A stretch of 64,000 bases of DNA from a phage. Every line of letters starts with the position of its first letter. Positions within the stretch are counted from its first letter, which is position 1. The notes under the pieces were generated by a model. It worked only from the letters and a program-made list of their open reading frames with translations, had not been told where the DNA came from and ran no database searches. Location of the stretch: the sequence record PZ386967.1. One strand, written 5' to 3'. Both the position numbers and the translations under genes were made by a program. Positions 1 through 64,000 of the stretch are shown piece after piece.

Positions 1-433
1 GACCGAGGGAGCATCGGATCATGCTGTCCTTATAGGCATCGGTGGTCACCATGTGCAACCAGAATGCTTTCTTGGACGAGCTGTTGGACTCATCAGCTAC
101 GCGCCCAACACGCGCTACGCGCAGGGAGAGAGTGGTGTATTCCGAGGCCGCCGGACTCTTGAATGACACCACAACTTCTTCACCACCCAAGATAGGCATT
201 GTGTCAAGAATGTCCCACCCTTCTTTTATCAAGACATTGGCTGTAAGTGATGGAGATGACTTCCCTTCAAGACCCAGATCCTGGAATACGTTGAACTCCT
301 CAAACAACGCCGTCAGGTCATATGGCGTTGGTGATCCGCCCTGGGGTGTATGAGGGAGTATCGCCATATACTTCAGGTCAAATGTTGTTGACGGTGTTAC
401 AATACCGTCTTGGGTCTCTCTGTTTTCGATCAT
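1..433 (-). CDS. hypothetical protein, partial (runs off window start)
   Basis: Minus-strand frame opens at ATG 433-431, overlapping the TGA of the upstream gene (ATGA junction); hand translation finds no stop down to about position 320, not checked further toward position 1. Absent from ORF track because it has no stop in the window. Confidence 0.35.
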   Translation of the reverse strand, partial: MIENRETQDGIVTPSTTFDLKYMAILPHTPQGGSPTPYDLTALFEEFNVFQDLGLEGKSSPSLTANVLIKEGWDILDTMPILGGEEVVVSFKSPAASEYTTLSLRVARVGRVADESNSSSKKAFWLHMVTTDAYKDSMIRCSLG

Positions 434-984
434 TTCGCCAACTCCTGCTCCAGCTGATTGACAAACGAAGACACATAATCTGGGTCGAGTACTTGGATGT
501 TCCGTTTGGCTTCATTCTTACTGATTGCATCATCATGGTATGAAACTGCCGTCAGACCATAGTTAGCAATTATGGACGGCTCATCTAGGTCTAGGTTATA
601 TGCAAATTTGATAGCACGGGCGTCGGTCACATTGTTGAACTGGTCGACATAATAGGCTGTATCCCACATACCATCGATGCCGTAATCTGCAGTCAGTTCT
701 TCAACAATACGGCGTTCCGGTTTCGGCCAGTCCTTATTGATGTCCATGATGCCGTTTATCAGACAAGGTATCCAAAACAACTCGAAGGATCCGTAAACGC
801 GTTCTGCGAAAGACCTTGGGGTTTCCCCATCTTGGATCGTATACGGCAGGAGAAGTCCTTCGATGTCCTTAATTTTCTGTAAGATCATCACCCGGCGCGT
901 TAAGTTCTGTAACAGCACCTGATCATTCTCTTGGACATCTTGCAATTGATGCCAAACAAGTGGAAACTTCTCAAAATATTTCAT
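430..984 (-). CDS. hypothetical protein, probably late-expressed with the upstream gene
   Basis: 184-aa ORF with ATG start and GAGG SD; lies 12 nt downstream of the 996..1964 gene, which has a late-promoter-like motif. Confidence 0.5.
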   Translation of the reverse strand: MKYFEKFPLVWHQLQDVQENDQVLLQNLTRRVMILQKIKDIEGLLLPYTIQDGETPRSFAERVYGSFELFWIPCLINGIMDINKDWPKPERRIVEELTADYGIDGMWDTAYYVDQFNNVTDARAIKFAYNLDLDEPSIIANYGLTAVSYHDDAISKNEAKRNIQVLDPDYVSSFVNQLEQELAK

Positions 985-995
985 GGCATCCTCTC

Positions 996-1964
996 TTAGA
1001 AGCTATCGCCTTCGGTTTCAAAGCGCCCTTTGTGTAGAGGCTCCAGTTCGATGAAGGTCATGTCAACCTGCGTGGACACGATACCATCATCTTTGTGAAC
1101 CGCGTATGAACTGTCCGGCGTCTCGTTGACGAACATGTTGGAAAGTACACAAGTGGAGATGCGGTGCAGCCACTGGTTACGCTCCCCATTGACCATGAAC
1201 GTAATGTCGAATGTTGAAGGATGCAAGTAAAACGCGCTGGAATTCTTGTTGTACTTGTACTCTGGGTACATATGCATCTTGAACATGCGGATGATCTCAC
1301 GGACCATCTTGGCTTCCTTCTGAGATCGCGGCGTGAATTTGAATGTAAATGGAATCTCACGGTTGCGAACACCCTGGAAGATCATCTCCACATATGGGTT
1401 GGTCATGGTGCCTGTGAACAACTCAAGGGTGTCATGAGCGTTAATGCTCGGCAGGAATGGAATAGCCTCCGACGCAGATTGGATAGCCTTGGTGGCAGCG
1501 AATCGCCCCATCTCCTTCCCGACGTTGAGCGCATCACCCAGTTTAAACTGAGTCATGTCTTGGGCGGCGCGGGAAAGGAACTGTGCCCCCATACCAGCCA
1601 GCCCCAGCTCGCTACCGTTCCAGCCAACACCATAGTTGGTTGTAATGGACTCCGGCATACACAGAACAATAGATTCGTTCGAACGAACGTGACGCGCCCA
1701 TGCATATTTGGTGATGGAACCAGACTTGGACCCATAGACCACAGGAGTATTCCCCAGAGGGTTCTGTATTGGGTTCTCGATAGTCTGAGTAGCCGTGTTG
1801 CCATAAGATGAACCGGAGATGCGGTTGATGTTGAATAGGACATAGTGTCCCAAGGTCTTACCCCCAGTAACGTCTAGGGGATAAGACAATTGCTTCTGAG
1901 CCTGGGACAATCCCTTCGTGTTCAGAACCTTGATCTTATCGATTGTCTTCTTGAAGTCGGCCAT
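996..1964 (-). CDS. hypothetical protein, possibly virion structural (late promoter upstream)
   Basis: 322-aa ORF, ATG start; CTAAATA motif on the minus strand about 34 nt upstream (plus coordinates 1998-2006). No family recognised. Confidence 0.5.
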   Translation of the reverse strand: MADFKKTIDKIKVLNTKGLSQAQKQLSYPLDVTGGKTLGHYVLFNINRISGSSYGNTATQTIENPIQNPLGNTPVVYGSKSGSITKYAWARHVRSNESIVLCMPESITTNYGVGWNGSELGLAGMGAQFLSRAAQDMTQFKLGDALNVGKEMGRFAATKAIQSASEAIPFLPSINAHDTLELFTGTMTNPYVEMIFQGVRNREIPFTFKFTPRSQKEAKMVREIIRMFKMHMYPEYKYNKNSSAFYLHPSTFDITFMVNGERNQWLHRISTCVLSNMFVNETPDSSYAVHKDDGIVSTQVDMTFIELEPLHKGRFETEGDSF

Positions 1965-1997
1965 GGTCTCAGCCCTTAAATAGATAGAGTGTTATGG

Positions 1998-2006
1998 CTA
2001 TTTAGG
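1998..2006 (-). promoter_or_regulatory. late-promoter-like motif CTAAATAGCC
   Basis: Same CTAAATA core as upstream of the structural genes at 40.4-62 kb; spacing to the ATG is about 34 nt. Confidence 0.4.
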
Positions 2007-2014
2007 ACTAGATT

Positions 2015-2629
2015 ATGAGCAACTATCTTCAGGGGAAGTACACCCCGGTTAATCCCAAGAAGTATCAGGGGAATGTGAATAACATCATCTTCCGCTCTTC
2101 GCTGGAGTTGGTGGCTTTCAAGTTCTGTGATATGAACTCCGCGATAGTGAAGTGGTCTAGTGAGGAGACCGTAATCCCTTACATTTCCCCAGTCGACGGG
2201 CGCACCCATCGTTACTTCATGGACCTCAAGGTCTGGACGCGCCGTGAAGGGCAAGAGGAACTACAGGTCACCCTCATTGAGATCAAGCCCAAAGACCAGA
2301 TCAAGCAGCCGAAGAAGACTCCGAACATGAAGGAGTCGACATTCAACAATGCGATGCGAACCTGGTTGGTCAATTCTGCCAAGTGGGAGGCCACCCGCGA
2401 ACTGTGTGCCAAGAAGAACTGGAAGTTCATTATCTGGACCGAAGAGCATCTTGTTCCAGGTGAAGATCCGGATGTTCGTAAACAGTTTGAGCTGAAGTCG
2501 AAAAAGAAACGGGATATGGAGATGCAAGATCGCCGACATGCCGAACGTGTCAGGGTGCTGAAGGAACAGATGCGGAAGGAGATTAAACCCGCCCCAACGG
2601 AGCGGGATGATGGACTTCTATTACCTTAA
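2015..2629 (+). CDS. hypothetical protein
   Basis: 204-aa ORF with ATG and AGGA SD 8 nt upstream; the only plus-strand gene inside this minus-strand block; lysine-rich C-terminus. Confidence 0.55.
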   Translation: MSNYLQGKYTPVNPKKYQGNVNNIIFRSSLELVAFKFCDMNSAIVKWSSEETVIPYISPVDGRTHRYFMDLKVWTRREGQEELQVTLIEIKPKDQIKQPKKTPNMKESTFNNAMRTWLVNSAKWEATRELCAKKNWKFIIWTEEHLVPGEDPDVRKQFELKSKKKRDMEMQDRRHAERVRVLKEQMRKEIKPAPTERDDGLLLP

Positions 2630-2634
2630 CTACC

Positions 2635-2847
2635 TTAACTTCTTTTGTGGCCAGGGGCGTAGCAGGTATGCCTGTCGCGCCCGATTTGCCAGCCGTCTGC
2701 TCGCGCCTGTTTGACACAATCACCCCAAGTCTCACCAGTGTATTGTTTGAACCCGCACTTGGGGTGATGCTCTTCCCAAGCCCAACTGCATGCCTTGCAA
2801 TCTGAGCATTCACAATAAAGATCGATGGTGTAACCTGAAATGATCAT
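2635..2847 (-). CDS. small Cys-rich (zinc-ribbon-like) protein
   Basis: 70-aa ORF, ATG start; CxCxxCxxC and further Cys/His residues. Confidence 0.4.
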   Translation of the reverse strand: MIISGYTIDLYCECSDCKACSWAWEEHHPKCGFKQYTGETWGDCVKQARADGWQIGRDRHTCYAPGHKRS

Positions 2848-2849
2848 AA

Positions 2850-3257
2850 TCAGTCTTCTAGGTGATCGTAGATCTTCTGACGGAACGCATTACCACCAGC
2901 ACAACCCTTGGCCAGCAGGTGGGTGCCGCCCGTACCGATCACGCTGATTGTTGAGAAGCCCAAGATACGGCCTGTGATGGACTGATCAACCTTCACTGTC
3001 TCCACCTTACCGATGCGCAACTCATCAGCATCACGACGGATGAAACCACGTTTGACGATGACACGCTTATTAGTCACAGCGAATTCAGTTGTCAATACAT
3101 TTAAAATTGTTGGTATCAGAAATAACAAGCTGAATCCAAATGTTGGGATAAACGTTAAAATAACCAGAACGTAAATCCAAAAACCGCTCCACCAGGTCGG
3201 GCGGGTGAAGGCAATAACGTGCTCGTCTTTGCCGAGCATACGATCTACATAACGCAT
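2850..3257 (-). CDS. membrane-anchored bacterial PH-domain (YdbS/YdbT-like) protein
   Basis: 135 aa; two hydrophobic helices followed by TTEFAVTNKRVIVKRGFIRRDADELRIGKVE...GRILGFSTI, matching the bPH_2 pattern. Confidence 0.55.
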   Translation of the reverse strand: MRYVDRMLGKDEHVIAFTRPTWWSGFWIYVLVILTFIPTFGFSLLFLIPTILNVLTTEFAVTNKRVIVKRGFIRRDADELRIGKVETVKVDQSITGRILGFSTISVIGTGGTHLLAKGCAGGNAFRQKIYDHLED

Positions 3258-3267
3258 GATAAATTCC

Positions 3268-3774
3268 TTATTTGTCAGGGTTCACTAAAACAGGGGTGGA
3301 TACCAGTTCGCCGTTCTTCACAGAATGCTGGACTACAACAAACTGATCGACCATGCGATATACTTCAATTCCAGCAGCCAGCATGTCAATAATGCCGTCT
3401 ATGATACGATATGGTCGGTCATAGAACACTTTAGCGATCTTGCCACTGTCGATAATACGACGGGTGCACTCTGGGCATGGACTATGAGTGACAAACATCA
3501 CTAGGCCACAACAGTCTTCAGTGTGCTGGGGGAGTTTGCTCAGAGCATTCTCCTCGGCGTGGATAACACCCACCGATACCAGTTGACCGTCTACTTCCTT
3601 CTCACAGACATTAGGAGCGCCAGGAGCAGTCCCGTTCCAACCGATAGACAGGGGCTGGTCAACACGCGGGTCAACGATAACACAGCCGACCTTCAGGCGC
3701 TGGGCATAGCTGGACAGGGCGTATGCATGAGCCGAGCGCATATGCGCAAATAACATACGGGGTTTGATAGCCAT
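3268..3774 (-). CDS. cd: dCMP deaminase
   Basis: Zinc-binding motifs HAEENA and PCPEC typical of cytidine/dCMP deaminases. ORF-track start is GTG; the ATG at 3774 overlaps the upstream TGA. Confidence 0.8.
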   Translation of the reverse strand: MAIKPRMLFAHMRSAHAYALSSYAQRLKVGCVIVDPRVDQPLSIGWNGTAPGAPNVCEKEVDGQLVSVGVIHAEENALSKLPQHTEDCCGLVMFVTHSPCPECTRRIIDSGKIAKVFYDRPYRIIDGIIDMLAAGIEVYRMVDQFVVVQHSVKNGELVSTPVLVNPDK

Positions 3775-4088
3775 CACATCACCAGTTTCTTTTCAAGGAG
3801 GAAGATCATGTCGTCTTGGTCTGCACGACCAAAGATCTGACCCATGGCGACCATCTGGTGGACTTCCCTGACAATGATTTCTTTACCAGGAGTAACTTCA
3901 TCCAGGTCCATGATAGTGCTGACGCGGTCTACCATGCGCGGCGGGTGATTAATGTAGCGCTGCAGGTACTTCTCGCGAGTGGCAATCAGGTTGTTCAGCT
4001 CGGAGATTTCAGACTCTTCTTCTGAGAAGCGCTTTTCCTTCGCCTGCAGTTCAGCCAGGCGCTCATACATTTCTTTTAATGGGGTCAT
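3774..4088 (-). CDS. hypothetical protein (predicted helical)
   Basis: 104-aa ORF, ATG start, charged sequence. Confidence 0.45.
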   Translation of the reverse strand: MTPLKEMYERLAELQAKEKRFSEEESEISELNNLIATREKYLQRYINHPPRMVDRVSTIMDLDEVTPGKEIIVREVHQMVAMGQIFGRADQDDMIFLLEKKLVM

Positions 4089-4157
4089 TTCCGGTTCCTC
4101 TTAATAAACGAAGGGAAGTATATACTCCCCCTTCTTCAATAACCGCTGAATCTTTAT

Positions 4158-4487
4158 TCAGAGATAAGATTTACCGAGTTCGGTCAGGCGATAGAACGTC
4201 ACCTCAGTGTTCGGCCAGTTCACGTAAGAACCGTCATGAACCATTGAGCCAGCTGGTTCGATCAACCCCTTGGCGAGCAGGGAAGCCCCAGTGCGGGGGT
4301 TGCCTTTGACGGAGGTGAAACCACCAGCGTTCGGGCATACCTGGAACGTCCAGACGGTGTTGCCCTTGTCATTGGTCCAGGATTTGGGATGAAAGTACCA
4401 TTCACCATAACGGTAATGACCTTTCTCAAAGTTCAACATTCCTAAAAGGACGCAGAGTTGATGTCCTGTGATGCGCGGCTTTTTCAT
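4158..4487 (-). CDS. hypothetical protein
   Basis: Start moved to the ATG at 4487, which has a strong AAGGAG SD and overlaps the upstream stop (ATGA); 109 aa. Confidence 0.5.
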   Translation of the reverse strand: MKKPRITGHQLCVLLGMLNFEKGHYRYGEWYFHPKSWTNDKGNTVWTFQVCPNAGGFTSVKGNPRTGASLLAKGLIEPAGSMVHDGSYVNWPNTEVTFYRLTELGKSYL

Positions 4488-4801
4488 GACAATACTCCTT
4501 TCAGAGCTAAAACGGAAAGCACACCAATAATCAACCATGTCGGGATAATTGGCTTGCAGTTCATGTGGGTTTCTCCACCTTCGATGTTCGGGCTTCCTTG
4601 TATAAGAACGTGTTCACAGGAAGCTCTGAACGTCATTACACAGCCCATCAACACAATTGGCCTGATATAATAACCCGTTTTAGTTTGCTTCACGATACAT
4701 GGAGAGGAGAAGCGCAGATATGGATCCCCTTTCCGGTAGCCTGTGATTGTGACCTTCTGCACTTCAGAAGGCACTTTTTGGCCAGGAAAATAAATTTTCA
4801 T
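4484..4801 (-). CDS. hypothetical protein with C-terminal transmembrane helix
   Basis: 105-aa ORF, ATG start, ATGA coupling on both sides; hydrophobic C-terminus. Confidence 0.45.
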
Positions 4802-5358
4802 ATTTCAATCCCCAGATTGGTGTATAACAACTCAGACAGGGTTACAGGACGCTTGAATTGTTCCCAGCTGCAGTTCAGGTATTCGCGCTCTTCACGCATT
4901 TCACCGTGAAGATGGCCATGGATATTATACGCCCAGCGGTCTAATTGATAAGGAACGTGAGTGGTCAGCACACGACCAACCGGAGTATCACGCTCATACA
5001 TCGCACCAAAGGAGCTAATCCATCCCTCTTGATACAGCTGCATCAACATCTTGAATTTGTCATGGTTGCCTTGCGCCACCCTGATGATAAAGTTCGGTCG
5101 CCAGTCATCAGGGACGGGGCGGCGCTTGAACTCATCAATATTCCGCTTGGCACCCTCGCGCATCAGGCGAATGAACCCCTCAGCCCCGATGAAGCAGATG
5201 TCCCCAGCCAGTTCAAGGACGTCTCGGGACTTCAGCCCCTGAAAGATACTGTCGATAACTGCAGCATCATGTGCCTCTTGGGTATCGAACCCACGGGGCT
5301 TGAAGATCTTCTTGTGTCCGAGGTGAGTGTCGCCCAGATACTTTACAATTCCTGCCAT
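4798..5358 (-). CDS. metallophosphoesterase (calcineurin-like phosphatase)
   Basis: Motifs GDTHLGH, GNHD and GHLH; start moved to ATG 5358 with GAGGAG SD. Confidence 0.7.
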
Positions 5359-5699
5359 TATGGTCTCCTCAACCATTCTAAAATCGGTACGTTCACAAAC
5401 CCTTTATGCCAGCGATGGGGTTTATGGCCTCTGTTGTGTTCGAGCAAACACGTATCCGGTGGGACACTGAAGTGGATGCCTTCGATGTCGTAGTAATGCC
5501 CATCAATCAGAGTATACACATGACCTTCGGTCTGACTGTAATGGATCTCTGCTTGGGGATACACGTGCTTCAGAAGTAGAGCAACCTGGTAACACTTCCC
5601 GTTCTTCCCCACGTACTCGACATCCACCTGTTGTGGAAACACATCTTTGATAAGGTTTATCAATCTCGTGATGTCATTTACGACAACCGAACGTTTCAT
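5358..5699 (-). CDS. hypothetical protein
   Basis: Start moved to ATG 5699 with GGAGAGG SD; 113 aa, His-rich. Confidence 0.45.
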
Positions 5700-5754
5700 A
5701 TCACCTCTCCCGAGGATTCGTTGGTGAACCAATGATACTCTATCCCGGATATAG

Positions 5755-5774
5755 AAAAGCCCCTCACGGGGCTT
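5755..5774 (-). terminator. rho-independent terminator hairpin
   Basis: GC hairpin AGCCCC-TCAC-GGGGCT followed by a U-run on the minus strand, just after the 5764..6066 gene. Confidence 0.45.
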
Positions 5775-6066
5775 GATCGTCTTCATCAGGGAATATACGC
5801 CATCGACCTATTCCATACCACTCACCGATAGAGTTCCATGTCCTTTCCCCAGGCCAGCCGCCGACCGAGTAGTAATGCGTCACCAGCCGCCAGTAAGGAA
5901 GAGAGGCCGTGTTCACGCCGCCGTCGGCCTTTAGGCAGGCCAAGTACCAATTCGTGAGACTGAACGCCTGAAATAACGGATGAAGGAACATGAAGTACAG
6001 GTAGCCCAATATGGCTGTGAATACCCCAGCTGTTACGATCACACCGATGACAGTGAATACAATCAT
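5764..6066 (-). CDS. small membrane protein
   Basis: 100-aa ORF; ATG overlaps the dexA-like stop (ATGA); long hydrophobic segments. Confidence 0.45.
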   Translation of the reverse strand: MIVFTVIGVIVTAGVFTAILGYLYFMFLHPLFQAFSLTNWYLACLKADGGVNTASLPYWRLVTHYYSVGGWPGERTWNSIGEWYGIGRWRIFPDEDDQAP

Positions 6067-6695
6067 CCCACAACCTCCAGACCCATCAGATCTTCCATGG
6101 TCTTCTGAATACGCAGCCAGTCAAGCGCAGCGTCATAACGAGGGTCATGATAGACCATACCTTCCAGTTCCCACGCCTTGATACCAGCATACCGATCCTG
6201 CTGTCCAACACCCTTCAGCCAACTCACGATGTCGAAGGTGTGGTGGTAGTCCCAAGGCTCGTTGGAGTCCTGCTTACATGTCACCTCAATGATGTGCTGA
6301 GCCTTGCGCAGATCAAACAGGTTGCGATCACACCAGTCGACCGAGCGCGGGTCTACCCCAAGACGATGACAACCCTTGCGGATTTCATCGGCCAATTGGA
6401 AGATAGAGATGTCATCTTCCTTGGGGTACAGACTGACTGCGCGAGCCGCATCACACGGGTTACGTTTACCCGCCCCCAACCACCATTCTACCGTCCCAGC
6501 GTCCTTCACGCGACCAAGTTCGAGCTGCTCTTTGACATTCAGCTTAATGAACGTCGTGCGCTCCTCAACCAGCTGCTGAAGAGTATAACGCTTGGTCAGG
6601 TCGGCGATGGTGTGCGCCCAAGACAGCATGACTGCATCATCCCAGCGCCCCAAGGTTTCACTGTCGGCCACAGCCAAAAAATTTGATTTATACAT
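6063..6695 (-). CDS. dexA: DnaQ-like 3'-5' exonuclease (DexA-like)
   Basis: N-terminal FLAVADSETLG (DxE exonuclease motif I); TVEWW and other segments resemble recalled T4 DexA. Confidence 0.6.
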   Translation of the reverse strand: MYKSNFLAVADSETLGRWDDAVMLSWAHTIADLTKRYTLQQLVEERTTFIKLNVKEQLELGRVKDAGTVEWWLGAGKRNPCDAARAVSLYPKEDDISIFQLADEIRKGCHRLGVDPRSVDWCDRNLFDLRKAQHIIEVTCKQDSNEPWDYHHTFDIVSWLKGVGQQDRYAGIKAWELEGMVYHDPRYDAALDWLRIQKTMEDLMGLEVVG

Positions 6696-6939
6696 GTTTA
6701 TTCTCCCAACACTTTATTTTGGCTTTTACTGTATAATAATTTTCATCAATGAACTTTTTGTTGACGCGCTTAATTTCTATCTCTGGGCAAAGTAACCCTA
6801 TAGTTTCCCTCAAAATCTGGCTCACCCTGGCCTGTGAAATACAATAAATTTCTGATACTTCTTTCGAACTAGTTCCAGACATGACAAGTTTTAGAATATT
6901 GACCTTTTTATAAAATTCTTGATCAAACGCACATATCAT
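6688..6939 (-). CDS. small HTH protein (sigma-70 region-4-like)
   Basis: 83 aa; SSKEVSEIYCISQARVSQILRETIGLL resembles sigma region 4 / LuxR HTH; sits in a strongly AT-rich stretch. Confidence 0.45.
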   Translation of the reverse strand: MICAFDQEFYKKVNILKLVMSGTSSKEVSEIYCISQARVSQILRETIGLLCPEIEIKRVNKKFIDENYYTVKAKIKCWENKHV

Positions 6940-6942
6940 TAT

Positions 6943-7542
6943 TCACCCCTCCTCGTCGATGATTTCTTGCTCATCTTCGACAATCATGATACCTTCTGCG
7001 TCCAGATGAGAAAGTTCCATCAGATCATTATCGAATCCGTCTCCTTCCCTGATATAGAAGACTGGGACGACACGACGGCGGGTCTCTTCATACACGCTTT
7101 CAGAGATTCGATTGATATGGCGTACTACACTGTAGAGGTTCAGGCCACCAATACCACAGCCGATAGCAGGCAGGCCGACATAGACAGTTTCGTCTTTAGT
7201 TGCTTCCACAATTTCATGCACCTGCTCAAACAGGGTCTGAACAGAACTGATGACAGACGGCATGCGAGCGTTCGGGCCTGGATAAAACTGAGTGTAGAGG
7301 TTCGCGCCCCAAACGCCCTTGCTGTGGTCAAATGCATAGGACATACCACCCAGGCGTTGCTCTGGACCACGAGGGTCGTTCGCATCGACTTCGCGCAGCG
7401 CTGGGAAGTTGTTGCCGATGTGCAGAGCAATGCCCGCACCCATGGTAGACCAGCAGTTGGCACCGTGGGCAAAGATGTCGATCAGATTGAAGCTACAGGC
7501 GGCTTTCAGTAGATCGCCGCCATTGATTACATATGTGGTCAT
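6943..7542 (-). CDS. macro-domain protein (ADP-ribose binding/processing)
   Basis: YVINGGDLLKA...FAHGANCWSTMGAGIAL resembles the macro-domain Gly-rich ADP-ribose-binding motif; start moved to ATG 7542 with GGAGA SD. Confidence 0.6.
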   Translation of the reverse strand: MTTYVINGGDLLKAACSFNLIDIFAHGANCWSTMGAGIALHIGNNFPALREVDANDPRGPEQRLGGMSYAFDHSKGVWGANLYTQFYPGPNARMPSVISSVQTLFEQVHEIVEATKDETVYVGLPAIGCGIGGLNLYSVVRHINRISESVYEETRRRVVPVFYIREGDGFDNDLMELSHLDAEGIMIVEDEQEIIDEEG

Positions 7543-7781
7543 GCGTACTGTCTCCATTCAATAATGCTGTTGTCAACACATGACACTTGGATGATGCCTG
7601 TGCGGTGGTGATAATCAGTCATCTGCATGATAAAGTTGTTCCCATTGCGGATAATGGTGTTGACAACGATACCCTTGGCAGCAAGGCGTATTACAATGGC
7701 AGTGCAAAGACGGTCCATGTAACCGGACACAGAACCTGGTTCGAAGCATCGCTCGAACAGATTTTCAAATTCTGGGCTCAT
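7539..7781 (-). CDS. hypothetical protein
   Basis: 80-aa ORF with ATG start; its stop overlaps the macro-domain gene start (ATGA). Confidence 0.45.
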   Translation of the reverse strand: MSPEFENLFERCFEPGSVSGYMDRLCTAIVIRLAAKGIVVNTIIRNGNNFIMQMTDYHHRTGIIQVSCVDNSIIEWRQYA

Positions 7782-7831
7782 TTGATGTTACCAAACAAGA
7801 GGTCGAGGCGGTAATAATACCGCCTTTTTCT

Positions 7832-8242
7832 TCAATAGAGGTCTTCGGAAAAGAGTTCGCGGAATGGGGTTGTCTTCAGGCGCACCTGATTGATCTGTCC
7901 AGCTTCACGGGCTACGATGCATGCCTCTTCACGAGTAAGGAAGTTGCCCTGGTTGTCGATGAATCCCTGTTCGCGGGTATGGGTGGATTTAATGACGCCT
8001 GCCTCTTTCAGGATCTTGAGCTGGTTGTTCATGAATCGGCTGTGGTGACGGTCAGCAACGACGATTACATCACCATATTTGTTGGCGGCAGCGACCACAC
8101 GACGCTCCCAGGCACCTTCGGCAGGAAGTTCACGAGTGTACAGGGGAATCATCGTATCACCGATGTCATCCCCCTTCACCTGTGAGAACAACTTGCCTTC
8201 AGTTCCCGTTGGGAGTTCACGAAAATATCCCAGTAATTTCAT
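7832..8242 (-). CDS. hypothetical protein
   Basis: 136-aa ORF, ATG start; no family assigned confidently. Confidence 0.45.
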   Translation of the reverse strand: MKLLGYFRELPTGTEGKLFSQVKGDDIGDTMIPLYTRELPAEGAWERRVVAAANKYGDVIVVADRHHSRFMNNQLKILKEAGVIKSTHTREQGFIDNQGNFLTREEACIVAREAGQINQVRLKTTPFRELFSEDLY

Positions 8243-8293
8243 AATCTATTCAATCCAAATTTCAGGTTCAGAGATGTCGACCATATCCACTGT

Positions 8294-8524
8294 CTAGTTC
8301 TTCAGATCATGGAAACAGTCGCCGAGGAATTGTATTTTGCCGTCGGTCAGGAATAGATGGCAAAATGATGCTGGATCAGTTGCATTCACCAGCAGGCTCG
8401 GTGTGAACGTAGGCTCAATAACATTGTTGTTCCACGACCACATCGGACCTTGGGTTTCGCCCTTAATGTGATATAGATGAAGCATATCACACCCAGGACA
8501 ATGAAAATACAAGGAATCATCCAT
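8294..8524 (-). CDS. small Cys-rich protein (CPGC motif)
   Basis: 76-aa ORF with CPGC plus further Cys/His residues. Confidence 0.4.
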   Translation of the reverse strand: MDDSLYFHCPGCDMLHLYHIKGETQGPMWSWNNNVIEPTFTPSLLVNATDPASFCHLFLTDGKIQFLGDCFHDLKN

Positions 8525-8559
8525 AGACAGAAGTTTAGGGCTCAGAAGCTATGTTATGA

Positions 8560-8847
8560 TCAACCATCTACAGTGGCTTCAGGATCGTAGGGGCGCAGTT
8601 CACCAACCAGTTTCGGAAAGAGTGCAATCCCGAACAGGTTGAAAGAACGCATAGTGCCGACCATTGCAACATCTTCCCCTTCCTCGATATCTTTCAGGGC
8701 GCACATTGGGTAATATTCATCGACCTCTGGGTCTTCCGTCTCACCATAGAGACCAAACGCTACCTCTTCTTTGATAAAGCGAGGAACCAAGATATCAAAT
8801 AGGATAATGATGAATACCATAGGTGCTGCAGAACGGAGATAGAACAT
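8560..8847 (-). CDS. hypothetical protein
   Basis: 95-aa ORF, hydrophobic N-terminus. Confidence 0.4.
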   Translation of the reverse strand: MFYLRSAAPMVFIIILFDILVPRFIKEEVAFGLYGETEDPEVDEYYPMCALKDIEEGEDVAMVGTMRSFNLFGIALFPKLVGELRPYDPEATVDG

Positions 8848-8888
8848 AGCACAACCCTCCAGGTGAGGAGGGGCGAACCCCTCCGATG

Positions 8889-10229
8889 TTATAGGCCAAG
8901 AGCCTTTTCAAGGTCATCAAGGTCTTCAGTGTAAAGATCGATGTCCTCTTTCTTACTTAATTCCTTGTGCTGTGCTTCAAGGTTCTCAATCTGCTTGAGT
9001 AGGCGCTCACGGGCATCCAGAGTAATAGACGACAGAGGCATCTTGAACAACTCGTCAAGATCACCACCAAAGTCCGGGTAGTCCTGCATGAACAGAGACT
9101 TCAGCACGTCAATCTTTTGGCGGAGATCAACACGCGTCGCCCATTCAATGAACACCGCCCGGTCACCCAGCTTGCGGATCCTGTCTGCCATGTCCTTCAA
9201 CAGATACTGGCGACGGTCTTCATACCGTGACAGGCGATAATTGAAGAACGGCAGCAACATGTCCCGCCAACCAGAATAACGATGAATGACCCCGTCTTCA
9301 TCCCAGGCCGTCCAAACAGGCTTGTTGGCTGAATACAACTTGAACATCTGCTCAACCTGATTATCATCCAGCTTGGACAGTTCGCCGCGCTTAAACACAA
9401 CCGTGATATCCCAGCCATCTTCCGTCGTGTCGTTGGCGTACTCGGTGAGGATACCTGCCTTGTACAGAGGCAGCAACACCTTGGTCTCATAGGTCTTGGC
9501 AAACCAACCCACTGGGACTTCGGTGATATGCAGGGTCGTGGCATTGACGCGACGGAAGATGCCGCGACTGTATGCTCTTCCTTCCTCAGTATAGCCTGTC
9601 TCTCCTTTGAAGCCGTTCCAGTACGGTTTTAAGTCTTTCGGGTCTTCGCCACGGAGAAGCGCTCTCAGGGCATTCAGCACGGACTTAACGCAATGACACG
9701 GGGTGTCGGTGGAATATCCGGTGCCGATACCATTGATCCCATTCACCAGGAACATGGGTAGGATGGGCAGAAAGAACTTCGGCTCCAGTCTTTCTTCACC
9801 AAGGTAGTTGTATTCCAAAATACCCTCATCCTCCTTGCGGAAGATCTTGCGGATAACGTCAGATACAGCGACGGATATGTATCGGGCAGATGAAGCATCA
9901 CGCCCCATGATAGAACCAAACTGGCCATCGCGGTCAAAGTACGGGATGTTGTTCGTGCCTGGGAACCCCTGAGCCATGTTCACGATAGTGCCGCTCATGT
10001 TCTCACCACCAGACTTGTAGTTGGTGCGAGCGGCGGCGAACATACCAAGGCGGTCAACAATCTCCTCCTTGTTGTACTCAAGAGCAGCGAAAAGGATCTT
10101 GCGCTGGCTTGGCTTGAGGCTGTCGATCAGCTGAGGGATTTGACGGATGCTGTTGACCACAGAAAACTGCTTATGGTCAGTGTTGACAAAGTCCGTTACA
10201 GTAATGCTCTTAGCAACCATCTTATTCAT
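8889..10229 (-). CDS. 52: DNA topoisomerase II medium subunit (GyrA-like, gp52-like)
   Basis: DSLKPSQRKILFAA matches the GyrA/ParC DNA-gate region; start moved to ATG 10229, overlapping the stop of the large-subunit gene. Confidence 0.8.
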   Translation of the reverse strand: MNKMVAKSITVTDFVNTDHKQFSVVNSIRQIPQLIDSLKPSQRKILFAALEYNKEEIVDRLGMFAAARTNYKSGGENMSGTIVNMAQGFPGTNNIPYFDRDGQFGSIMGRDASSARYISVAVSDVIRKIFRKEDEGILEYNYLGEERLEPKFFLPILPMFLVNGINGIGTGYSTDTPCHCVKSVLNALRALLRGEDPKDLKPYWNGFKGETGYTEEGRAYSRGIFRRVNATTLHITEVPVGWFAKTYETKVLLPLYKAGILTEYANDTTEDGWDITVVFKRGELSKLDDNQVEQMFKLYSANKPVWTAWDEDGVIHRYSGWRDMLLPFFNYRLSRYEDRRQYLLKDMADRIRKLGDRAVFIEWATRVDLRQKIDVLKSLFMQDYPDFGGDLDELFKMPLSSITLDARERLLKQIENLEAQHKELSKKEDIDLYTEDLDDLEKALGL

Positions 10230-12131
10230 CCTCAGTTTCAAACAGGCAAACATCGCTAAACCAGGTTTTACGGTAATCGGCAGCCTCATCACCGAAGCCA
10301 TTCTTCAGTGACTGTTGGTAGCCATCGTCCAGCGTGACCGTCGTAGTATACGCATCTAGGTTGTTTAGAATACGTTTGAAGTCTTCAGTGCTGTTACCAC
10401 CAAGACCTTTCAGATATTTCTTCTTCGTGATCTTCTTGGCATCAGGCGTCTTCAGGAACTCCTCATACTCGGCGTTGTTCATGAACTCATGCATCACCTT
10501 ACCACACCACACACGCATGTAAGGGGTGCGCAGGAGCTTCAGCCTGCCCTGACGGACATACTCCGGCCAGTAGGTGCAATACAGGGTGATCAACAACCCA
10601 CGGATGTGGATGCCGTCATCGTCCGCATCGGTAGCCACAACAGTCTGTGGGTAACGGGTGATATCAAGGGGCTGGCCTGGCACTGCGCCGCCATGGATCG
10701 TACACAGGTTCTTGAACTCTTCATTGTTCATCACCTTTGAGCGCGGGGCGTTCAGGCAGTTGATGAACTTACCACGAAGCGGGAACAACCCGATCTTCTT
10801 GGTGTCGCGGGCGTTCAGGATAGGATTGGAGGCACTATCACCCTCTGTCAGCAACAGGGAGCATCCGCTGCGGTCACCACGGGCGGTCGCCGGGTAATAC
10901 TTCTCAATCTCACGATAATCCCGCTTGCTGATGTCCTTCTTGGCCTTTTCAAACTCAGCATCATCCTGCTCATTGCGCAGGGAAGCCAGTTCTTTGCTCA
11001 GACCAGCTGTAACGAACTCAAGCGCCTTGCGGATCAGTTTATCACTGGGCTTGTACGACGTACCGAACTGGCTGACAGGAGTGGTCATGCGCTCCTTGGT
11101 CTGGCTGTCAAAGCGCGGGTTGTTGATGTCGGCAGCGATGAACAAGGACATGTGGTTCTTGATCATTGCTGGCTTCAGTTCGGTCTTGAACTTCTTCACC
11201 AGCTGGGGACGAATCGCTGCCACGATCTGGTCAGCAACATAATCAACGTGAGGACCACCGATGTGGGTGGCAATAGAGTTCACGTATGATGCGTGCATGA
11301 ACGTACCGGATGAAGGGGCTACAGCAACAGACCAATCCCCGGTTTCGTCAACAGCCGAACCAGCATGGAAGTAATCAACGAAGTGGCCAAAGCGGTCAAT
11401 CCGGATTTGCTTCCCGTTGAGAACAATCTTCAGGCGCGGGTTACACGCAGCCACTTCAAACGCGCGGCGATAGATCATCAGCAGGTTGTTCTGGTCAAGT
11501 CCTTTGACGCCCAGACGAGCATAGTCAGGGATCCAGGCGATGGATGTGCCAGGACTGTTCACGTTGCTGATGACTGGGTTAGATTTCTTGCTCATGTTGT
11601 CTTCAAACGTCTGAGTATAAGACTTCTTGCCGTCATTAGTCGTGACGCGGAACCATTTGGAGAACACGTTGACGAGGGACGCCCCTTCGCCATTCTGACC
11701 ACCGGACTTCTGGTTGTTGTACTCTTCGTCTTCGTCGTTGAAGTTCGATCCCGCATATAGAGAGCCGAACAACATTTCAGGAAGCCACTCGTTGGTGACG
11801 CCATGCTTGACCACAGGGATACCCCCGTTGTCAGCAACGATGATTTGACCGTTCATCGGGGAAACTGTGACGGTGATTTCCGTCAGGGATTTGCCCTCAG
11901 GGGTCTTGCTGTGTCAACACAGTTGGTGATGATTTCATCAAACTGTTTGATCAGCGCGGGGGAGTACTCAAAGTTGTCACGGAAGATGACTTTGTCCTTA
12001 GTTGGGTCATACACCCACACCGTCCCCACAGACGAACGAATACTGCCCAGATGACGCTCTGGGCGGAGTAGGATATGCTCAACGTGAGTGAGCTTCTTGT
12101 ACTTGCGTTCAATATCAATTTTGTTGGACAT
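10222..12131 (-). CDS. 39: DNA topoisomerase II large subunit (GyrB-like, gp39/gp60-like), interrupted by a frame change near 11886-11913
   Basis: N-terminal ORF 11883..12131 (EHILLRPERHLGS, DEIITNCVDTA = GHKL N-box) and ORF 10222..11856 (ADNGGIP, GEGASLVNVFS, LLTEGDSA Toprim) lie in different frames; the conserved strand KSLTEITVTVSP is readable only in the downstream frame upstream of its first Met. Confidence 0.8.
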
Positions 12132-12180
12132 CGGCCTATCCCGTCAATGGTAAACACACAAGATTATGTATGGGGTCGGC

Positions 12181-12762
12181 TTATAGACCAAATTTGCTAC
12201 GCCACTTTTCAACCTTGTGTTCAATAGCGTGCTCCACTTTAATGCGAGTGGCCATCAAAGAGGATCCATGGATCGCCCCTTCCCCACACCCCATGCGCGC
12301 AACATGCTTGATTAGGTCATTGACGAGTTGATCCAATCTGTCTTGACTGCGATAAGGCTGGTTGCACAACCGGATAATCCGGCCATGATAATGATGGATA
12401 AGATTCAGATGCTTTTGAGGATCACGATCAATCAGACGGAACCAGTCTTCTTCCAACAGATTAGAAGAAATATCGTTCACTGTCGCCATGTGGTTGATGA
12501 CAGAGTCGATCATTTCGGCCTTGTTCATAGAGCCGCGCATTTGGACGTCGTCATAATCCATGACGTACAGAAGGTCAATAGCAGAGATAATGACATCAGC
12601 AACTTCGCCATTCAACGGCTCAGAAGATACTATGCCATGAAACACATCAGACAGTTCACAGATCTCTTCACCTAGTTTGTTCAGAACAAACACAGGCGAG
12701 CGGTCTGGGGTATGAGCAGTGCAGTCATAAGAAGCGTCGACGATAGTGTGTAGAAATTTCAT
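12181..12762 (-). CDS. MazG-like nucleotide pyrophosphohydrolase
   Basis: LNKLGEEICEL...EVADVIISAIDL resembles the MazG EExxE/D motif; ATG with AAGGAA SD. Confidence 0.5.
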   Translation of the reverse strand: MKFLHTIVDASYDCTAHTPDRSPVFVLNKLGEEICELSDVFHGIVSSEPLNGEVADVIISAIDLLYVMDYDDVQMRGSMNKAEMIDSVINHMATVNDISSNLLEEDWFRLIDRDPQKHLNLIHHYHGRIIRLCNQPYRSQDRLDQLVNDLIKHVARMGCGEGAIHGSSLMATRIKVEHAIEHKVEKWRSKFGL

Positions 12763-13262
12763 TTCAAAGTTCCTTGTATGCGGAGACGATTAATGTGGGC
12801 AATGATATAGTCCATAGAGTTTTGAAAACTGTATTTCCCGTTCTGAACGTATGCATGGATCAGGGGTAGGCGACTGTACGCCAATCTGATCTTCAGACGT
12901 TCAGGCATTGTCTGGAGTTTCATACTAGTTGCAAATAGGATATCGCGCTTGAATTCTTCGGTAGACGGGTCCAGGACAATGACGCGGGAAGCCGCCAATC
13001 CCTGTCCATATTGCTTGGCCTCATAACCGTCGAGCAGGCGCAGGTTGTCATCCCTATACTTCAGCCAATACCAGTACCCCTCCATGGAGTTAAACACACC
13101 ATGTTCATGGGTAGTCATTGGATGATGGGTAAAATGCGAGAGGAAGCGCCCGAGTTCCGTCTGGCTCCGGCTGTAGATGTTGAAGTGATTCTTACCCTCT
13201 GTTGCAGGGGTCATCTTGTTCTGTGGAACGCTCATTAACAGCATCATGATGTAGTTTCTCAA
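12759..13262 (-). CDS. hypothetical protein
   Basis: 167-aa ORF (start uncertain); stop overlaps the MazG-like start (ATGA). Confidence 0.45.
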   Translation of the reverse strand: MRNYIMMLLMSVPQNKMTPATEGKNHFNIYSRSQTELGRFLSHFTHHPMTTHEHGVFNSMEGYWYWLKYRDDNLRLLDGYEAKQYGQGLAASRVIVLDPSTEEFKRDILFATSMKLQTMPERLKIRLAYSRLPLIHAYVQNGKYSFQNSMDYIIAHINRLRIQGTLK

Positions 13263-13289
13263 ATCAAAGTATTGCTGTGTGTAGCCAGT

Positions 13290-13487
13290 TTATTTCTTCA
13301 CACACCCCAAATAGGAGCAGAGTAAACCGACAACAGAAAATATAATGGCAAGAAGGTAACGAGTCACCTGCATTTGTGGTGTTGTAAGCAGGCCGATAAC
13401 GCTTTCGAGCGCCAGGAACAAACACACCCCAGCGATTACACCGAATTTGAACGAATTACGTTCTCTGTTAATTCTGAACTTGTACAT
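13290..13487 (-). CDS. small membrane protein
   Basis: 65-aa ORF with two hydrophobic helices; AGGAGG SD. Confidence 0.4.
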   Translation of the reverse strand: MYKFRINRERNSFKFGVIAGVCLFLALESVIGLLTTPQMQVTRYLLAIIFSVVGLLCSYLGCVKK

Positions 13488-13536
13488 TGCGCACCTCCTG
13501 TTAGGGAAATAGGGGAGTTTCCTCCCCTATAACTAT

Positions 13537-14037
13537 CTAGCCCAGAAACACTACTAAAGTCAAATTAGTGAGGGCGCTGCGGCCTTCCCGCAGCATTTCA
13601 TGCGCAGATGCAAGGCGCTTGGGGTCATGCAACGTATCAGAGAACACGATGATGTTTGCTTTATCGATGCCCGTGCCCATGTAATGGGAGATGGTTGTCG
13701 TGTGCTGTTTCTTGTCTACATCGGGCAATGATACATCCGCGCCTGCTCGGGAGCGGAAGAAAGAATCGCGTTCACTAACGCTATGGAAGACACCCATGAT
13801 GTTGAGGTTGTTCTCTGTCTGGAAATCATAGGACAGAATCTTCTTCAGCGCGGCGGTGTGCCCAGTCTGGCGCAGCATGCGATAGTACAGTATGTTTCCA
13901 GAACAGGTGGGGTCCGTCACACCTCCCCTCGATTGGCGATCTTTCTGGATTTCATACGCATCCAGGATAAGTTGTTGGACCATTTCAATATGGGCAGTCA
14001 GGGAGATTTCGACTTTACGTTTGACCATGGATTTCAT
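13537..14037 (-). CDS. hypothetical protein
   Basis: Start moved to ATG 14037 with GAGGA SD; 166 aa. Confidence 0.45.
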   Translation of the reverse strand: MKSMVKRKVEISLTAHIEMVQQLILDAYEIQKDRQSRGGVTDPTCSGNILYYRMLRQTGHTAALKKILSYDFQTENNLNIMGVFHSVSERDSFFRSRAGADVSLPDVDKKQHTTTISHYMGTGIDKANIIVFSDTLHDPKRLASAHEMLREGRSALTNLTLVVFLG

Positions 14038-14104
14038 TTGGTGTATCCTCAGATAGGTTCCGCTCATGGGGAACGGTTCCATTATACACCAAATGCTGGA
14101 AATG

Positions 14105-14130
14105 AAAAAGAGGCCGGAGCCTCTTTTGTT
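14105..14130. terminator. bidirectional terminator-like hairpin
   Basis: Hairpin AGAGGC-CGGA-GCCTCT flanked by an A-run and a T-run. Confidence 0.45.
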
Positions 14131-14155
14131 AACCCATGATCATCGCGTTCATGGC

Positions 14156-14389
14156 TCATTCCTCTTCATATTTGCCTGTCCTGAAGTTCCACTTTCGCGC
14201 ATTCTTCAGGTCGAGGTCTTTGAAGATGTTTCCAAAGATCTTTTGGAAGGAGGTCTGCTCTTGTTCTTCCTCAAGATCCTTGGGCTTCTTGACAGGCTCT
14301 TTCACCATACCGCCTTCGGGTTTCCCCACATCGGCGGTCGTGGTTCCAGGGGCTGCTGAGTCTTCAAGGAAGTCCTGGAAGCCTTTCAT
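14156..14389 (-). CDS. hypothetical acidic/lysine-rich small protein
   Basis: Start moved to ATG 14389, 3 nt after the stop of the Ig-like gene; 77 aa. Confidence 0.4.
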   Translation of the reverse strand: MKGFQDFLEDSAAPGTTTADVGKPEGGMVKEPVKKPKDLEEEQEQTSFQKIFGNIFKDLDLKNARKWNFRTGKYEEE

Positions 14390-14391
14390 GA

Positions 14392-15201
14392 TTAGACCGC
14401 AGCCATTTCGCAACGAGTAGAGGTCACAGAGTGGCCGTCAGCGTCTTCAACAACACACCAGTACTCACCCTCGTTTTCGGCAGCAACTGCAGTGATAACC
14501 AGGCTCGCAGTTGCAGCAGTGGGGTTAGTGCCAGCATCGATCACCTCACCTTCACCACCAGGGACATCAGAGAAGTACCAAGTATGTGTGTATGGGGTAG
14601 TGCCGCCTGTAGCAGCGATGGTGAAGGTTGCGGATTCACCTGTTGTTACATCCTGAGAAGCAGCCAGATCGGTAGACAGAGACAGAGCGCCAGCCACTGT
14701 GATGACGGTAGAGTCAGTGTGGTCACCTTCGATGGTTACACCGTAAACAGTCACTGAACCCGGTGCCAGCAGCTTGAATTTACCACCACCGATGTGCACA
14801 GCTTTGGTCAGATCGCCAGAGTACCAGTTGACACCCTGGTAGGTCGCGTTCTCCGGAGCGACGACCGCCTTCAGTTCAACAACCTGACCGACTTCACCAT
14901 TAGCAGTTTCAGGGGTGATGGTCAGGCCAGTGGTCAGCACAGCGCTTGGGTCGTGGATTTCATAAGACAGCTGGAAGCCAACGGGCTTGGTTGGATCCAC
15001 TTTGGTGACGCCATCGGCCTGCAAATTGCTCTTGGTCAGCAGTGCATCCAGACCTTTACACTCAGTCAGGATCTCGTCTGGGTCTTGGTTAAGACTGGTC
15101 TTTTCCCAACCACGAGCAGTACCTGTTACAGTGTGAAGACGCTCAGTTTCCGGTTTGTTGCGAACAACTTCCGGTGCTACTAATACAGTGATCGTTGGCA
15201 T
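14392..15201 (-). CDS. Ig-like domain protein (possible capsid decoration or adhesin, Hoc-like)
   Basis: Two beta-rich repeats with Ig-like signatures (GEYWCVVEDADG resembles the I-set Y-x-C motif); start moved to ATG 15201 with GGAGGAA SD. Confidence 0.5.
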   Translation of the reverse strand: MPTITVLVAPEVVRNKPETERLHTVTGTARGWEKTSLNQDPDEILTECKGLDALLTKSNLQADGVTKVDPTKPVGFQLSYEIHDPSAVLTTGLTITPETANGEVGQVVELKAVVAPENATYQGVNWYSGDLTKAVHIGGGKFKLLAPGSVTVYGVTIEGDHTDSTVITVAGALSLSTDLAASQDVTTGESATFTIAATGGTTPYTHTWYFSDVPGGEGEVIDAGTNPTAATASLVITAVAAENEGEYWCVVEDADGHSVTSTRCEMAAV

Positions 15202-15572
15202 GGTTTCCTCCACTCATCCAAATCGTTGTTCAGAGCCATCATCAGCTCATTATCTGGTTCGTATGAACCGGAACATAAATCATCGCGCCATACGCCTAAT
15301 GTCAACAAAGCAGCCTTGAGGCGTGGCAACTGGGGCTTATCCACCTTCAAAACGAGCATACGGCAAGCGGCCTCTGTTTCGAACGTATTGAAGACGGTAA
15401 TCAATTGATTGAGAATCAACCGAGGACTCTTACCAGGGACAAATCTCTTCAATGATTGATTAATTAGCGAAATCCGCTGAATGTCTACCAGCAGTTCATC
15501 CCACGAGACAGAATCTACAATATAATGCCTCAGTGCATAATCCATCAAGTTGCTTTCGTCAACGATAGGCAT
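15180..15572 (-). CDS. hypothetical protein
   Basis: 130-aa ORF, ATG start. Confidence 0.4.
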   Translation of the reverse strand: MPIVDESNLMDYALRHYIVDSVSWDELLVDIQRISLINQSLKRFVPGKSPRLILNQLITVFNTFETEAACRMLVLKVDKPQLPRLKAALLTLGVWRDDLCSGSYEPDNELMMALNNDLDEWRKPCQRSLY

Positions 15573-15602
15573 ATTGAATAAGTTCAGCTGTTGTACATCG
15601 GC

Positions 15603-16028
15603 TTATTTAATCTGCAATTTTTCGATCAGCTTCGCAATCAGCTGAATGCGATCTTCTTCTGTGATACCCAGCGGCGCAGCCAACAACTTGAGATCATCTT
15701 CACCCAGCAGGTTCAGAGTCTCGACTGTGATGTTGGTTTCAATCACAGCCCCGGTTTCAAACGGCTTGCCGAACTTGTCGCGACCATAACGCTTGAGGGT
15801 CGCAGCCAGCCCTGGAAGCTCCTGGAGGAGTTCCTTCGTGCCGTCTTGGTATTCGCACACCCAACCGTACCCGCCAGCGTAGACGACGCCTCCGTCTCCC
15901 CCTGGAGGGATGTTATCGATGGCGCGTTGTAGGTAGGTAGGCAACACACCTTCCTCCTTCGCCTGGATGTCATCGACTGGGGCTTCAGTTTTAATTTCAA
16001 CTTTCTTGACTTCAGGTTTCTTCGCCAT
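15603..16028 (-). CDS. hypothetical protein
   Basis: 141-aa ORF, ATG start; lysine-rich N-terminus, Gly-rich core. Confidence 0.45.
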   Translation of the reverse strand: MAKKPEVKKVEIKTEAPVDDIQAKEEGVLPTYLQRAIDNIPPGGDGGVVYAGGYGWVCEYQDGTKELLQELPGLAATLKRYGRDKFGKPFETGAVIETNITVETLNLLGEDDLKLLAAPLGITEEDRIQLIAKLIEKLQIK

Positions 16029-16214
16029 GTTTGGTTCTCCTATAGACTGTTACGTATTTACCACAGCAATTGCAGCAGTATACGTGCATCGCGTATCCTT
16101 CGTCTGTGAAGTCGCAACCACCACAGCGACAGAACAATTTCACGAACTGTTGGTCATGAACTTCACGGGGAGGGAATTGTTTGTGGGAGTATTCCCTGGT
16201 CTCGCCTTCGAACT

Positions 16215-16238
16215 GAAAAGGAGGCCGGAGCCTCCTTG
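16215..16238 (-). terminator. rho-independent terminator after rIIB
   Basis: Hairpin GGAGGC-CGGA-GCCTCC followed by a U-run on the minus strand, 16 nt after the rIIB stop. Confidence 0.5.
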
Positions 16239-16253
16239 GTGGATGGGGTTTGG

Positions 16254-17819
16254 TTACTTGTACAGGCCTGTCACGTCAATGGACTTGTGCTGGCGGTTGT
16301 ACTCGGCGGTGTAATCATCCAACACCAGGTATTCACAGCAGCGGATTTTGCTTGAACCAAAATCATCGGTGACCGACACGATGTCACGCGGGTTCAGCTT
16401 ACAGCGAACGACACGCTGTCCCACAGAACCGAAACACTCCTTCAGGTAGGCCAGGGAGCACACATGCAGACCATATGAACACAGTTCGGAGTTGTTGTCG
16501 TTCACGAATGAGCGAGCCATGCGCACGATAGTGCCTGGGGCGTTGCTGATCGTGTTGCTATGCTTGTCCATGTAGTTGCCGCGCACCGATTTGTAGAGGA
16601 TGATGTCACCATCTTCGTCAATTTCGATGTCAGAGTACGCCATGAACTCGTAGATGCGCCCAGACTGAACCAGAGAAGCTGACGGGTTCTGGAACATTTT
16701 GTCCATAAACTTCGCCATGCGGTCCAGGTTGTGGAAGTCACCCTTCAGCATCAGCGCCAGTACACGCTTGGCGATGGATGTGCCTGTGATGTCATGACCG
16801 GACCAGCGGACACGGTTGTCAGACACGTCTACCAGACCAGCAGCGTACTTCGCGATGGCTTCACGAGGACGCATCAGCGAGTATGCCAGCTTCACGTCTT
16901 TGTCTTTGATCGCCTGTACGATGCGGTCATAGGCCGGGTGTGAAGTGGTGATCGTTTCCGGCTTGCCGTCAATCGCGATAACAACGCTGTCAGGCAGAAT
17001 CAGGATCTGGTGTTCGTTCAGGAACACGTCCAGGTCTTTCGCGCCGAAGTCCTGCTTGGTCTTCTTATCATCAGCCACTTCTTCAACGTCTTTGACAGCG
17101 ACGGCGAATTCTACAGAAGACAGAGCCAGACGCAGGGTGCGACCGAGGATGCCATCAAAGTAACCAACACGGCGACGGGCATCCAAGGATCCACGGATAG
17201 GATAGGTTTCCCCGTCAACCACAACGCTGATTTCAACGTTGCTCGGAACTTTGTCCGCACCTTCTGACAGTGCCACAGAAATTTCTGCCATCTCGCCGAT
17301 AGCTTCAACATCGAAAGCGCAACTATCACCTTCCACAGGAGTCAATTCAGACTTTTCAAAGAAAGCCCCTTTGAAATTGCCGTCGTTAGTGAGACACAGA
17401 TACTTGTTGTGGTTCGGCAGATATGCCCCAACATACCATTCTGTGCCATCTTTGTCTTTGGCCGTGCCGCCCGGTTGGACCTCGAATACTTCTTGTTCTT
17501 CCGGCTTGATAGGAGAGATCACAGTTACCTTGTTTTTCTCCTCGGTAATCCGGACCAACAGAGCGCGAGCAATGGTCTTGGCGGACACACCGTACACCTT
17601 GGCCAAGAATGCATTGCTGACATTACCTGCCGCCGAATCCCTTTGGATATTGGCGATCTGATCTGTTGTCAGGGATTTCAGCGAAGTAGGGTCAACACCA
17701 ATTTCCGTGTCGGAAACACGTTGTACAGTCGAGCGGGGTATGCCCAACAGAGTAGCAATTGCGCTCTGGCTTTTGCCTTCCTTCAAATACTTCAGGATCT
17801 TTTCGTCAATCTTGTTCAT
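16254..17819 (-). CDS. rIIB: rIIB-like membrane-associated protein
   Basis: N-terminal HTH and C-terminal GLHVCS...RVVRCKLNPRDIVSV closely resemble recalled T4 rIIB (GLHVCSKSY...RVVKVKVHPRDVVSI); start moved to ATG 17819 (start uncertain). Confidence 0.85.
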   Translation of the reverse strand: MNKIDEKILKYLKEGKSQSAIATLLGIPRSTVQRVSDTEIGVDPTSLKSLTTDQIANIQRDSAAGNVSNAFLAKVYGVSAKTIARALLVRITEEKNKVTVISPIKPEEQEVFEVQPGGTAKDKDGTEWYVGAYLPNHNKYLCLTNDGNFKGAFFEKSELTPVEGDSCAFDVEAIGEMAEISVALSEGADKVPSNVEISVVVDGETYPIRGSLDARRRVGYFDGILGRTLRLALSSVEFAVAVKDVEEVADDKKTKQDFGAKDLDVFLNEHQILILPDSVVIAIDGKPETITTSHPAYDRIVQAIKDKDVKLAYSLMRPREAIAKYAAGLVDVSDNRVRWSGHDITGTSIAKRVLALMLKGDFHNLDRMAKFMDKMFQNPSASLVQSGRIYEFMAYSDIEIDEDGDIILYKSVRGNYMDKHSNTISNAPGTIVRMARSFVNDNNSELCSYGLHVCSLAYLKECFGSVGQRVVRCKLNPRDIVSVTDDFGSSKIRCCEYLVLDDYTAEYNRQHKSIDVTGLYK

Positions 17820-17850
17820 CTTGTAGTTCCCACGTTGGTTAACAGGACTA

Positions 17851-20607
17851 TTATGCCCTGATAATGGAATTTGAAATAACGTCCAAGTAATCCGAAGATT
17901 TTTCAATCGGGTTCAGGGCGCTTGGTTTGTAATTCTCTTTCAAGAACCGGACAACACGATGACGCTCGATGGTCAATCGGTTTTCCCGCCTTGCTTTCAA
18001 TGACGGAGTCCTCGATATATCAAACGGTGTAAATCCATGAAACCGCAACACATCCGAAGCGCATTCAAAGATCTGTAGCATCTGATGTTCTGAACGGAAT
18101 ATCTTTTCGTCACGCTCGTTGGCGTACAAATTCACGTTAAGAGAATGTATTGTGTCCTGGAAATGGCTAAATCGACGCTTGTCATTGATTGAAACCGGGG
18201 CTTTCGCCAGGCTTTGGTAATGACGTACAGTCTGCTCATCCAAGATATCGTCCACAACTTTCATTAACTTGTTGTAACGGCTGACCAATTTGCCATAACG
18301 ATCGTCTTCAACATCACCAAACGCCTGATGAACCAGATGGCTCCCGTATTTTAATCGATCCGCCCCAAGGCGCATGCGGCGGTATGATTCCAGTATGCGC
18401 TTGGCGCTATCGCGCTCCATCATAGGCTTCACGTTTTCCAACATGATCTTCAGGATTTCATCGATCGGTATGAAGACCTCTGGGAACTTCTTCATCATTG
18501 GCACGGATTTACGACGAGCCAAGAAGATTCGGTTGTGAACGTTCAACATATCGCTGATGTACACTGGCTTGCCTTCATCGTCGACACTGACTGCGTGCTC
18601 ATACAGAGATTTACGAATACCCCGCGCCGCCGCAGTCGTCAACGTTCTGTCCATCACCTGATGGATACACGCATGGCCAGACACCTCAATATAGACGATG
18701 CGCTCGCCCTTGTTGATGATATCTGAGATCTGGTCGCCCGTTAGTTCTTCATACTGGTATATGTCGAAGTTGCTGCGCGTGAACGGAAACAGGCCGGGGT
18801 CTTTGGTGACCGGGGGCGTGACATACGACAGTTCGTTCATGAACTTGACTTCAGCAGGCTCCAACACCGCACTCAGCCAATCGACGAACTTGTCGGCGAA
18901 GCACAGATAATCAACCGTCGTTTCTTCTTTACCAATCCAAGTTTCAAAGAAATCATAGAGAGCCTGAGAATTCTTGAACGCAGGGTTGTCCTTAGATTGG
19001 TTGCGCTTGGTGACATAGGATGTGTTCGGCTTGGCCACGATGACTATCGTCCCTGTATCTTTCAGCTGCTTGATCTTCAGGTTACGAGCACGAACACTAT
19101 CTTCGATCACCACAGTAACATGCTGGCCGCGATCAATCCACTTCTGGATTTCTGAAATGGTCAAATTACTGGACTCACCCCAGTCATAGAAGATCTCCAT
19201 AGAGAACGGTGATGACAGCTCATTGAACGGCGCGGTATGGTCATAATCGCGATCAATCTCAACAGGCAGCGGGTAACGGTAATATGAATCATGAAAGCGC
19301 TTGTCGGCCGGGTATTCCTTTTCAACCATCTTGCGGAACCCACTGCCGAACATTTCACTCAGTTTTACCTTCTCCATATACAGGGCAAGAGGACCACGCT
19401 TACACGCCAGCTCCAGGTCACGCATCTTTTCTGTCAAGATTGCATTGGCGGTGCCCTTAAACTCCTCAGAGAGCGTCTCACGCGTGAATTCGTCATATGA
19501 AAGGTCTTCACGCGACGGTGGTACGTTCAGCGATCCAAGTTCGAAGAACGTATAGGACGATGGAAACTTGCTCATGATGGAAGCAGTGTCCGGGTCCAGC
19601 TGGTCCAGGTCAATCGGGTACGACACGCCACCCATTACAGCATAATGGGTGTTCCCCTGGCCTTTCGGCTGGATGTACGTGTTGTTGACCTTGAAATCAT
19701 AACTGATATCTTCCCAGCTGAAGCGGTATGAAGCGTTCTCAACAATTGGACGTTGTTCAGGGCGCATAACACGACCAAGACGGACCAGTTCATCGGAGAA
19801 TGCAGAGAAACGAGCGTTCTTCACCGGGATCTTCACCGTCATACCGTTGAACTCATCGGTGTCTTCCGGTTTAGGATCACGGGTTTCAAGATCTTTGGTG
19901 ATCAGATCAACAGTCGGGATGCGCTTGGCATTCAGGTACATCAGGAAGCGATGGAGTTTACCGTCCATGCGGCTTTCCACAGTGAACGAATCCGATACCG
20001 CAAATGGTGATTTGGAGCCAAGACCGAATGCCCCAATCTGATCATCATCTTCTTCCTTCGTACTGTGGAAGAGAGTGGTATACAACCCAGGCGTACGAAT
20101 GATTTCACCATCTTCGCGACGGAACACTAGACCACCATTATAGAACGCAGGCACGCCGATGACCTCAGCTGAGTCAGGGATCTCGTCTTCCTTGACCACC
20201 ATGTTGCCTTCCAGCAGCACTTCATCTTCCTGCGCTGGGATAGGCTCGCCAATGATCTTCTCGAGTGGTAGACCGATGCCGTAATCACGGATTTCCAGCC
20301 ATGGCTCAAAGTCATCAGGCAGATGCACAACAACCTGCTTACCCTTCGGTGCAAGGTATTTGCTATGGCGGGCAGGAGGCGGAGTGAGAGGCGCGTAGTG
20401 GGATGCTACCATACGGTGCATACGATCACGCATGCCATGGGAGTCGATGGCGTTACAGACGGTTTCGCGCAGGGCTGCAGCCTCTTTGTAACGATACAAT
20501 GATGAGAACAGAGTCTCAAACATCTTATCGTTCATCTTCACGTTGAACGCCTGCCCCTGAATGGAAGACGACGAGCGGATAAAGTGCTCGGACTTGCGCA
20601 TTTTCAT
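17851..20607 (-). CDS. rIIA: rIIA-like protein (N-terminal GHKL ATPase fold)
   Basis: LRETVCNAIDSH and IGAFGLGSKSPF match recalled T4 rIIA (VRELITNMIDAH, IGGFGLGSKSPF); 918 aa. Confidence 0.85.
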   Translation of the reverse strand: MKMRKSEHFIRSSSSIQGQAFNVKMNDKMFETLFSSLYRYKEAAALRETVCNAIDSHGMRDRMHRMVASHYAPLTPPPARHSKYLAPKGKQVVVHLPDDFEPWLEIRDYGIGLPLEKIIGEPIPAQEDEVLLEGNMVVKEDEIPDSAEVIGVPAFYNGGLVFRREDGEIIRTPGLYTTLFHSTKEEDDDQIGAFGLGSKSPFAVSDSFTVESRMDGKLHRFLMYLNAKRIPTVDLITKDLETRDPKPEDTDEFNGMTVKIPVKNARFSAFSDELVRLGRVMRPEQRPIVENASYRFSWEDISYDFKVNNTYIQPKGQGNTHYAVMGGVSYPIDLDQLDPDTASIMSKFPSSYTFFELGSLNVPPSREDLSYDEFTRETLSEEFKGTANAILTEKMRDLELACKRGPLALYMEKVKLSEMFGSGFRKMVEKEYPADKRFHDSYYRYPLPVEIDRDYDHTAPFNELSSPFSMEIFYDWGESSNLTISEIQKWIDRGQHVTVVIEDSVRARNLKIKQLKDTGTIVIVAKPNTSYVTKRNQSKDNPAFKNSQALYDFFETWIGKEETTVDYLCFADKFVDWLSAVLEPAEVKFMNELSYVTPPVTKDPGLFPFTRSNFDIYQYEELTGDQISDIINKGERIVYIEVSGHACIHQVMDRTLTTAAARGIRKSLYEHAVSVDDEGKPVYISDMLNVHNRIFLARRKSVPMMKKFPEVFIPIDEILKIMLENVKPMMERDSAKRILESYRRMRLGADRLKYGSHLVHQAFGDVEDDRYGKLVSRYNKLMKVVDDILDEQTVRHYQSLAKAPVSINDKRRFSHFQDTIHSLNVNLYANERDEKIFRSEHQMLQIFECASDVLRFHGFTPFDISRTPSLKARRENRLTIERHRVVRFLKENYKPSALNPIEKSSDYLDVISNSIIRA

Positions 20608-20680
20608 AGTATAGAAATCCTATCAAGTCAAAGGGAAACATATTGGTTGAGTGGGTATAATACGGTGGGCGTCTTCAATT

Positions 20681-20704
20681 GAAAAAGCCCTCGGCTGAGG
20701 GCTT
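20681..20704 (-). terminator. rho-independent terminator
   Basis: Hairpin AGCCCTC-GGCT-GAGGGCT with U-run on the minus strand after the 20713 gene. Confidence 0.45.
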
Positions 20705-20712
20705 TGTTCAGA

Positions 20713-21060
20713 TCAATCTTCGGTGGCAAATCGCGCCTGGAAGTCGAATGTTGGGCGCTGGGCACCAGGTTCCAACTTCTCTTCCAGATAGCCGATGATG
20801 GTGCGGGTGACCGACACAGGCTCTTTGCGTGGGTTGACTGGAGTAGCCAGCGCGATGATAGAGGACTGCTGCTCTTCTACACGCGTGTATTCCACATTGA
20901 AGTGATAGCGAGAACCAAAGGCCGCCACTTCGACTTCAACGATTTGTAGATCTTTCAGGTCAGTGCTGCTCAGGGTTCCCACGTTCAACTGTGAGCGCAG
21001 GTGCTCAACAATGTTGGAGTACACATACTGTGGGGTGATCAGCTGTTCAATAGAACTCAT
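20713..21060 (-). CDS. hypothetical protein
   Basis: 115-aa ORF, ATG with AGAGGA SD. Confidence 0.45.
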   Translation of the reverse strand: MSSIEQLITPQYVYSNIVEHLRSQLNVGTLSSTDLKDLQIVEVEVAAFGSRYHFNVEYTRVEEQQSSIIALATPVNPRKEPVSVTRTIIGYLEEKLEPGAQRPTFDFQARFATED

Positions 21061-21201
21061 AACATATCCTCTACTTTTTGGGTTCGGTTTTACTTAATCG
21101 AGCGACCTCTGCTCGAAGGAAGATTATCTCGTCGGTCATCAAACATCACCCATGATCTGGCCAACTTTGGATTGCCTACAGAAAGATCCTTCAGGCGCTC
21201 C

Positions 21202-21402
21202 TCACTTACGTTTGCGCTTGTTCTTTCCATAGGTCTTCGCCTTCTTCTTGCGGGTTACAGATGGACGACCATGTCCCGGTTCGCCGGGTGTGCCACCCTG
21301 AGTGTAACGACGCCCCCACATATCATCACCACGATGCGCGGCGACGATTTCCATTTCTGACAGCGCTAGCATAGCAGCAACAGCCGCAGATGATTTCTTC
21401 AT
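21202..21402 (-). CDS. small protein with basic C-terminus
   Basis: 66-aa ORF, ATG with AGGGGGA SD; ends KKKAKTYGKNKRKRK. Confidence 0.4.
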   Translation of the reverse strand: MKKSSAAVAAMLALSEMEIVAAHRGDDMWGRRYTQGGTPGEPGHGRPSVTRKKKAKTYGKNKRKRK

Positions 21403-21854
21403 TTCGTTTCCCCCTTGGCAGCATAGGACAGTGCCTGAACAATCATTACAGCCAGATCGATCGGCGAGTAGGTGCTGTTCAGATCTTCTCGAACACTCTG
21501 CTCGATTTCTTCATCAGACTGGACCACAGGACAGTTCTTCCCCTGGCGACGGCGTTCTGTGTTGATCATATCACGCAGGAGCAGATCGGTGAAGGAGTAC
21601 TCGTCAAAGTTCTCCAGGTATTTCTGAATCCCAGTGGATACAGGGGTTGGCTCCGGTTCCTGTTCCCCAGGATCTTTCAGGGCAGCAACAGTGGCATCAA
21701 TATCCCACAGAGGGTTCAGCAGTAACAGAAGATTAACTGTTTCTCCTGACTCTGAAGTCGGGTTCTTTCCCAGCACCTTGTACAGATTCTTCAGGGTGCT
21801 GTCGAAGGTCAGAACGGTCTGCGCCAGTTCTTCATAAGTTGGTTTGGTAGTCAT
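21399..21854 (-). CDS. hypothetical protein
   Basis: 151-aa ORF, ATG start. Confidence 0.45.
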   Translation of the reverse strand: MTTKPTYEELAQTVLTFDSTLKNLYKVLGKNPTSESGETVNLLLLLNPLWDIDATVAALKDPGEQEPEPTPVSTGIQKYLENFDEYSFTDLLLRDMINTERRRQGKNCPVVQSDEEIEQSVREDLNSTYSPIDLAVMIVQALSYAAKGETK

Positions 21855-21916
21855 CAGCGTTTGCTCCGGCGTTTGTTCTTCATCTTTCTTGGCTTGTCTG
21901 TCATGTTCCTGTCCAC

Positions 21917-21950
21917 GAAAAAGGGATAGAGCAATAATACCCTATCCCCT
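21917..21950 (-). terminator. rho-independent terminator with conserved 5' flank
   Basis: Minus strand reads CGTTCTTCAATAAAAGGGGATAGGG...CTATCCCTTTTT: hairpin plus U-run. Confidence 0.5.
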
Positions 21951-21965
21951 TTTATTGAAGAACGA

Positions 21966-22379
21966 TTAGTCTTCAGATTCTACTTTGCCGCCTCGTAGAT
22001 CCCGAACTGGTTTACCGTCCGGTGCCATCACATAAATGGTGTTGATTGTCTCAAACCAAGACAGCTGGTCAACACCCTCGGTGTATGGAGTCACCGGAAC
22101 AGAAGTCTTGACCTCTTTGCCTTTCGTGTTCGGATGTTCAACCACATCCAAGAACGCACATTTCCCGCTCGGAAGGATAACACCATCAGTAAACAGCACG
22201 ATCTTCTTGCGAGGGTTGCTGGCCTCACCCAGGCACACCACCAGATGATGGATCATCTCGGGGCGGTCAATCAACAAGTCGTCTTTGATAATCCCTTGCT
22301 TGATAGCAGAGATCACCACTTCATCCAACAGAGCCTGCTGTTGGTCCAGTGTCAGGGATTCAGTGAGTTTCACGCTCAT
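21966..22379 (-). CDS. hypothetical protein
   Basis: 137-aa ORF, ATG start. Confidence 0.45.
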   Translation of the reverse strand: MSVKLTESLTLDQQQALLDEVVISAIKQGIIKDDLLIDRPEMIHHLVVCLGEASNPRKKIVLFTDGVILPSGKCAFLDVVEHPNTKGKEVKTSVPVTPYTEGVDQLSWFETINTIYVMAPDGKPVRDLRGGKVESED

Positions 22380-22383
22380 GACA

Positions 22384-22953
22384 TCAGCCTTTGAAGTTAA
22401 TCGGTTTCTGAATACCAGCGTCGAACGCGGCCTGGGTACGGGTATCGCTCACCACCTGGCAAGTCTTGTCAAGGTCGATGCGCGGGTAGCCGAACATGCC
22501 AGCAATCAACGAACCAGGGAACTGAGCCAGCTTGGTTTCGTATATTGTGCAGATATCCAGCTTCTTGGTCTGGCTGATGCGGAATTCATCACGCCCAGAA
22601 CTGATCACCACCTGGATCTCTTTGTACAGGCTGGAATCGAACTGAATATTCTGCTCCTGGATCCACTGCATGACGGCCTTGGAACCATCAGCGCCATAAC
22701 GCCCTTCGAACGTGCCTTTGATCACTTCCTTCAGACCGTCTTTATACATGTCAGGAATCTGCGCCGTCTCCTGAACTTTGAGCGTGTAGTTGCTCAGGTA
22801 GTTCTCGGAGTCTTTGTTGAACTTCCTAACCTGCTGCTCAGTGCGGTTGAAGTCGTTGAAGTAGCTGATGACTGTACCGATGCCGAGAATCACTACACCC
22901 AGCAAAGCCAAACCAATTATCCAACCTGTTGCAATACCCTTAGATTGAGACAT
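22384..22953 (-). CDS. LemA-like membrane protein
   Basis: 189 aa; one N-terminal transmembrane helix then a soluble helical domain, LemA-family architecture; ATG with AGAGGAAG SD. Confidence 0.45.
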   Translation of the reverse strand: MSQSKGIATGWIIGLALLGVVILGIGTVISYFNDFNRTEQQVRKFNKDSENYLSNYTLKVQETAQIPDMYKDGLKEVIKGTFEGRYGADGSKAVMQWIQEQNIQFDSSLYKEIQVVISSGRDEFRISQTKKLDICTIYETKLAQFPGSLIAGMFGYPRIDLDKTCQVVSDTRTQAAFDAGIQKPINFKG

Positions 22954-22971
22954 TCTTACTTCCTCTTTTGA

Positions 22972-24084
22972 TTAAAAATTAAACGGATAACGACGACCAC
23001 CATTGTACTCCATTCGCTGCAATATGAAAATTGCGGTGAATGGTAAGCAACCCAGCAGAACAATAACCACAACTTCCCAGGTCTTGAGTTCCCGCCACTT
23101 CAGGTACTCCATTTCCTTCATCTCAACGCGGTTGTAGCCTTTGGTGATGTTAGCGACAACATCAGCCATGACACCGACGCCCATGTCGTGGCCTGTGAGA
23201 GTCATGCCATTGCGAGAGTGTAGTTCACGGTTATACATACCATCAGCGAACGAAGTGCTCTTACCCCAGTTGATCTTCAGATCTTTGCTGATGTCGGTCA
23301 CGACGATAACGTCGTTCTTTTTACCACCATCCCAAGCATAGACCAAGCCCTGGAAGTATTCAACTGGCTGACCGGATGTCACAACCCAGACGATATTGAC
23401 CTGACGTGAAGCACCTAATGTTTTCAGAGTATTGTTCAGATAGTCGTTCCAGTATGTGGTCGGTAACGCCAGGCCGGACACATTCAACACACGAGTGACA
23501 CGATAGTAGTCATAGACCTCAGGGTACTTGGGAATCTTGTCTTTGAAGCGCTCAGCAAACTGCTGGTCCGAGCGAGAGAACAGAGAGTCCTTGTTACCCA
23601 GCACATAGTTCATGTAGGAATGCTCACGGGCTGCGGGTTCGCCGATCTGAACCTGCGCCCAGCGCGGCGGTTGACCAAGACCACGGCGATCAATACGGTC
23701 AATCGTCAGATTACCGACAGTAGTCAACACATCCCAGTCCACGTCATATGAATGCTCATAACATGTACTGCAATGGCGAGTGCGGGTACAGGACTTGCTA
23801 CTGCCGGAGCCAGAGCACGATGTGGTGTAGTAGCAGTTGCATTCATATGAATGCTCACAGCTCACCTTATTCCGCTCCTTTGCAGTGACGTACCCGTTCA
23901 GGATCTCAACATCCCCTGAACTGCCAAGGGAGAACGCAGCATAAGCCCCCGCCTGAATCAGACAGGATAGCACCACTACAATCGCGGTCGCTATCAGAGT
24001 CTCTTTCGGCTCATGGGTCTTGCGGTGGTAGGCCACAAACAGGATAGCCAGTACCAATGGCACACCAAACAGGAGGTAGATCAT
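22972..24084 (-). CDS. membrane protein with TPM-like domain and Cys-rich insert
   Basis: 370 aa; N- and C-terminal transmembrane helices; VNIVWVVTSG...GKKNDVIVVTDISKDLKINWGK resembles the TPM-domain core; Cys-rich segment CEHSYECNCYYTTSCSG...CSTC. Confidence 0.4.
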   Translation of the reverse strand: MIYLLFGVPLVLAILFVAYHRKTHEPKETLIATAIVVVLSCLIQAGAYAAFSLGSSGDVEILNGYVTAKERNKVSCEHSYECNCYYTTSCSGSGSSKSCTRTRHCSTCYEHSYDVDWDVLTTVGNLTIDRIDRRGLGQPPRWAQVQIGEPAAREHSYMNYVLGNKDSLFSRSDQQFAERFKDKIPKYPEVYDYYRVTRVLNVSGLALPTTYWNDYLNNTLKTLGASRQVNIVWVVTSGQPVEYFQGLVYAWDGGKKNDVIVVTDISKDLKINWGKSTSFADGMYNRELHSRNGMTLTGHDMGVGVMADVVANITKGYNRVEMKEMEYLKWRELKTWEVVVIVLLGCLPFTAIFILQRMEYNGGRRYPFNF

Positions 24085-24467
24085 TTGGATTCACCGACGA
24101 GCTGCGCCTTGGTCATCCCAAGGAGTTGATCTTTATGCTCAGGATTGGCACCGTTCTTTAACAACAAATCCCAACGCTCTTCATGGTACTGTGGGTCCAG
24201 TGCTTCATCAAATGTGATGTGGTGGCGGAACATAACAGTTGCCACTGAATGGACACAATGAGCGGTTGCACGCTTCAGAGTATGCTCTGATGTGATGTGC
24301 TTTTGGTATTCAATCCCCATCAAATCCAGTTCTCTGAAAAGACAAGATAATGACAGGACACCCTGCGAATGCAACGCGACGATAGTGTCTTTCTTAGGGT
24401 GCAGCATACCATCTGTTTCTTTCATGAACAGATCATACAGATACTGCTTGTATTCAGACTGTGTCAT
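24081..24467 (-). CDS. hypothetical protein (His-rich)
   Basis: 128-aa ORF; stop overlaps the start of the upstream-numbered gene (ATGA). Confidence 0.45.
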   Translation of the reverse strand: MTQSEYKQYLYDLFMKETDGMLHPKKDTIVALHSQGVLSLSCLFRELDLMGIEYQKHITSEHTLKRATAHCVHSVATVMFRHHITFDEALDPQYHEERWDLLLKNGANPEHKDQLLGMTKAQLVGESK

Positions 24468-24535
24468 TTAGATTCTCCCATGACGAGTAGAGACATATCT
24501 TCAATTCGTTGTATTGCCATGATGTAGATCCTTGC

Positions 24536-24578
24536 AAAAAGAAAGGGGAACGGGCTAATATTAACCCATTCCCCTTTA
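24536..24578 (-). terminator. rho-independent terminator with conserved 5' flank
   Basis: Minus strand reads GCGTTCTTCAATAAAGGGGAATGGG...CCCGTTCCCCTTTCTTTTT. Confidence 0.5.
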
Positions 24579-24603
24579 TTGAAGAACGCAATCCGCAGTC
24601 AGA

Positions 24604-24771
24604 TTACTTTTTCTTCAGCTCTTCCAGCTTGGCTTCAATTTGGTCCAGAATCTCTTTACCTTTCTGGACGATGGCTTCACCATCTTGCGCGTGTTTACGG
24701 AAGACCAAAGCACCAGCGATGAAGCCGACAACCGCGCCAGGAAGCGCATAAACCAGCAGATCTTGTAACAT
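24604..24771 (-). CDS. small membrane protein (55 aa, below the ORF-track size cutoff)
   Basis: Hand-translated ATG..TAA frame with hydrophobic segment YALPGAVVGFIAGALVF, sitting between the 411-aa gene and the terminator. Confidence 0.3.
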   Translation of the reverse strand: MLQDLLVYALPGAVVGFIAGALVFRKHAQDGEAIVQKGKEILDQIEAKLEELKKK

Positions 24772-24807
24772 GATAATATCCTCGCTTTATAGGCGAGGAT
24801 ATTTATA

Positions 24808-26043
24808 TCAGCGTTTCAAGAGTGCCATGAGGTTGACGCTGCTGGACTTCGGCTTGTCCTCAACCTTGCGCACAGGCATCTTCAGGTTCGTACATACCTC
24901 GGATGGCTCCCAGCGCGTACCCTTTTGCAGGTGCCAGATATGCAGAGGAACACCAGTCTCAAAGAACACAGGCATCTTCCACTTCTGGACGCCTGGAACG
25001 TGCCCTGCAGGAGCCTTTTCGCACAACAGGGTATCTGGCAGCCAGAGCGAACGGGCTTCCCAGAGCGCTGCGCAGGAGTATTCAGGCCAGACGCGTTCCA
25101 TGTAGTCTATTTCATCCCAGGTACGCTCTGCGTCCCACCCGATGTAACGGGTATTCTTCAGTCGGAAGAATTTCTTCAGCCAACAAGCACCGGAGGTTTC
25201 AAAGTTCAGACGGTTGATGAACGTCAGGTGTCCGAACTCAGCCACACAATCCTGGAACGCCTGCTCAAGGTCGGCCTCAAGGATGTCACACTCTTCATCC
25301 GTGATAGGGCAACCGTTGATCTTTTTCTTCCCGTGTTTAGTCACCCAATCGTCACGGTTGGACAAGAACGCCGCGCCATTACGGTTGGACTCGCTTCCAT
25401 CACGATCACGCAGCATGAAGCCAGGGACGTCAATGGTGTATTCGTTCCCGAAGACCATGTTCAGGGCTTCCAGGAAGTTCCAGGCGCTCAGGCGACCGAA
25501 GTATTTCCAGGACATCGCCGTGTCCCACAGCTGGGTGAATTGTTCTGTCTTATCGATGCACACCAACATCCCACGGAAAGCGTCATATTGAGTACGGCCA
25601 GCCAGCCAGTCAATATAGGACTGAACACACGGAATCATCTTGGACTTGCGGTAGCGGCAATCGGTATCGAATCGCATGCGATCAAAGTTCAGATTATACC
25701 AATCAGAGAAGCGCTGCATCTCTTCCTTAGACTGAGGCGGCACAGGGAACTCACTGTAGATCGTCCACGGCCCGACGGCGTTATAGCAACAACCCCACAG
25801 GAATGCCATCCAGATCTTGCGCTCGACTTTCTGTTCGAGGCTGATGCCTTCAGTGACTTCGATCGCATAGTCCATCAGACGCATCTGCTGGTTGTGCTCT
25901 TCTGTGTAGGACAGCGCCTCCACCCAAGCCTTGAGCAGGTACATGCGATTCTCAGGCTTGCGATAATCAACAGCCAGGTCAATCGGGTACTTCCATTCAG
26001 CCGGAGGTGTATAGCCCGTCGGCATTTTAGATAAATGATGCAT
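24808..26043 (-). CDS. hypothetical protein (candidate DNA-modification enzyme by context only)
   Basis: 411-aa ORF, ATG start, Trp/Cys-rich; no motif recognised. Confidence 0.5.
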   Translation of the reverse strand: MHHLSKMPTGYTPPAEWKYPIDLAVDYRKPENRMYLLKAWVEALSYTEEHNQQMRLMDYAIEVTEGISLEQKVERKIWMAFLWGCCYNAVGPWTIYSEFPVPPQSKEEMQRFSDWYNLNFDRMRFDTDCRYRKSKMIPCVQSYIDWLAGRTQYDAFRGMLVCIDKTEQFTQLWDTAMSWKYFGRLSAWNFLEALNMVFGNEYTIDVPGFMLRDRDGSESNRNGAAFLSNRDDWVTKHGKKKINGCPITDEECDILEADLEQAFQDCVAEFGHLTFINRLNFETSGACWLKKFFRLKNTRYIGWDAERTWDEIDYMERVWPEYSCAALWEARSLWLPDTLLCEKAPAGHVPGVQKWKMPVFFETGVPLHIWHLQKGTRWEPSEVCTNLKMPVRKVEDKPKSSSVNLMALLKR

Positions 26044-26404
26044 CTTTCGCTTCCTCTTCAGGAGCCACAGCTTCAGGCTCGGGAGCCAACTGAATGTCTT
26101 CTGGTTTCACAAACCCCATCGGACGTTCCCACATATCGATGAAGCGGCGGTCGGCGGTCACAAACCAAAGACGGGCTGCAGTGTGGGTCTTACCCGAGAT
26201 GAACATCTGGGCATTCGTCTGGGTACGGAACGGAGCCGCCTGCAACCACTTACCGAAGTCTTTGGACGACGGATTGGCATTCAGCTGGAACTGAGGGATG
26301 ACGCAGTTCTTTTCAGGAATAAGGCGCACGGCAGTAATGTGCTTGGCGTTTCCGGTGTAGTCAATCGCAACAGCCACAGCATCGCGAGGGATTTGAATTT
26401 TCAT
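26027..26404 (-). CDS. hypothetical protein
   Basis: 125-aa ORF overlapping its neighbours by a few codons. Confidence 0.45.
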   Translation of the reverse strand: MKIQIPRDAVAVAIDYTGNAKHITAVRLIPEKNCVIPQFQLNANPSSKDFGKWLQAAPFRTQTNAQMFISGKTHTAARLWFVTADRRFIDMWERPMGFVKPEDIQLAPEPEAVAPEEEAKDASFI

Positions 26405-26604
26405 TTTGGTTCCTTGAATATTTTATAGCCAGCAGCGCCGATAGCCATAATCGCGCCGATACAATACAACATGGTCAGGTTCATCTTCTCTGAGGTTGTT
26501 AAGTCCAGAGGGGTGAAATGATAGGCTAGGGCAGTACACATTGAAACGGCTGCCATAACCAGACCAATGAACAACAGATAATTAGACAACCGTTTCATGA
26601 TCAC
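26401..26604 (-). CDS. small membrane protein
   Basis: 67-aa ORF with two hydrophobic helices; ATGA coupling. Confidence 0.4.
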   Translation of the reverse strand: MIMKRLSNYLLFIGLVMAAVSMCTALAYHFTPLDLTTSEKMNLTMLYCIGAIMAIGAAGYKIFKEPK

Positions 26605-27518
26605 CCCTTCTTCATCAGGTCAAGGAGAGAGCGCGACGCTGCCTTCGTTGCTTCTGGCTGGGCGCTCGCCTTGGTTTTAGTTTTGGATGCCTTCTGCGGC
26701 TTCTCAGGGACTCTGTGCGCCAAAGGATCCTGGCCGCCGATTTCACGAGTCATCGGATTGGTTTCACAGTAGGCGTAGAAGTCTTTGGTGTCCATGTTAA
26801 CTTCACGCAGTTCGGACCGTATCTGATGACAAATCGCATTACCCACAACCCACAGCGGGGCGTCGTATGGGAGCACCGCCAACTCGGACTGCTGTTTGGT
26901 CGTGAACTCCTGGGTGTTGGTCTCTGGCGCTTTATACAGGATATCCTGTCCGCTGTAATCATCAACAGCCACAGTGAAGCCCAGCGCCAGCATTTCGGCC
27001 TTCGACTTCTCAAACTCCTTGGAGTAAGATTCGTTGCGTGACCAGCCGGAGTTCCCTGCTTCTTTACCAGATCGACCACGGATACGAGCATCGTACTGAT
27101 AGCGGTCGGGGTACGCAAAGTACAGCAGCGCCAATGATTCAATCGGATAGTTCTTGAACATCCATTCAGGACGCCATTTGTCCGACAGCATGAGGGGTTC
27201 ACCCTCACACACCAGAGTGTATCCCTGAACCAACCAGCACTTGATTAGATCACGAGCAATATCGCCTGAGCCTGTAGCAGCATGGATTGCATCCATTGAA
27301 GTCCAGGAAGCCAGGCCGGATTTGTTAGACACGGTGTACTGTCCAACGAAGATTAACTTCAGCTCTCCGAACTTCAGGCCAAACGGGCGAGTCTTGTCAC
27401 CAACGGTGTAGGTCAGTTCGGTAGGCTCCAGCTTCGTACGGAGCCATTCGATGAACTGGACCACTCTCGTACCCTTGCCCGTGGCCGAGGTGCCTTTCAC
27501 TACGATAATTTTTGCCAT
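26601..27518 (-). CDS. P-loop kinase (polynucleotide kinase-like; candidate DNA or nucleotide kinase)
   Basis: N-terminal Walker A KIIVVKGTSATGKGT, similar in layout to T4 Pnk N-terminus (KIILTIGCPGSGKST); 305 aa. Confidence 0.55.
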   Translation of the reverse strand: MAKIIVVKGTSATGKGTRVVQFIEWLRTKLEPTELTYTVGDKTRPFGLKFGELKLIFVGQYTVSNKSGLASWTSMDAIHAATGSGDIARDLIKCWLVQGYTLVCEGEPLMLSDKWRPEWMFKNYPIESLALLYFAYPDRYQYDARIRGRSGKEAGNSGWSRNESYSKEFEKSKAEMLALGFTVAVDDYSGQDILYKAPETNTQEFTTKQQSELAVLPYDAPLWVVGNAICHQIRSELREVNMDTKDFYAYCETNPMTREIGGQDPLAHRVPEKPQKASKTKTKASAQPEATKAASRSLLDLMKKG

Positions 27519-27823
27519 TACACAGCATCCTCAATACGCCAGCTCACGCCGCCCAGCCAAGGTGCCCAGAACACAGCAACCTGCGGACGACCGTTTTCTT
27601 CAAACTTAACTTTATACTGGTCGTCGAAGTTATAGAAGATTTCATCCGATTCAGAGCGCTGGCCGATCTTCACCAGTACATCATGAAGAGCCTTGGCTGC
27701 GCCGATAGGAGTTGGAGTCTCCTGCTGACGAATGAAGTTGTTCACATGGTTAATCACGCCATCCATGTCGCTGTCACCGGAACGCTTGTCTGGGGTTTCC
27801 CCGAACTTATTCTGATCTTGCAC
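27518..27823 (-). CDS. hypothetical protein
   Basis: 101-aa ORF; TAATG junction with the kinase gene. Confidence 0.45.
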   Translation of the reverse strand: MQDQNKFGETPDKRSGDSDMDGVINHVNNFIRQQETPTPIGAAKALHDVLVKIGQRSESDEIFYNFDDQYKVKFEENGRPQVAVFWAPWLGGVSWRIEDAV

Positions 27824-27832
27824 GATGTCCTC

Positions 27833-28612
27833 CTATCGGACGTATTGATAATGACTAATCAGGCGGTTCACCACTTCGAAGATATTGTGGTTCAGGAAGT
27901 CGAAGTGATTCTGGCCTTCTACTGGTTTAATATAAAGCATGTCTTCCGAATTCGAAAGATCCAGTTTTTCATAATTGCCCTGAGGAACAAAGATGACAAA
28001 GATGTTGTTCAGGCCGCACGGCTCGACATACTTCGGATTGTCATCAATCAGGACATCGCCAGCCAGCAGATGCTTTTCGTCGGTACTGACAAACCCGTTG
28101 AAGATACCAGGGAACTTATCATAGACAAACTGACGCTTGCTGCGCTCGTGTTCCGGCTCACACTTGGACACTGCGATGAATTCAACATTGTCGAAATCTT
28201 CAAGCAAGATCTCCTTCAGATTTACCAGGAACTCGTAAGCGCCGGGGAGCGGGTTCATCTTGGCGTACAAGTCAGGGCGACGCCACCAGTCCATAGGATC
28301 GTTACCGCTTGGCACACGTTGTTTGTGCATCCCCAATTGGACTTCATGGTATAGCCACGCCGGATGCGCACGTTCACGCATCAGAATAGCCAGGTCGCCA
28401 GCATGGGACATATAACACTCTTTGGTGATCGGCTGGAACTGGTATGACTTATGTTCCCCCGTAGCGATAGCAGCGGCGGCGATGTTCTCTTCGTTAAACC
28501 ACTGCACCCAAGGGGAGAGGCTGTCGACCAACGTCAGGTCAACATCCACGAGGACGCGATACAGGCCACCGACCTTTGATTTCATATCATAGATACAAAC
28601 CAGGTTGTTCAT
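27833..28612 (-). CDS. HAD-superfamily phosphatase
   Basis: N-terminal DVDLTL matches HAD motif I (DxDxT); ATG with GAGGAA SD. Confidence 0.55.
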   Translation of the reverse strand: MNNLVCIYDMKSKVGGLYRVLVDVDLTLVDSLSPWVQWFNEENIAAAAIATGEHKSYQFQPITKECYMSHAGDLAILMRERAHPAWLYHEVQLGMHKQRVPSGNDPMDWWRRPDLYAKMNPLPGAYEFLVNLKEILLEDFDNVEFIAVSKCEPEHERSKRQFVYDKFPGIFNGFVSTDEKHLLAGDVLIDDNPKYVEPCGLNNIFVIFVPQGNYEKLDLSNSEDMLYIKPVEGQNHFDFLNHNIFEVVNRLISHYQYVR

Positions 28613-28950
28613 TTGTCTTCCTCAACTTTATCGTAGCCTGTAGCAACACACTGTTCTTCGGTACAATCTGCATACAGAACGACGGAGGCCTGCTTCACGT
28701 AGGTGATGCAGTGGTAAGTTTCGTCTTCCTGGATGGAATCGTCATAGTTGCAGACAGTTTGGAGCGGACCCGGAGTAGTGTTGTCCAGTGCTGCATGCGC
28801 CTTGATGGTGTCTTCCATCTTGGACACGGCCTGCTCATTGGTGAACGTCGGCGTGTCAAGGTCTACAGTAGAAGCAACGTCCAGAAGGGTGGAACACGCA
28901 GTGGTAGAGAAAGCCAGAGCACACACCAGAAGAATCTTATTGAGTTTCAT
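28609..28950 (-). CDS. putative secreted protein or lipoprotein
   Basis: Start moved to ATG 28950; signal-peptide-like MKLNKILLVCALAFSTTAC with Cys after the hydrophobic core. Confidence 0.45.
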   Translation of the reverse strand: MKLNKILLVCALAFSTTACSTLLDVASTVDLDTPTFTNEQAVSKMEDTIKAHAALDNTTPGPLQTVCNYDDSIQEDETYHCITYVKQASVVLYADCTEEQCVATGYDKVEEDK

Positions 28951-29012
28951 TTCAATCACCTGTTTGTCAAAGGGTTAACAGGGGGAATTATATCCCCCTT
29001 TGGTTTATTGAA

Positions 29013-32012
29013 TCAACCTTTCTTCTTTTGCATCATGGCAAGAAGGTTCACACGGCGCTTGTGCGACCAGCCGACCACGTCAAGGATGGACTGAATCGGG
29101 TCAATGAAGGACTTCTCAAAGGCCGCCTGATAATCCACCCATTTGCCCAGACCAAGCTCCTCAGGGAAGAACTCAGGATATGCGAAGTAATTCTGGCCGA
29201 ATGGGTTGCCTGGCTTCAACAACACCATCTGTACCTTATCACCCGACTCGATCATCGGTAGACCCAGATCTTCGTTCTTCTCAACCAGACGGTTGTAGCC
29301 CACACACGCCTTGGCAGCAAAATGAGCACCAGAGATGAACGATCCGTCAGCAGCCACACACTTCTCTATGTCGGACACGCCGGAAGCCTTGGCGATATCG
29401 TCTACAGAGAGTTTCATGTACTCCTCTTTGTACTGGGAGATGAGCGCCTGTACTTCCTCTTCAGTGCCGAGTAGGATCTTCTCATAGCACTTGACAAGAC
29501 GCTCACGACACCATTCCGGCGTGGTGGACTTGCGGGCTTCCAGACCTTTGAACTTGATCTTCGGCTTCTCGTACTTGATACCCTCACTGTCGTACACGGC
29601 CATGGCATACATCTTCTTGGCTCGCCAGACAGCGGCTGACGCAATGACCTCACGCTCCCATACCATGCGCTGTTCAAATCCGTTCATGGTGTTACACAGA
29701 AGCTGTGCCCACTCATTGGTCTTCGGCTGGTAGTTGTCTTTGATCCATTGGTCGATATTATCAACCATAGCATGATGGTCAGTAACATCAGGCCACAACT
29801 GCTTGACAAGACGCTCAATGCAGATGTAGTTGGAGTCGGTATCACCTGCGATGACGAAGTCCTGGCCTGTTGTACCACACAGCTTGTTCAGATAGTCATC
29901 AGTGTAACGCTTGTTCCACTTGTTGATCAGCTGACCGGATGTGGTGATGGCTTCGGCAATGTTGAGGTTGAAGTACTCTTTGAACCAGACGTTCGAGATA
30001 GCGCCATAACCTGCGTTCATCAAGATCTTCAGACCTTGCTGTAGGGTGTCTTGAGCAACGCCCAGATCTTCCCACTTCTTCATCACTTCGGTCAGTGCAT
30101 CAAGATCAATGTTCTTGTGCTCTTCATACCACTCTGGGTCATAGTAGCGAGACTTCATGGCAGACTCAAGATGGAAGTCGCCCTTCGACATCTCTTTACA
30201 CCAGCCAGCCCACTGCTCATACTTCAGACCCTTGGCCTTCTCTACTTTACGGTCGCTGTAGATACCACGCATGATTTCAGACAGGAACGACATCTTCTCG
30301 TTGCTGAAGAATTGAACGTTCGGCGTGAACGACACGTTGTAGCGGCGCAGGGTTTCAAAGTGGAACTCACCCAGGGCAACCAACTCATCAACAACCTGCA
30401 GGCGTTCGTCAACCGCACGCAACAGCTTGTCGTGAAGGGCTTTCATCAACCGACGTTTGTGCATCGGCGTTGCCATGTTATTCATCTGAGCAGCCAGCTC
30501 TTCACACATAGCCTCAATAATCTCGCGGCGCTGGTGTTTGTCGCCAACGATAGTCTCTGGACCGAGGTTGTACTGCTGAATGATGTGAGGATACAGGGAA
30601 TTCAAATCTTCCGAGAAGACCCAGAAGTAGATTCCTGGTGTCACATCCATGACGTATGCACCCTCAAAGTCGGTCGGACCATCGTATACACGCTGGATCT
30701 TAGGCACTATCCCCTTCTCGTACAGGCGATAGTAGCACATGGCCAGCCACGGAGCCACAGTTCCCAGACCGTCTTCATAGTTGGACTTGGTGCGGTAGGC
30801 CAGGACGAACATCAGCTGGAGCAGGCGCAGCTTCTGTTCAAGTCGCCATACCAGCTTAACGTCTTTGATACCATATCGGGTGTGTTTGCAGTAGTCGTTG
30901 AAGTACAGATCAAAGAGCGACTTGCTCTCACTGTAGTCCATCTTCTTCTCACCCAGCTCACAATACGCAATCCAGTCAAGAGAGTAGCGTTCACGGGTGG
31001 TGTACGTGTGTTTCTTGTAGATCTGCATATAATCGAGCATAGGACAGCCCACGAACTGATACGTCGTGATATCGCCCTTCTTATCGCGAATGATACGCTT
31101 CTTAATGATACCCCAAGGACTGAGGCGCGACGTTTCAGCCTCACCCAGAACCTGATTCATGCGCTCAACAAGATACGGGCTATCGAACGTTTCAATGTTC
31201 CAGCCTGTCCAGCCGTCGAACTGACGCTCCGACCAGAAGTCAAGGAAAGATCGCAGCAGATCTTGTTCGGTGGTGAACTCCTGATAAACAACCTCAAGGC
31301 CGCCGATCTCTTTGTCTTCGGTGTCGTATGCGAATTTGTTACGATCTTTGGCACAGGGCATACCCCAGACCATGAACTTATTGGTCGCCATATCCTGAAG
31401 CTGGATCAGGGTAATGGGGAACGCCGCATTCATGTCTTGGGTGATCTTGCCGTTGCTGTCAATGATAGGGAACTGATCAGTGACGTTGTTGCTGATGAAA
31501 GAACCAGGGAAGTGCTCACGGACAAAGTCATGGTTGGCCAGCACTTGTTTATGGAAGCGGCGAATGCGCGCCTCATTCCCTTTGAACGTCTGCTGCTCAA
31601 TAGTTGGGTGAGGGAATGGACCTTTGGTCATCTTTCCGTCTTTCCACCCGGCGGAGAATACTTCGATATCGAGGTTAGCAATATGGATGTTGGAGTAATC
31701 CGGCTCAATCTTTCCAGGAAAGCTATGGGCGATGAACTGGTATGCATAATCGGTCTGCCCATAAATGGCAGCACCCTGGACTTCCTTGTACTCTTCAAGA
31801 TAGTTGTCAGCGTCACGCATGGAAGGGAACTGCTTGGCTACCAGGGGTTCATTGAGAAGGCCGACCTTTTCAACATTTGAATAGTCAGCCGTGGGTAAAT
31901 AGAGAGTGGGTTCGAATTTCTTTTTCAACAGACGGCGATTACCCATGTCATCTGCAATTCGAATCAACAGGTCATTGCCCCTGCGGGCAACGTTCGTATA
32001 GAAAACGGTCAT
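29013..32012 (-). CDS. 43: family-B DNA polymerase (T4 gp43-like)
   Basis: N-terminus matches recalled T4 gp43 (YLPT..., QKFPSM[KR]DA); YGDTDS-type polymerase motif AGDTDS; 999 aa; ATG with GGAG SD. Confidence 0.9.
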   Translation of the reverse strand: MTVFYTNVARRGNDLLIRIADDMGNRRLLKKKFEPTLYLPTADYSNVEKVGLLNEPLVAKQFPSMRDADNYLEEYKEVQGAAIYGQTDYAYQFIAHSFPGKIEPDYSNIHIANLDIEVFSAGWKDGKMTKGPFPHPTIEQQTFKGNEARIRRFHKQVLANHDFVREHFPGSFISNNVTDQFPIIDSNGKITQDMNAAFPITLIQLQDMATNKFMVWGMPCAKDRNKFAYDTEDKEIGGLEVVYQEFTTEQDLLRSFLDFWSERQFDGWTGWNIETFDSPYLVERMNQVLGEAETSRLSPWGIIKKRIIRDKKGDITTYQFVGCPMLDYMQIYKKHTYTTRERYSLDWIAYCELGEKKMDYSESKSLFDLYFNDYCKHTRYGIKDVKLVWRLEQKLRLLQLMFVLAYRTKSNYEDGLGTVAPWLAMCYYRLYEKGIVPKIQRVYDGPTDFEGAYVMDVTPGIYFWVFSEDLNSLYPHIIQQYNLGPETIVGDKHQRREIIEAMCEELAAQMNNMATPMHKRRLMKALHDKLLRAVDERLQVVDELVALGEFHFETLRRYNVSFTPNVQFFSNEKMSFLSEIMRGIYSDRKVEKAKGLKYEQWAGWCKEMSKGDFHLESAMKSRYYDPEWYEEHKNIDLDALTEVMKKWEDLGVAQDTLQQGLKILMNAGYGAISNVWFKEYFNLNIAEAITTSGQLINKWNKRYTDDYLNKLCGTTGQDFVIAGDTDSNYICIERLVKQLWPDVTDHHAMVDNIDQWIKDNYQPKTNEWAQLLCNTMNGFEQRMVWEREVIASAAVWRAKKMYAMAVYDSEGIKYEKPKIKFKGLEARKSTTPEWCRERLVKCYEKILLGTEEEVQALISQYKEEYMKLSVDDIAKASGVSDIEKCVAADGSFISGAHFAAKACVGYNRLVEKNEDLGLPMIESGDKVQMVLLKPGNPFGQNYFAYPEFFPEELGLGKWVDYQAAFEKSFIDPIQSILDVVGWSHKRRVNLLAMMQKKKG

Positions 32013-32091
32013 GTAATTCTCCAGGTTATCCGTGCCGTTAGCACGTGGGCATATTTAACCATAGAGCCATTCATTGACCAAGGAGTTTATT

Positions 32092-32664
32092 ATGGCAATC
32101 CCCCTCGTTGGTATGATCCCAGGGGCGCTCAAGCAACTCTGGAACCTCGGGACTGATTTGATCCAATATAAGCGGGAAGTTGTACAGGCCAAACACGACG
32201 TCAAGCTGGAGGCCATCAAGTCCTCCTCAGATTGGGAGCTGTCTAAGATTACCGAAGTCGGCGGGTCTTGGAAAGACGAATTCTGGACTATCGTGTTGGC
32301 CATACCCGCCATCCTCGTCATGACTGCTCCGGTTGTGGAACTGATTCTGTTCCCTGGTGAGTATCATAAAGGGGATTTCATCAAAGCAGTAATCGGTGGC
32401 CTTCAGGCACTAGATACCGCACCTGAATGGTATACCTATTCGTTATTGACAGCAATTAGTGCATCATTCGGTATCAAAGGCTACAACCACTACAAAAGCA
32501 ACAGGCGAAAAGCCCAAGCTATGGATGCTCTCAAGCAATTTGGGGTTCGGGTCGTACAGAAAGATCCCACTGTTGTTACTCAGTCGGGTGCTCCCGATCT
32601 TGAGTCTGCTCCCCCAGCTGGGTCTACTGCGACCTCTGGTGCGTGGCCTGATCTGAAGAAATAA
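32092..32664 (+). CDS. membrane protein
   Basis: ATG with strong AGGAG SD (ORF-track start at 32074 is not ATG); two or three hydrophobic helices. Confidence 0.5.
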   Translation: MAIPLVGMIPGALKQLWNLGTDLIQYKREVVQAKHDVKLEAIKSSSDWELSKITEVGGSWKDEFWTIVLAIPAILVMTAPVVELILFPGEYHKGDFIKAVIGGLQALDTAPEWYTYSLLTAISASFGIKGYNHYKSNRRKAQAMDALKQFGVRVVQKDPTVVTQSGAPDLESAPPAGSTATSGAWPDLKK

Positions 32665-32668
32665 GTTC

Positions 32669-32696
32669 AAGGGGAGGAAACTCCCCTTTCTTTTGG
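32669..32696 (+). terminator. rho-independent terminator
   Basis: Hairpin AAGGGGAG-GAAA-CTCCCCTT followed by a T-run. Confidence 0.55.
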
Positions 32697-32706
32697 TGTT
32701 TAGGGA

Positions 32707-32919
32707 ATGAATGTGGTAAACAAGAGATTGCTCGTCACCCAAGGCGGGGCGACGATAGTGCGCGGAAGGATCTATGAACAAACACAGCTGGGTGATCACA
32801 AGACACGCCTGACTATTAAGGCTCCCGATGGTGGTTGGCCAACAAAGGTGATTGTCCCAGACGGTCTCATAGAACGAGGGTCGGCGGTGTATAAAGGAGC
32901 AGAGTTCAAAATTTATTAA
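32707..32919 (+). CDS. small hypothetical protein
   Basis: About 70-aa ORF; start at ATG 32707 or GTG 32713. Confidence 0.35.
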   Translation: MNVVNKRLLVTQGGATIVRGRIYEQTQLGDHKTRLTIKAPDGGWPTKVIVPDGLIERGSAVYKGAEFKIY

Positions 32920-33015
32920 AATATTTATTGAATAAAGTTTACTTCTTCAATAACTGGCGTATACTTCTAATTGTAGTACGAACAAACAACAATCTGAAGA
33001 GAAGGAAATACATCA

Positions 33016-33572
33016 TGGCAATCGAAATTATCGCTCAATCCAAATCTGGTAAAACTGTAATGTACGGCACTGAAGAAGGCCGCGCAATCACCACTCTGGG
33101 CACAATTGACGGTTCCAACCCAGTGAAAGGCGGTCGCTACCTGGTTGAATACGGTTCACACCTGCTGATGGTAAGCAAAGTCGATGGTCGTGAAATCATG
33201 ATTCCCCGCAAAGAGTACTTCGACTCGCGCATTGAAGCCATGAACTTCTTCCTTTTCCAGGAACGTCACGAACTGTTCGTTGAAGCGAAAGACGCAGGCC
33301 TGGACGATGCGACTGCCGAACTGATCGCTGAAGGTAAAATGACTCTTGAGGCTGCTCTGGGTGACATGGATTGCGATGCTGAAGCCCATTACATCGAATA
33401 TTCCGCTTATCAGAATGAATGCGAAGACGATCCTGAAGATGACGGCTTCGACCCTGACCTTCACGGTGGCGAGGATGACAACACTCCTTCCCTGGAAGTG
33501 ATCATGGCAGGCGGTCAGGCCGCTTGGGAGTGGCAGAACGAAAAGAACGCCTGGCTGGATTCCCACCTTTAA
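33016..33572 (+). CDS. hypothetical acidic protein
   Basis: Start moved to ATG 33016 with GAAGGA SD; acidic C-terminal half. Confidence 0.45.
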
Positions 33573-33584
33573 TGTGAAGAAATA

Positions 33585-33612
33585 AAGAAAGGGGCTTAAC
33601 GCCCCTTTTCTT
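33585..33612. terminator. bidirectional terminator between convergent genes
   Basis: Hairpin AAAGGGGC-TTAA-CGCCCCTTT flanked by an A-run and a T-run. Confidence 0.55.
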
Positions 33613-34069
33613 ATTCTTCCCAGAAGTCTTCGTCGTCCCCGACAGCAGCCAGTTCCGTGTCCAGTTCTTCATCGGTAAACGGTGGCAGCACCCCGTTCTG
33701 AATCAGATAATCCATCTCATCATCTTCCAGCTGCAGGTCGGTGGCAATATACAGCGCTCCGCTGCCCTCTTCGTCCGTCTCGATACTGTACGAAGTGTAT
33801 GGCACCCCATTCACTGTAATGATGATAGACGTTGGATCCTTGGGATCTACGTGCGCCTCGAACGGCACACCATCAATCGGTGCATCTTCTAGGAAGGTAG
33901 CAAGTGCTACGGCGGCGCGGACAACATCAGTGCCTTCAACGCCCGCATAGATCTCTTCCGCGCCTGTCTCTTCACGATCAAACAGCTCAATCGTGATACC
34001 GTCTTGAACACCAGTCCATACAGGGATGTCATTGGTGTATTCTGATTCAAACAATTTGGAGGTTGGCAT
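33611..34069 (-). CDS. acidic hypothetical protein, late-expressed
   Basis: 152-aa very acidic ORF; late-promoter-like motif about 30 nt upstream; GAGGAA SD. Confidence 0.5.
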   Translation of the reverse strand: MPTSKLFESEYTNDIPVWTGVQDGITIELFDREETGAEEIYAGVEGTDVVRAAVALATFLEDAPIDGVPFEAHVDPKDPTSIIITVNGVPYTSYSIETDEEGSGALYIATDLQLEDDEMDYLIQNGVLPPFTDEELDTELAAVGDDEDFWEE

Positions 34070-34097
34070 GTTGGGTTCCTCAGTGGGTTAGCCATAT

Positions 34098-34109
34098 GGG
34101 GTATTTAGG
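34098..34109 (-). promoter_or_regulatory. late-promoter-like motif CCTAAATACCCC
   Basis: Same CTAAATACCCC as upstream of the tailspike genes, here on the minus strand ahead of the 33611..34069 gene. Confidence 0.4.
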
Positions 34110-34213
34110 CTTCCCGCTTGGCGAGGTCTGGTTTGTACAGGACGCCTCTCGGAAATATTGGAGGAAGGTTTTCATAGATACCCCACACGGATTGTATGGG
34201 GTATTCAGGAGGG

Positions 34214-35428
34214 TCAGGAAGGGGTGAATTCGTTTACAGGAACTGTTTCAGGGATAGCCAGCTCAGGGCATGCTGCCTTCATCGGCTCGATGTATGGCTT
34301 GCTACCCACAATCCAGAACAGAGTGTTCTCATTGAGCAACTCGGGCTTGTGTTGCTGAACCCAGGTCATGACCTTGCCTTCATAGCGAGGATGCAACTCA
34401 ATATCACCCCACTGATATTCCATCAGGTCATTATAACGAACCCAATTAGTGGTATGAAGATCCCAATGGTGTACCTCAAAGCGAGGAAGCACGACCTCTG
34501 GCTCTTCCTTCTGCCTGATACCACTTAGGAGGCCAGCCAGCGAAACGCTCTTAGAGGCATGCTGAAGCTCCTTCTTGCCGTGTACATAGTCTGGGTTGTC
34601 GTGATAGCGACGGGTAAAGTCGACAATGTGCGGTAGATTGGCATGTTTGCCGATGATGCGCAGACGACTCTCGATAAAGTCCAGGCGGTTCGGACCGATG
34701 CCAATCAGATACACACGCTTCAGATTAGGCTTCGGATGCATTGCCAGCCCGGTCAGGATGCTTGTGCAAGAGTTGCACGATCCGGCTGGGATGATCAGGT
34801 CAGTAATGTGATCAGGAATGTTGGCAACCTGCTCGCCACCCAACATATGGAACCCAGCAATGCGCTCAGGGGAGTGGGCTGTATGGTCGAGGGTGATACC
34901 ATACTCCAGATAATACGCCTTTGGATTCTGTTGTTCGATCAACTTCTTACAGCGCGGCTGGATGGTGCTGTTGTAACCCGAGCCGACGAAGTTGAACTCA
35001 CTACCAAACCAGGCTGACATTGCCACCATTTCATGGTTCATACAGGTGGTGGGTTTGGTCGCGCCGAGCACAGTAGTTGTCTTGCCGCCGAAGTGCCGAG
35101 AGACTGCCGTCGCCATAGGGGACTGCGGACTACCAACGACAGTACCATGGATGATGTCAGGGGAGCCTCCGGTCATGAGGTGCTCAACCATCAACCAGAT
35201 GGCCTGGCGGAGTTTGCTGCCGTTGATGCCCTGCTGGCCATTTGCATAATTGGACAGCGGCGCAAAATAATCTTCACGCTTGAACCAGACCTGCTGGTTG
35301 GTTTCGGGGTTGACGACAAGTTCGCACGGGGTGTGCTTGTAGAGATAATCTTCCCAATGGACCAGGTTGCGGTCGAGGGAAAGGATATCGAAGATGGTCT
35401 TGTTCATTCTATTTTCTCCTGTAGACAT
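34214..35428 (-). CDS. PLP-dependent enzyme, fold type II (ACC deaminase / D-cysteine desulfhydrase-like)
   Basis: WFKREDY...GINGSKLRQA...HGTVVGSPQSP...FGGKTTTVLG matches the KREDL / GGNKxRK / G-rich PLP-loop pattern of that family. Confidence 0.55.
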   Translation of the reverse strand: MSTGENRMNKTIFDILSLDRNLVHWEDYLYKHTPCELVVNPETNQQVWFKREDYFAPLSNYANGQQGINGSKLRQAIWLMVEHLMTGGSPDIIHGTVVGSPQSPMATAVSRHFGGKTTTVLGATKPTTCMNHEMVAMSAWFGSEFNFVGSGYNSTIQPRCKKLIEQQNPKAYYLEYGITLDHTAHSPERIAGFHMLGGEQVANIPDHITDLIIPAGSCNSCTSILTGLAMHPKPNLKRVYLIGIGPNRLDFIESRLRIIGKHANLPHIVDFTRRYHDNPDYVHGKKELQHASKSVSLAGLLSGIRQKEEPEVVLPRFEVHHWDLHTTNWVRYNDLMEYQWGDIELHPRYEGKVMTWVQQHKPELLNENTLFWIVGSKPYIEPMKAACPELAIPETVPVNEFTPS

Positions 35429-35477
35429 TGGCTTATCATAGTGTATCTACAGGAGTATAGAAAAGGAGAATCTCGGA

Positions 35478-36122
35478 TTACTTCTTGAACAGACGAAGGA
35501 ACTTCATCATGTTATCCATGAAAGTTGGCTTCTTGGCCTTTTGTTTTACTGGAGCACCCTGATCATTCAGAACACGACTGGCCGGAGGAGTTGGATTCAA
35601 AGATTTAATTGCCTGATTCAAATCGGAATTATCCACGACACCCACTTCTTCACCGACCGTAACGCATGGTTTGATTAGAACGGATTTCTTAGACTGCTCA
35701 TACTGATGAGCGATATCCAGATATTTCTTGCGCTCTGCGTAGAAATCAACAGACTTGACCTTGCGACGACGCCAATTGGCGCTTTCTTCGCCATAGAAAT
35801 CATATCCGTTTCTGATCAGCCAGTGTACGGCTTGTTCAAAAGAACCGAAGACCATAAGTGGAGCACCCTGGCCTTTCTCAGATTGTTCCAGGCTACCATA
35901 ACCCATCAATACAACCTGGCCTTTGATACTCAAATCAAACGTCATACCAAGGTTCGGGATGTTTTTATCGCGGCGGAAGAACCCGCCATCACGGTAGACG
36001 TAAACAGGCGACAGGAACTCATTCAGAGTACGCTTGACACCCTTGTATCGGAAGAGTCTGACAATTGGAGGGGTGTCACGGGAAATCACTTCGTTCAATT
36101 CCCAGATAGAAACATTACGCAT
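35478..36122 (-). CDS. hypothetical protein
   Basis: 214-aa ORF, ATG start, basic C-terminus. Confidence 0.45.
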   Translation of the reverse strand: MRNVSIWELNEVISRDTPPIVRLFRYKGVKRTLNEFLSPVYVYRDGGFFRRDKNIPNLGMTFDLSIKGQVVLMGYGSLEQSEKGQGAPLMVFGSFEQAVHWLIRNGYDFYGEESANWRRRKVKSVDFYAERKKYLDIAHQYEQSKKSVLIKPCVTVGEEVGVVDNSDLNQAIKSLNPTPPASRVLNDQGAPVKQKAKKPTFMDNMMKFLRLFKK

Positions 36123-36245
36123 CGGTGTATCCTCAAATCTATGACAGGGGGTTAACGGTTAAATTTTAAACCCCCTTTGTATCATTGAACAAACTATGAT
36201 AAAGGAGGACATGCTTGGGTCGATAAGAAGATAATAAGACAGGGA

Positions 36246-36274
36246 TAAAAAGAAAGCCGGATAGGATATCCGGC
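36246..36274 (-). terminator. rho-independent terminator closing the tRNA cluster
   Basis: Hairpin GCCGGATA-GGA-TATCCGGC followed by a U-run on the minus strand. Confidence 0.5.
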
Positions 36275-36492
36275 TATACCACATCGATGGGTTGGGTTGA
36301 AAGACTACACGCTTACACTGGTACTACCCTATGGGAGAGCGCGTCAGGAGTCGAACCTGAAGTCGTCGACGTAGAGAAAGCTATTTGCATTTCACTATCC
36401 TCGCCGCGATTTTCTTAACTTCCTAAACACCCCGATTACGAGAGAGTCGACATGCACATCTTCTAACTCTTCAGGAAGTCACGCCCGTAATT

Positions 36493-36581
36493 TGGCGGAA
36501 GGTGAAGGATTCGAACCTTCGGGGGCTAAAAGCCCCACTCGATTAGCAGTCGAGTCCCTTAAACCTCTCGGGCAACCTTCC
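36493..36581 (-). tRNA. tRNA-Ser (anticodon GCU)
   Basis: Hand-folded cloverleaf: acceptor GGAAGGT/ACCTTCC, anticodon loop CTGCTAA, long variable arm, T-loop GGTTCGAATCC, encoded CCA. Confidence 0.8.
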
Positions 36582-36801
36582 AATTTGGACGGGCTTCACA
36601 CCCGATTGAGCATTTGATCTGCTGTAGCCCAACTCCCCGCGCTTCTCAGCGCCGATTGGTTAACTGGCGACCAGTGCCTTCTGGTTCGATCTCCTGGAAC
36701 TTTACAGGCTTTGCGCCCGACCATTTCTGGAAGTTGGGGCATCGTTTCCGATGTGGAGTCACCCCATTTTATACACAGCTGGCTGCAACGCTTACTGTGT
36801 T

Positions 36802-36886
36802 TGGTGTGAGTGGATGGATTCGAACCACCGCGCTGTTACGGGGAGATTTACAGTCTCCTGCATTCGACCGCTCTGCCACACTCACA
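36802..36886 (-). tRNA. tRNA-Tyr (anticodon GUA)
   Basis: Acceptor GTGAGTG/CACTCAC, anticodon stem GGAGA/TCTCC with loop CTGTAAA, long variable arm, T-loop TTCGAAT, encoded CCA. Confidence 0.75.
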
Positions 36887-37142
36887 TTTGGTCTGCCGCT
36901 GCGTGCTGGGCCACGCTCGAGGACATCGGCCATCCTTCCTCAGCTAATCCACGCAGCGGTAGATTTGTATCAGAGTGTCCGGTGTAGCAACCCGTGAGGT
37001 GCGCACTACTGTAGCCTCTACACTCTGAATTTGGTGGGCGTTACTATCGTCGTCTTCGGATTCCGTTCGGCTATTGGACAGAGGCTTGGAGCTTGTCGGT
37101 CGCGTACTTTATGCCTATTCACTTTCGTTCACACCCATTGTC

Positions 37143-37218
37143 TGGCGACGATGGCAGGACTTGAACCTGCGACATACGGTTTAACAGACCGCCGTTCTAC
37201 CGACTGAACTACATCGTC
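37143..37218 (-). tRNA. tRNA-Asn (anticodon GUU)
   Basis: Acceptor GACGATG/CATCGTC, anticodon loop CTGTTAA, T-arm CAGG-TTCAAGT-CCTG, encoded CCA. Confidence 0.8.
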
Positions 37219-37389
37219 TTGCAAATCACTATACCATATAAAGTTTATTGAACAAACATTTATTTTACAACAAACTGTATTGGCGGGGTCTGAGGCTTTT
37301 CACCTCACCTGCTGGGTTTGGCCGCCCAGCCGTTCTCTATGAGGATTCACTGTCCGGACAGCTATCCATTAAACTATCGCCCCTCAATA

Positions 37390-37466
37390 TGGTGATCCTG
37401 ATTGGGTTTGAACCAATGACCAATGAATTATGAGTTCACTGCTCTAACCGACTGAGCTACAGGACC
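37390..37466 (-). tRNA. tRNA-Met (anticodon CAU; initiator, elongator or Ile2 not resolved)
   Basis: Acceptor GGTCCTG/CAGGATC, D-arm TAGCTCAGTCGGTTAGAGCA, anticodon loop CTCATAA, T-loop GGTTCAAACCC, encoded CCA. Confidence 0.8.
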
Positions 37467-37469
37467 AAA

Positions 37470-39285
37470 TTATTGTGTGACCAACCAAGGACTGTCAACC
37501 CTTTATCCCGTTTGTGCATGATCAGTTCATACAGGCCTCTTTGTGCTGCCTCACGGCATGCGCTTCTGTTGGTCATTGGCTTACACTGTGGCCTCACAAC
37601 AGGCGTTTATTTTTCCAGGGCTTTCCACTTACAAGTCTTAACCAGACCGGGATACGGGCTTGTAAGATCGGGTTGGACACAACTTTGAGGACACTGACGA
37701 CGTATACGAGTCACCCATAACAGATATTCGGATGCCAGTGTCCTCAAAGTTGCAACCAATGTCGCAACTCGCAGCTTCCATACAGAAGCAACTTGTCCTC
37801 TAACGCTCGGACCAAACGAGGCTGGCTGGTTGATTCAGAGCCGCTGGTTGCTCCAGCAAGCATGGGTTGATAGCCCGGCAACATAGAATCACCCAAAGAT
37901 GAAGAACATTCATGACTCACATCACACCACGAATGGCCTGAAAGAGAATCGAACTCTTTAAATGCTCTTCATTTTGTGAACTTGAGAATACTACGCCTGT
38001 CTCGGGTTTCCCCTTAGTTCGGCCTCCCAGTCCTCGCCGCGCCGGGTAGCTAACCCTGATGGCTCGTCTGCTACTGAGTTCTTCTTGGTGCCCACCAGTG
38101 TCCGGAATGTGTAGACATCGCAATCTGCAAGGCATGGTCTATTTCACCCAATGCTCTCTCAAGTTCACAAATCGAAGTGCCCTGACTCAACAGTATGGCC
38201 CAATATGCTGTTATCGTCCACCGGATTGGCCGCCCAATTTGTAGATCAACCTTTGGGTTTAAGATAAATTGTCAAGGCACTTCGATTTGTGTGCCCTTCA
38301 CCTGCCAGGGATCAGGGCTGATGGCAAGACTTCGCTCACATCTTTCAAGATACTCGTGAGAATATCCTCAAAGATGTGGAGCCGTTTTAGGGAGTCGAAC
38401 CCAAATGCTCGGCCAGCGCTGACCTTACATCCCATCTGACTTAGGCAACCCACCTCTGCTTACTCAGGAGCTTATCCCCTTTGGACAGTCAGATATAACG
38501 GCATTGTCGACGGGAGCTTATTAATCACACCCTCCCGTCTATTGTTAGTGCGCCGAATTTGTTGATGAGGAATCGGAAGACCTCACTGACTTATAGGCTA
38601 TTACGCCGCCATCAGAACTTCGGAATCATTAGCAGTTATTTGCTTGGTCAGTTTCTAAAACCCGCAAAGTCACGCACAACGAAAACGAAAACCTGTTTGA
38701 GTCCTAAACGTACCTGTCTTGGTCTCACAACACTATGAGTGGCCAGGACTCAAACAGCTTGCCGTTCAGTGGGTTAACTATACTTTGTAACCCGTTATTG
38801 ATAAAACCTTTTATTTTTGTTGGCGAGGGCGTCACCATCGATTTACCGGAACTTACGCATCCGGCCTCGCCTGTTGGTGCTCCTTCGAATCCGGGAAGAT
38901 TAGTAGGAACTATGAATCAAGTTAATTCGACCAACAGGAACCTTGTTGCCCTTTGACGCAACATTATGAACCCTCTGTGAAGACTCATAATGTTGTCGGC
39001 GTGATGGAGATTAGCGCCCCCGACCTCCCCTTATACGTTGGTGTCGACTTGCCAACAGGGTGCTCTCTGATTCTGAGCTAATCACGCTACAACAGGGAGT
39101 TTCGTTCTCCGACGGTCAGTGCGTCCACCGACACCAGCGAGGTTGATATTACGCCTCTATTCGTCACGGTGCCCTGAGACTGGGCTTTCCTGGTTTCGGG
39201 TTCCAACCCTACTCCCACCGCGCTATTCGCCTCGTGTTTAATACTTTACTACAGCCCAACTAATTTGAAAAGTCCTCTCCTCTTT
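37470..39285 (-). ncRNA. candidate structured non-coding RNA locus (unclassified)
   Basis: About 1.8 kb with no credible ORF in any frame, visibly more GC-rich than flanking genes, with several long-range perfect inverted repeats of 12-17 bp; directly downstream of a small ORF and upstream of the tRNAs on the same strand. Strand and boundaries are guesses. Confidence 0.3.
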
Positions 39286-39432
39286 GAGCTACACTGCCCA
39301 CAGCAGTGCGGACGAACCTGAACTCAAAACCGGATGCGCCGAAGTGGGCGTCTGTTTACCGGACTGATCGGGTCGACCCAGGAGAGAGCAGGTAATCCCG
39401 ATCAGAAGGATGAGGAGTAACATCATGTAAAA
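39286..39432 (-). CDS. small hydrophobic peptide (48 aa, below the ORF-track cutoff)
   Basis: Hand-translated MFYMMLLLILLIGITCSLLGRPDQSGKQTPTSAHPVLSSGSSALLWAV with GGAGGG SD 6-8 nt upstream. Confidence 0.3.
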
Positions 39433-39492
39433 CATAGTGTTCCCTCCCTTCCATGCAAATAACTTTACTGCAATTATTTATTGAATAAAGCG

Positions 39493-40062
39493 TTATTTTA
39501 ACACTTCTAACTTCACAACACGACGCAGAAGGTAAACATATTCGCCAGCAGCTTCATGCGTCATATAATGGGTAGAAGGTGTGGAATGAGTGTTCTGGGT
39601 TTCTTTTAATCCAACGCGTTCAGCCCAACCATTAATAGAGTTTCCATAGAAACCGATAATCGCGCCAAAATAAATGCGCCCGCTTTCTGGCTCTAAAACG
39701 TAGTTGACAGTGAAGCAAATGTCCGAACGAATAGACTCCAGTTTCATACCAACACGACCTTCAGAGAATTCGTTACGAACATATAAATGACGGAAACGAT
39801 TACGCCGCGCTTGTGATGATTCTTCCATTTCTTGTCGAAGCGAAGAAGTTATGTCAATATTAAATGAAAATGTTGGATTTCGTAAATCAGAACGGGCCAA
39901 CTCTAAGGCAGATTCAATAACGCGACGGAAATTGATACTTTTACCTGTCAGGCGTTTCACTTCTTCGGTGATTGTTCCAAAAGGGATTTTCGTGGCGCGT
40001 TCCCCTTCGTATTTTGCTAACAAAGGAATAATGTGTTTCATAATTGCTGTGTTAATGTGCAT
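39493..40062 (-). CDS. hypothetical protein in an AT-rich island
   Basis: 189-aa ORF; ATG with GAGG SD; flanks are AT-rich. Confidence 0.45.
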   Translation of the reverse strand: MHINTAIMKHIIPLLAKYEGERATKIPFGTITEEVKRLTGKSINFRRVIESALELARSDLRNPTFSFNIDITSSLRQEMEESSQARRNRFRHLYVRNEFSEGRVGMKLESIRSDICFTVNYVLEPESGRIYFGAIIGFYGNSINGWAERVGLKETQNTHSTPSTHYMTHEAAGEYVYLLRRVVKLEVLK

Positions 40063-40380
40063 TCCGGAGCCTCACTCGATTGATTAAATGTCTCCGTTAT
40101 TATATTGGGAGTATGTTTATTGAATATAAACACAGGAATGACCAACAAAATAGGAGCGCGGTTTATTAATAGGTAAAAACTACTTTTCTACAACATCAAG
40201 AAACTGTATCCTAACGCAGTGCCCTTCGAGTTGTGAGTGTCAACGAACAACGAGAAGCAGCCTCCATGGCTGTGGAATGGTGCTGCCCGCATAGGGCGGT
40301 GTTACGAGCGAGGGCGTCAGCCCCCTCGCGAGTTATATTCGAATAAATTAAACGCGCGCGAGAGTTTTGATTCCCGTTGG

Positions 40381-40388
40381 CTAAATAT
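40381..40388 (+). promoter_or_regulatory. late-promoter-like motif CTAAATAT
   Basis: Located 40 nt upstream of the GGAG SD and ATG of the gp6-like gene. Confidence 0.4.
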
Positions 40389-40427
40389 CTTCAACACCAT
40401 ATTCAAACTCAGGTGATGGAGATTATC

Positions 40428-42206
40428 ATGGCCACGCAAACAGTCCCTTCACTCGATGTCAGGGCTTTCGAGTATCTTATCAAGAAGCGCATGAAAGCTG
40501 ATCCAACTTTCAAGGATTATGACTTTGAAGGTTCTGGTCTCAGTGCAATCGTGCGTATCTTGGCCTCGGATGCCAACTCTATCGGGTTCATGCAGAACAT
40601 GCTGAATGGCGAAAGCCATCTTCACTCTGCTCAACAGCGTTCTAATGTCGGTCTTGCGGCCGGGTTCTTGTCGTACACCCCTCACAACTACCAGGCGGCG
40701 TACCTGTACGCAAACGTCACAGTCACTCCATATGACGCCAGCACGGCTCCGGACACGATTATAATGGATCGCCGCGCGATGTTCATTGGGGCGAAGGATG
40801 GCAAATCCTACAACTTCACGGTTGACCAACCTGTGAGTGCCTCTCTTGTAGACGGCTCTTACAAGTTCGAGAACATCAAACTCGTACAGGGCAACTGGCT
40901 ATACAAGTCCTATGACGTGGAAGGCAGCGCGATCTCTACCTATGTGATCCCATCTTCTTCCGTGGACATCGACCATATGGTGGTGCAGGTGCAGGAATCT
41001 GAGACATCTGACGTGCGGTCTACCTTCTCACGATATGTCAGCCCGTTCGATTTGAGCCAGTATGCGCAACTCTACTTCGTTGAGCTGGGGTTGGACGGGA
41101 TGTATACGTTCGAATTCGGTGATGGGTATATCTGTAAGCGAGTAGAAGACGGGAACGTCGTGTACCTCCAGTATCTGGAGACAGCTGGTGCGGACGGCAA
41201 TGACATCACTGCCTTGTCCTCCGCGTCTTCCATCGGGGGATTCAACCTTGTAGATGTTGAGCTGGTGTCAGAACGTTCTTCCGGTGGTGCGGACCCGGAG
41301 AGCATTGAGGACATCAAGCGCCTTGCTCCGCTGGCTTATCAGGCTGAGGGTGCGGCGGTAGCTGAAGTCGATTATGCTGTGTTGACCGAGCGTCTGTTCT
41401 CCAACGTCTCCCGCGCCAAAGCATATGGCGGAGACACGCTCTCTCCGCCCGACTCCGGATACGTTTACATTGCTGTGGTGCCTTCTGTTGGTGAGACGCT
41501 CTCGGACGCCGAGAAGGCAGATATCGTGGCGAAGTTGGACAAGTACAATGTGGGCACGATCACACCCAAGATTGTCGACGCTGAACTGACTTATGTTGAT
41601 GTCACCACCCGCGTGTTCTGGGATCCGACTTCCACGACTTACACCGAAGAGCAGTTGAAGACAGTCGTGAAGAACGGTGTTGTCAACTGGGGCTTGGGGA
41701 ACCTAGAAGGATTCGACGAACTGTTCGATAAAGAGCAGTTGCAGTCGGCCATCACCGACATGGACAGATCGATAGTGTCAAACATCACTTCTGTGAAGTA
41801 TAAGCGCCATTTCAAGCCAGACTATGGGGTACTGGACAGCTTCACATTCGATTATGGGCGCTCGATTGCGTCTGGTTCTGTGCGTATCAGTGGGTTTAAG
41901 CCGCTTCCGGCCGAGGTCGAATTCACTTACTACATACGCGACGTCAGTGGTGTCCTGAATATGTACAAGGTGAGTACAACAGACACGACCAAGGAATATC
42001 TGGTACAAGCTGTTGGAATGGTTGATTATGTGACTGGCGTTGTTGAACTCCAGCGTATCATAGTATCCAACTACAACACTGAGGGTGTGACAATAATTGT
42101 GTCTCCAGACGGTCTTGACCAGAACATACAGGCCACACAGAATCAGGTGCTCCGCATCGGTGCTGTAACTGTGGAGCCGGAGGTGCGTTATGTCCAAAGA
42201 TCTTAA
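40428..42206 (+). CDS. 6: baseplate wedge protein (T4 gp6-like, Baseplate_J family)
   Basis: N-terminal DYDFEGSGLSAIVRILA matches recalled T4 gp6 (DYDFEGSRLNVLCDLLA); start moved to ATG 40428 with GGAG SD (ORF-track start is TTG). Confidence 0.7.
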   Translation: MATQTVPSLDVRAFEYLIKKRMKADPTFKDYDFEGSGLSAIVRILASDANSIGFMQNMLNGESHLHSAQQRSNVGLAAGFLSYTPHNYQAAYLYANVTVTPYDASTAPDTIIMDRRAMFIGAKDGKSYNFTVDQPVSASLVDGSYKFENIKLVQGNWLYKSYDVEGSAISTYVIPSSSVDIDHMVVQVQESETSDVRSTFSRYVSPFDLSQYAQLYFVELGLDGMYTFEFGDGYICKRVEDGNVVYLQYLETAGADGNDITALSSASSIGGFNLVDVELVSERSSGGADPESIEDIKRLAPLAYQAEGAAVAEVDYAVLTERLFSNVSRAKAYGGDTLSPPDSGYVYIAVVPSVGETLSDAEKADIVAKLDKYNVGTITPKIVDAELTYVDVTTRVFWDPTSTTYTEEQLKTVVKNGVVNWGLGNLEGFDELFDKEQLQSAITDMDRSIVSNITSVKYKRHFKPDYGVLDSFTFDYGRSIASGSVRISGFKPLPAEVEFTYYIRDVSGVLNMYKVSTTDTTKEYLVQAVGMVDYVTGVVELQRIIVSNYNTEGVTIIVSPDGLDQNIQATQNQVLRIGAVTVEPEVRYVQRS

Positions 42207-43044
42207 TAACGGACACAATGGGGTGAAATATGAAACCCCATTGTTTTACCAGAATGAATTCCCAGTATTCATCGAGTTTATGGATACGTTCTTCAACTGG
42301 TTGTATCGCCAGCAGGGATTCACCGAAGAGGAGATCTTGGCGTATCTGGCAGACACTGGTGGCTGGGTGAACCCAAATACGGATCAGTCTCCTATTGAGC
42401 AGTTGATTGACATCAAGAAGCGCAAGACGCCAGGTACTGAGGCCAAAGACTTCTTGGAAGACAAGTTCCTGACGCGCACGTTTGAGAACATGATGGCGCT
42501 AGACTTCGAAGATTTGCTGGACGTGGACGGTCGGCCATTAATCTCAATGGAAGACAAGAACGAACGCATCGACGATTGGTATGCTGATTTTGGATTCCAG
42601 AGAACGGTTGATAAGTCCTTCCTGGAGTTCGGGAAGTTTGTGCCAGTTGGTTCGGACAGTTTGGTGACTTCAGACGGAGACACTCTCTCTGTGTATGTCG
42701 AGGGAACTGAACGCCGGACACTGGACCATGTACGCTGGTTGAAGTTACTTAAACACATTTATCGCATTCGCGGGACGAAGAAAGCGATTGAATTGTTCTT
42801 CTGGATTTACTTTGGTTGCCCAGTGAGTGTGTATTATCCCAAGGAAGAAATTGGTGGCCTGGATGACAACTTTGAATGTGACGGCGCGACAGGAATGCGT
42901 GACGATTACTACTATGATGAATTCACGTATGTGATAAGAGTTCCTGGCAACGTATCTGATTTTGAAGGTGTGTTTGATCGCGTCTTCCGTCAGCATTTCC
43001 ATCCTGCTGGGTTTACTGTATTCCTAGAAAGTTCAAGGAGTTAA
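42190..43044 (+). CDS. putative baseplate protein
   Basis: 284-aa ORF translationally coupled to the gp6-like gene; GGAGGTG SD; function from synteny only. Confidence 0.4.
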   Translation: MSKDLNNGHNGVKYETPLFYQNEFPVFIEFMDTFFNWLYRQQGFTEEEILAYLADTGGWVNPNTDQSPIEQLIDIKKRKTPGTEAKDFLEDKFLTRTFENMMALDFEDLLDVDGRPLISMEDKNERIDDWYADFGFQRTVDKSFLEFGKFVPVGSDSLVTSDGDTLSVYVEGTERRTLDHVRWLKLLKHIYRIRGTKKAIELFFWIYFGCPVSVYYPKEEIGGLDDNFECDGATGMRDDYYYDEFTYVIRVPGNVSDFEGVFDRVFRQHFHPAGFTVFLESSRS

Positions 43045-43045
43045 A

Positions 43046-44236
43046 ATGGCCGATTTTCTGAGTCGATACACAGGTCAGCAGATTGATGCAATCCTTTCTT
43101 CTGTTGACGATAAAATAAGCAAGACTGATGTTGTCAACGATTTCGCTGTTGATGATCCGTTGTTCCCTCCTTCAGCTCATTTGACATACGAGCTGAAGCG
43201 TTCTGTGGATAAAATCTACGACACACTGGAAAACAAAGTGATCCGCACCGACGGTGGTGAACAAACGATCAACGGGAACAAGACCTTTGCTGCGTTATTG
43301 ACAGCCAACGGCGGCCTGACTGTTCCGGCTGGGAAGAAACTGTCTATCGCGGATGAGCCTATAGTAGCGACAGATGGTGTTAACCTGAGCATGTTGAGAA
43401 AGCATGGTGTCAGTGAAGACACTACCCCGCCTGGTTCTGGTTTGGCTGGGGAGTTGTTGACATCCGGATATTACAAATTCAATTTGGATTTCACCAGATT
43501 GTCTGCGTATACCGGATCAACGTTGCCGACTTCAATTCCAGTACAAACAGATTCTGGAGCGCGTTATTGGACAATGACTGCATTTTTTGATGCGTTGTTC
43601 GCAGACAACCGATTTAATGGATATGTGACAACGACAGCGTATGACGCAGATATGCTGAGTCTAGAGTCCCAGATTAATAACATCAACACATCGTTGAACG
43701 GGAAAGTCAACACATCGACTTACAACACTAAGATGGCGTCGTTGGATTTGAGTATCTCCAATATCAATACGTCTCTGGGTAATAAAGTCGAGGTCAGCAC
43801 GTACAACACGAAGATGACATCTCTGGATAACAGCATCAGTTCTCTTTCCAGTGATAAAGTTAATGTATCAACGTATAATGCCAAGATGACCTCTGTCGAC
43901 AATAGTTTAGGGAACGCCGTTTATCGTACCAAAACGAATTTGTCTTCTTACACGGTTTCGGCTTCTGGGACGACGGCTCTTCCAGATTTTGATTTGGTGA
44001 ACCTTTGTCAAATACTGGTGACCGCGCAATGGGGAACAGGTAACGTTGTTGATACATATCGAGTAACCATAACTCGCGACGGAACTATCAAATCGGAGTT
44101 GTTGGTTCAGAAAAGTACGAGCGGTACAGTGACGTTCACAGGGGCTGTGGTGGGTGGTAAATTGAGAATTTCCGTTGTTAATGCGAATACAACAACTGCT
44201 TGTTCGGTCGATTATTCTATTGTAGCTTCTTTCTAA
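43046..44236 (+). CDS. tail-fibre-like protein with tandem ~25-aa repeats
   Basis: Three to four tandem repeats of the form VxxSTYNTKMxSLDxSIS...; start 2 nt after the previous stop. Confidence 0.5.
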   Translation: MADFLSRYTGQQIDAILSSVDDKISKTDVVNDFAVDDPLFPPSAHLTYELKRSVDKIYDTLENKVIRTDGGEQTINGNKTFAALLTANGGLTVPAGKKLSIADEPIVATDGVNLSMLRKHGVSEDTTPPGSGLAGELLTSGYYKFNLDFTRLSAYTGSTLPTSIPVQTDSGARYWTMTAFFDALFADNRFNGYVTTTAYDADMLSLESQINNINTSLNGKVNTSTYNTKMASLDLSISNINTSLGNKVEVSTYNTKMTSLDNSISSLSSDKVNVSTYNAKMTSVDNSLGNAVYRTKTNLSSYTVSASGTTALPDFDLVNLCQILVTAQWGTGNVVDTYRVTITRDGTIKSELLVQKSTSGTVTFTGAVVGGKLRISVVNANTTTACSVDYSIVASF

Positions 44237-44243
44237 AGTGAAA

Positions 44244-44283
44244 ACTAAATACCCCTAGATGAAACGAACACATTTAGGGGTAT
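44244..44283 (+). promoter_or_regulatory. late-promoter-like motif ACTAAATAC plus 5' leader hairpin
   Basis: CTAAATA core, then inverted repeat ATACCCCTA / TAGGGGTAT whose 3' arm holds the only G-rich SD-like sequence before ATG 44289. Confidence 0.45.
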
Positions 44284-44288
44284 TTGAA

Positions 44289-47200
44289 ATGGCTAATAAA
44301 CCAACACAGCCTGTTTTCCCTCTCGGTCTGGTGGCTGAAGAGCAGTCTACTTTGGCTGGTGTCGTCAACACGGGTACGATTGAGCATGGACCAGATGCTG
44401 TCCTGACTTTACCCGAGGGTAATGCCAGCGCAGGACTCCCGTCTTCCGTTCGCTACAATGCCGACTCCGACGAATTTGAGGGCTTCTATGAAAATGGTGG
44501 ATGGTTGCCGCTGGGTGGCGGTGGTATCCGCTGGGAAGTCCTTCCGCATGCCTCTACGGTAATGCTCACTGAAGGGCGAGGCTATCTCATTAATAATACC
44601 ACAGGGGCATCTACAGTGGTTCTCCCTTCCCCTACGCGTATTGGGGATTCCGTTACTATTTGTGATGCTTATGGGAAATTTGCCACTTACCCATTGACCG
44701 TGTCTCCTTCTGGAAATAATTTGTATGGCTCCACTGAAGACATGGCTATAACAACTGATAACGTATCAGCAACGTTCACTTGGTCTGGACCTGAACAAGG
44801 TTGGATTATTACATCCGGCGTCGGTCTTGGCCAAGGCCGTGTCTACAGTCGTGAAATCTTTACAAAAATTTTGGCGTCTGAAACAAGTACTGTCACTCTC
44901 AATACTCCACCAACAATCGTGGACGTGTATGCTGACGGAAAACGCCTTGCGGAATCCAAATATTCACTAGATGGGAATGTAATCACTTTCAGTCCTTCTT
45001 TGCCAGCCAGCACAGAACTTCAGGTGATTGAATATACTCCTATTCAATTGGGTAATGGCGGTGGTTCTAGTTCTTCTACGATTACTTGGGTCTATAATGG
45101 GGGTTCAGCGATTGGCGGTGAAACCGAAATCACGTTGGACGTCGTTGTTGATGATGTTCCGGCCATTGATATAAACGGAAGTCGTCAGTATAAAAATCTG
45201 GGATTCACATTCGATCCATTAACCAGTAAAATCACTCTGGCGCAAGAACTGGAACCAGAAGATGAAGTTGTTGTAATCATCAATGGAACACCAAACATCT
45301 ATAATCAAATTGATCATACTTTGCGGGAAGTGGCTCGTGTAACCAATGTTAAAGATACAGAGGTCGTTTATTTTAGTGTTGGTGCTGTGCTAAGCGGGTA
45401 TAAAGTTATCTATGATAAAGTAACACAGAGATCATATTTTATTCCAGAGCTACCGACTGGAACCACGGCAGTCAGCCTTAGTTCTTCGGCTGTACTTGTG
45501 CATTCTGCTGGTAGTGTTGATCTGGGCGCATTAGCCGTATCTCGTGAGGAGTATGTGACCTTACCTGGTTCATTCGATACAGGTGTAACTGTTAATACCA
45601 AGAATGAGTTGGTTGTGAGTAACGATATTAAATATCGTTGGGATGGTTCTGTACCCAAAGTAGTCCCTCCAGAATCTACCCCATTGGGTACAGGAGGTGT
45701 TGGTCCAGGGGCATGGCTTGTAGTTGGTGTTGTTGGATTAGAGCAACGTTTAGCCTCCTGGAAAGGTTCTTCTCTTATTGATTCCGGTAGTCTGTCTCTT
45801 TACAAAAAGAGCGGTGTATTCGGTGATGGTGGGAATGTATCCGATAAATATCAGGTTGTTCTACATTCAGATGGGTTCTGGTACAAGTACAATGGGACAC
45901 TACCTGTTAGTTATGGTGCTGCCCCAGACTCTTCTTGGACTAACGTTGGTAAGCTAACAGGGTTTAATGAACACTCACCTGAGAATTTTGGTGCAATCCC
46001 CAATGACCCTAGTTTTGACTGTTTACCTGCTATAAAACTAGCTATAGCCACAGGTACATTAAATCTGAATGGGAATTCTACCTACCACGTAACGGATGAG
46101 GTTGTTATACCTTCTTACTTACGTGGGAATCTAAACGGGGCAACAATTAAAGCAATTGGCTCCGTATGGCCTACGTTAAAAGCTGTTGTACGCGTTAGTA
46201 AATTTCCTGTCGGTACAGCAACAGTGGATGTGGCTAATACAGAGAATCAAGTGCGAGGATTACGCTTAATCGGTAGCTTAAACGTAGACTGTGCAGATAT
46301 TGCATCATATGGTTTTTATGCACGTCTTCTGTGTGCAGAATCTGAGATGGGTAGCATCTATGCATATAATGCTAATAGATATGGCATTGTAATGTTTGCT
46401 TGCTGGTATTTTCAAATGGGCACTCTCCATGCAAACAACTGTGCAAGGGGTATGGCATTAGGTTATTCAACAGAAGGTGAGCAAGGGGATACCTATGTGA
46501 ATGCTACACACTTCCCTCACATTAGTGCATGGGGTACTGATAAGTCTACGGGACTAGGTTATGACCCAATCACGGATGATGCGAGTAAATATACAATAGG
46601 TGCTGGTATTATCTTAGGTCGTGGTTTGTCTACCAGTGTTGGTGTGATTTGCTCTGAGAATACGGCAGGTGCTGGGGTAGTAACAATGGACCCTGCTGCG
46701 TGGGACATTGGGGTCATGTACTGTGAGGGTAATAGTAAAGACTTTACTCAAGAGGGTGAACCCAAGGTGTCATTGCTGTCATCCAAGGCCAACAGTGAAA
46801 GTCATACGCTTACCATCTCCACACTCCACCTTTCCGCAGGTTGTGGCATTTTAACCAGAAGCAATCAAGAGCGTGTGCTAATCAGAAGTCTATATCGCTT
46901 TGATAACGCAAAAACCTTCCACTCTTACTGCACAGCAGACACAGTAGAGGTTGGTAGCAGCAACTACTATGTACTTAACGGGCATAATTACAATGCACCT
47001 GCTGCACTTATTAAGGAACCGCTCAATGTAGACTTTGTGCGTTCAGGGTTGACTTTAAGTGAGTGGACATCTACAGTTATCGGTCATTTTGCTGGTAGTA
47101 CAGCAGAACAACAGCTTTATGTTAAGCTCCCAGCAAGTCCCAGCGGCCTAGATTTACAGATAGATAGTGAGGATGGGACGGAATATATCACTGTAACTGG

Positions 47201-47342
47201 TACAGATTTTAAAGTCTCTCTAACTAAGAAAAGATTGCCTAGTAAACTGTATGAGATAAGGATTGGTGGGGTGTCTACAGTAGCTGTTACCGATTGTTCT
47301 ATTCTAGTCAGAAGTAAAAAAGGTGATTGGTATTACTGGTAG
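44289..47342 (+). CDS. tailspike protein with N-terminal adaptor region and internal conserved anchor module (TSP4-like)
   Basis: 1017 aa from ATG 44289; internal about 150-aa module (VVYFSVGAVLSGYKVIYDK...HSAGSVDLGALAVSREEYVTLPGSFDTGVTVNTKNELVV...) shared with three downstream genes; Asn/Gly-rich C-terminal half consistent with a beta-helix. Confidence 0.65.
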   Translation: MANKPTQPVFPLGLVAEEQSTLAGVVNTGTIEHGPDAVLTLPEGNASAGLPSSVRYNADSDEFEGFYENGGWLPLGGGGIRWEVLPHASTVMLTEGRGYLINNTTGASTVVLPSPTRIGDSVTICDAYGKFATYPLTVSPSGNNLYGSTEDMAITTDNVSATFTWSGPEQGWIITSGVGLGQGRVYSREIFTKILASETSTVTLNTPPTIVDVYADGKRLAESKYSLDGNVITFSPSLPASTELQVIEYTPIQLGNGGGSSSSTITWVYNGGSAIGGETEITLDVVVDDVPAIDINGSRQYKNLGFTFDPLTSKITLAQELEPEDEVVVIINGTPNIYNQIDHTLREVARVTNVKDTEVVYFSVGAVLSGYKVIYDKVTQRSYFIPELPTGTTAVSLSSSAVLVHSAGSVDLGALAVSREEYVTLPGSFDTGVTVNTKNELVVSNDIKYRWDGSVPKVVPPESTPLGTGGVGPGAWLVVGVVGLEQRLASWKGSSLIDSGSLSLYKKSGVFGDGGNVSDKYQVVLHSDGFWYKYNGTLPVSYGAAPDSSWTNVGKLTGFNEHSPENFGAIPNDPSFDCLPAIKLAIATGTLNLNGNSTYHVTDEVVIPSYLRGNLNGATIKAIGSVWPTLKAVVRVSKFPVGTATVDVANTENQVRGLRLIGSLNVDCADIASYGFYARLLCAESEMGSIYAYNANRYGIVMFACWYFQMGTLHANNCARGMALGYSTEGEQGDTYVNATHFPHISAWGTDKSTGLGYDPITDDASKYTIGAGIILGRGLSTSVGVICSENTAGAGVVTMDPAAWDIGVMYCEGNSKDFTQEGEPKVSLLSSKANSESHTLTISTLHLSAGCGILTRSNQERVLIRSLYRFDNAKTFHSYCTADTVEVGSSNYYVLNGHNYNAPAALIKEPLNVDFVRSGLTLSEWTSTVIGHFAGSTAEQQLYVKLPASPSGLDLQIDSEDGTEYITVTGTDFKVSLTKKRLPSKLYEIRIGGVSTVAVTDCSILVRSKKGDWYYW

Positions 47343-47350
47343 TATAATAA

Positions 47351-47380
47351 AAAGCCCCCAATTTTGGGGGCTTTTATTAT
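47351..47380 (+). terminator. rho-independent terminator
   Basis: Hairpin AAAGCCCCC-AATTTT-GGGGGCTTT followed by a T-run. Confidence 0.6.
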
Positions 47381-47414
47381 ATAGAGTTTACTGTTTTCAT
47401 TACCCTGATTGATA
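47374..47414 (+). repeat. about 40-nt intergenic repeat, copy 1
   Basis: TATATAGAGTTTACTGTTTTCATTACCCTGATTGATA; near-identical copy at 55206..55246. Confidence 0.6.
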
Positions 47415-47597
47415 ATGCTGTTGGCTCTCTCGGGTTGTCATCAAACGGGTATAAGAACTTTATAGGTGATATCAATGATGGGTCAGCGTATTTTTATTTC
47501 ACCAACATAGATGGATCAAGAATATCGGGGTCGTCTGTTTATGATGGGTGGGGTGATGTTGGTATACATTTTGAAATGTGTCTGGAATAGGAGTGTC

Positions 47598-47696
47598 AAA
47601 CCCCGCTTTGGCGGGGTTCTTATTATACCTTTGTTCATAAATTTGATTAGTTCAGACTAAATACTCCATATTGGTCATCCTTTATGGGGTATTATC
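47598..47696 (+). repeat. duplicated tailspike upstream cassette, copy 1 (hairpin, late-promoter-like motif, leader hairpin)
   Basis: About 85% identical by eye to 50575..50675; includes GACTAAATAC at 47655-47664 and leader hairpin ATACTCCATA / TATGGGGTAT at 47661-47692. Confidence 0.6.
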
Positions 47697-50126
47697 ATGA
47701 TTTCTCAATTCAATCAACCACGCGGCTCCACTTCCATAGAAGTTAACAAACAATCTATCGCTCGAAATTTCGGTGTCAAAGAAGACGAAGTCGTTTATTT
47801 CACTGCTGGTATTGATCTCAGTGGATTTAAAGTAATTTATAATGAGTCTACCCAACGGGCTTATTCTCTTCCTTCAGGTATTGTTTCAGGAACGACTGCG
47901 ATAAGTCTGGATAAAAGAGCTATCCTCACTCATTCAGCGGGTTCTGTTGATCTTGGGGAATTAGCAGTAAGCCGCGAAGAATACGTAACCTTACCTGGTT
48001 CATTTGATACTGGTGTAACTGTTAATACTAAGAATGAATTAGTTGTCTTTACCGATGGTAAGTATCGCTGGGATGGGGCACTGCCTAAAGAAGTGCCTGC
48101 TGGTTCAACCCCTACATCAACCGGTGGTGTTGGAACAGGTGCATGGGTTAGTGTTGGTGATGCGAGTTTGAGGTCAATAGCTCAATACAGAGCCAATACC
48201 ATTGAAGATTTAAAATCATTGCCATTTGCGGTTGGAGATATTGTTAATGTCGCTGGGTATTATGATGTTTTTGATGGGGCACAGCATTACCGAGTGATTA
48301 GTGGTACAGATGATGGAACAGGGGTTCAGCTCAATAATGGTTTGTGGGCAAATATTATCATTAATGGCGATGCTTGTGTAGATTGGTTTGGCGCTAAAGG
48401 TGATGGTGTTGCAGATGACTGGTGGGCAATCAATAAAGCTATTAACGCCTCGCTCTCTACCGATTATCAGGGTGGTTGGTGGGAGACGTCAAGTAGAAAC
48501 CCTAAATTTAAAGTTAGACTTAGTAGACGCTCTTACAGAATCACTAAACAGATTTTACTACCCCCTTACATAGAGTTTTATGGTATGGGTTCGCGCTGGT
48601 ATTTTTCGGGTGATAATAATTCTCGCTTAATCCCTGATTTTGATAATCCGTTGCAATTCGCTGTGAAATCTGCTAGCTATATTGTTGAAACCGGTGAACT
48701 AGCACCTGAGGGGTGGTATTCTGGGGTGGTTTGGGTTGACCCAAAAAAACTAACGACTTGTCATGGTATTAAAACTTATGGATATAGCATCGAACCAACA
48801 AAACAAATTTTAGGCGGTATAAGACTGATAGCGAGTCCAATTTCTCATGTATACGATATATTCATAACAAATGTTGATTTTGGAGTTTTACTGAATTGTT
48901 CATGGGTGAGTAAGGTTGACGTTAAAACTCATCATAATAAATGCGGGGTTATGTCTAGTCATGATGGTAATAACACTCACGTGGATGGTTATTTTACAGG
49001 GACAGAAATCAAACCGCTTGATGGTAATCCTTACCTCAACCCAATAGAGTCTTTAGACTCTACAACAGGGCTCCAAGACCAATCTATATCTGACCCAGAC
49101 AGTAAAATAGGTGTGATTTTTTATTGGTCACAGGGGTCAACAAGTACGAATATGACGTGTGAGGGTAACACTATTTCGTTGGCTGTGGCTAAGGGTGGTG
49201 CTGATGTAAGGTGTTTATACTCAGAACGTAATTCAGATTGTACATTTACTGGGTACAGTTCACTAGTTACAATTGGTGAAATAACTGGCATTGGTGACGG
49301 TGGAACTTTTGAGCTTGGTGTAAATAATACTATTTCGTTAGACAAAGACACTCAGTATGGTGTCGCTAAACGATTTAAGTACGTGAGCGAGTGGGGTAAT
49401 AAGCTGTTTATGCCCTCTAGCTGGAAAGAATACACCAAAGGTTGTTTAGTTGAAGGGTTTGATTATAGCGAAATTTTTGTAGATGCGATAAATGGAGATG
49501 ACACCAATGTTGGCTCCAGTCTTCACCCTGTGAAAACTTTGGAGAGAGCTCTAACGCTTGTGAATTCAGTGTATACTACATCTGACTTGCTAAGCTCAGT
49601 GCCGAGGGATAGAGTAATAAAGTTAGTAGGCTCAGCAACATACTACCCAGACGGACAGCATAGGTTCGTGGGCGGCTCGTTAAAAATTACAAAAGCTGAT
49701 AACTCACGACCGACTGTTAATTTATCAAAACCAATCCGATTTAACGACACATCCCTAGTATTTGAGGAAGTAAATTTAGTGCGACCAACAGATGACCACG
49801 GGAATAATGAGAATGGCGCAATTTTCCTTGAGGATGGGTGTAATGAAGTCAGATTGAAAAACTGCGATCTAAGTCTACAAAAATTCAGCTTCTTATATCC
49901 TACTTGGGGCTTTGCTGGAATATGTACCTTGGTGTTAAACGGGGTTAGTGTTACTGGTGATTCAACAACAAGAATGATACAAACAGCTGATGGATATCAT
50001 GATTTGCACTTGTTTAATGTAATTAGCTACGAGACAACTTACACTGGAGGAATAGAGTCAAGACCAGATAAAGGCTATGATATACCAGCAGATAGACGTG
50101 GTCATATATTGGGTGTATCAATATAA
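47697..50126 (+). CDS. tailspike protein with N-terminal anchor module (TSP1-like)
   Basis: 809 aa; the conserved module sits at the N-terminus; a 50-nt stretch (48114-48163) is identical to 51597-51646; Asn/Gly-rich C-terminal region. Confidence 0.65.
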   Translation: MISQFNQPRGSTSIEVNKQSIARNFGVKEDEVVYFTAGIDLSGFKVIYNESTQRAYSLPSGIVSGTTAISLDKRAILTHSAGSVDLGELAVSREEYVTLPGSFDTGVTVNTKNELVVFTDGKYRWDGALPKEVPAGSTPTSTGGVGTGAWVSVGDASLRSIAQYRANTIEDLKSLPFAVGDIVNVAGYYDVFDGAQHYRVISGTDDGTGVQLNNGLWANIIINGDACVDWFGAKGDGVADDWWAINKAINASLSTDYQGGWWETSSRNPKFKVRLSRRSYRITKQILLPPYIEFYGMGSRWYFSGDNNSRLIPDFDNPLQFAVKSASYIVETGELAPEGWYSGVVWVDPKKLTTCHGIKTYGYSIEPTKQILGGIRLIASPISHVYDIFITNVDFGVLLNCSWVSKVDVKTHHNKCGVMSSHDGNNTHVDGYFTGTEIKPLDGNPYLNPIESLDSTTGLQDQSISDPDSKIGVIFYWSQGSTSTNMTCEGNTISLAVAKGGADVRCLYSERNSDCTFTGYSSLVTIGEITGIGDGGTFELGVNNTISLDKDTQYGVAKRFKYVSEWGNKLFMPSSWKEYTKGCLVEGFDYSEIFVDAINGDDTNVGSSLHPVKTLERALTLVNSVYTTSDLLSSVPRDRVIKLVGSATYYPDGQHRFVGGSLKITKADNSRPTVNLSKPIRFNDTSLVFEEVNLVRPTDDHGNNENGAIFLEDGCNEVRLKNCDLSLQKFSFLYPTWGFAGICTLVLNGVSVTGDSTTRMIQTADGYHDLHLFNVISYETTYTGGIESRPDKGYDIPADRRGHILGVSI

Positions 50127-50574
50127 ATAATTGATATTATGCTTCATGGTGATTGTGGGTGATTCACCCACGATTACTTTTAGGTACTACAGTTGATAAT
50201 TCAGATTGATACATTGGATTGGCAGGTGCGTGTAATACTGCACTTGAATTTTGATACATAAATCCGGCACCCTCCCTCACCCTCAACGCGCCCAATTGCC
50301 CCCATAGGAGGCTCATTACCTCCTTGTGGGCTTTGTTGTTTTTGTGGCTGCTGTTGCTGACTACATTCTATGTATGGATGTATCTCATCATACTAAGCAT
50401 TATCTAAGAGCCATCCTATGATACGACCCCATTGGGATTCCTAACTTCACAACTACGGTAATATTATGAATTAATCAGGTGAACTGCTCCTAGTCAGACT
50501 GGAGGAACGATTGAAGACTCTGTTTGATAATCAGGCAAGGGATAGATAGGATCGTGGTTTTGGAGAGTAAAATC

Positions 50575-50675
50575 AAAACCCCTCTTCGGCGGGTTCTTGT
50601 TATACCTTTGTTCATAAATTTATTAGTTCAGACTAAATACCCCATATTGGCAAATCCTCTATGGGGTATCTTCAA
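50575..50675 (+). repeat. duplicated tailspike upstream cassette, copy 2
   Basis: Contains GACTAAATAC at 50631-50640 and perfect 10-bp leader hairpin ATACCCCATA / TATGGGGTAT at 50637-50669; the ORF-track ATG at 50661 lies inside the hairpin arm. Confidence 0.6.
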
Positions 50676-53180
50676 ATGACCAGAAACGTCGAGAGCATCT
50701 TTGGAGCGGTCGTAACAGCTCCGCACCAGATTCCATACACTTACACAGCAACGGGTGGAGAGAAGTTTATCTCCCTCCCTTTCTACCCTGTCACTGGTAT
50801 AGTCACAATCAACGGTGGCATGCAAGTTCCGTTAGACAACTTTGAAATCGATGGAAATACGTTGAATCTCGGACGCGCATTATCCAAAGGTGACGTTGTG
50901 TTCTGTCTGTTTGATAAGATTCTGTCTCCAGAAGATTATAAAACCGGGGTTCGAATCTATAAGTTTCAGGCTATAGGAGGTGAAACCGAGTTCACTCCTG
51001 ATTACACATATTATGGAGTCCAATCTCTTTATATCGGTGGTGAGTACAAAACACCCGAAATTGAATATTCCTATGACAGCACGACAGGGAAAGTGTCTTT
51101 ACAAACTGCGCTGACTGCAGGCGTTTGGGTAGTCGCTGAAATGTCTGTTAAACAACCGAATATCAGTCCGTTGTTTGACCGAAGTATTCAAGAAATCGCT
51201 CGTGCAACTAACGTTAAGGACAGTGAAGTAATTCTTAGCACTGACACTACGCAATTATTGAATGGTAAAAAGATTGTCTACTCTGTTAGTGAGCAGAAGT
51301 CATATGGGTTACCTTCATTACCCTCTAACATATACATCTCATCCGTTAGTAATGGGCAGTTAACGTACAATCCAGGTAATATTACTGTTACTTTGTTACC
51401 TACTCATCAAGAGTCGAATACCAGAGAATTGTGGAGACGTTTACTTGCAGAAGCAGGTTTATCTCTCGTTGCTGGTAGCTTTGAAGAAGGTGCAACAGTT
51501 AATAGTGAAACGGATGCTGTTTGGCACATCGCTGGTGGTCAGTGCTATACGTGGGAGGGTGCACTACCTAAAGTTGTCCCCGCTGACTCAACCACTACAT
51601 CAACCGGTGGTGTTGGAACAGGTGCATGGGTTAGTGTTGGTGATGCTTCATTGAAGTCAGAATTGGCTAAACCTACAGGAGCAGGTTTTTCAGGTTTTGA
51701 TAAGTCAATTGATTACGAAACTGGTACTGTTGGCAATGCGCTTAAGAAAATTATAAATGTCAACCCGGATATGTATCCATCATTACAGGATGCGATTGAT
51801 GCTGCGGCAGCTTTAACAGGTTTAGAACATGCACCAAGTAGTGCTGCTAACCATCCTGACTGGCTACAACCTAACACTGTAAGCAAAGTTATCAGGCTGA
51901 ATGGGAAGAAATATCCTATCAGTACGACACTACACATTCACGGAGATGTTAGCATTGATGCTGGTTTCGGTGGGGTATACCTGACAGATGACTTCATAGC
52001 AGACTCATCTGGTTATGCTGTAAAGTGTGATAAAGGTACAGGTAATCAATACGCTGGGCACATTAGCAATCTTTTAATTGATGCCCGTGCAAAAACTGTT
52101 AATGGATTTAAAATATCTGATGGTTATGCCAACAAGTTAGATGGCATTTACGTAGCCAATATTGATGGTCATGGCATCCATATTGCTGGCGGTATGGGTG
52201 TGCACCTATTGAAGTTTTATGCTGTTGGTGTATTAAAACCAACTAATCCACTCAGCACAGCCCACATTGTTGAAGGTAGCGATCATCAGGTTAGTATGGG
52301 TGAAGGTCGTTATTTCCGATTTGGTACCTGGGTTCGTGGTGGTGGCAATAACAGAATTAGTAAGGTGCACAACTGGGGCATGTATGACGATACAGTCACT
52401 GACCAGAACTCAAGGATGAAATGCTGCTTTGTTGTACAGAACTCAATAAACAATTCCTTCAATCAATGTTTTGCAGATTCTCCATCAAAATGGGACTACG
52501 CGAAAGCTAATTTAGATCCTGTAGATGGTTATATTAACGGCGGGATTGGCTTTTTTATTGATGGTGGAGCCACCGGTAATACGTTCTCTCAATGCCAGAC
52601 GTTTGTGAATATGAATGCGTTTAATGACGCAGGGCTATCTTCATATACGGCATCACTAATGCCATTCGCCGTTGGTAGTATCAACTGTTCATTCATTGAG
52701 TGTGAAAACTCAAACTCACCAGCATGGGTGGCAAGGCTGATAACTCATATTTACTCTGCGGACCAGACATTTACTAACATACTTGCAGCTAAGAATTTTG
52801 TTGGTATAGAGTATGATATGGTTTGCAATAGTACAATTTTCAGGAAAAATGTTGGAGTTCCTGTATTGGTAAGAAATCCAAAGTTCGAGACGCCAACAGC
52901 AAGTTATGCGCCTGACTTTTCAGACGCATCTTACATCGCAGCTACAGTTACAGGAGATGTAACAATAACTCCAGCAGTATTAACAAATACACTAATTGGT
53001 TATGTTGAGGTTCTTTTGGCTGTCTATTCAACAACATCTAAAACAATAACATTTGGTGCAAATGTTAAATTAGCAAGCAATACCCCATCTTTGACAGCAG
53101 CTGGAACACAAGTTTTTAGGTTGTCAACAACTGATGAAGGAGCAACCTGGTTTTGTAAGTTCGAGAGTGCTTACTCGTAA
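50676..53180 (+). CDS. tailspike protein with N-terminal adaptor region and internal anchor module (TSP2-like)
   Basis: Start moved to ATG 50676; conserved module at about residues 170-330, including TSTGGVGTGAWVSVGDASL identical to the 47697 gene. Confidence 0.6.
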   Translation: MTRNVESIFGAVVTAPHQIPYTYTATGGEKFISLPFYPVTGIVTINGGMQVPLDNFEIDGNTLNLGRALSKGDVVFCLFDKILSPEDYKTGVRIYKFQAIGGETEFTPDYTYYGVQSLYIGGEYKTPEIEYSYDSTTGKVSLQTALTAGVWVVAEMSVKQPNISPLFDRSIQEIARATNVKDSEVILSTDTTQLLNGKKIVYSVSEQKSYGLPSLPSNIYISSVSNGQLTYNPGNITVTLLPTHQESNTRELWRRLLAEAGLSLVAGSFEEGATVNSETDAVWHIAGGQCYTWEGALPKVVPADSTTTSTGGVGTGAWVSVGDASLKSELAKPTGAGFSGFDKSIDYETGTVGNALKKIINVNPDMYPSLQDAIDAAAALTGLEHAPSSAANHPDWLQPNTVSKVIRLNGKKYPISTTLHIHGDVSIDAGFGGVYLTDDFIADSSGYAVKCDKGTGNQYAGHISNLLIDARAKTVNGFKISDGYANKLDGIYVANIDGHGIHIAGGMGVHLLKFYAVGVLKPTNPLSTAHIVEGSDHQVSMGEGRYFRFGTWVRGGGNNRISKVHNWGMYDDTVTDQNSRMKCCFVVQNSINNSFNQCFADSPSKWDYAKANLDPVDGYINGGIGFFIDGGATGNTFSQCQTFVNMNAFNDAGLSSYTASLMPFAVGSINCSFIECENSNSPAWVARLITHIYSADQTFTNILAAKNFVGIEYDMVCNSTIFRKNVGVPVLVRNPKFETPTASYAPDFSDASYIAATVTGDVTITPAVLTNTLIGYVEVLLAVYSTTSKTITFGANVKLASNTPSLTAAGTQVFRLSTTDEGATWFCKFESAYS

Positions 53181-53184
53181 AACT

Positions 53185-53210
53185 AACCCCGCTTCGGCGG
53201 GGTTTCTTAG
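53185..53210 (+). terminator. terminator-like hairpin
   Basis: Hairpin AACCCCGC-TTCG-GCGGGGTT followed by TTCTTAG. Confidence 0.45.
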
Positions 53211-53228
53211 AAAAACAAAGAGGTCGTT

Positions 53229-55145
53229 ATGAACGAAATGTTCTCACAAGGTGGTAAAGGCTCTACTGGTATTCTTACCAATAAGCAAGCCATTGCCCGT
53301 AAGTTTGGTGTTAAACAGAATGAGGTAGTCTACTTTGCTGTAGGTGTAGACTTAGGTGGTTACAAAGTAATTTATGATAAGGCTACTCAGCGTGCCTATT
53401 CCTTGCCTGCTGACATTGGTTCAGGGGTGACTGCTGTAAGTCTTGGTACTAATGCCGTACTTGTACATTCAGCTGGTTCCGTAGATCTTGGGGAATTAGC
53501 CGTATCTCGTGAAGAATACGTTACATTGTCTGGGTCGTTTGACAATGGTGCTACACTTAATGTTAAAAATGAATTGCTTACCCATACAACAGGTAAGTAT
53601 CGCTGGGATGGTGAGTTACCTAAAACCGTTTCTTCTGGCTCAACTCCTGAAAGTGCTGGAGGTACTGGGTTAGACAAGTGGGTTAGTGTTGGTGATGCAG
53701 CCTTGAGAATCAATCTTGCATCTGATGATGGCGCTGGTCTGGTCGGATTTAAGTCACCTCTGGCCAACTCCATTAAGCGAACACTACATGATAAAAATAA
53801 AGACCTGGTGTCAGTCAAGGACTTCGGGGCTGTTGGCGACGGTGTGACCGATGATACCGCCGCGTTTCAGGCAGCAATAGATTCGAAAAAGAGTTTATAC
53901 ATACCGGATGGTATTTATCTTATAAGCTCTACTTTAATCATAACTGCCACTGATAGTCTATGTATTGTTGGTAATAGTTTTGGACATGTTAATGACCAAA
54001 CAACAGGTTCAGTAATTAAGTTTACCGGGTTAGCGTCACCCGCCATTCGGGTTCAAGGTGGTGCGATAGGAGCTAAGATTTCTGGACTTTTCTTGGATAT
54101 TCAGGACTCATCGTCTGATGGTTTTGATTTCGGAGGGGCTTGGTACCTAAAACTTCAAGATTGCGTTGTCAGAAACGCCCGGTACGGTGTTTATTTACAT
54201 TACGACGCCCCAGACTATTTTTCCGGGGTGGCTGAGCTAACTTCATGCTATTTCGCTAAATGTGCAAATGGTGTAAAAACGTCAAAAGTAGATATCAACG
54301 TAGTTAAAGTTGATAATTGTACTTTCTTTGATGGTGTTAACGGTGTTCTTATCGGAGACTCAGGTACTGCAAGTAGTGTACGAAATTTCATAGTCAGAGA
54401 CTCTCTATTTGAAGCAAACACGGGCTATGACGTAGGTGTTGTCGCCGGGGGTGCACAGCAGTTACTGGTAGATGGTAACTACTTTGAAGAGAATACTGCT
54501 TCTTCTTTAGCCAGGGTATATGTTGCAGATGATAGTCACTCACCGCGTTCTTCTTCTGTTTCAATAACCAACAACACGTTTAGCAAAGATACGACAGGCG
54601 ATCTTATTTTCCTGTCCGGTATTTCCGGTGTTCTTGTTAAACAAAACTGGTCAGCATTTGGGGGTATAGGTTTTGTAAGGGCTATTAATATCGACAATTA
54701 TGAGATAGATAGATGCTCTACCGTATCTGGAGCAACAGCCTGTAATGTTGTTATAGATAACGTCTTACAAGTACCTGACACTTCTGTTAATAAGATTTAT
54801 ATTAACAAGGCCCAAGAATACGCATTTATTGGGTCTACCGTCGCAAAAAGGTCGAGTGCATGTACACGGGCAATGATCAATTTTAATGGAATTTCGGGGT
54901 CGTCAGTGTATGCGGATGGAGCAACTGTAACTAAAACCGGGACCGGTAAATATACCGTCAACCTATCTAATACTATGCCCTCCTCTGCTTATGCTGTTTT
55001 ATGCAGTGTTGGCAATACCACTAGCGGAGGGAAATTAGTAATTAATGTCGTAAGTACATCCCCTGACTCTTTTAACTTAGAAGTTTTTGACCTTTCTGGA
55101 TCGTATCAAGATTCAGGATACATATCTGCCGCAGTTGTTATGTAA
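53229..55145 (+). CDS. tailspike protein with N-terminal anchor module and beta-helix-like C-terminus (TSP3-like)
   Basis: 638 aa; N-terminal module about 65% identical to that of the 47697 gene; C-terminal repeats typical of right-handed beta-helix (pectate-lyase-like) folds. Confidence 0.65.
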   Translation: MNEMFSQGGKGSTGILTNKQAIARKFGVKQNEVVYFAVGVDLGGYKVIYDKATQRAYSLPADIGSGVTAVSLGTNAVLVHSAGSVDLGELAVSREEYVTLSGSFDNGATLNVKNELLTHTTGKYRWDGELPKTVSSGSTPESAGGTGLDKWVSVGDAALRINLASDDGAGLVGFKSPLANSIKRTLHDKNKDLVSVKDFGAVGDGVTDDTAAFQAAIDSKKSLYIPDGIYLISSTLIITATDSLCIVGNSFGHVNDQTTGSVIKFTGLASPAIRVQGGAIGAKISGLFLDIQDSSSDGFDFGGAWYLKLQDCVVRNARYGVYLHYDAPDYFSGVAELTSCYFAKCANGVKTSKVDINVVKVDNCTFFDGVNGVLIGDSGTASSVRNFIVRDSLFEANTGYDVGVVAGGAQQLLVDGNYFEENTASSLARVYVADDSHSPRSSSVSITNNTFSKDTTGDLIFLSGISGVLVKQNWSAFGGIGFVRAINIDNYEIDRCSTVSGATACNVVIDNVLQVPDTSVNKIYINKAQEYAFIGSTVAKRSSACTRAMINFNGISGSSVYADGATVTKTGTGKYTVNLSNTMPSSAYAVLCSVGNTTSGGKLVINVVSTSPDSFNLEVFDLSGSYQDSGYISAAVVM

Positions 55146-55162
55146 GTAATAATCACTTAAAA

Positions 55163-55191
55163 ACAACCCCACTTCTATGGGGTTGTTTTTA
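55163..55191 (+). terminator. rho-independent terminator
   Basis: Hairpin AACAACCCCA-CTTCTA-TGGGGTTGTT followed by TTTTT. Confidence 0.55.
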
Positions 55192-55205
55192 CTTATTAAT
55201 AATAC

Positions 55206-55246
55206 TTTTTATATAGAGTTTACTGTTTGCATTACCCTAATCGATA
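55206..55246 (+). repeat. about 40-nt intergenic repeat, copy 2
   Basis: TATATAGAGTTTACTGTTTGCATTACCCTAATCGATA; about 36 of 39 positions identical to 47374..47414. Confidence 0.6.
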
Positions 55247-55404
55247 CAGCAGTTAAGGTAATAGTCTGACCTGATATATTAAACATACCTAATTGAATAC
55301 CATCTACCATGAATGGCAGAGGTCTCGAATCCATGACCATAACCACAGAAAGATAATCAAAGCCCCTTCGGGCTTATTTCTTTCTATTCCTCGGTTGGTT
55401 GTAT

Positions 55405-55413
55405 ACTAAATAT
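55405..55413 (+). promoter_or_regulatory. late-promoter-like motif ACTAAATAT
   Basis: 42 nt upstream of ATG 55447, which has a GGAG SD. Confidence 0.4.
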
Positions 55414-55446
55414 CTCTATAATGGCACCTATCGATGGAGCATCAAA

Positions 55447-58400
55447 ATGCAAGAAATGAACCTCAACCGCCGCCCATATTGGGATGACTGGAATCCAGAG
55501 AAGCGTTTTTCGCGCATCCTATTCCGTCCGGCACCTATCAAAGTTCAGACGCGTGAACTGAACCAGATGCAGACCATCTTCCAGGATCAACTGGAGAAAC
55601 TTGGCAACCATCTGTTCAAAGACGGTTCAATGGTTATCCCCGGCGGCCTAACGATCACCAACACTGCTGTGTCCATGAAGTTCACTCTGGCTGGTGGTAG
55701 TGAGTTCACTGATCTGGAAGGTATCTCCGAACTCTATGTTCTGGGCAAGGACAACAATGCGAAAGCACGCGTCCTGTCCTTGGAACGTTATCCAGCTGAG
55801 CCGGATACAATGTATGCCATCTTAGAGATGACTGAGAGTGGTAGTTCAGACGGTTTCGAAGCTGGTGACAATCTATACTTCAACACCTATGACGTGAACG
55901 ATAACTTCATCCGTGTCGGCTATGGTGTGGCCGATACTGTTGGCGGTTCGATTGTCGCTCGCATGACAAAGGGTGTTTATTTCGTTCGTGGTATGTTCCT
56001 GGATGTTGAACCAACCACTTTGATCGTAGACAACGCATCGAACTCTACATCTCACCGCATTGGCTTCAAAGTTACAGAAACAATCGTGACTGAAGCAGAA
56101 GATGAAAGTCTGTTCTCCAATACTCAGGGTACTCCGAACTCTAAAGCCCCTGGTGCGCATCGCCTGCGCGTCGACCTCGTGTTGTCTCGCTACGGTTATG
56201 ATGAAGAAGTGGCCGACTTCGTCGAACTGGCGAAGGTGAAAGACGGTCGCATTCAGTCCATGGTCACCCAGTCAACATACAACATCCTCGAAGACGCCAT
56301 GGCTCAGCGTACCTATGAGACCAATGGTGACTACAACGTCTCTACTCACCAGATCGACCTACGCGAACATCTGAAACAGAACAACAACGGTGGCGTATAC
56401 ACTCCGGCTGAAGGTGGTGATGAAAGCAAATTCGTGGCTGTTATGAAGCCAGGCATTTCCTACGTTCGTGGTCGTCGTATCGAAAACCTCGGCGAAGAGC
56501 TGGTCATAATTGACAAAGCCCGTGACACTGATATCCTGAACAACAACCCTGTGGCTGTTTCGACTGGCAACTATCTGGTGTCCAAGAACTCCAAAGGGGT
56601 TCCGGTTGTCTCCCGCACAATCCGCTACAAGTTCCTGAACGCATCCAGCGATGTGCAGGCCACCGCCCTGCTGATTTCGGCAGAGCGCTCCGGTACTGAA
56701 TTCCGTCTGTATATGCGCGACCTGGTTGTGACTGGGGACATGGGTACTGTTACCAAAGTTGCATACGAAGAAAGCGGCACAACCATGTTCTCCTGCGAAC
56801 TGGAGTCCAATCAGTTCAGCCAGAGTTCAGCAATTGACCTGATCTTCCCTCTGCCTGTATTTGGTGTGAAGACTCTAGCACCTACAGGCACCATCGACAT
56901 CAACTACACCGTCCTGCGGTCAAACAAGATCACGTTGAACGCCGCTGGTGCAGGCTCAATCTCTGCTCCTCTGGGTTACAGCTTCAGCCCTGAGTTTTCA
57001 CTGTACTCCGCAGCGAAGGCAGATGGCACTGCAGCTCAGTTTGATATCTCTTCGGGACTGTCCCTGGCTGGTACTCCGGTTGGTTCAGCACTGCAGATTT
57101 CCCTGGGCGCGGGGTATGCCAACCAGTCTATCAACCTGTTGGCATTGATGGTCCGCACCACAGCGACGATCAAGACCAAGACTGTTACCGAAGCCACCGA
57201 GACTGTGACGTTTACTGCGGCGGCCAGCGCACAACTTGGGAACCATGATGGTTACAAGCTGATCAGCGTGAAGAACGCAAATGGCGCTGACGTCACCTCG
57301 AACTTCACTCTGGACGGTGGTCAACGCGATGCGGCATACTACCTTTCTAACCTCATATCGTCCACAGGAGCCATTTCAGGGACGTTCACGGTGGTGTATC
57401 AGTATTTCGCTCACAGCTCTGGTGATTTCTTCACAGCGGACTCCTATTCGTCCATCAACTACCCAGACATCCCGAACTATGTTTCATCCAGTTCTGGTAC
57501 TGTGTATGGATTGGCCGACAGTCTGGATTTCCGTCCCAAGATCACCAGCGGAGCGTCTGACACGGACATGGTTCGTCCGAACACCGCGATCATCCTAGAT
57601 GCAGAGTACTATCTGCCTCGTATTGATGCTGTGTATCTGGCAGACAACGGCGTGTTCAACGTTGCTCGTGGTGTGAGTTCCAACAACCTGGCTTCCCCTG
57701 CGATCCCAGACAACGGCATGCGCCTGTATGAATTGATGATCCCACCATACACGGCCAACATTGACGACATCCAGATTCGTACTATCGACAACCGCCGCTA
57801 CACGATGCGCGATATCGGTAAACTGGAGACCCGTATCTCCAATGTCGAATATTACACCTCACTGTCTCAGCTGGAATCCTCGGCGATGTCACAACAGGTG
57901 TTCGATCCAATTACTGGTAACCCGCGCTTCAAGAACGGTATCGCAGCAGACCCGTTCAAAGACTTCCGTCTGATCGACGATTTGTCTGCAGACTGGGTGG
58001 GTTCAATCGACACTGACAATGGTCGCCTACGCCCGTTTGTTCAGCAGAACGCGATTGACCTGACGCCAGTCGGTTGGAACAACGTTCAGGATGGCATGGT
58101 TGTATGCAACTACACCCGTGAGATCTCTGTCCGCCAGGACTATGCAACCACGACCATCAACGTGAACCCGTATGCGGTGTTCAACTGGGAAGGCTTCTTG
58201 AAGCTGAACCCGACTACTGATTACTGGTTTGAGAACTACTATGTCACCCCACGTGTGATCAACGAAACGATCAACACCCGTGGTGCGATCAAAGAAGGTT
58301 CTGTGTATGGCACATGGCGTACTGTGTCTGTGTCTGAGCGTGTGTGGGAACCGCATGGTGCAGGTGGTGTATGGTGGGGCTATCGCTACCGCACGACTGT

Positions 58401-60285
58401 GTCTACCCGTGACGTCACCACGTACACGTACACCGACAAGACGACCACTACCCTGACTGGCGAGCAGATCGTTGAAACGCAGGTAATCCCATACATGCGC
58501 AAAACGAATATCAACTTCGAAGCCACAGGTCTACGTCCGTTCACTCGTGTGTATCCGTTCTTCTCTGGACGTGATGTGAGCGCGTACTGTACCCCAAACG
58601 GTGGTGTACTGGGTGGTGCGTTGAACACTGATGCCAACGGCAACATCAAAGGTGTGTTTGCGGTTCCTCAGAACGAGACTATCAAGTTTAACACGGGCGA
58701 CAACGTCTTCCGTCTGACTGACAGTCCTGTGGATAGCAAGTCTGCTGATGATACCCTGACCAATGCCGAGGCTGTTCATAAGTCCTTCGGCAAGAAACAG
58801 GGCATCCAGAAGACTTATGTCAACACTCGCGTCCTGGGATACACTGCGACCAAGTCTACGGAAAACAAAACAGAGACGGTTGAAGTCGCGAAGTGGAAAG
58901 ATCCTATCGCCCAGTCCTTCATGGTTGCCACCAATATCGGCGGCGAATACATCGAAGGTATTGAAGTGTTCTTCTCTACCAAGTCCCGTGATATCCCGAT
59001 CACTCTGGAAATCCGTGAGATGAGCAATGGTCTGCCAGCGACGACTGTCGTCACTCGTAAGACTCTGAATCCATCAGAAGTTTCCATCTCCACAGACTCT
59101 TCTGTGCCGACGATGTTCAAGTTTGATTATCCTGTGTATCTGCAGGCGCAGACTGAGTTCGCGATTGTTCTCTTGGCCAACACTCAGGACTACAACGCAT
59201 ACATCGCAGAGATGGGTAAGAAGAACTTGCTGACCAACGAGTTCATTGCCAAACAGCCGTACACTGGCGTGTTCTTCACATCTTCAAATGGTACGACCTG
59301 GACTCCAAACCAGACTGCCGATATGAAGTTCCGTGTGTATCGCTGTAACTTCTCCGCTGGTTCAAACATCGTGACCTTCGATGCTAAAGTCGGTCCGAAG
59401 ATCCGCCCTCTGGGTCTGAACACCGTGAAATGTGTCAACGGTTCTTCAACTGTTACTGTGTACGCTCCGGGGCATGGCCTGACTGCGGGTGAAAGTGTTA
59501 CTCTGTCTGGATTGACGGGTGGTTGCGGTTTCACTCCTGAGCAGCTGAACGCTCAACACACTGTGACTGATGCGACGTTCACGACGTTCAAATTCGTTCT
59601 GAGTTCCAACGCCGACTCCGACGGTCAGATTGGTGGTGAAGCAGCTTCTTTCCTGGGCAACTACTTGGTAGACATGTTCTACGCAAGCGTCACCAATTCA
59701 GCCCTAGAAGGATCTGTATTGAAACTGGAATACCGCTATCGCGATGCGACCTCCAACTCATTCTCTGATTGGGTTGAGTTCGAATCCGATACGGATGTGT
59801 CTCTACCGACGGAAGGTATCTATCGTCAGGTGGGTGACTTCCAGGTTCGTGCAACCATGACTCGCAACGAGAGTAATGTCTACACGGCTCCAATGATTGA
59901 TGGGGATGATTTCACTATCATCTTCAACACCTACGGTGTGGATCCGTTTGAAGACGTGTTCAGCTACGTGACCAAGGATATCGGATTCGATAACCCTTGC
60001 ACCACTCTGAAACAATACTTCGGCGCGATGCTACCTTCTCAGTCTTCAATGACTGTACAGGTTAAACTGCTGCGCGCAGGTCAGGAGATGGATAATGTGG
60101 CATGGGAAACTGTGACACCGACATCCCCTCTGGTCAATGACGGTTCTACATTCTTCGAATATGAGTATGACAAGACTGTAGACAGCACCAATCCTTTCGT
60201 TGGTCTGAAGATCCGCCTGCTGGTCAGAGGCAACCGCACAGCACCGCCGTCATTCAAAGATTTCCGTTTGATTGCTCTGGCATAA
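55447..60285 (+). CDS. large virion structural protein (baseplate or fibre-associated; family not assigned)
   Basis: Start moved to ATG 55447 (ORF-track start is TTG and contains the promoter motif); 1612 aa; sits between the tailspike genes and the neck genes. Confidence 0.55.
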   Translation: MQEMNLNRRPYWDDWNPEKRFSRILFRPAPIKVQTRELNQMQTIFQDQLEKLGNHLFKDGSMVIPGGLTITNTAVSMKFTLAGGSEFTDLEGISELYVLGKDNNAKARVLSLERYPAEPDTMYAILEMTESGSSDGFEAGDNLYFNTYDVNDNFIRVGYGVADTVGGSIVARMTKGVYFVRGMFLDVEPTTLIVDNASNSTSHRIGFKVTETIVTEAEDESLFSNTQGTPNSKAPGAHRLRVDLVLSRYGYDEEVADFVELAKVKDGRIQSMVTQSTYNILEDAMAQRTYETNGDYNVSTHQIDLREHLKQNNNGGVYTPAEGGDESKFVAVMKPGISYVRGRRIENLGEELVIIDKARDTDILNNNPVAVSTGNYLVSKNSKGVPVVSRTIRYKFLNASSDVQATALLISAERSGTEFRLYMRDLVVTGDMGTVTKVAYEESGTTMFSCELESNQFSQSSAIDLIFPLPVFGVKTLAPTGTIDINYTVLRSNKITLNAAGAGSISAPLGYSFSPEFSLYSAAKADGTAAQFDISSGLSLAGTPVGSALQISLGAGYANQSINLLALMVRTTATIKTKTVTEATETVTFTAAASAQLGNHDGYKLISVKNANGADVTSNFTLDGGQRDAAYYLSNLISSTGAISGTFTVVYQYFAHSSGDFFTADSYSSINYPDIPNYVSSSSGTVYGLADSLDFRPKITSGASDTDMVRPNTAIILDAEYYLPRIDAVYLADNGVFNVARGVSSNNLASPAIPDNGMRLYELMIPPYTANIDDIQIRTIDNRRYTMRDIGKLETRISNVEYYTSLSQLESSAMSQQVFDPITGNPRFKNGIAADPFKDFRLIDDLSADWVGSIDTDNGRLRPFVQQNAIDLTPVGWNNVQDGMVVCNYTREISVRQDYATTTINVNPYAVFNWEGFLKLNPTTDYWFENYYVTPRVINETINTRGAIKEGSVYGTWRTVSVSERVWEPHGAGGVWWGYRYRTTVSTRDVTTYTYTDKTTTTLTGEQIVETQVIPYMRKTNINFEATGLRPFTRVYPFFSGRDVSAYCTPNGGVLGGALNTDANGNIKGVFAVPQNETIKFNTGDNVFRLTDSPVDSKSADDTLTNAEAVHKSFGKKQGIQKTYVNTRVLGYTATKSTENKTETVEVAKWKDPIAQSFMVATNIGGEYIEGIEVFFSTKSRDIPITLEIREMSNGLPATTVVTRKTLNPSEVSISTDSSVPTMFKFDYPVYLQAQTEFAIVLLANTQDYNAYIAEMGKKNLLTNEFIAKQPYTGVFFTSSNGTTWTPNQTADMKFRVYRCNFSAGSNIVTFDAKVGPKIRPLGLNTVKCVNGSSTVTVYAPGHGLTAGESVTLSGLTGGCGFTPEQLNAQHTVTDATFTTFKFVLSSNADSDGQIGGEAASFLGNYLVDMFYASVTNSALEGSVLKLEYRYRDATSNSFSDWVEFESDTDVSLPTEGIYRQVGDFQVRATMTRNESNVYTAPMIDGDDFTIIFNTYGVDPFEDVFSYVTKDIGFDNPCTTLKQYFGAMLPSQSSMTVQVKLLRAGQEMDNVAWETVTPTSPLVNDGSTFFEYEYDKTVDSTNPFVGLKIRLLVRGNRTAPPSFKDFRLIALA

Positions 60286-60334
60286 GTAGTATTAACAAGG
60301 CGGGGTTGCCCCGCCATTAACAGAGGATATTATC

Positions 60335-60583
60335 ATGCGTGGTGTAAAAGTACAAGGGCATGCATCGATGATGAGAAGTAGCTCTTGCCCTGGGGCTATC
60401 ATCTGCACAGACAATGCTGCCGGTTTGGCAGCACTGAACGCTCGTCGAAATCAGGAAGAAAAGGACAAAACTATTGCAGCGCAGGCAGCGCAAATAGATC
60501 AACTGACAGCGATGGTACAACTCATGGCGGAACACCTCGGGATTGAACTCCCTTCAGGAGGCCAAGATGGCAACCCAAACTGA
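60335..60583 (+). CDS. hypothetical protein
   Basis: 82-aa ORF, ATG with AGAGGA SD. Confidence 0.4.
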   Translation: MRGVKVQGHASMMRSSSCPGAIICTDNAAGLAALNARRNQEEKDKTIAAQAAQIDQLTAMVQLMAEHLGIELPSGGQDGNPN

Positions 60584-60905
60584 CACTGTGATCGATGTGA
60601 AAGCGATCCTCACCGGGGTGCTGACGGCGACGATAGTCTCTGTTGGCTCGGTTGTTTGGATGATGGGTAAATTTGAGAATCGCCTTGATGTGGTTGAGCG
60701 TGACTCCAACAAGGTCGACCTAATCCTCACCAAGGTGAACGATATGAATGAGAAGATTGCTGTGTTAAACACAGACGTCAACTACGTTAAGCAGAACGTT
60801 GCTGAGTTGAAACTCAATAGCAACAGTCTATCTGACGACGTTCGCACTTTACGTATCACCGTCGCTGATATCCAGAGCAACAAGGGGAATGGCAATGGCC
60901 GTTAA
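60567..60905 (+). CDS. membrane protein with N-terminal transmembrane helix and coiled-coil
   Basis: Start moved to ATG 60567 with AGGAGG SD; hydrophobic helix ILTGVLTATIVSVGSVVWMM followed by heptad-like sequence. Confidence 0.45.
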   Translation: MATQTDTVIDVKAILTGVLTATIVSVGSVVWMMGKFENRLDVVERDSNKVDLILTKVNDMNEKIAVLNTDVNYVKQNVAELKLNSNSLSDDVRTLRITVADIQSNKGNGNGR

Positions 60906-61647
60906 TTCTATTGTTGATCGTAAAGGATTTATGAATTACATTCTCAAGAAATTGGGGGCACCTGTAATTCAGATCAACCTTGACCCAACGCAAGTTTCGG
61001 ATGCTGTAGACGATGCTCTACAGAAGTTTTGGGAGTATCATCGTGATGGCAGTCAGGACGCATTCTTTGTTCACCAGGTGACTGAAGAAACTATCACCAA
61101 CGGTTACATCGAATTCCCCAAAGACATCGACGACGTGGTTGAAGTCATCGTTGGCCCTCCGATTGAATCGATCGGTAACTGGGCAACCCCTCAATGGCAG
61201 ATGGCCCAAGCCATGTTGGTACCAAAGGCCGCCCTCGTTTCCATCCGCTTGGTCGACTATGTTTCAATGCAACAGCGTTTGTCTGACATAACCAGTGTGC
61301 TGAACGTGAAGCGCACCTTCGTTTACAAGAAATTCCAGCGCAAACTCTACCCACAATTCGCCCTGATAAAGGACGAGGTGTTGGCGTTCAAATGCTTCCA
61401 GAACATCGACCCAGAGGTTGAGGGTAATGAAGAAGCATGGAATGATATGTGGCTGAAGGCATATGCAACTGCGTTGGTCAAGCGCCGCTGGGCAGAAGTG
61501 CTCAAGAAGGCAAGAGGCATCCGTCTCCCTGGCGGTATCGAGCTGGATGGCGATAGTATGTTCAGTGAGGCTGAAGCGGAGATCGAGCGTTTAGAGGAAG
61601 AATTGCGTACTGGTCAGCAGTACCCTATCGACTTCTACATGGGATAA
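60889..61647 (+). CDS. neck protein (gp13-like, by synteny)
   Basis: 252-aa ORF immediately upstream of clear gp14- and gp15-like genes; no direct motif match. Confidence 0.45.
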   Translation: MAMAVNSIVDRKGFMNYILKKLGAPVIQINLDPTQVSDAVDDALQKFWEYHRDGSQDAFFVHQVTEETITNGYIEFPKDIDDVVEVIVGPPIESIGNWATPQWQMAQAMLVPKAALVSIRLVDYVSMQQRLSDITSVLNVKRTFVYKKFQRKLYPQFALIKDEVLAFKCFQNIDPEVEGNEEAWNDMWLKAYATALVKRRWAEVLKKARGIRLPGGIELDGDSMFSEAEAEIERLEEELRTGQQYPIDFYMG

Positions 61648-61649
61648 GG

Positions 61650-61678
61650 AAAGGCGGGATTACCCGCCCTTCTTTTAG
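61650..61678. terminator. bidirectional terminator hairpin
   Basis: Hairpin GGCGGG-ATTA-CCCGCC followed by a T-run; lies between convergent genes. Confidence 0.5.
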
Positions 61679-61887
61679 ATTTTCAAATCCAGGTTTCCGT
61701 TGCCACTACCACGCAGCAGACCGTCTTCTGTCTTGTCTTTGGAGTTCCACCACTCAATGAAGTCTGTGCCATCTACTTCTTTCACCAGACCGACGATGTC
61801 GTAATCACCACCTCCAATCTTGGCGTCTACACAGATGATTCGGACGCGACGACCGCTGCGAACTTCTTTGATGTCTTCCACTTGCAT
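61675..61887 (-). CDS. small hypothetical protein
   Basis: 70-aa ORF, ATG with GAGGAA SD; Gly-rich. Confidence 0.4.
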   Translation of the reverse strand: MQVEDIKEVRSGRRVRIICVDAKIGGGDYDIVGLVKEVDGTDFIEWWNSKDKTEDGLLRGSGNGNLDLKI

Positions 61888-61914
61888 GAGCTATTCCTCA
61901 AAAGAATAAACTTC

Positions 61915-61942
61915 GACTAAATACCTTCAAAATTGAGGGTAT
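61915..61942 (+). promoter_or_regulatory. late-promoter-like motif GACTAAATAC plus leader hairpin
   Basis: CTAAATA core followed by inverted repeat ATACCTTCAA / TTGAGGGTAT ending 5 nt before ATG 61947. Confidence 0.45.
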
Positions 61943-61946
61943 CGAT

Positions 61947-62597
61947 ATGGCCACTTCTAAATATTTCAACGCCACCAATCACCAAGGCACACAGAAGCTG
62001 ATTGAAGATTTGGTACAGGAAATGATTGAGTTGCGCGGGATAGACATCAAGTATATACCCCGTTCCATCGTTGAAAAATTTCCTATCACCAACGATGCTA
62101 ACCACAGATTCGACCAGGCGTTCGACATCGAAGCATACATGCAGGATTACCAGGGCTTCAACACCCAGATGTGGGAGAAGTTTGGGGGTATCCAATTGCA
62201 AGACGAAGTGACGTTCTCTATCTCGCGCCGCCGATTTGCTGAGGTGATAGGCAACGGTGTTGGGTTTGAACAACAACCTCAGGAAGGTGACCTGATCTAT
62301 CTACCACTGGCGAACAAGATCTTCAAGGTCAACAACCCGAACAACGATGAAGACTTCATGCAATTTGGCAAATGGTATACGTTCTCTCTACCGTGCACGT
62401 TGTTCCAGTACGGCAACGAAAACTTCGATACGGGCGTTCCGGAGATCGACGATATCGACAAACGTCTGTCCATCTTGGACGAAGAGAACGAACCGGACGT
62501 GTACAAGGATTCTTCTCTACAGACCGACAATGCTTTAGCAGATGTTCTTGAGAAGGGACTTGCAACAGACAAGATGAAGATCGACTTTGGAGAATAA
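61947..62597 (+). CDS. 14: neck protein (T4 gp14-like)
   Basis: LVQEMIELRGIDIKYIPRSIV, FGGIQLQDEVTFSI and QEGDLIYLPLANKIFKVN resemble recalled T4 gp14 ([52 protein letters not shown]). Confidence 0.65.
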   Translation: MATSKYFNATNHQGTQKLIEDLVQEMIELRGIDIKYIPRSIVEKFPITNDANHRFDQAFDIEAYMQDYQGFNTQMWEKFGGIQLQDEVTFSISRRRFAEVIGNGVGFEQQPQEGDLIYLPLANKIFKVNNPNNDEDFMQFGKWYTFSLPCTLFQYGNENFDTGVPEIDDIDKRLSILDEENEPDVYKDSSLQTDNALADVLEKGLATDKMKIDFGE

Positions 62598-62599
62598 TC

Positions 62600-63295
62600 A
62601 TGGCCAGACCATTTGAAAATTACTTCTACCATGATTCATTGATGAAATACATCAATCTGTTTGCCACCATTATGTCTGACCTGAAGGTGAACACAGAGCG
62701 TGGACTTATGGAAGTCCCATTACACATGGCCATCGGGAGACGCAATGACCTCAACAGGAACGTGCCGTCCAACATGCTTCCATTTGCGACTTTCTCTTTT
62801 GGTCAGTTTGAGATCAACAAACAGGTGACGAAGACGTACCACAATCGACAATCGACACCAACAGCAGGGGCGAAGCAGCGAATCCCCCTGATTATCGATT
62901 TTGAGTACAATATCCGAACCAAGAAATTGGTTGAGATGTTACAGGTGCTAGAGCAGGTTTATTCGGTATTCACTCCCTCTCTAGACTGTGGTATCAAGGA
63001 CAACGATACACTACAGCAAGACCAGAAGATCAAGATCCAACTGGTTAGCCACCAGATGTCCGATAACTGGGAAGGGGATGCTTCTGATTCACCACACGTC
63101 GACTGCTCCTTCATGTTCCAGCTGAGTGGCTTCATCTACGGGTATGACTATTGGGTGGACAACGGTGGAGGTGGGGATCCTAACGGGATCAAAGAGATAA
63201 TTATCGAAATGTCTAATGATTTGAAAACACCGTGGACGGAACTGCCAGAGTGGTTCCGTGTTGACAAAGACGGTGTACATCATCCTGGAGATTGA
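62600..63295 (+). CDS. 15: tail sheath stabiliser / tail completion protein (T4 gp15-like)
   Basis: N-terminal FENYFYHDSLMKYINLFATIMSDL resembles recalled T4 gp15 (FGYFYNSSFRRYATLMGDLFSNI); GGAG SD. Confidence 0.65.
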   Translation: MARPFENYFYHDSLMKYINLFATIMSDLKVNTERGLMEVPLHMAIGRRNDLNRNVPSNMLPFATFSFGQFEINKQVTKTYHNRQSTPTAGAKQRIPLIIDFEYNIRTKKLVEMLQVLEQVYSVFTPSLDCGIKDNDTLQQDQKIKIQLVSHQMSDNWEGDASDSPHVDCSFMFQLSGFIYGYDYWVDNGGGGDPNGIKEIIIEMSNDLKTPWTELPEWFRVDKDGVHHPGD

Positions 63296-63297
63296 TT

Positions 63298-64000
63298 ATG
63301 AGTGCTATGTCAGAACGCCTATTATCCACCCTCAGTGCTATCCAAGCGCGAGATGAGGTCGCTCAAGAAGTCATGGAGAAGACCTCGCCTGTGGCTGGAA
63401 AAGATTACGATCCGGATACAGGTGAATGGTTGGGTGAAAAGCCTGCGGGGTATGAGTCTGCGGGGTATGAGCCTGTGGTGTTTCCTCCTTCATTGGACCC
63501 AGAAGAGCTGAAGCCCAAGGAGTCTAAGGTTCCAGACTTCGAAGACACTGATGCCACCACCGACTACAAACGCATCCGTGACACGACTTATGCCATGCAG
63601 GAAGCCACGATGTTCATGATGGGACAGGCAGCCAAACTTGCGACGACGACTGAAGCACCCCGTGCCTTCACAGTCTTTAAAGAGTTGGGTGAACTCATGC
63701 GCGGTCTGAACAAAGACCTGATGGAGAACCAGAAAACTATCAAGGCAGTCACGGGCGACAGAGAGCCACCTCCTGGAGATGAAACAACCGTCGAGGTCAC
63801 CACGTCCCCTGATGGCACAACCACGGTCAACGTCGGTAAACAGGCCAGGTCTTCCCGTGATCTACTGAAGACCATCGAAGACGCCCGTAAACGTGCTGAA
63901 GAACGTGCTGCAGCGAAAGCTGCGTCCAAAGGACCTGATCCCGAAGAAGATGTAATCGACGTTCAGGCCGAGCCGCAGCCGAAGGAAGAAGGTGAAGACA
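63298..64000 (+). CDS. 16: terminase small subunit (T4 gp16-like), 3'-partial
   Basis: Hand-translated frame from ATG 63298 (GGAG SD) stays open to the window end; DYKRIRDTTYAMQEATMFMMGQAAKLA...PRAFTVFKELGELMRGLNKDLMENQK resembles recalled T4 gp16. Not in the ORF track because it has no stop. Confidence 0.6.
   Translation, partial: MSAMSERLLSTLSAIQARDEVAQEVMEKTSPVAGKDYDPDTGEWLGEKPAGYESAGYEPVVFPPSLDPEELKPKESKVPDFEDTDATTDYKRIRDTTYAMQEATMFMMGQAAKLATTTEAPRAFTVFKELGELMRGLNKDLMENQKTIKAVTGDREPPPGDETTVEVTTSPDGTTTVNVGKQARSSRDLLKTIEDARKRAEERAAAKAASKGPDPEEDVIDVQAEPQPKEEGED

What the first reader, a model, noticed from the sequence alone, without database searches (positions are those of the whole stretch)
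37470..39285. ORF-free, GC-rich, inverted-repeat-dense island of about 1.8 kb beside the tRNA cluster: candidate large structured RNA(s)
The rest of the window is almost entirely coding with overlapping start/stop junctions, yet this stretch has no credible ORF in any frame (the ORF-track hits are short, lack SD sequences and overlap each other). It is visibly more GC-rich than its neighbours. It holds several perfect long-range inverted repeats: 37680-37696 with 37736-37752 (17 bp), 37973-37987 with 38157-38171 (15 bp), 38166-38181 with 38276-38291 (16 bp), and a 7-bp pair at 38822-38871. It lies on the same transcriptional side as the tRNAs. T4 encodes stable RNAs of unknown function in its tRNA region, and large ornate RNAs such as GOLLD and ROOL are often phage-borne near tRNAs. 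No known ribozyme or intron signature could be confirmed by eye.
Basis: partly seen in the sequence, partly recalled or inferred. Interest (0 to 1): 0.75.

Follow-up and report, generated by a model that had tools for sequence, protein, structure and literature searches.

The report
Phage RNA array with anti-tmRNA tag template
The gene-free 1.8 kb beside the phage's tRNA genes is a string of small folded RNA genes, and one of them, shared by hundreds of unrelated enterobacterial phages and prophages but annotated nowhere, combines an antisense copy of the host's ribosome-rescue RNA (tmRNA) with its own tmRNA-style tag-coding frame, which suggests that phages tamper with ribosome rescue.

Summary
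The window is a Kuttervirus-like (Ackermannviridae) phage. 37470-39285 is ORF-free: the longest open stretch is 82 aa, against at least 144 aa elsewhere. It holds 15-17 nt perfect inverted repeats that no shuffle reaches. It is not GC-rich (0.490 against 0.483).

The island is not one large RNA. No Rfam family reaches threshold.

The module at 38693-38511(-) recurs in 630 phage records from at least five phage groups and in 1096 of 5426 E. coli genomes, always unannotated. Its parts are:
- a 5' arm that is an antisense copy of host ssrA nt 68-106. The duplex is about -33 kcal/mol, against -17 with its own sequence, in 119 of 119 variants;
- a 22-nt linker;
- a start-less 10-codon tag frame (ANDSEVLMAA, TAA TAG) with the stop inside a helix-5-like stem;
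- two covarying pseudoknots.

It has no tRNA-like domain, so it is not a tmRNA.

Best reading, which is an inference: the RNA docks on host tmRNA, then blocks its tag or swaps in the phage tag. The tag-swap step is untested.

The parts
37470..39288 (-). ORF-free island: an array of conserved structured-RNA modules upstream of, and co-oriented with, the tRNA cluster
   Evidence: Longest open stretch is 82 aa. It is conserved in 427 phage records and mosaic among Ackermannviridae. The minus-strand consensus fold is more stable than the plus-strand fold in all six modules.
38777..38804 (-). sigma70-like promoter (TTATCA-16-TATAGT) upstream of the tmRNA-like unit
   Evidence: Consensus scan scores 9 of 12. 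An equivalent TTGTCA-17-TATAGT lies at the same place in Serratia phage Kevin. This is a pattern match only.
38684..38766 (-). long 5' hairpin whose base pairs with the first 10 nt of the antisense arm (GGUUUUCGUU)
   Evidence: Inverted repeat I4 has 22-nt arms that are 86% complementary. It is present with a different interior in Kevin and SE131, and absent in siphoviruses and FelixO1-like phages, where a promoter sits directly upstream.
38656..38693 (-). 5' arm: an antisense copy of host ssrA nt 68-106 (3' strand of PK1, the pre-resume stretch, the resume codon and tag codons 1-6)
   Evidence: The local alignment to revcomp(ssrA) beats all 500 shuffles. Antisense alignment scores higher than sense in 119 of 119 variants. 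The duplex with real E. coli ssrA is -35.1 kcal/mol. It is the best ssrA match anywhere in 36100-39300.
38634..38655 (-). 22-nt A-rich linker (GAAACUGACCAAGCAAAUAACU) between the arm and the resume-like codon
   Evidence: It is read from the sequence. In 91 of 119 variants the linker is 22 nt, the same number of host nucleotides as lie between the junction (nt 68) and the host resume codon (nt 90).
38598..38633 (-). start-less 10-codon tag frame GCU AAU GAU UCC GAA GUU CUG AUG GCG GCG UAA UAG = ANDSEVLMAA**
   Evidence: The frame is always 10 codons plus TAA, and there are 18 tag variants without an internal stop. In codons 1-3, positions 1 and 2 are invariant and position 3 varies. ARAGORN recognises the resume consensus in a relative. 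Rfam tmRNA_permuted scores 20-33 bits on this stretch in five lineages.
38586..38615 (-). helix-5-like stem (CUGA/UCAG) that encloses the stop codons
   Evidence: RNAalifold and pair counts show 100% of cells paired, with AU changing to GC in 9 of 22 sequences.
38553..38585 (-). first pseudoknot: hairpin 38581-38585/38566-38570, whose loop CCGA (38573-38576) pairs with UCGG (38553-38556)
   Evidence: Compensatory variants are CCAG:CUGG, CCAA:UUGG and CUAG:CUAG. 98.9-100% of cells are paired.
38511..38552 (-). second pseudoknot: CGCACU (38547-38552) pairs with GGUGUG (38526-38531), interleaved with stem 38532-38537/38511-38516; the loop GAUUAAUAA is conserved
   Evidence: Compensatory variants are CAC:GUG, CAG:CUG, CAU:AUG, UAC:GUA and GAG:CUC.
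38377..38502 (-). tRNA-like module: acceptor GCCGUU/AACGGC, two long arms, T arm UUGGG-UUCGACU-CCCUA, then U73 and an encoded CCA
   Evidence: The MFE fold is cloverleaf-like and 41 of 41 consensus pairs are kept in 9 relatives. It is 95-99% identical in about 200 Ackermannviridae. Neither ARAGORN nor the Rfam tRNA model calls it. It has no G3:U70 pair.
38337..38378 (-). 19-bp hairpin (I5)
   Evidence: Compensatory changes occur at 38278/38179, 38276/38181 and 38272/38185.
   Evidence: The consensus fold has 74 pairs with 99.5% of cells paired, and 14 pairs carry compensatory change.
37899..37972 (-). module closed by a 14-bp stem UGAAGAGCAUUUA/UGAAUGUUCUUCA, with a T-arm-like hairpin AAGAG-UUCGAUU-CUCUU
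   Evidence: The stem sequence resembles the GGUAAGAGCAUUG...CAGUGCUCUUUCC stems that flank the tmRNA-like unit in other phages.
   Evidence: Four compensatory pairs: 37743/37689, 37741/37691, 37739/37693 and 37736/37696.
37470..37672 (-). multi-helix structured domain just upstream of the tRNA promoter
   Evidence: Consensus fold with compensatory pairs at 37604/37560, 37599/37569, 37592/37579 and 37533/37515.
38810..39288 (-). 5'-most structured module(s) of the island
   Evidence: The consensus fold has 116 pairs with 98.3% of cells paired, and 13 pairs carry compensatory change. Its energy is -107.7 kcal/mol on the minus strand and -82.8 on the plus strand.
37469..37498 (-). strong sigma70-like promoter (TTGACA-18-AATAAT, 11 of 12) immediately upstream of tRNA-Met
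   Evidence: Consensus match only.
36493..37466 (-). tRNA-Met, tRNA-Asn, tRNA-Tyr and tRNA-Ser cluster downstream of the island
   Evidence: ARAGORN and Rfam.

Best explanation
Shown:
- 37470-39288 is a minus-strand array of small, independently shuffled, structured RNA genes that lies upstream of the phage tRNA genes and is co-oriented with them.
- Its best-defined member runs from about 38770 to 38511 on the minus strand, with its core at 38693-38511. It is a tmRNA-derived RNA that lacks a tRNA-like domain.
- That member consists of a 38-nt 5' arm that is the reverse complement of host ssrA nt 68-106; a 22-nt A-rich linker; a resume-like Ala codon opening a start-less 10-codon tag frame (ANDSEVLMAA) closed by UAA UAG inside a helix-5-like stem; and two H-type pseudoknots.

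Inferred:
- The RNA is made from its own sigma70-type promoter. In lambdoid prophages it would be made from the Q-dependent late transcript.
- It may be trimmed at the adjacent tRNA-like modules by tRNA-processing enzymes.
[quoted passage not shown] That buries the host resume codon and the first six tag codons and unzips the 3' strand of PK1.
- The minimal consequence is that host tagging (ANDENYALAA) is blocked.
- The fuller model is that the phage RNA, tethered where the host template begins, serves as a surrogate coding piece. Ribosomes rescued by host tmRNA-SmpB would then add the phage-specified tag (...LMAA or ...LAVA) instead of the host degron.

I favour the fuller model because the frame shows codon-level conservation, but it is untested.
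For: Array of RNAs:
- The stretch is ORF-free.
- It is conserved in 427 phage records and has modular breakpoints.
- The minus-strand consensus fold is more stable than the plus-strand fold in all six modules.
- There are 10, 14 and 13 compensatory pairs in three of the modules.

The unit is a real, mobile RNA family:
- 630 phage records hold it, from Ackermannviridae, Schitoviridae, Ounavirinae, Grimontviridae and several siphovirus groups.
- 1096 of 5426 E. coli genomes hold it, in prophages and phage-plasmids, with nothing annotated under it.
- Nearby tRNAs lie on the same strand in 40 loci and on the opposite strand in none.
- Promoters lie directly upstream.

Structure: 28 pairs with 94% of cells paired, against 24-49% in slid controls; 14 pairs with compensatory change; 0 of 500 shuffles reach the observed values.

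Tag frame:
- It is always 10 codons plus TAA, has no start codon, follows the pattern AN(D/E)xxx(L)xxA, and shows third-position variation in codons 1-3.
- ARAGORN recognises a resume consensus in a relative.
- Rfam tmRNA_permuted gives sub-threshold hits in five lineages, with E down to 2.6e-4.

Antisense arm:
- Alignment to revcomp(ssrA) scores above all 500 shuffles in 10 of 12 lineages, and p = 0.002 in the other two.
- The mean antisense score is 33.2 against 14.2 for sense, and antisense is higher in 119 of 119 variants.
- The duplex with host ssrA averages -33.3 kcal/mol, against -17.3 with the unit's own template and -15.9 with shuffled host.
- The window arm against real E. coli ssrA gives -35.1 kcal/mol.
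- The 33-nt target is identical in 40 species, mostly of Enterobacterales genera.

The linker is 22 nt, equal to the host's 22 nt between the junction and its resume codon, in 91 of 119 variants.

In several lineages, such as Pollock and SP-058, no cis tRNA-like domain follows before a terminator. 49 of 135 loci have neither a tRNA nor a T-arm motif within -500..+700 of the tag.
Against: - There is no expression, interaction or tagging data of any kind. Everything rests on sequence.
- In the window and other Ackermannviridae, the first 10 nt of the arm are paired in a 5' hairpin. Predicted accessibility of the arm is unremarkable, with paired probability 0.57-0.72.
- The sense part is not significantly similar to ssrA at the nucleotide level (score 19, against a shuffle maximum of 25), and Rfam scores stay below gathering.
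- FelixO1-like variants have a shorter arm and a linker of 16-18 nt where the host has 9-10 nt, so the spacing equality is not universal, and the 91 sequences that show it are related.
- A PK1 equivalent could not be established by covariation.
- No precedent exists for a ribosome resuming on a template held to tmRNA only by an intermolecular duplex in the mRNA-like region.
- From memory, Salmonella ssrA may differ by one base in the target. I did not check this.
Confidence: 0.55

Rival explanations
1. Pure antisense inhibitor. The arm silences or destabilises host tmRNA, for example through RNase III, and so shifts ribosome rescue to the tag-free ArfA/ArfB routes. The tag-like frame is never translated. 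It is either a relic of the ssrA fragment from which the element arose, or a mimic that binds tmRNA partners such as S1, SmpB or RNase R.
For: The antisense evidence is the strongest part of the data. There is no tRNA-like domain. An intermolecular template has no precedent. The TLD-only RNA of mycobacteriophage DS6A shows that phages carry partial tmRNA mimics that inhibit tmRNA (PMC4131195).
Against: The frame is kept at exactly 10 codons with a terminal TAA in every lineage. It shows a positions-1-and-2-invariant, position-3-variable pattern in codons 1-3 and has no internal stops among 18 tag variants. A relic would not keep this across phage families that share nothing else. A plain antisense RNA would not need two conserved pseudoknots.
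Confidence: 0.25
2. Self-sufficient phage two-piece tmRNA. An adjacent tRNA-like module (38502-38377 in the window; the GCAUUG...CAGUGC-U modules elsewhere) is processed, given or already carrying CCA, and aminoacylated. It then acts as the acceptor piece for the phage coding piece, while the arm only removes competition from host tmRNA.
For: The window module has a 7/5 acceptor/T-arm geometry, U73 and an encoded CCA, and it is 95-99% conserved. T-arm-bearing modules flank the unit in many phages, on either or both sides. Leader and trailer pairing resembles that of tRNA precursors.
Against: No module has the G3:U70 alanine identity pair. The acceptor stems are G1-C72, C2-G71, N3-N70. I found no helices that would join a module to the coding unit. 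Module interiors are hypervariable and often lack a T arm. 49 of 135 loci have neither a tRNA nor a T-arm motif nearby. Neither ARAGORN nor the Rfam tRNA and tmRNA models accept the modules.
Confidence: 0.12
3. DNA-level element rather than RNA: a packaging site, genome terminus, replication origin or recombination hot spot whose inverted repeats act as DNA.
For: Several deposited Kuttervirus genomes begin or end inside this island, and one annotates a repeat_region there. The island is a recombination mosaic.
Against: Folding is strand-asymmetric, and G-U pairs are conserved in all 22 sequences at four positions. Promoters lie directly upstream of the unit in unrelated phages. The unit also occurs in the late-leader region of lambdoid prophages, which is not a terminus. 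Strict co-orientation with tRNAs holds.
Confidence: 0.04
4. Decayed remains of tRNA, ssrA or protein genes: non-functional junk or pseudogenes.
For: T-arm-like fragments are scattered through the island. Relatives annotate pseudo-tRNAs.
Against: Identity is 80-99% across hundreds of phages, with compensatory rather than random substitutions. Phage families that share no other DNA share the unit. No relative carries an intact protein gene here.
Confidence: 0.04

Closest known systems
tmRNA (SsrA), one-piece form (Rfam RF00023)
   Same: A start-less tag frame opens with an Ala codon after an A/U-rich stretch (AUAAAU|GCA AAC GAU in most variants, AUAACU|GCU AAU GAU in the window). The tag has the form AN(D/E)...AA/VA. 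The stop codon lies inside a helix-5-like stem. Pseudoknots follow the frame.
   Different: There is no tRNA-like domain formed by the two ends and no G3:U70 pair. Only two pseudoknots follow the tag, and PK1 is not established. The 5' end is an antisense copy of the host tmRNA template. Scores are far below gathering (10.5 and 20 bits against 47).
coding piece of two-piece (permuted) tmRNA of Alpha- and Betaproteobacteria and cyanobacteria (RF04321, RF01849-51)
   Same: It is an RNA that carries only the template and must be held to the acceptor part by base pairing. The best, though sub-threshold, Rfam hits are to these models.
   Different: In natural two-piece tmRNA the pieces come from one permuted gene and pair through the acceptor stem and P2. 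Here the proposed partner is the host's complete tmRNA, and the pairing is with its mRNA-like region.
TLD-only tmRNA of mycobacteriophage DS6A, and complete tmRNAs of Bxz1-like mycobacteriophages and Bacillus phage G (PMC4131195, PMC11915505)
   Same: These are phage-borne derivatives of tmRNA. The DS6A form is a partial molecule thought to interfere with host trans-translation.
   Different: DS6A keeps the tRNA-like half and lacks the template. This family is the converse, and it adds an antisense arm. It occurs in enterobacterial phages, where I found no report of a phage tmRNA.
prophage-encoded anti-sRNAs and sRNAs of the lambdoid late region (AgvB, AsxR, Pas sRNAs, STnc100)
   Same: These are phage RNAs that act by pairing with a host regulatory RNA. 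They occupy the same Q-to-holin gap in lambdoid prophages (10.64898/2026.05.13.724894). An STnc100-family gene sits in this very island in relatives.
   Different: Those are short Hfq-type sRNAs with terminators. None is reported to target SsrA or to carry a tag frame and pseudoknots. I could not exclude that transcriptome catalogues list this unit under another name.
stable RNAs of the phage T4 tRNA region (species 1 and 2, also called band C and D RNAs); from general knowledge
   Same: They are small stable RNAs of unknown function, co-transcribed with phage tRNAs and cut out by tRNA-processing enzymes.
   Different: I did not test sequence or structural similarity. The T4 RNAs have no reported tag frame or anti-ssrA arm.

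Membership tests
tmRNA (RF00023 / ARAGORN definition) | tRNA-like domain: an acceptor stem formed by the 5' and 3' ends, plus a T arm | tested here: not met
   ARAGORN finds no tmRNA in the window or in 134 of 135 related loci. The one 'permuted' call, in L016, borrows parts of neighbouring tRNAs. Promoters place the 5' end at the antisense arm.
tmRNA (RF00023 / ARAGORN definition) | G3:U70 alanine identity pair and an ACCA end | tested here: not met
   The adjacent tRNA-like modules have G1-C72, C2-G71, C3-G70 in the window and A3-U70 elsewhere, with U73. Only the window module encodes CCA.
tmRNA (RF00023 / ARAGORN definition) | start-less tag reading frame that opens at an Ala resume codon after an A/U-rich stretch and ends in a hydrophobic-Ala-Ala type C-terminus | tested here: met
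   The window tag is ANDSEVLMAA**. There are 18 variants in 135 loci, all of 10 codons. ARAGORN recognises the resume consensus.
tmRNA (RF00023 / ARAGORN definition) | stop codon inside helix 5, followed by pseudoknots | tested here: met
   A helix-5-like stem and two pseudoknots are supported by covariation. Canonical tmRNA has three pseudoknots after the tag.
tmRNA (RF00023 / ARAGORN definition) | PK1 upstream of the resume codon | tested here: inconclusive
   Candidate pairings such as CUUUG/CAAAG and GGU/ACC show too little variation. This region is instead explained as antisense to ssrA.
tmRNA (RF00023 / ARAGORN definition) | curated covariance-model score | tested here: not met
   In the window, RF00023 scores 10.5 bits and RF04321 scores 20 bits, both against a gathering score of 47. 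The best relative reaches 33.1 bits.
tmRNA (RF00023 / ARAGORN definition) | works with SmpB and EF-Tu on stalled ribosomes | not testable with these tools
   The four window ORFs next to the island and the gp6-like baseplate gene show no SmpB domain in Pfam. The rest of the window was not scanned.
large ornate phage RNAs (GOLLD, ROOL), group I/II introns, RNase P RNA, 6S RNA | match to the curated Rfam model | tested here: not met
   cmscan of 36000-39600 at E up to 10 lists none of these. The island is modular, not one conserved unit.
STnc100 (RF02076) | match to the curated Rfam model | tested here: not met
   It is absent from the window. It is present at 53.6 bits (gathering 47) in Klebsiella phage P01 as a 167-nt insertion at window position about 37771-37776.
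tRNA (for module 38502-38377) | cloverleaf with D arm and anticodon arm that is recognised by tRNA models | tested here: not met
   An acceptor stem, a T arm and CCA are present. There is no ARAGORN call and no RF00005 hit at E up to 10. Two long non-canonical arms replace the D and anticodon arms.

The most novel reading that the evidence does not exclude
This would be a natural trans-acting 'tag-swap' RNA. A phage-encoded coding piece without a tRNA-like domain hybridises to the template region of the host's own tmRNA, forming a host-phage two-piece tmRNA. Rescued ribosomes would then append a phage-specified peptide (...LMAA or ...LAVA) instead of the host ANDENYALAA degron. In that way many unrelated enterobacterial phages and prophages would reprogramme the fate of proteins from stalled ribosomes.
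Probability: 0.3. Interest if true: 0.95.

Novelty: new variant of a known kind. Interest (0 to 1): 0.85.

Why it matters
Trans-translation by tmRNA-SmpB is the main ribosome-rescue and quality-control pathway of bacteria and is a drug target. According to the tmRNA surveys read here, the phage tmRNAs named are complete copies in mycobacteriophages and Bacillus phage G and a TLD-only form in DS6A.

An unannotated RNA family that is antisense to the host tmRNA template, and that carries its own conserved tag frame, would mean that phages actively manipulate ribosome rescue. The family is present in a fifth of complete E. coli genomes and in lytic phages used for therapy and biocontrol (Kuttervirus, FelixO1-like, N4-like and several siphovirus groups).

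Its constant association with phage tRNA clusters suggests a 'translation-maintenance' cassette. That may be relevant to defence systems that cleave tRNAs and stall ribosomes.

On the practical side, the family is easy to test by Northern blot, RNA-RNA ligation, or mass spectrometry of tags on a non-stop reporter. It also gives annotators a name for a recurrent 'empty' region, and it would offer a natural tool for redirecting tmRNA tagging.

Tried and rejected
- Rfam at gathering threshold and at E up to 10 gave nothing but tRNAs and weak tmRNA-type hits.
- I looked for a canonical or permuted tRNA-like domain around the unit by eye, with ARAGORN and with motif scans. The one ARAGORN 'permuted tmRNA' in L016 is built from parts of neighbouring tRNAs, and I rejected it.
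- I tried to read the 5' arm as a sense homologue of the ssrA D-loop/P2 region. This was rejected because sense alignment scores are at chance level: 14.2 against 33.2 for antisense.
- I tested the arm as a partner of the unit's own template, a self-hairpin. This was rejected: -17.3 kcal/mol is about the same as the shuffled control.
- An unbiased covariation scan for PK1 was swamped by phylogenetic correlation.
- Arm accessibility from partition-function folding was inconclusive.
- Pfam on the four ORFs next to the island found nothing relevant; the only hits were a weak PLP-enzyme match on one of them and gp6 baseplate domains on the fifth protein scanned, 40377-42206(+).
- Literature searches for phage tmRNA-like RNA, ssrA-like RNA, antisense to tmRNA, and RIL-seq SsrA chimeras found no description of this family. 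The Pas-sRNA preprint gives no sequences, so identity with a named prophage sRNA could not be excluded.
- The supplement of the 2025 tmRNA database paper held no phage list.
Full report
**Identity of the window and check of the observation**

The island and its flanks match Ackermannviridae. The best match is Enterobacter phage fGh-Ecl02, genus Kuttervirus, at 96%. Four tRNA genes (Ser, Tyr, Asn, Met) lie on the minus strand at 36493-37466.

The interval 37470-39285 is ORF-free. Its longest stop-free stretch in any frame is 82 aa, while every other window segment of the same length has at least 144 aa. The longest perfect repeat is 17 nt, against a maximum of 12 in 100 shuffles and 14 elsewhere in the window. 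The claim of raised G+C is wrong: 0.490 in the region against 0.483 for the window.

**What the island is**

A covariance-model scan against Rfam 15 finds only the tRNAs at gathering threshold. Even at E up to 10 it finds no GOLLD, ROOL, intron, RNase P or 6S hit. The interval is conserved in 427 phage records, and relatives annotate nothing there or scattered tiny ORFs.

Comparison with twelve Ackermannviridae loci shows a mosaic of modules. Breakpoints recur at about 37771-37776, 37826-37972, 38292-38366, 38504-38506 and 38817-38841.

For each of six modules, the consensus fold of the aligned relatives is more stable on the minus strand than on the plus strand. Examples are -82.2 against -58.2 kcal/mol for 37960-38300 and -107.7 against -82.8 for 38800-39293.

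- four pairs in 37736-37743/37689-37696;
- three pairs in 38272-38278/38179-38185;
- in all, 10, 14 and 13 compensatory pairs in three of the modules.

A strong sigma70-like promoter (TTGACA-18-AATAAT) sits on the minus strand at 37498-37469, just before tRNA-Met, and a weaker one sits at 38804-38777. The island is therefore an array of small structured RNA genes co-oriented with the tRNAs, not a single large RNA.

**A module shared with unrelated phages**

The stretch 38547-38686 also matches DNA of phages that share nothing else with the window:
- siphoviruses Sf11 and VLCpiS13b;
- Schitoviridae Pollock, FSL SP-058 and IME11;
- Ounavirinae phiEa21-4 and Sf19;
- Grimontviridae SE131.

A dedicated search finds it in 630 phage records. 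It is always in unannotated DNA. Where canonical tRNAs lie nearby they are on the same strand: 40 loci with a same-strand tRNA and none with an opposite-strand tRNA.

In siphoviruses and FelixO1-like phages a TTGACA-17-TAGATT or TATAGT promoter lies directly upstream. That places the RNA 5' end at the motif (U/G)AGUUUUCG.

The element is also in 1096 of 5426 complete E. coli genomes, with 641 places on chromosomes and 616 on plasmids, and PGAP annotates nothing under it. In a lambdoid prophage the array fills the ORF-free kilobase between antiterminator Q with its tR' terminator and the holin gene. In a phage-plasmid it lies among tRNAs next to a Tad2 anti-defence gene.

**Anatomy of the unit (window, minus strand)**

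The alignment of ten instances revealed a tmRNA-style tag frame. In the window it reads GCU AAU GAU UCC GAA GUU CUG AUG GCG GCG UAA UAG, which is ANDSEVLMAA**, at 38633-38598. It is preceded by an A-rich stretch and has no start codon.

A pattern scan of IMG/VR added 120 loci. Over 135 loci there are 18 tag variants, including ANDDVVLMAA, ANEEMYLAVA, ANDEQFLAVA and ANDNTFLAVA. All have 10 codons followed by TAA. The fifteen instances recovered by BLAST, without any pattern, also have 10 codons. In codons 1-3 the first two positions are invariant and the third varies.

ARAGORN recognises the 'resume consensus' in a relative. Rfam's permuted-tmRNA model RF04321 gives sub-threshold hits on this stretch in five lineages, at 20-33 bits with E down to 2.6e-4. 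These hits are driven by the resume and tag region.

Downstream, a 22-sequence alignment (A2) supports three features:
- a helix-5-like stem that encloses the stop codons;
- a hairpin whose loop CCGA pairs with a downstream UCGG, with variants CCAG:CUGG, CCAA:UUGG and CUAG:CUAG;
- a second pseudoknot in which CGCACU pairs with GGUGUG inside the loop of the next stem, with variants CAG:CUG, CAU:AUG, UAC:GUA and GAG:CUC.

Over the 28 pairs, 94% of cells are paired, against 24-49% when partners are slid by 1-3 columns. Fourteen pairs carry compensatory change, and none of 500 shuffles reaches the observed values. A second sequence type of the 3' half (SE131, Kevin and some N4-like phages) appears by eye to have the same architecture; this was not tested by pair counts.

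**No tRNA-like domain**

ARAGORN finds no tmRNA in the window or in relatives. Its single 'permuted' call, in L016, is assembled from neighbouring tRNAs.

The unit is often flanked by modules with a conserved stem, GGUAAGA|GCAUUG...CAGUGC|U|CUUUCC. Their interiors are hypervariable and sometimes contain a T arm.

In the window the downstream module (38502-38377) folds like a cloverleaf. It has acceptor GCCGUU/AACGGC, a T arm, U73 and an encoded CCA. It is 95-99% identical in about 200 Ackermannviridae.

None of these modules has G3:U70. I found no helix that joins them to the unit. 49 of 135 loci have neither a tRNA nor a T-arm motif within -500..+700 of the tag. In Pollock and SP-058 the unit is followed by a terminator with no such module. 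These modules are most simply read as separate RNAs or as processing signals.

**The 5' arm is antisense to host tmRNA**

The invariant 5' motif GUUUUCG, the block GCGAC and the block UUUGCGG(N)UUUUUA are collinear with the reverse complement of E. coli ssrA nt 68-106. That stretch reads UAAAAAGCCGCAAAAAAUAGUCGCAAACGACGAAAACUA. It covers the 3' strand of PK1, the pre-resume stretch, the resume codon and tag codons 1-6.

- Local alignment of the arm to revcomp(ssrA) exceeds all 500 shuffles in 10 of 12 lineages, and p = 0.002 in the other two.
- Over 119 unique variants the antisense score averages 33.2 and the sense score 14.2. Antisense is higher in every case.
- The predicted duplex with ssrA nt 60-125 averages -33.3 kcal/mol. 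It averages -17.3 with the unit's own template and -15.9 with shuffled host sequence. The host duplex is the more stable in 119 of 119.
- The window's arm (38693-38656) gives -35.1 kcal/mol with ssrA taken from an E. coli genome.
- It is the best ssrA match, in either orientation, in the whole 36100-39300 transcript.
- The ssrA sequence I recalled from memory is 99.2% identical to the annotated gene.
- The 33-nt core of the target is identical in 40 species, mostly of Enterobacterales genera.
- Different lineages keep different parts of the antisense copy. FelixO1-like phages keep CUAUUUU, which the others have deleted. This suggests descent from a full inverted copy, with selection for pairing to the host RNA.
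- In 91 of 119 variants the arm ends opposite nt 68 and the linker to the phage resume codon is 22 nt, equal to the host's 22 nt from nt 68 to its resume codon. The sequences are related, and FelixO1-like variants differ.

**Mechanism**

Shown: the family exists and is structured, it carries a conserved tag frame without a start codon, and its 5' arm is complementary to the host tmRNA template.

Inferred: the arm anneals to host tmRNA and masks its resume codon and tag. Because the frame is conserved at codon level, I favour the view that it is translated. That requires delivery to a stalled ribosome. The most economical route is a host-phage hybrid in which the phage RNA acts as a surrogate coding piece, a 'tag swap'.

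The rivals are:
- a pure antisense inhibitor whose frame is a relic or a mimic;
- a self-sufficient two-piece system that uses the tRNA-like modules;
- a DNA-level element;
- junk.

Points against the favoured model:
- there are no expression or interaction data;
- the arm is partly sequestered in a 5' hairpin in Ackermannviridae;
- the sense part has no significant nucleotide similarity to ssrA;
- PK1 is unresolved;
- such a mechanism has no precedent.

**Comparison with what is known**

The unit fails the defining tests for tmRNA: it has no tRNA-like domain, no G3:U70 pair and no gathering score. It passes the template-side tests: tag frame, stop inside helix 5, pseudoknots. It works like the coding piece of a two-piece tmRNA but is not a member of that family.

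Surveys of tmRNA name, among phages, only mycobacteriophages and Bacillus phage G; a later database counts 79 unspecified phage sequences (PMC4131195, PMC11915505). My searches found no description of an anti-tmRNA RNA or of this family.

The lambdoid Q-to-holin gap is known to hold the prophage sRNAs Pas and STnc100 (10.64898/2026.05.13.724894). I could not exclude that a transcript catalogue lists this unit under another name.

**Verdict**

The valuable content is a widespread, unannotated, tmRNA-derived RNA with an anti-ssrA arm. Interest is high. The mechanism needs experiments.

Noticed in passing
window ~37771-37776; L005:1781-1995 (Klebsiella phage P01), also L019 and L041: Relatives carry a 167-nt STnc100-family Hfq-type sRNA gene (RF02076, 53.6 bits against a gathering score of 47) inserted exactly at this point of the island. 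The window has the empty site.
   Followed up: partly
window 38500-38780 equivalents in Salmonella phages SeF3a, Phi_10 and Mutine (hits H104, H106, H47): An HNH homing endonuclease gene is inserted within the module that holds the tmRNA-like unit, splitting the match into two pieces.
   Followed up: no
window ~37736-38820 equivalents; L004:1-1708 (phage dinky), plus kage, barely, aagejoakim and AV101: Several deposited Kuttervirus genomes start or end inside this island, and one annotates a 21-bp repeat_region there. This may reflect a real terminus or only the depositors' choice of start point.
   Followed up: no
window 36287-36480, 36582-36801, 36886-37142, 37219-37389: The spacers between and after the four tRNAs are unusually long (170-260 nt), ORF-free and conserved. 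They hold hairpins (36892-36905/36950-36963) and a T-arm-like motif (36346-36358). Det7 annotates a pseudo-tRNA with a 15-bp 'intron' next to tRNA-Ser. The RNA array probably extends through the tRNA cluster.
   Followed up: no
L137 (E. coli plasmid pIso00270_02) 2501-3764 and flanks: In a 94-kb phage-plasmid the same RNA array lies among tRNA genes, and a Thoeris anti-defence Tad2 gene lies about 2 kb away. This hints at an anti-defence or translation-maintenance neighbourhood.
   Followed up: no
L136:3896-4916 (E. coli lambdoid prophage): The ORF-free kilobase between antiterminator Q with its tR' terminator and the holin gene is filled by two GGUAAGAGCA...UGCUCUUUCC modules, the tmRNA-like unit (tag ANEEMYLAVA) and a further tRNA-like module (GUGGUG...CACCAC with a T-arm-like hairpin). 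All of it would be transcribed only with Q-dependent late expression.
   Followed up: partly
window 38517-38525 (minus strand) and all type-A relatives: The invariant loop of the last pseudoknot, GAUUAAUAA, contains the same UUAAUAA double stop that ends the E. coli ssrA tag frame. I have no explanation for this.
   Followed up: no
window 37816-37896 and 37622-37670: Two further short stretches of the island match unrelated Klebsiella phages: Tribble_ER49 at 85% over 81 nt, and KP13-26 at 96% over 49 nt. Other modules may therefore also be shared across phage families.
   Followed up: no

What the first reader, a model, noticed from the sequence alone, without database searches (positions are those of the whole stretch)
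37973..38291. Mutually exclusive helices: one segment can pair with either an upstream or a downstream partner
The segment 38157-38181 (TCTCAAGTTCACAAATCGAAGTGCC) can pair through its 5' part with 37973-37987 (15 bp, perfect) or through its overlapping 3' part with 38276-38291 (16 bp, perfect). The two helices share nucleotides 38166-38171, so they cannot form together. This is the layout of a riboswitch or attenuator-like conformational switch, or of alternative folding intermediates in a large RNA.
Basis: seen in the sequence. Interest (0 to 1): 0.55.

Follow-up and report, generated by a model that had tools for sequence, protein, structure and literature searches.

The report
Stacked stems of a phage RNA
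The three complementary segments are real and conserved, but they are the two closing stems of an undescribed ~320-base folded RNA encoded next to the tRNA genes of Ackermannviridae phages; the stems form together and only their 6-base border is shared, so this is not an on/off switch.

Summary
37973-37987 pairs perfectly with 38157-38171 (15 bp), and 38166-38181 pairs perfectly with 38276-38291 (16 bp, extendable to 21 bp with one mismatch). These are two of only three perfect inverted repeats of at least 15 bp within 400 nt in the whole 64-kb window; shuffles give none.

The window is an Agtrevirus-like Ackermannviridae phage. The three segments delimit a ~320-nt module (37972-38294) conserved in Kuttervirus, Agtrevirus and Taipeivirus, with different flanks in different phages. 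It lies in an ORF-free ~1.8-kb island just upstream of the minus-strand tRNA cluster.

In 23 distinct homologues both helices are kept by compensatory changes, as are 16 of 49 internal pairs. G·U pairs occur almost only on the minus strand, so the RNA is read from the minus strand.

The switch reading is not supported. In the partition function both helices form with probability near 1, and only the 6-nt border slides. Either/or states cost about 10-15 kcal/mol. There is no terminator, RBS, downstream ORF or Rfam match.

Best reading: two coaxially abutting closing stems of a new two-domain structured phage sRNA, one cassette in a shuffled chain of long-stem hairpins. The function is unknown. 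Fold insulation and RNase III-type processing are inferred, not shown.

The parts
37972..38294 (-). The whole conserved structured-RNA module (~320 nt): two hairpin domains. Its 5' end is at R' and its 3' end at L'.
   Evidence: Similarity to relatives starts and stops exactly here, while both flanks come in three or more unrelated versions. RNAalifold on 23 distinct homologues gives 77 pairs, 24 of them with compensatory change.
38271..38291 (-). R': 5' arm of the domain-A closing stem (minus strand CACAAAUCGAAGUGCCUUGAC).
   Evidence: 20 pairs with M', 98.9% of cells paired, 8 pairs changed on both sides. Examples are UCGA to GUAG in phage MK-13 and G-C to U-A in Kuttervirus.
38157..38186 (-). 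M': the continuous central strand (GUCAGGGCACUUCGAUUUGUGAACUUGAGA). Its 5' part pairs with R' and its 3' part with L'.
   Evidence: Sequence. Pair probabilities are about 1 with R' for 38172-38186 and about 1 with L' for 38157-38165.
38166..38171 (-). The contested hexamer UUUGUG, which can pair with CACAAA of either R' (38286-38291) or L' (37973-37978).
   Evidence: Graded probabilities across the hexamer: 0.88 down to 0.03 with R', 0.08 up to 0.97 with L'. Its one variable base pairs with L' in 23 of 23 homologues and with R' in 19 of 23.
37973..37987 (-). L': 3' arm of the domain-B closing stem (UCUCAAGUUCACAAA).
   Evidence: 15 pairs with M', 95.9% of cells paired. All one-sided changes give G·U on the minus strand: 18 cells.
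38187..38270 (-). Domain A apical region (84 nt). It varies between clades and has small helices at 38248-38250/38232-38234 and 38212-38216/38201-38205.
   Evidence: Alignment A1 and consensus fold.
37988..38156 (-). Domain B core (169 nt): a multi-helix junction. Helices: B1 38148-38154/38132-38137; B2 38108-38123/38085-38097; B3 38075-38079/38025-38029; B4 38061-38066/38038-38043; B5 38053-38056/38044-38047; B6 38021-38023/37995-37997; B7 38011-38017/38001-38006.
   Evidence: Across the 49 internal pairs of both domains (domain A's two small apical helices included), 98.8% of cells are paired and 16 pairs changed on both sides; 14 of these 16 lie in domain B. Slid controls give 0-4 such pairs.
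37996..38018 (-). Invariant 23-mer ACUAAGGGGAAACCCGAGACAGG, containing a GGG-GAAA-CCC GNRA hairpin.
   Evidence: Identical in all 23 homologues. Exact-match scans return only Ackermannviridae DNA.
37894..37976 (-). The next hairpin cassette. Its 18-pair stem (37959-37976 with 37894-37912) abuts and slightly overlaps L'.
   Evidence: Fold of the whole island on the minus strand. The stem sequence is shared by flank types 1 and 2, while the apical part differs.
37467..39288 (-). Context: an ORF-free island of abutting long-stem hairpin cassettes, between the 48-aa ORF (39289-39435) and tRNA-Met (37390-37466).
   Evidence: ORF list and tRNAs. Mosaic block structure among relatives. Other stems in the island also covary.

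Best explanation
The three segments are the closing stems of a previously undescribed, two-domain structured RNA of about 320 nt.

It is encoded on the minus strand at 38294 to 37972, inside the ORF-free RNA island that precedes the tRNA genes of Ackermannviridae phages.

Reading 5' to 3' on the minus strand:
- R' pairs with the 5' part of M' and closes an 84-nt domain.
- The 3' part of M' pairs with L' and closes a 169-nt multi-helix domain.

M' is one continuous strand, so the two stems abut and can stack end to end into a rod of about 30 bp. This rod brings the module's 5' and 3' ends together. Both stems exist at the same time. The hexamer UUUGUG in M' can be taken by the CACAAA at either end, so the junction can slide by branch migration over 6 bp at almost no energetic cost.

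Shown here: the pairings, their conservation, the strand, their coexistence, and the modular cassette nature.

Inferred, not shown: the stems insulate an autonomously folding cassette from its variable neighbours. As a perfect duplex of about two helical turns, they may also serve as a double-strand-specific (RNase III-type) processing or protection element in a long tRNA/sRNA precursor. What the domain-B core itself does is unknown.
For: Repeats:
- Exact and non-random.

Module boundaries:
- Similarity to 237 phage records begins at 37972 (or 37955) and ends at 38292 (or 38343), so the module boundaries are the helix arms.

Conservation in 23 distinct homologues from Kuttervirus, Agtrevirus and Taipeivirus:
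- R'-M' is 98.9% paired with 8 of 20 pairs compensated.
- M'-L' is 95.9% paired.
- Slid controls fall to 16-54% paired with 0-1 compensated pairs.
- Internal helices are 98.8% paired with 16 of 49 compensated.

Strand:
- On the strand-neutral closing stems there are 31 G·U cells on the minus strand against 1 on the plus strand.
- The consensus fold is -89.4 kcal/mol on the minus strand and -56.0 on the plus strand.
- The tRNAs, the flanking ORFs and the Rfam STnc100 hits in relatives are all on the minus strand.

Coexistence:
- Pair probabilities and constrained energies: unconstrained -113.5, the two registers -111.4 and -113.0, exclusive states -103.8 and -98.9 kcal/mol.

Not coding:
- The only recurrent ORF has stop codons in 5 of 23 homologues, and substitutions by codon position are 165/264/223.

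Cassette context:
- Neighbouring stems of 18-24 pairs in the island fold, 12-19 bp contiguous in consensus, also covary.
- Cassettes are swapped between phages.
Against: - No expression data are available. Transcription, the RNA ends and any processing are inferred from context only.
- Covariation rests on few deep clades: window-like/Taipeivirus, Kuttervirus, MK-13-like and IME250-like. The number of independent substitution events is therefore small, and the shuffle control does not correct for relatedness.
- The single three-way covariation at the shared hexamer (U/C in M' with A/G in both R' and L') hints that both registers may be under selection, which a purely structural reading does not require.
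- RNase III involvement is a guess from helix length alone.
- The module is absent from Limestonevirus and Miltonvirus, so it is dispensable for the family.
Confidence: 0.72

Rival explanations
1. It is a genuine conformational switch. M' toggles between R' and L', either co-transcriptionally or on binding a ligand or protein. The toggle would change processing, stability or the exposure of one CACAAA end.
For: - The two full-length helices do compete for 38166-38171.
- R' is transcribed first and would initially take the hexamer; L' arrives about 290 nt later and can displace it. The two registers are nearly isoenergetic.
- The one variable hexamer position covaries with both partners in 19 of 23 homologues.
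Against: - Only 6 of about 36 bp are contested, and both helices persist in every low-energy state. Exclusive states cost 10-15 kcal/mol.
- There is no terminator, RBS or downstream ORF to regulate.
- No aptamer match in Rfam.
- Four Taipeivirus-type homologues break the R' version of the hexamer pairing, so dual pairing is not universally kept.
Confidence: 0.1
2. It is a DNA-level feature. The inverted repeats would be recombination or inversion sites, protein-binding operators, a cruciform or origin element, or the scars of a small mobile element with a 6-bp target duplication (TTTGTG at both ends).
For: - The module is a discrete cassette with variable flanks and a direct TTTGYG at both ends.
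- The island is mosaic, with deletions between short repeats.
- HNH endonuclease genes occur in the island of some relatives.
Against: - Arms covary instead of keeping a fixed binding sequence.
- One-sided changes are tolerated only as G·U on the minus strand (31 cells against 1), which is meaningless for duplex DNA.
- Internal helices covary too.
- All 12 relatives whose synteny was mapped by BLAST, plus the metagenome contig L028, carry the segments in the same orientation, and all 23 module homologues align collinearly, so there is no sign of inversion.
- No empty site with a single TTTGTG was found; EspM4VN has a different cassette there.
- The termini are not inverted repeats of each other.
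Confidence: 0.05
3. M' acts as an internal splint. It holds the module's 3' end (L') and 5' end (R') head to tail, so that after excision the ends are joined into a circular RNA. The redundant CACAAA would allow flap equilibration at the nick.
For: - Geometry only. The plus-strand sequence of M equals L' followed by R' with one copy of CACAAA, which is the junction a circle would have.
- The module ends coincide with the arms.
Against: - No self-cleaving ribozyme, intron or other Rfam family is detected.
- No ligase link has been established.
- Adjacent hairpins sharing a strand produce the same geometry trivially.
Confidence: 0.04
4. It is a chance complementarity or part of a protein-coding gene.
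For: Short ORFs of 54-72 aa overlap the region on both strands.
Against: - Zero such repeats in shuffles.
- ORFs are not conserved and carry stops and frame changes in relatives.
- There is no third-position bias in substitutions.
Confidence: 0.01

Closest known systems
Stable non-tRNA RNAs co-encoded with phage tRNA clusters (for example T4 species 1 and 2 RNAs, rnaC/rnaD; from my own knowledge, not checked here)
   Same: It is phage-encoded, lies directly beside the tRNA genes on the same strand, is structured, has no known function, and is plausibly made from a common precursor by host RNases.
   Different: No sequence relationship. This module is larger (about 320 nt), has two domains, and is restricted to three Ackermannviridae genera. 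Its expression and stability have not been shown.
GOLLD (RF01998) and ROOL (RF03087), large structured RNAs often found next to tRNAs in phages and prophages (from my own knowledge)
   Same: Phage context, tRNA adjacency, an extensive covarying structure and unknown function. The surrounding 1.8-kb island is of comparable size.
   Different: No covariance-model match even at E<=10. The island is a mosaic of exchangeable cassettes rather than one conserved fold. The hosts are enterobacteria.
Riboswitches and transcription attenuators
   Same: One segment is complementary to two partners.
   Different: The overlap is only 6 nt and the helices coexist. There is no terminator or RBS expression platform, no regulated ORF and no known aptamer.
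RNase III processing stems, such as those flanking 16S/23S rRNA and the T7 early-region hairpins (established knowledge)
   Same: Sequences at the two ends of a functional RNA unit pair into a long, nearly perfect duplex of about two helical turns. Several such stems sit in one polycistronic non-coding region.
   Different: Cleavage is untested. Here the two ends do not pair with each other but with a shared internal strand.
STnc100 / PasD prophage sRNAs (RF02076; bioRxiv 10.64898/2026.05.13.724894)
   Same: STnc100 is a neighbour in the same island and on the same strand in Taipeivirus relatives. This shows that the island carries sRNA genes.
   Different: It is a different RNA. It is deleted from this window at 37771-37776, and the module shows no similarity to it.

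Membership tests
Riboswitch / attenuator-type conformational switch | Two alternative helices such that forming one precludes the other, giving two distinct global folds. | tested here: not met
   Both helices have pair probability 0.95-1.0 outside the shared hexamer. Exclusive states are 10-15 kcal/mol worse than coexistence.
Riboswitch / attenuator-type conformational switch | An expression platform (intrinsic terminator or RBS sequestration) followed by a regulated gene. | tested here: not met
   There is no terminator-like site between 37973 and 38291 on either strand. No ORF follows on the minus strand, only hairpins and then tRNAs.
Riboswitch / attenuator-type conformational switch | An aptamer belonging to a described class. 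| tested here: not met
   Rfam 15 cmscan at gathering score and at E<=10 gives no hit inside 37972-38294. An undescribed aptamer cannot be excluded.
Evolutionarily conserved structured non-coding RNA | Base pairs maintained by compensatory substitutions across homologues. | tested here: met
   24 of 77 consensus pairs changed on both sides. Closing stems are 97-98% paired and internal helices 98.8% paired. Slid controls give 16-54% paired.
Evolutionarily conserved structured non-coding RNA | Not protein-coding. | tested here: met
   There is no conserved ORF. Five of 23 homologues carry stops, and substitutions by codon position are 165/264/223.
Evolutionarily conserved structured non-coding RNA | Transcribed as RNA from the inferred strand. 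| not testable with these tools
   Only indirect evidence is available: G·U asymmetry of 31 to 1 on the closing stems, consensus energy of -89.4 against -56.0 kcal/mol, and co-orientation with the tRNAs and STnc100.
GOLLD / ROOL large phage RNAs | A match to the family covariance model. | tested here: not met
   No hit at E<=10 in 36000-40500 on either strand.
GOLLD / ROOL large phage RNAs | Location next to tRNA genes in a phage genome. | tested here: met
   The island abuts tRNA-Met, Asn, Tyr and Ser on the same strand.
RNase III processing stem | A regular duplex of about 20 bp or more. | tested here: met
   R'-M' forms 20-21 contiguous pairs with no bulge in any of the 23 homologues, apart from single mismatches at col 22/153 in four Taipeivirus-type sequences and col 34/141 in MK-13, and is coaxial with the 9-15 bp M'-L' stem.
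RNase III processing stem | Cleavage by RNase III in vivo or in vitro. | not testable with these tools
   No data are available. It needs an rnc mutant comparison or an in vitro cleavage assay.
tRNA / tmRNA | Cloverleaf or tRNA-like domain recognised by ARAGORN or by Rfam tRNA/tmRNA models. | tested here: not met
   ARAGORN finds nothing in the island. Rfam gives tRNA hits only at 36493-37466. The UUCGAUU in M' lies inside a duplex and is not a T-loop.
Group I / group II self-splicing intron | A match to the catalytic-core covariance model. | tested here: not met
   No Intron_gpI or group-II hit at E<=10. The flanks are not conserved exons.

The most novel reading that the evidence does not exclude
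The module would be one cassette of a new class of phage RNA locus. A tRNA-linked precursor of about 1.8 kb would be built from exchangeable cassettes, each closed by a stem of 12-21 bp, and cut at those stems.

In this cassette the internal strand M' would hold the 3' and 5' ends head to tail on a sliding junction. That would allow the ends to be joined into a circular RNA, or let the junction register gate processing.

The released domain-B RNA, with its invariant GAAA-hairpin motif, would act on a host or defence target.
Probability: 0.06. Interest if true: 0.8.

Novelty: new member of a known kind. Interest (0 to 1): 0.45.

Why it matters
Ackermannviridae (ViI-like phages) are widely isolated and used against Salmonella, E. 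coli O157, Klebsiella and Dickeya. Yet the roughly 1.8 kb beside their tRNA genes is left blank or filled with spurious small ORFs in GenBank records. A recent family review that I text-searched does not mention tRNAs, non-coding RNA, intergenic regions or transcripts at all.

Showing that this space holds covarying structured RNAs gives annotators a reason to stop calling ORFs there. It also gives experimenters defined targets with defined strand, ends and helices.

The cassette-like exchange of long-stem RNA modules is a further point of interest. One module is shared with unrelated phage families, always beside tRNAs. This suggests a pool of mobile phage RNA genes of unknown function, comparable to the long-unexplained T4 species 1 and 2 RNAs and to GOLLD and ROOL.

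The specific 'switch' idea, had it been right, would have been a rare phage riboswitch. The evidence says it is not one.

Tried and rejected
- Rfam 15, at gathering score on the whole window and at E<=10 on 36000-40500: nothing in the module.
- ARAGORN on the island: no tRNA or tmRNA.
- Exact-motif scans of IMG/VR (two patterns), GTDB genomes and JGI metagenomes: only Ackermannviridae DNA. This includes a 526-nt contaminant contig in a Flavobacterium assembly.
- blastn against 5,426 complete E. coli genomes: no match.
- nhmmer with the module profile against the Limestonevirus and Miltonvirus islands: no hit.
- Literature: searches for Ackermannviridae with non-coding RNA, Kuttervirus with transcriptome, CBA120 with RNA-seq, Viunalikevirus, and transcription start sites found no description of this region.
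- Mobile-element reading: I looked for an empty site with a single TTTGTG. EspM4VN, which lacks the module, has another cassette there instead.
- Split-tRNA or intron reading of the flanks: the T-arm-like hairpin at 37945-37961 has no matching acceptor 5' strand, and the flanks are not conserved.
- Coding potential: rejected.
- Antisense targets of the module within the 64-kb window: 15 matches of 11 nt against about 9.6 expected, none longer than 12 nt.
- Neighbouring proteins give no functional clue. Pfam and PHROGs return only families of unknown function. The PDB sequence search found nothing significant. The single-sequence AlphaFold model of the 189-aa neighbour was unusable, with pLDDT 45.
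Full report
**1. The observation**

- L, 37973-37987 = TTTGTGAACTTGAGA.
- M, 38157-38181 = TCTCAAGTTCACAAATCGAAGTGCC.
- R, 38276-38291 = GGCACTTCGATTTGTG.

L is the perfect reverse complement of 38157-38171. R is the perfect reverse complement of 38166-38181. The two pairings share 38166-38171.

The repeat finder extends M-R to 21 nt with one mismatch (38166-38186 with 38271-38291) and L-M to 24 nt at 88%.

In the whole 64-kb window there are only three perfect inverted repeats of at least 15 bp with arms within 400 nt. They are these two, plus 37680-37696/37736-37752 nearby. Block shuffles give none. The M motif has no other copy in the window.

**2. Where it lies**

The window is an Ackermannviridae phage. 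The 2-kb stretch around the finding is 92-94% identical to Escherichia phages ZQ1, A221 and YX22 and to the Agtrevirus CECAV_050. It is 82-88% identical to Kuttervirus and Taipeivirus phages.

Four tRNA genes (Ser, Tyr, Asn, Met) lie at 36493-37466 on the minus strand. Between tRNA-Met and a 48-aa ORF with a good RBS (39289-39435, minus strand) there is no ORF longer than 73 aa for about 1.8 kb. All flanking genes down to 40062 are on the minus strand. The divergent plus-strand baseplate genes start at 40377.

GenBank records either leave this stretch empty (Vi01) or fill it with short, mutually inconsistent 'hypothetical proteins' on either strand.

**3. The module**

blastn of 37900-38350 against 50,697 phage records finds 237 records, nearly all carrying names of enterobacterial hosts typical of Ackermannviridae; every record whose taxonomy was looked up is Ackermannviridae. 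The alignments start at window 37955 or 37972 and end at 38292-38293 or 38343-38345.

Pairwise maps and a multiple alignment of 12 relatives show that 37972-38294 is a discrete conserved block. Its left and right neighbours each come in three or more unrelated versions. The block's two ends are L and R. The whole island is a mosaic of such blocks.

The module was not found in:
- the Limestonevirus and Miltonvirus islands (nhmmer);
- 5,426 complete E. coli genomes;
- any non-Ackermannviridae DNA in IMG/VR, GTDB genomes or JGI metagenomes, using exact scans for its invariant 18-23-mer.

**4. It is a structured RNA read from the minus strand**

I aligned 23 distinct homologues on the minus strand (A1). 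RNAalifold predicts 77 pairs, 24 of them with changes on both sides that keep the pair.

R'-M' stem (20 pairs):
- 98.9% of cells are paired and 8 pairs are compensated.
- Examples: CACAAAUCGAAGUGCC in the window, CGCAAAUCGAAGUUCU in Kuttervirus and CGCAAAGUAGAGUCCU in MK-13. Each is matched in M', apart from one C·A mismatch in MK-13 at col 34/141.

M'-L' stem (15 pairs):
- 95.9% of cells are paired.
- One pair is compensated (U-A to C-G).
- The 18 one-sided changes all give G·U.

Sliding the 3' partners by 1-3 columns drops pairing to 16-54%, with 0-1 compensated pairs.

The internal helices are 98.8% paired with 16 of 49 pairs compensated, against 0-4 in slid controls.

Strand:
- On the two closing stems, which are defined without reference to strand, there are 31 G·U cells on the minus strand and 1 on the plus strand.
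- The consensus fold is -89.4 kcal/mol on the minus strand and -56.0 on the plus strand.
- Single-sequence z-scores are similar for both strands (-4.2 and -4.05) and so do not discriminate.

No ORF in the module is conserved. The one recurrent frame has stops in 5 of 23 homologues, and substitutions fall 165/264/223 on codon positions 1/2/3.

**5. Do the helices exclude each other?**

They do so only at their border. In the partition function of the minus-strand RNA (38305 to 37960):
- 38172-38186 pair with R' at P = 0.97-1.0.
- 38157-38165 pair with L' at P = 0.95-1.0.
- Across the hexamer 38171 to 38166, the probability shifts smoothly from R' (0.88) to L' (0.97).

Constrained folds (MFE, kcal/mol):

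| State | Energy |
|---|---|
| Unconstrained | -113.5 |
| 21 bp R'-M' plus 9 bp M'-L' | -111.4 |
| 15 bp plus 15 bp | -113.0 |
| R'-M' only | -103.8 |
| M'-L' only | -98.9 |
| M' unpaired | -83.2 |

The stable state therefore has both stems abutting on the continuous strand M', with a junction that can migrate over 6 bp. It is not two alternative global folds.

The one variable position of the hexamer pairs with L' in 23 of 23 homologues. It pairs with R' in 19 of 23; four Taipeivirus-type sequences have a U·C mismatch. Dual complementarity is common but not universal, and it rests on very few substitution events.

No terminator-like site, RBS or ORF follows on the transcribed strand. No Rfam family, riboswitch or otherwise, matches even at E<=10.

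**6. Anatomy** (window coordinates, minus strand 5' to 3')

- R': 38291-38271.
- Domain A apical region: 38270-38187. It varies between clades.
- M': 38186-38157.
- Domain B: 38156-37988. It is a multi-helix junction with helices B1-B7 and long invariant stretches. These include ACUAAGGGGAAACCCGAGACAGG (38018-37996), which contains a GAAA-capped hairpin.
- L': 37987-37973.

In a fold of the entire island, the next hairpin (37976-37959 pairing with 37912-37894, 18 pairs) starts inside the last bases of L'. Helices therefore follow one another without single-stranded linkers.

**7. The neighbourhood is a chain of exchangeable long-stem cassettes**

- Other long stems in the island also covary. 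In 37673-37696/37736-37759, GGACAC changes to UGGCUC and is compensated over a 19-bp stem. The stem 38684-38705/38745-38766 behaves similarly.
- In Taipeivirus relatives an Rfam STnc100 sRNA (RF02076, 48.7-53.6 bits against a threshold of 47) lies on the minus strand where the window has a deletion at 37771-37776. STnc100 is a known prophage-borne sRNA (bioRxiv 10.64898/2026.05.13.724894).
- EspM4VN carries a different cassette with a 20-bp stem in place of the module.
- SeKF_19 has a tRNA-like gene where the window keeps only a remnant.

**8. Mechanism**

Shown: two conserved closing stems that coexist, a shared strand, a sliding 6-bp border, minus-strand RNA, and an autonomous module.

Inferred: the stems clamp the module's ends into a rod of about 30 bp. 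This lets the cassette fold independently of whatever lies next to it. Being a regular duplex of about two helical turns, the rod is a plausible substrate for RNase III-type processing, or a protective structure, in a tRNA/sRNA precursor. This is by analogy with rRNA-operon and T7 processing stems, which is established knowledge and was not tested here. The function of the domain-B core is unknown. I found no antisense target in the window above chance, and the neighbouring proteins give no functional clue.

**9. Rivals**

- A true switch remains possible only as a local register change (about 0.10).
- DNA-level explanations are contradicted by the strand-specific G·U tolerance, the internal covariation, the constant orientation in the 12 BLAST-mapped relatives and all 23 aligned homologues, and the lack of an empty site (about 0.05).
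- The splint or circular-RNA idea follows from geometry alone (about 0.04).
- Chance or coding is excluded.

**10. Comparison with known systems, novelty and verdict**

The module behaves like other structured phage RNAs found beside tRNA genes: T4 species 1 and 2 RNAs, GOLLD and ROOL. It is not a member of any described family. Covariance models for GOLLD, ROOL, introns, tRNA, tmRNA and riboswitches were tested and not met.

Seven literature searches, together with text searches inside three of the papers they returned (including a 2024 family review), found no description of this region.

I file it as a new member of a known kind: a phage-encoded structured small RNA.

Interest is moderate. 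This is a solid lead to a new RNA family and to an overlooked RNA island in a much-used phage family, but there is no function or expression evidence yet.

Noticed in passing
window 38547-38686: A ~140-nt stretch is 72-82% identical to unannotated DNA in many unrelated phages. These include Caminolopintovirus STGO-35-1, Kolesnikvirus phiEa21-4, ~47-kb Klebsiella and Escherichia siphoviruses, and Shigella phage B2. In the two loci I inspected it lies beside or inside a tRNA array and in the same orientation as the tRNAs. It looks like a widespread tRNA-linked small RNA gene that is not in Rfam.
   Followed up: partly
window 38360-38506: This block is 95-98% identical across Kuttervirus, Taipeivirus and Agtrevirus, while its surroundings are about 80% identical. 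On the minus strand it has a 15-pair stem (38487-38503 with 38426-38441) and a T-arm-like GGGUUCGACUCCC followed by ...GGCUCCA. ARAGORN and Rfam call no tRNA or tmRNA there; the only hit is a 13-nt tmRNA 3'-end match at E=0.33.
   Followed up: partly
window 37771-37776; L004:1384-1597, L005:1383-1597, L011:1327-1540, L029:581-795: Taipeivirus relatives carry an Rfam STnc100 sRNA (RF02076) on the minus strand. The window lacks its central ~167 nt, with the two flanks joined at a 6-bp overlap, GCAGCT.
   Followed up: partly
window 37673-37759, 38684-38766, 38337-38378: Three further long hairpins lie on the minus strand (18-24 pairs in the island fold; 12-19 bp contiguous in consensus). The first two are maintained by compensatory changes between genera; the third was seen in only 3 homologues. 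The ORF-free island 37467-39288 looks like a linker-less chain of long-stem cassettes that are shuffled between phages.
   Followed up: partly
window 38801-38856 (remnant about 38826-38841); L001:2916-2982: Salmonella phage SeKF_19 has a 67-nt tRNA-like gene here, annotated tRNA-Ala, though ARAGORN does not call it. The window retains only its two ends fused (minus strand GGTGACGCCCTCGCCA), so this is an internal deletion.
   Followed up: partly
L034:1880-2010 (Enterobacter phage EspM4VN); also IME250 and KWBSE43-6, right of window 38343: A different cassette occupies this position. It has a 20-bp closing stem (ACACATCTGTGACGTATCTC / GAGATACGTCACAGATGTGT) around a segment that carries a T-arm-like CCGGTTCGAATCCGG on the minus strand.
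   Followed up: no
window 37469-37498 (minus strand): A near-consensus sigma-70-type promoter (TTGACA, 18 nt, AATAAT; 11 of 12 matches) lies directly upstream of tRNA-Met. The tRNAs may therefore have their own promoter, separate from the RNA island. A weaker promoter-like site is at 38777-38804.
   Followed up: no
window 37945-37961 (minus strand AAGAGUUCGAUUCUCUU): A T-arm-like hairpin followed by UCAGGCCA sits in the apical part of the cassette next to L'. It is present only in the window-type flank; Kuttervirus has other sequence there. No matching acceptor 5' strand was found.
   Followed up: partly
L027 (NZ_JAALLN010000218.1, Flavobacterium poyangense assembly): This 526-nt contig is 97.5% identical to window 37591-38113. 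It is almost certainly Ackermannviridae phage contamination in a bacterial draft genome.
   Followed up: yes
window 39289-39435 (minus strand): A 48-aa ORF has a strong RBS (GGGAGGG) and a hydrophobic N-terminus. It is conserved as PHROG 8415 and lies at the upstream edge of the island, followed by the conserved 189-aa PHROG 3788 protein of unknown function.
   Followed up: no

What the first reader, a model, noticed from the sequence alone, without database searches (positions are those of the whole stretch)
37680..37752. Perfect 17-bp inverted repeat with a 39-nt loop
CAACTTTGAGGACACTG at 37680-37696 and its exact reverse complement at 37736-37752 form a very stable hairpin, longer than any terminator stem in the window and not next to a U-run. 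It could be an RNA processing site (for example an RNase III substrate), a protein-binding operator, or a structural domain of the putative ncRNA.
Basis: seen in the sequence. Interest (0 to 1): 0.4.

Follow-up and report, generated by a model that had tools for sequence, protein, structure and literature searches.

The report
Conserved RNA stem in phage ncRNA
The 17-bp inverted repeat is a real RNA helix, kept paired by evolution, on the tRNA-coding strand of an Ackermannviridae phage; it sits at the 5' edge of a conserved, undescribed structured RNA domain near tRNA-Met, and its most likely job, a processing or boundary stem, is untested.

Summary
The perfect 17-bp inverted repeat at 37680-37696/37736-37752 is the longest in the window, and no shuffle exceeded 13 bp.

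The window is a Kuttervirus (Ackermannviridae) phage. The hairpin lies in a ~1.8-kb ORF-poor stretch (37467-39288) on the minus strand, upstream of four tRNA genes. This stretch is better conserved across genera than the neighbouring protein gene.

In 24 relatives the stem pairs in 99.1% of cells, and 7 of 18 pairs show compensatory changes. G.U wobbles outnumber A.C by 17 to 2 on the minus strand, so it is a selected RNA helix on the tRNA strand.

The 24-nt "extended arms" are probably not native. Their outer parts form a small upstream hairpin and helix P1, which closes a 206-nt, 99.4%-paired multi-helix domain (37681-37476).

A covariance model of the hairpin finds similar 17-bp hairpins directly after two tRNA-like elements. 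Insertions, deletions and module swaps in relatives end at the hairpin base. No Rfam family matches.

Best reading: a boundary and processing stem, probably an RNase III site, in a polycistronic ncRNA-tRNA precursor. The helix is shown; the cleavage is inferred.

Side finding: a tmRNA-like tag-coding module (ANDSEVLMAA*) lies 850 nt upstream.

The parts
37680..37752 (-). The hairpin of the finding. In RNA sense the 5' arm is 37752-37736 and the 3' arm is 37696-37680. Pairing continues through G37735.U37697 and C37734-G37698. The 39-nt apical part contains a small hairpin with the conserved apex GUUAUGGGUGAC.
   Evidence: Sequence and repeat search. Fold z = -5.55. 99.1% of cells paired and 7 of 18 pairs with changes on both sides, against 28-44% in slid controls. 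17 G.U cells on the minus strand against 2 that would be G.U on the plus strand.
37751..37766 (-). Small upstream hairpin Pa (37766-37761 pairs with 37756-37751). It uses the 5' 'extension' of the 24-nt arm and shares C37752/A37751 with the base of the main stem.
   Evidence: RNAalifold. 96.5% paired, 2 pairs with changes on both sides.
37476..37681 (-). Conserved 206-nt 3' domain closed by long-range helix P1 (37681-37671 with 37486-37476). It contains P2 (37670-37625), P3/P3a, a GNRA-capped hairpin, P5, a CCUG/CGGG long-range helix, and invariant joiners such as UGGAAAGCCCUGGAAAAAUAAAC.
   Evidence: 65 pairs including the hairpin, 99.4% of cells paired, 15 pairs with changes on both sides. 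P1 has a CG to UA swap in 6 sequences. 85-92% DNA identity in genera whose flanking ORF is about 69% identical.
37390..37466 (-). tRNA-Met(CAU), 9 nt downstream of the 3' domain. It is the first of four tRNAs: Met, Asn 37143-37218, Tyr 36802-36885, Ser 36493-36581.
   Evidence: ARAGORN and Rfam. The order '3' domain then tRNA-Met' holds in 18 fetched loci from five Ackermannviridae lineages (Kuttervirus, Agtrevirus, Limestonevirus, Taipeivirus, Miltonvirus). In CBA120-like phages an HNH gene lies between them.
36255..36275 (-). Intrinsic-terminator-like site after tRNA-Ser. It is the only one on the minus strand between 40258 and 36255.
   Evidence: Terminator scan.
38337..38378 (-). Related 17-19-bp hairpin I5 (CACAUCUUUGAGGAUAUUC / GAGUAUCUUGAAAGAUGUG). 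It starts inside the CCA of tRNA-like element 2. In relatives its loop holds inserts of 0-110 nt, some of them tRNA-like.
   Evidence: The covariance model built from the finding's hairpin scores it 20.1 bits, E = 0.0076. Alignment of relatives.
38959..38995 (-). 17-bp hairpin I6 (CAACAUUAUGAGUCUUC / GAGGGUUCAUAAUGUUG), 3 nt after the acceptor 3' strand of tRNA-like element 1.
   Evidence: Covariance model hit at 16.8 bits, E = 0.056, which is marginal. Sequence.
38683..38767 (-). 20-22-bp hairpin I4, also with a 39-nt interior, immediately 5' of the tmRNA-like module.
   Evidence: Repeat search. 20 bp with 4 compensatory pairs. Sequence similarity to the finding's hairpin is not significant.
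38166..38291 (-). 20-21-bp hairpin I3 with an 84-nt interior. Its 3' arm can alternatively pair with 37964-37987.
   Evidence: Repeat search. 20 bp with 9 compensatory pairs.
37467..39288 (-). The whole ORF-poor, conserved non-coding array between a 48-codon ORF (39289-39435) and tRNA-Met. The hairpin is one element of it.
   Evidence: ORF list. Conservation profile. 212 phage records cover 80% or more of it. No Rfam family apart from tRNAs.

Best explanation
Shown: the inverted repeat is a base-paired helix of 17-20 bp in an RNA read from the minus strand, the strand of the four tRNA genes. Its pairing is maintained by selection across Ackermannviridae. It stands directly against helix P1, which closes a conserved 206-nt multi-helix RNA domain that ends 9 nt before tRNA-Met.

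Inferred: the hairpin is a boundary and processing stem in a long non-coding-plus-tRNA precursor. Host RNase III would cut the long regular duplex, separating the upstream modules from the 3' domain and giving that domain its 5' end. RNase P cleavage at tRNA-Met, where that tRNA is adjacent, would give its 3' end. The stem also lets neighbouring modules fold independently. Similar 17-bp stems that follow two tRNA-like elements upstream would do the same job, much as RNase III stems bracket rRNAs and separate T7 early messages.
For: RNA helix and strand:
- 99.1% of 432 cells are paired; 7 of 18 pairs have compensatory changes across at least five stem variants; slid controls give 28-44%.
- There are 17 G.U cells on the minus strand against 2 A.C cells.
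- No ORF across the hairpin is conserved.

Context:
- The flanking helices Pa and P1 covary, and the 3' domain is 99.4% paired with 15 compensatory pairs.
- There is no terminator-like site on the minus strand from 40258 to 36275, so one transcription unit running into the tRNAs is plausible.

Boundary role:
- The STnc100-like insertion in Taipeivirus ends exactly at the hairpin's 5' base.
- A ~390-nt deletion in IMG/VR contig 3300045988_107072 ends at 37753.
- The hairpin interior of this phage is 96-97.5% identical to Taipeivirus and KWBSE43-6 copies but 81% identical to its otherwise closest relative, which is 96% identical overall.
- phiMAM1 has a tRNA-like 3' end (T arm plus GCCA) in the hairpin's place, directly before P1.
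- Limestonevirus keeps only the stem, capped by GAAA. The stem, not the loop, is therefore the conserved part.

Repeated use:
- The model built from this hairpin finds 38378-38336 (E = 0.0076) directly after a CCA end and 38997-38956 (E = 0.056) directly after another acceptor strand. It finds further copies in Det7, SKML-39, May and phiMAM1.

RNase III plausibility:
- The stem has 20 contiguous pairs, and its arms are 39 nt apart. Cleavage sites within the arms would be about 39-70 nt apart, near the 58-nt median reported for E. coli double-cleavage stems.
- A central AGGA/UCCU step fits the WSSW preference (PMC6212723).
Against: - No transcript or cleavage data exist for any Ackermannviridae phage in the searched literature.
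- The WSSW step is not conserved at that position in the commonest Kuttervirus variant (GAUGGCUCUGG) or in hairpin I6.
- Helices of this length also occur as purely architectural arms.
- In CBA120-like phages a 414-nt HNH endonuclease gene lies between the 3' domain and tRNA-Met, so RNase P cannot make the domain's 3' end there.
- Similarity to I5 and I6 rests on modest scores, and similarity to I4 is not significant.
- The aligned sequences are related, so the number of independent compensatory events is small, roughly five to seven.
Confidence: 0.5

Rival explanations
1. A purely architectural helix. The stem is a permanent arm of a larger folded RNA, for example stacked on P1 of the 3' domain or part of a multi-domain particle, and is not cleaved. 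Its conserved proximal 8 bp and apical GUYDUGGRUGAC motif would be contact or protein-binding surfaces.
For: The proximal CAACUUUG/CAAAGUUG pairs are nearly invariant while the distal pairs vary freely. The apex motif is conserved in all but Limestonevirus. The helix abuts P1 with no spacer nucleotides. Large ornate RNAs next to tRNAs in phages (GOLLD, ROOL) are built from many such helices (PMC12286853, PMC5737381).
Against: phiMAM1 keeps the whole 3' domain without this hairpin, and Limestonevirus deletes the whole apical part. No conserved intramolecular partner was found for the apical loop. An uninterrupted 20-bp duplex in an enterobacterial cell is expected to be accessible to RNase III (established knowledge; PMC6212723).
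Confidence: 0.3
2. A DNA-level recombination or cassette-boundary repeat. Short repeated hairpin sequences act as crossover points for modular shuffling of the tRNA/ncRNA region, like PeSL motifs of T4-type phages. The RNA structure would be incidental.
For: Indel and mosaic breakpoints coincide with the hairpin base. Similar stem bases occur at 38337-38378 with highly variable inserts. Dispersed CAUUGGKUG repeats flank the deletion. The precedent is PeSLs (PMC2839356, PMC4122927).
Against: Recombination repeats need sequence identity, not pairing. Here the distal stem sequence diverges while pairing is kept, and only the wobble type compatible with minus-strand RNA is tolerated. No promoter or U-tract of the PeSL type is present, and no ORF cassettes are involved. 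This role could coexist with an RNA role.
Confidence: 0.1
3. A conformational switch. The last two base pairs of the stem and its flanks can alternatively form (a) the 24-nt extended hairpin or (b) Pa plus P1, so the hairpin would gate folding of the 3' domain.
For: The outer extension pairs in 99.3% of cells, and its nucleotides are also used by Pa and P1, which covary. C37752/A37751 and U37681/G37680 are shared by two helices each.
Against: The outer extension shows no covariation at all, because its pairs barely vary. That says nothing in its favour. Mutually exclusive short helices are common by chance at helix junctions.
Confidence: 0.06
4. A DNA operator or cruciform, an intrinsic terminator, or a coding sequence. 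Det7 genes 199 and 200 are annotated as hypothetical proteins over this stretch.
For: It is a perfect palindrome-like repeat. Small ORFs are annotated over the homologous stretch in some records.
Against: Half-sites about 55 bp apart with variable spacing, together with the G.U asymmetry, argue against a DNA site. There is no U-run and the loop is 39 nt. The longest open frames differ in strand, frame and length among relatives, and 1-2-nt indels are frequent.
Confidence: 0.04

Closest known systems
RNase III processing stems (the leader-trailer duplexes bracketing 16S/23S rRNA, and the hairpins between T7 early genes)
   Same: A long, regular intramolecular duplex of about two helical turns with no U-tract. 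It is placed between functional units of a polycistronic transcript, and similar copies are repeated along the transcript. The arm separation is in the range seen for E. coli double-cleavage stems (PMC6212723; the T7 and rRNA examples are from established knowledge).
   Different: No cleavage has been mapped. The preferred WSSW step is present in this phage's copy but is not conserved. The units it separates are non-coding modules and tRNA-like elements, not rRNAs or mRNAs.
Stable RNAs of the phage T4 tRNA cluster (species 1 and 2, rnaC/rnaD) and their multimeric precursors
   Same: Structured RNAs of unknown function encoded beside and co-transcribed with phage tRNAs, and matured by host RNases (own knowledge, not tested here). 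Ackermannviridae share T4-like structural genes, for example the gp6 baseplate wedge next to this locus.
   Different: No sequence relationship was tested or seen. The Ackermannviridae array is much longer, about 1.8 kb, and has several domains.
GOLLD and ROOL large ornate RNAs
   Same: Large, multi-helix, covarying non-coding RNAs often found next to tRNA genes in phages and prophages (PMC5737381, PMC12286853).
   Different: Their Rfam models give no match here, even at E up to 10. The hosts differ, and here the region looks modular, with parts that occur separately in other phage families, rather than a single fold.
Two-piece (permuted) tmRNA precursors
   Same: The neighbouring module carries a tmRNA-like tag frame. 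In the Rfam tmRNA_permuted alignment the model's long helix upstream of the tag frame is aligned to hairpin I4, a stem of the same general type as the finding's.
   Different: The scores (20-33 bits) are below the gathering score of 47. ARAGORN calls no tmRNA. The finding's hairpin lies 850 nt away, and its sequence similarity to I4 is not significant.
PeSL promoter/stem-loop cassettes of T4-type phages
   Same: Repeated stem-loop motifs located at the boundaries of modules that are gained, lost or swapped between related phages (PMC2839356, PMC4122927).
   Different: PeSLs combine an early promoter with a terminator-like stem-loop and flank ORFs. Here there is no promoter or U-tract, no ORFs are involved, and selection acts on RNA pairing.

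Membership tests
Intrinsic (Rho-independent) terminator | Short G+C-rich stem with a loop of 3-8 nt, followed by a U-run | tested here: not met
   The loop is 39 nt and no U-run follows on either strand. The scan does not call it. The only minus-strand terminator-like site of the unit is at 36275-36255.
RNase III processing stem | Regular intramolecular duplex of about two helical turns (about 20-24 positions) | tested here: met
   20 contiguous pairs including two G.U in the window. 17-20 pairs in all variants, including the Limestonevirus stem with its GAAA loop.
RNase III processing stem | Preferred base-pair pattern around the scissile bonds (WSSW between the two cuts; PMC6212723) | tested here: inconclusive
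   AGGA/UCCU lies at 37744-37741/37688-37691 in the window and in hairpin I5. It is absent at that position in the commonest Kuttervirus variant and in I6. The paper's full position-specific score table was not available.
RNase III processing stem | RNase III-dependent ends with 2-nt 3' overhangs mapped in vivo or in vitro | not testable with these tools
   No transcript data are available, and literature searches found none for Ackermannviridae.
Any curated RNA family (Rfam 15, 4227 models, including GOLLD, ROOL, tmRNA, RNase P, group I/II introns) | Match at or above the family's gathering score | tested here: not met
   Only four tRNAs pass in the window. Over the hairpin there are only chance-level miRNA-model hits, for example mir-70 at 22 bits against a gathering score of 90.
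Conserved structured non-coding RNA (generic criterion) | Base pairs maintained by compensatory substitutions beyond the controls, with no conserved reading frame | tested here: met
   Hairpin: 7 of 18 pairs and 36 cells changed on both sides, 0 of 500 shuffles reach the score, slid controls give 1 pair or fewer. Hairpin plus 3' domain: 15 of 65 pairs. Open frames are not conserved.
Dimeric-protein DNA operator | Two conserved half-sites at short, fixed spacing | tested here: not met
   The interior between the conserved stem bases ranges from 20 to 69 nt. The distal arm sequence is not conserved, and the wobble asymmetry is strand-specific.
PeSL-type mobile regulatory cassette | Early promoter plus terminator-like stem-loop flanking an ORF cassette | tested here: not met
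   No promoter-like site is adjacent to the hairpin, apart from a chance-like one at 37498-37469 whose predicted start would fall inside tRNA-Met. There is no U-tract and no conserved ORFs.
tmRNA (considered for the neighbouring module 38547-38686, not for the hairpin itself) | Tag reading frame without a start codon, beginning with an Ala codon after an A-rich stretch, ending in hydrophobic-Ala-Ala-type residues, with stop codon(s) in a hairpin loop | tested here: met
   38633-38601 reads GCU AAU GAU UCC GAA GUU CUG AUG GCG GCG UAA, then UAG, giving ANDSEVLMAA*. There are 14 sequence variants in four phage families, all of the form ANDxxxL(A/M)(A/V)A*. One tag has three synonymous codings.
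tmRNA (neighbouring module) | Recognition by the curated models or detectors (Rfam gathering score; ARAGORN) | tested here: not met
   tmRNA_permuted scores 20 bits in the window, 33.1 in IME11 and 28.3 in Sa179lw, against a gathering score of 47. alpha_tmRNA scores 21 and beta_tmRNA 18. ARAGORN calls none.
tmRNA (neighbouring module) | tRNA-like domain with G3.U70, T arm and CCA, joined to the tag frame in the standard or the known permuted order | tested here: inconclusive
   Two tRNA-like elements flank the module. Element 1 is 39087-38998, with acceptor GCGUGAU/AUCACGC and no CCA. Element 2 is 38502-38377, with a T arm and AAACGGC-U-CCA. Neither shows G3.U70, and the order fits neither known arrangement.

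The most novel reading that the evidence does not exclude
The hairpin is one of a set of processing stems in an undescribed phage 'RNA operon'. This would be a ~1.8-kb polycistronic precursor that strings together mobile structured RNA modules: a tmRNA-like tag-coding piece, tRNA-like elements, an STnc100-type sRNA in some genera, and a 206-nt domain of unknown function. Host RNase III, RNase P and RNase Z would release them together with the phage tRNAs. If so, Ackermannviridae and several unrelated phage families that share single modules inside their tRNA arrays would carry a hidden repertoire of translation-directed RNAs, possibly including a split trans-translation system with its own degradation tag.
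Probability: 0.25. Interest if true: 0.8.

Novelty: new member of a known kind. Interest (0 to 1): 0.5.

Why it matters
Ackermannviridae (Vi1, CBA120, Det7 and LIMEstone types) are among the most sequenced and most applied phages for Salmonella, E. coli O157, Klebsiella and Dickeya. About 1.8 kb of their genomes is either left unannotated or filled with spurious 'hypothetical proteins'.

The hairpin gives a firm anchor. It shows that the stretch is read as structured RNA from the tRNA strand, and it marks the edge of a conserved 206-nt domain that has no family in Rfam. If the stems are processing sites, they define the mature ends of several unknown phage RNAs and make those RNAs directly testable by Northern blot, end mapping and rnc hosts.

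The neighbouring tmRNA-like tag frame is shared with Schitoviridae, Ounavirinae and a siphovirus. It suggests that some of these RNAs act on host translation or proteolysis.

Tried and rejected
- Rfam at gathering and at E up to 10: no family for the hairpin or the 3' domain.
- Literature searches on Ackermannviridae/Kuttervirus with ncRNA, structured RNA, transcriptome, or GOLLD/ROOL found nothing relevant. A search on phage tmRNA tags returned nothing, and one preprint could not be opened.
- Neighbouring proteins (189 aa, 214 aa, 404 aa, 48 aa, 152 aa): only PHROGs of unknown function and a weak PALP hit, so no RNA-processing enzyme is nearby.
- Host origin: no match of the hairpin plus domain in 5,426 E. 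coli genomes. The invariant 22-mer occurs once in 185,579 bacterial species genomes, on a 526-bp contig that is probably phage contamination.
- IMG/VR scan for the stem base with a gap of 5-35 nt: I set the gap too short for the real element. The 72 hits are at about chance level and were discarded.
- Metagenome scan with the correct gap: 49 hits, of which only one (L163) is an Ackermannviridae contig. The rest are chance matches.
- Kissing partner for the apical loop AUGGGU: ACCCAU is present in some relatives and absent in most, so this was rejected.
- Sequence relationship between the finding's hairpin and I4: the alignment score of 40 against 33 +/- 6 for shuffles is not significant.
- Genome-end or packaging-site idea, raised because several records start or end in this region: the annotated 'repeat_region' is just the I3 arm and the record starts are arbitrary, so this was rejected.
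- The tRNA-like 3' end that replaces the hairpin in phiMAM1 does not fold as a full tRNA (z = 0.28). It is treated only as a T-arm/acceptor minihelix.
- The sigma-70-like site at 37498-37469 (11 of 12 matches) is not conserved, and its predicted start would fall inside tRNA-Met.
Full report
**1. The observation**

The repeat search extends them to 24-nt arms at 88% complementarity.

This is the longest perfect inverted repeat (loop of 100 nt or less) in the 64-kb window. In 100 dinucleotide-preserving shuffles the longest arm never exceeded 13 bp. Three of the four longest perfect repeats of the window lie within the same 1.8 kb.

A 111-nt stretch folds to -45.2 kcal/mol on the minus strand (z = -5.55) and -42.4 kcal/mol on the plus strand (z = -4.89). 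No U/T run follows the stem, and the terminator scan does not call it.

**2. Where it lies**

The window is an Ackermannviridae phage. The best match is Enterobacter phage fGh-Ecl02 (Kuttervirus), 96% identical over 3.4 kb.

Four tRNA genes (Met, Asn, Tyr, Ser) lie on the minus strand at 36493-37466. Between tRNA-Met and a 189-codon ORF (39493-40062, minus) there are only a 48-codon ORF (39289-39435, PHROG 8415) and about 1.8 kb without any long frame.

This arrangement recurs in Kuttervirus, Agtrevirus, Limestonevirus, Taipeivirus and Miltonvirus. On the minus strand the only terminator-like sites are at 40272-40258 and, after tRNA-Ser, at 36275-36255. One transcription unit running through the non-coding stretch into the tRNAs is therefore plausible.

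The stretch is better conserved than the coding sequence beside it. The hairpin plus downstream block is 85-92% identical in SKML-39, IME250 and LIMEstone1, whose 189-codon ORF is only 69-71% identical at the DNA level.

**3. The helix is selected, and it is RNA from the minus strand**

I aligned 24 distinct copies in RNA sense (alignment A1). The stem (columns 33-50 with 104-121) forms standard pairs in 99.1% of 432 cells. Seven of 18 pairs changed on both sides (36 cells). No shuffle of 500 reaches the observed covariation score. Sliding the 3' partner by 1-3 columns drops pairing to 28-44%, with at most one such pair. RNAalifold finds the same helix independently.

The stem variants are:
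- GAGGACACUG/CAGUGUCCUC in the window, Taipeivirus and KWBSE43-6
- GAUGGCUCUGG/CCAGAGCCAUC
- GAUGGCUCUAG/CUAGAGCCAUC
- GAUAGCUCUGG/CCAGAGCUAUC
- CUCUGAUGGCUCUC/GAGAGCCAUCAGAG in Agtrevirus-like contigs
- the Limestonevirus form, a 17-bp stem capped by GAAA

One-sided changes give 17 G.U/U.G cells on the minus strand. Only two cells are A.C, which would be G.U on the plus strand. This points to the strand of the tRNAs.

Open frames across the hairpin differ in strand, frame and length among relatives, and 1-2-nt indels are frequent. The 'hypothetical proteins' annotated here in some records (Det7 gp199/200, SeKF_19) are therefore not supported.

A caveat applies. The sequences are related, so the number of independent compensatory events is perhaps five to seven, not 36.

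**4. What the flanks do**

The outer parts of the 24-nt arms pair in 99.3% of cells but never covary. The same nucleotides belong to two helices that do covary:
- a small hairpin Pa just upstream (37766-37761 with 37756-37751)
- a long-range helix P1 (37681-37671 with 37486-37476; a CG to UA swap in six sequences)

P1 closes a 206-nt domain with at least six further helices, a GNRA-capped hairpin (GUGA, GCGA, GUAA, GCAA) and invariant joiners such as UGGAAAGCCCUGGAAAAAUAAAC. With the hairpin included, 65 pairs are 99.4% paired, and 15 pairs changed on both sides.

The domain ends 9 nt before tRNA-Met in this phage. In CBA120-like phages a 414-nt HNH endonuclease gene is inserted between the two.

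The invariant 22-mer occurs only in 152-162-kb contigs, the Ackermannviridae genome size, in IMG/VR. It occurs on one 526-bp contig among bacterial genomes and not at all in E. coli genomes. No Rfam model matches the hairpin or the domain, even at E up to 10.

**5. The hairpin marks a module boundary and has relatives**

- In Taipeivirus phages P01 and IME250 an insertion passes the Rfam gathering score for the prophage sRNA STnc100 (53.6 and 48.7 bits). It ends exactly at the 5' base of the hairpin region. Background on STnc100 is in bioRxiv 10.64898/2026.05.13.724894.
- An IMG/VR contig has lost about 390 nt (38146-37753). The junction lies directly at the first stem nucleotide, between CAUUGGGUG and CAUUGGUUG repeats.
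- The interior of this phage's hairpin is 96-97.5% identical to Klebsiella Taipeivirus and E. coli phage KWBSE43-6. It is only 81% identical to fGh-Ecl02, the closest relative overall. The hairpin has therefore been exchanged as a unit.
- Miltonvirus phiMAM1 keeps the whole 3' domain but has a T arm plus acceptor strand ending GCCA where the hairpin would be. That element does not fold as a complete tRNA.
- A covariance model built from 13 hairpin variants finds two more 17-bp stems in the window. One is at 38378-38336 (20.1 bits, E = 0.0076) and begins inside the CCA of a tRNA-like element. The other is at 38997-38956 (16.8 bits, E = 0.056) and begins 3 nt after the acceptor strand of another tRNA-like element. 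Similar extra hits appear in Det7, SKML-39, May and phiMAM1.
- In relatives the 38378-38336 stem encloses inserts of 0 to about 110 nt. One insert is a tRNA-like unit whose acceptor stem continues the hairpin stem.
- Two other long covarying stems lie in the same region: 38767-38683 (4 compensatory pairs) and 38291-38166 (9 compensatory pairs). Their sequence relationship to the finding's hairpin is not significant.

**6. Mechanism**

Shown: a selected 17-20-bp RNA helix on the tRNA strand, at the 5' edge of a conserved structured domain and at module boundaries.

Inferred: it is a boundary and processing stem. An uninterrupted duplex of two helical turns in an enterobacterial transcript is the classical RNase III substrate. 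The in vivo rules for E. coli are double cleavage in intramolecular stems, 24 recognised positions, a median of 58 nt between the two cuts, and a WSSW preference between them (PMC6212723). The window's stem fits these in length and arm separation, and it has a central AGGA/UCCU step. That step is not conserved in the commonest variant, so the sequence evidence is neutral.

Cleavage would free the 3' domain at its 5' side. RNase P at tRNA-Met would free its 3' side where the tRNA is adjacent. The replacement of the hairpin by a tRNA-like end in phiMAM1 fits the idea that 'something cleavable' is needed at this position.

The rivals are a purely architectural arm (0.3), a DNA-level recombination repeat of the PeSL type (0.1; PMC2839356, PMC4122927), a conformational switch between the extended hairpin and Pa + P1 (0.06), and operator, terminator or coding readings (0.04 together).

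**7. Comparison with known systems and novelty**

The closest functional analogues are:
- RNase III stems around rRNAs and between T7 early genes
- the T4 tRNA-cluster stable RNAs
- large ornate RNAs such as GOLLD and ROOL that sit beside phage tRNAs (PMC5737381, PMC12286853)

Membership in any curated RNA family was tested and not met. As a hairpin, this is a new member of a known kind: a structural or processing stem of a phage stable-RNA precursor. The RNA it belongs to appears undescribed. No paper in the searchable library mentions it.

**8. Side finding that changes the picture of the region**

The module at 38547-38686 starts right after the 38767-38683 stem. It matches, at 72-84% DNA identity, unannotated gaps in Schitoviridae IME11, the siphovirus Sa179lw, and the tRNA arrays of Ounavirinae SB18 and Erwinia phages.

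It carries a 10-codon frame without a start codon, after an A-rich stretch. In the window (38633-38601) it reads GCU AAU GAU UCC GAA GUU CUG AUG GCG GCG UAA, followed by UAG, which gives ANDSEVLMAA*. The stop codons lie in a hairpin loop.

Fourteen nucleotide variants in four phage families all read ANDxxxL(A/M)(A/V)A*. They include three synonymous codings of ANDNTFLAVA. This is the signature of a tmRNA tag frame; the E. coli tag is ANDENYALAA (own knowledge).

Rfam's permuted, alpha and beta tmRNA models hit it below threshold: 20 bits in the window, 33.1 and 28.3 bits in IME11 and Sa179lw, against a gathering score of 47. ARAGORN calls nothing.

Two tRNA-like elements flank the module: 39087-38998 and 38502-38377, the latter ending in CCA. 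Neither has G3.U70, and their order fits neither the standard nor the known permuted tmRNA arrangement. I therefore report a tmRNA-like coding module, not a tmRNA.

This strengthens the view that the 1.8-kb stretch is an array of separate RNA modules. The finding's hairpin is one of the stems that punctuate the array.

Noticed in passing
window 38547-38686 (minus); tag frame 38633-38601: A tmRNA-like mRNA-like module. It is a 10-codon frame with no start codon (ANDSEVLMAA*, followed by a second stop) after an A-rich stretch, with the stops in a hairpin loop. It is conserved as ANDxxxL(A/M)(A/V)A* with synonymous variation in Ackermannviridae, Schitoviridae IME11, siphovirus Sa179lw and Ounavirinae SB18. 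Rfam tmRNA_permuted, alpha and beta models hit below threshold (20-33 bits against 47), and ARAGORN is silent.
   Followed up: partly
window 39087-38998 and 38502-38377 (minus): Two tRNA-like elements that ARAGORN and the Rfam tRNA model do not call. Element 1 has acceptor GCGUGAU/AUCACGC, a canonical D arm (GCUCAG...GAGC) and no CCA; the phiMAM1 homologue is called tRNA-Cys(ACA). Element 2 has GCCGUUA...GGGUUCGACUCCC...AAACGGC-U-CCA. Each is followed at once by a 17-bp hairpin.
   Followed up: partly
window 37625-37670 (minus); L048 1995-2045: The P2 hairpin of the 3' domain (loop CCCGUAUCCCGGUCUGGUUAAGA) occurs on its own between tRNA-Thr and tRNA-Asn of the unrelated Klebsiella phage KP13-26 (Stephanstirmvirinae). 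It has the identical loop and a compensatory stem change, CUUAUAAG/CUUAUAAG.
   Followed up: partly
L015 2616-2830 and L017 1790-2003 (insertion relative to window ~37776): Taipeivirus phages P01 and IME250 carry an element that passes the Rfam gathering score for the prophage sRNA STnc100 (53.6 and 48.7 bits against 47), inserted directly 5' of the hairpin. It is absent from the window.
   Followed up: partly
window 38157-38186 versus 37964-37987 and 38271-38291: The 3' arm of the strongly covarying 38291-38166 stem overlaps a segment that can instead pair with 37964-37987 (24 nt, 88%). The two pairings are mutually exclusive. Some GenBank records annotate this arm as a 'repeat_region'.
   Followed up: no
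window 38664-38677 with 38416-38428: RNAalifold predicts a 12-bp long-range helix with about 5 compensatory pairs. It links the start of the tmRNA-like module to the region just 5' of the T arm of tRNA-like element 2, which could hold two processed pieces together.
   Followed up: no
L018 1058-1471 (CBA120): In CBA120-like phages an HNH homing endonuclease gene is inserted between the 3' domain and tRNA-Met, so the domain is not always adjacent to the tRNA.
   Followed up: no
window 39289-39435 (minus): A 48-codon ORF encoding a hydrophobic peptide (MFYMMLLLILLIGITCSLLG...) with a good ribosome-binding site. It matches PHROG 8415 and keeps its length in several genera, so it is probably a real small membrane protein gene at the head of the non-coding array.
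   Followed up: partly
window 37918-37967 (minus): A T-arm-like sequence (AAGAGUUCGAUUCUCUU) in a segment that is missing or unalignable in most relatives. It is possibly a decayed tRNA gene.
   Followed up: no
window 42001-56000: G+C content drops to 0.41-0.46, against about 0.50 elsewhere, with positive GC skew. This may be a horizontally exchanged block.
   Followed up: no
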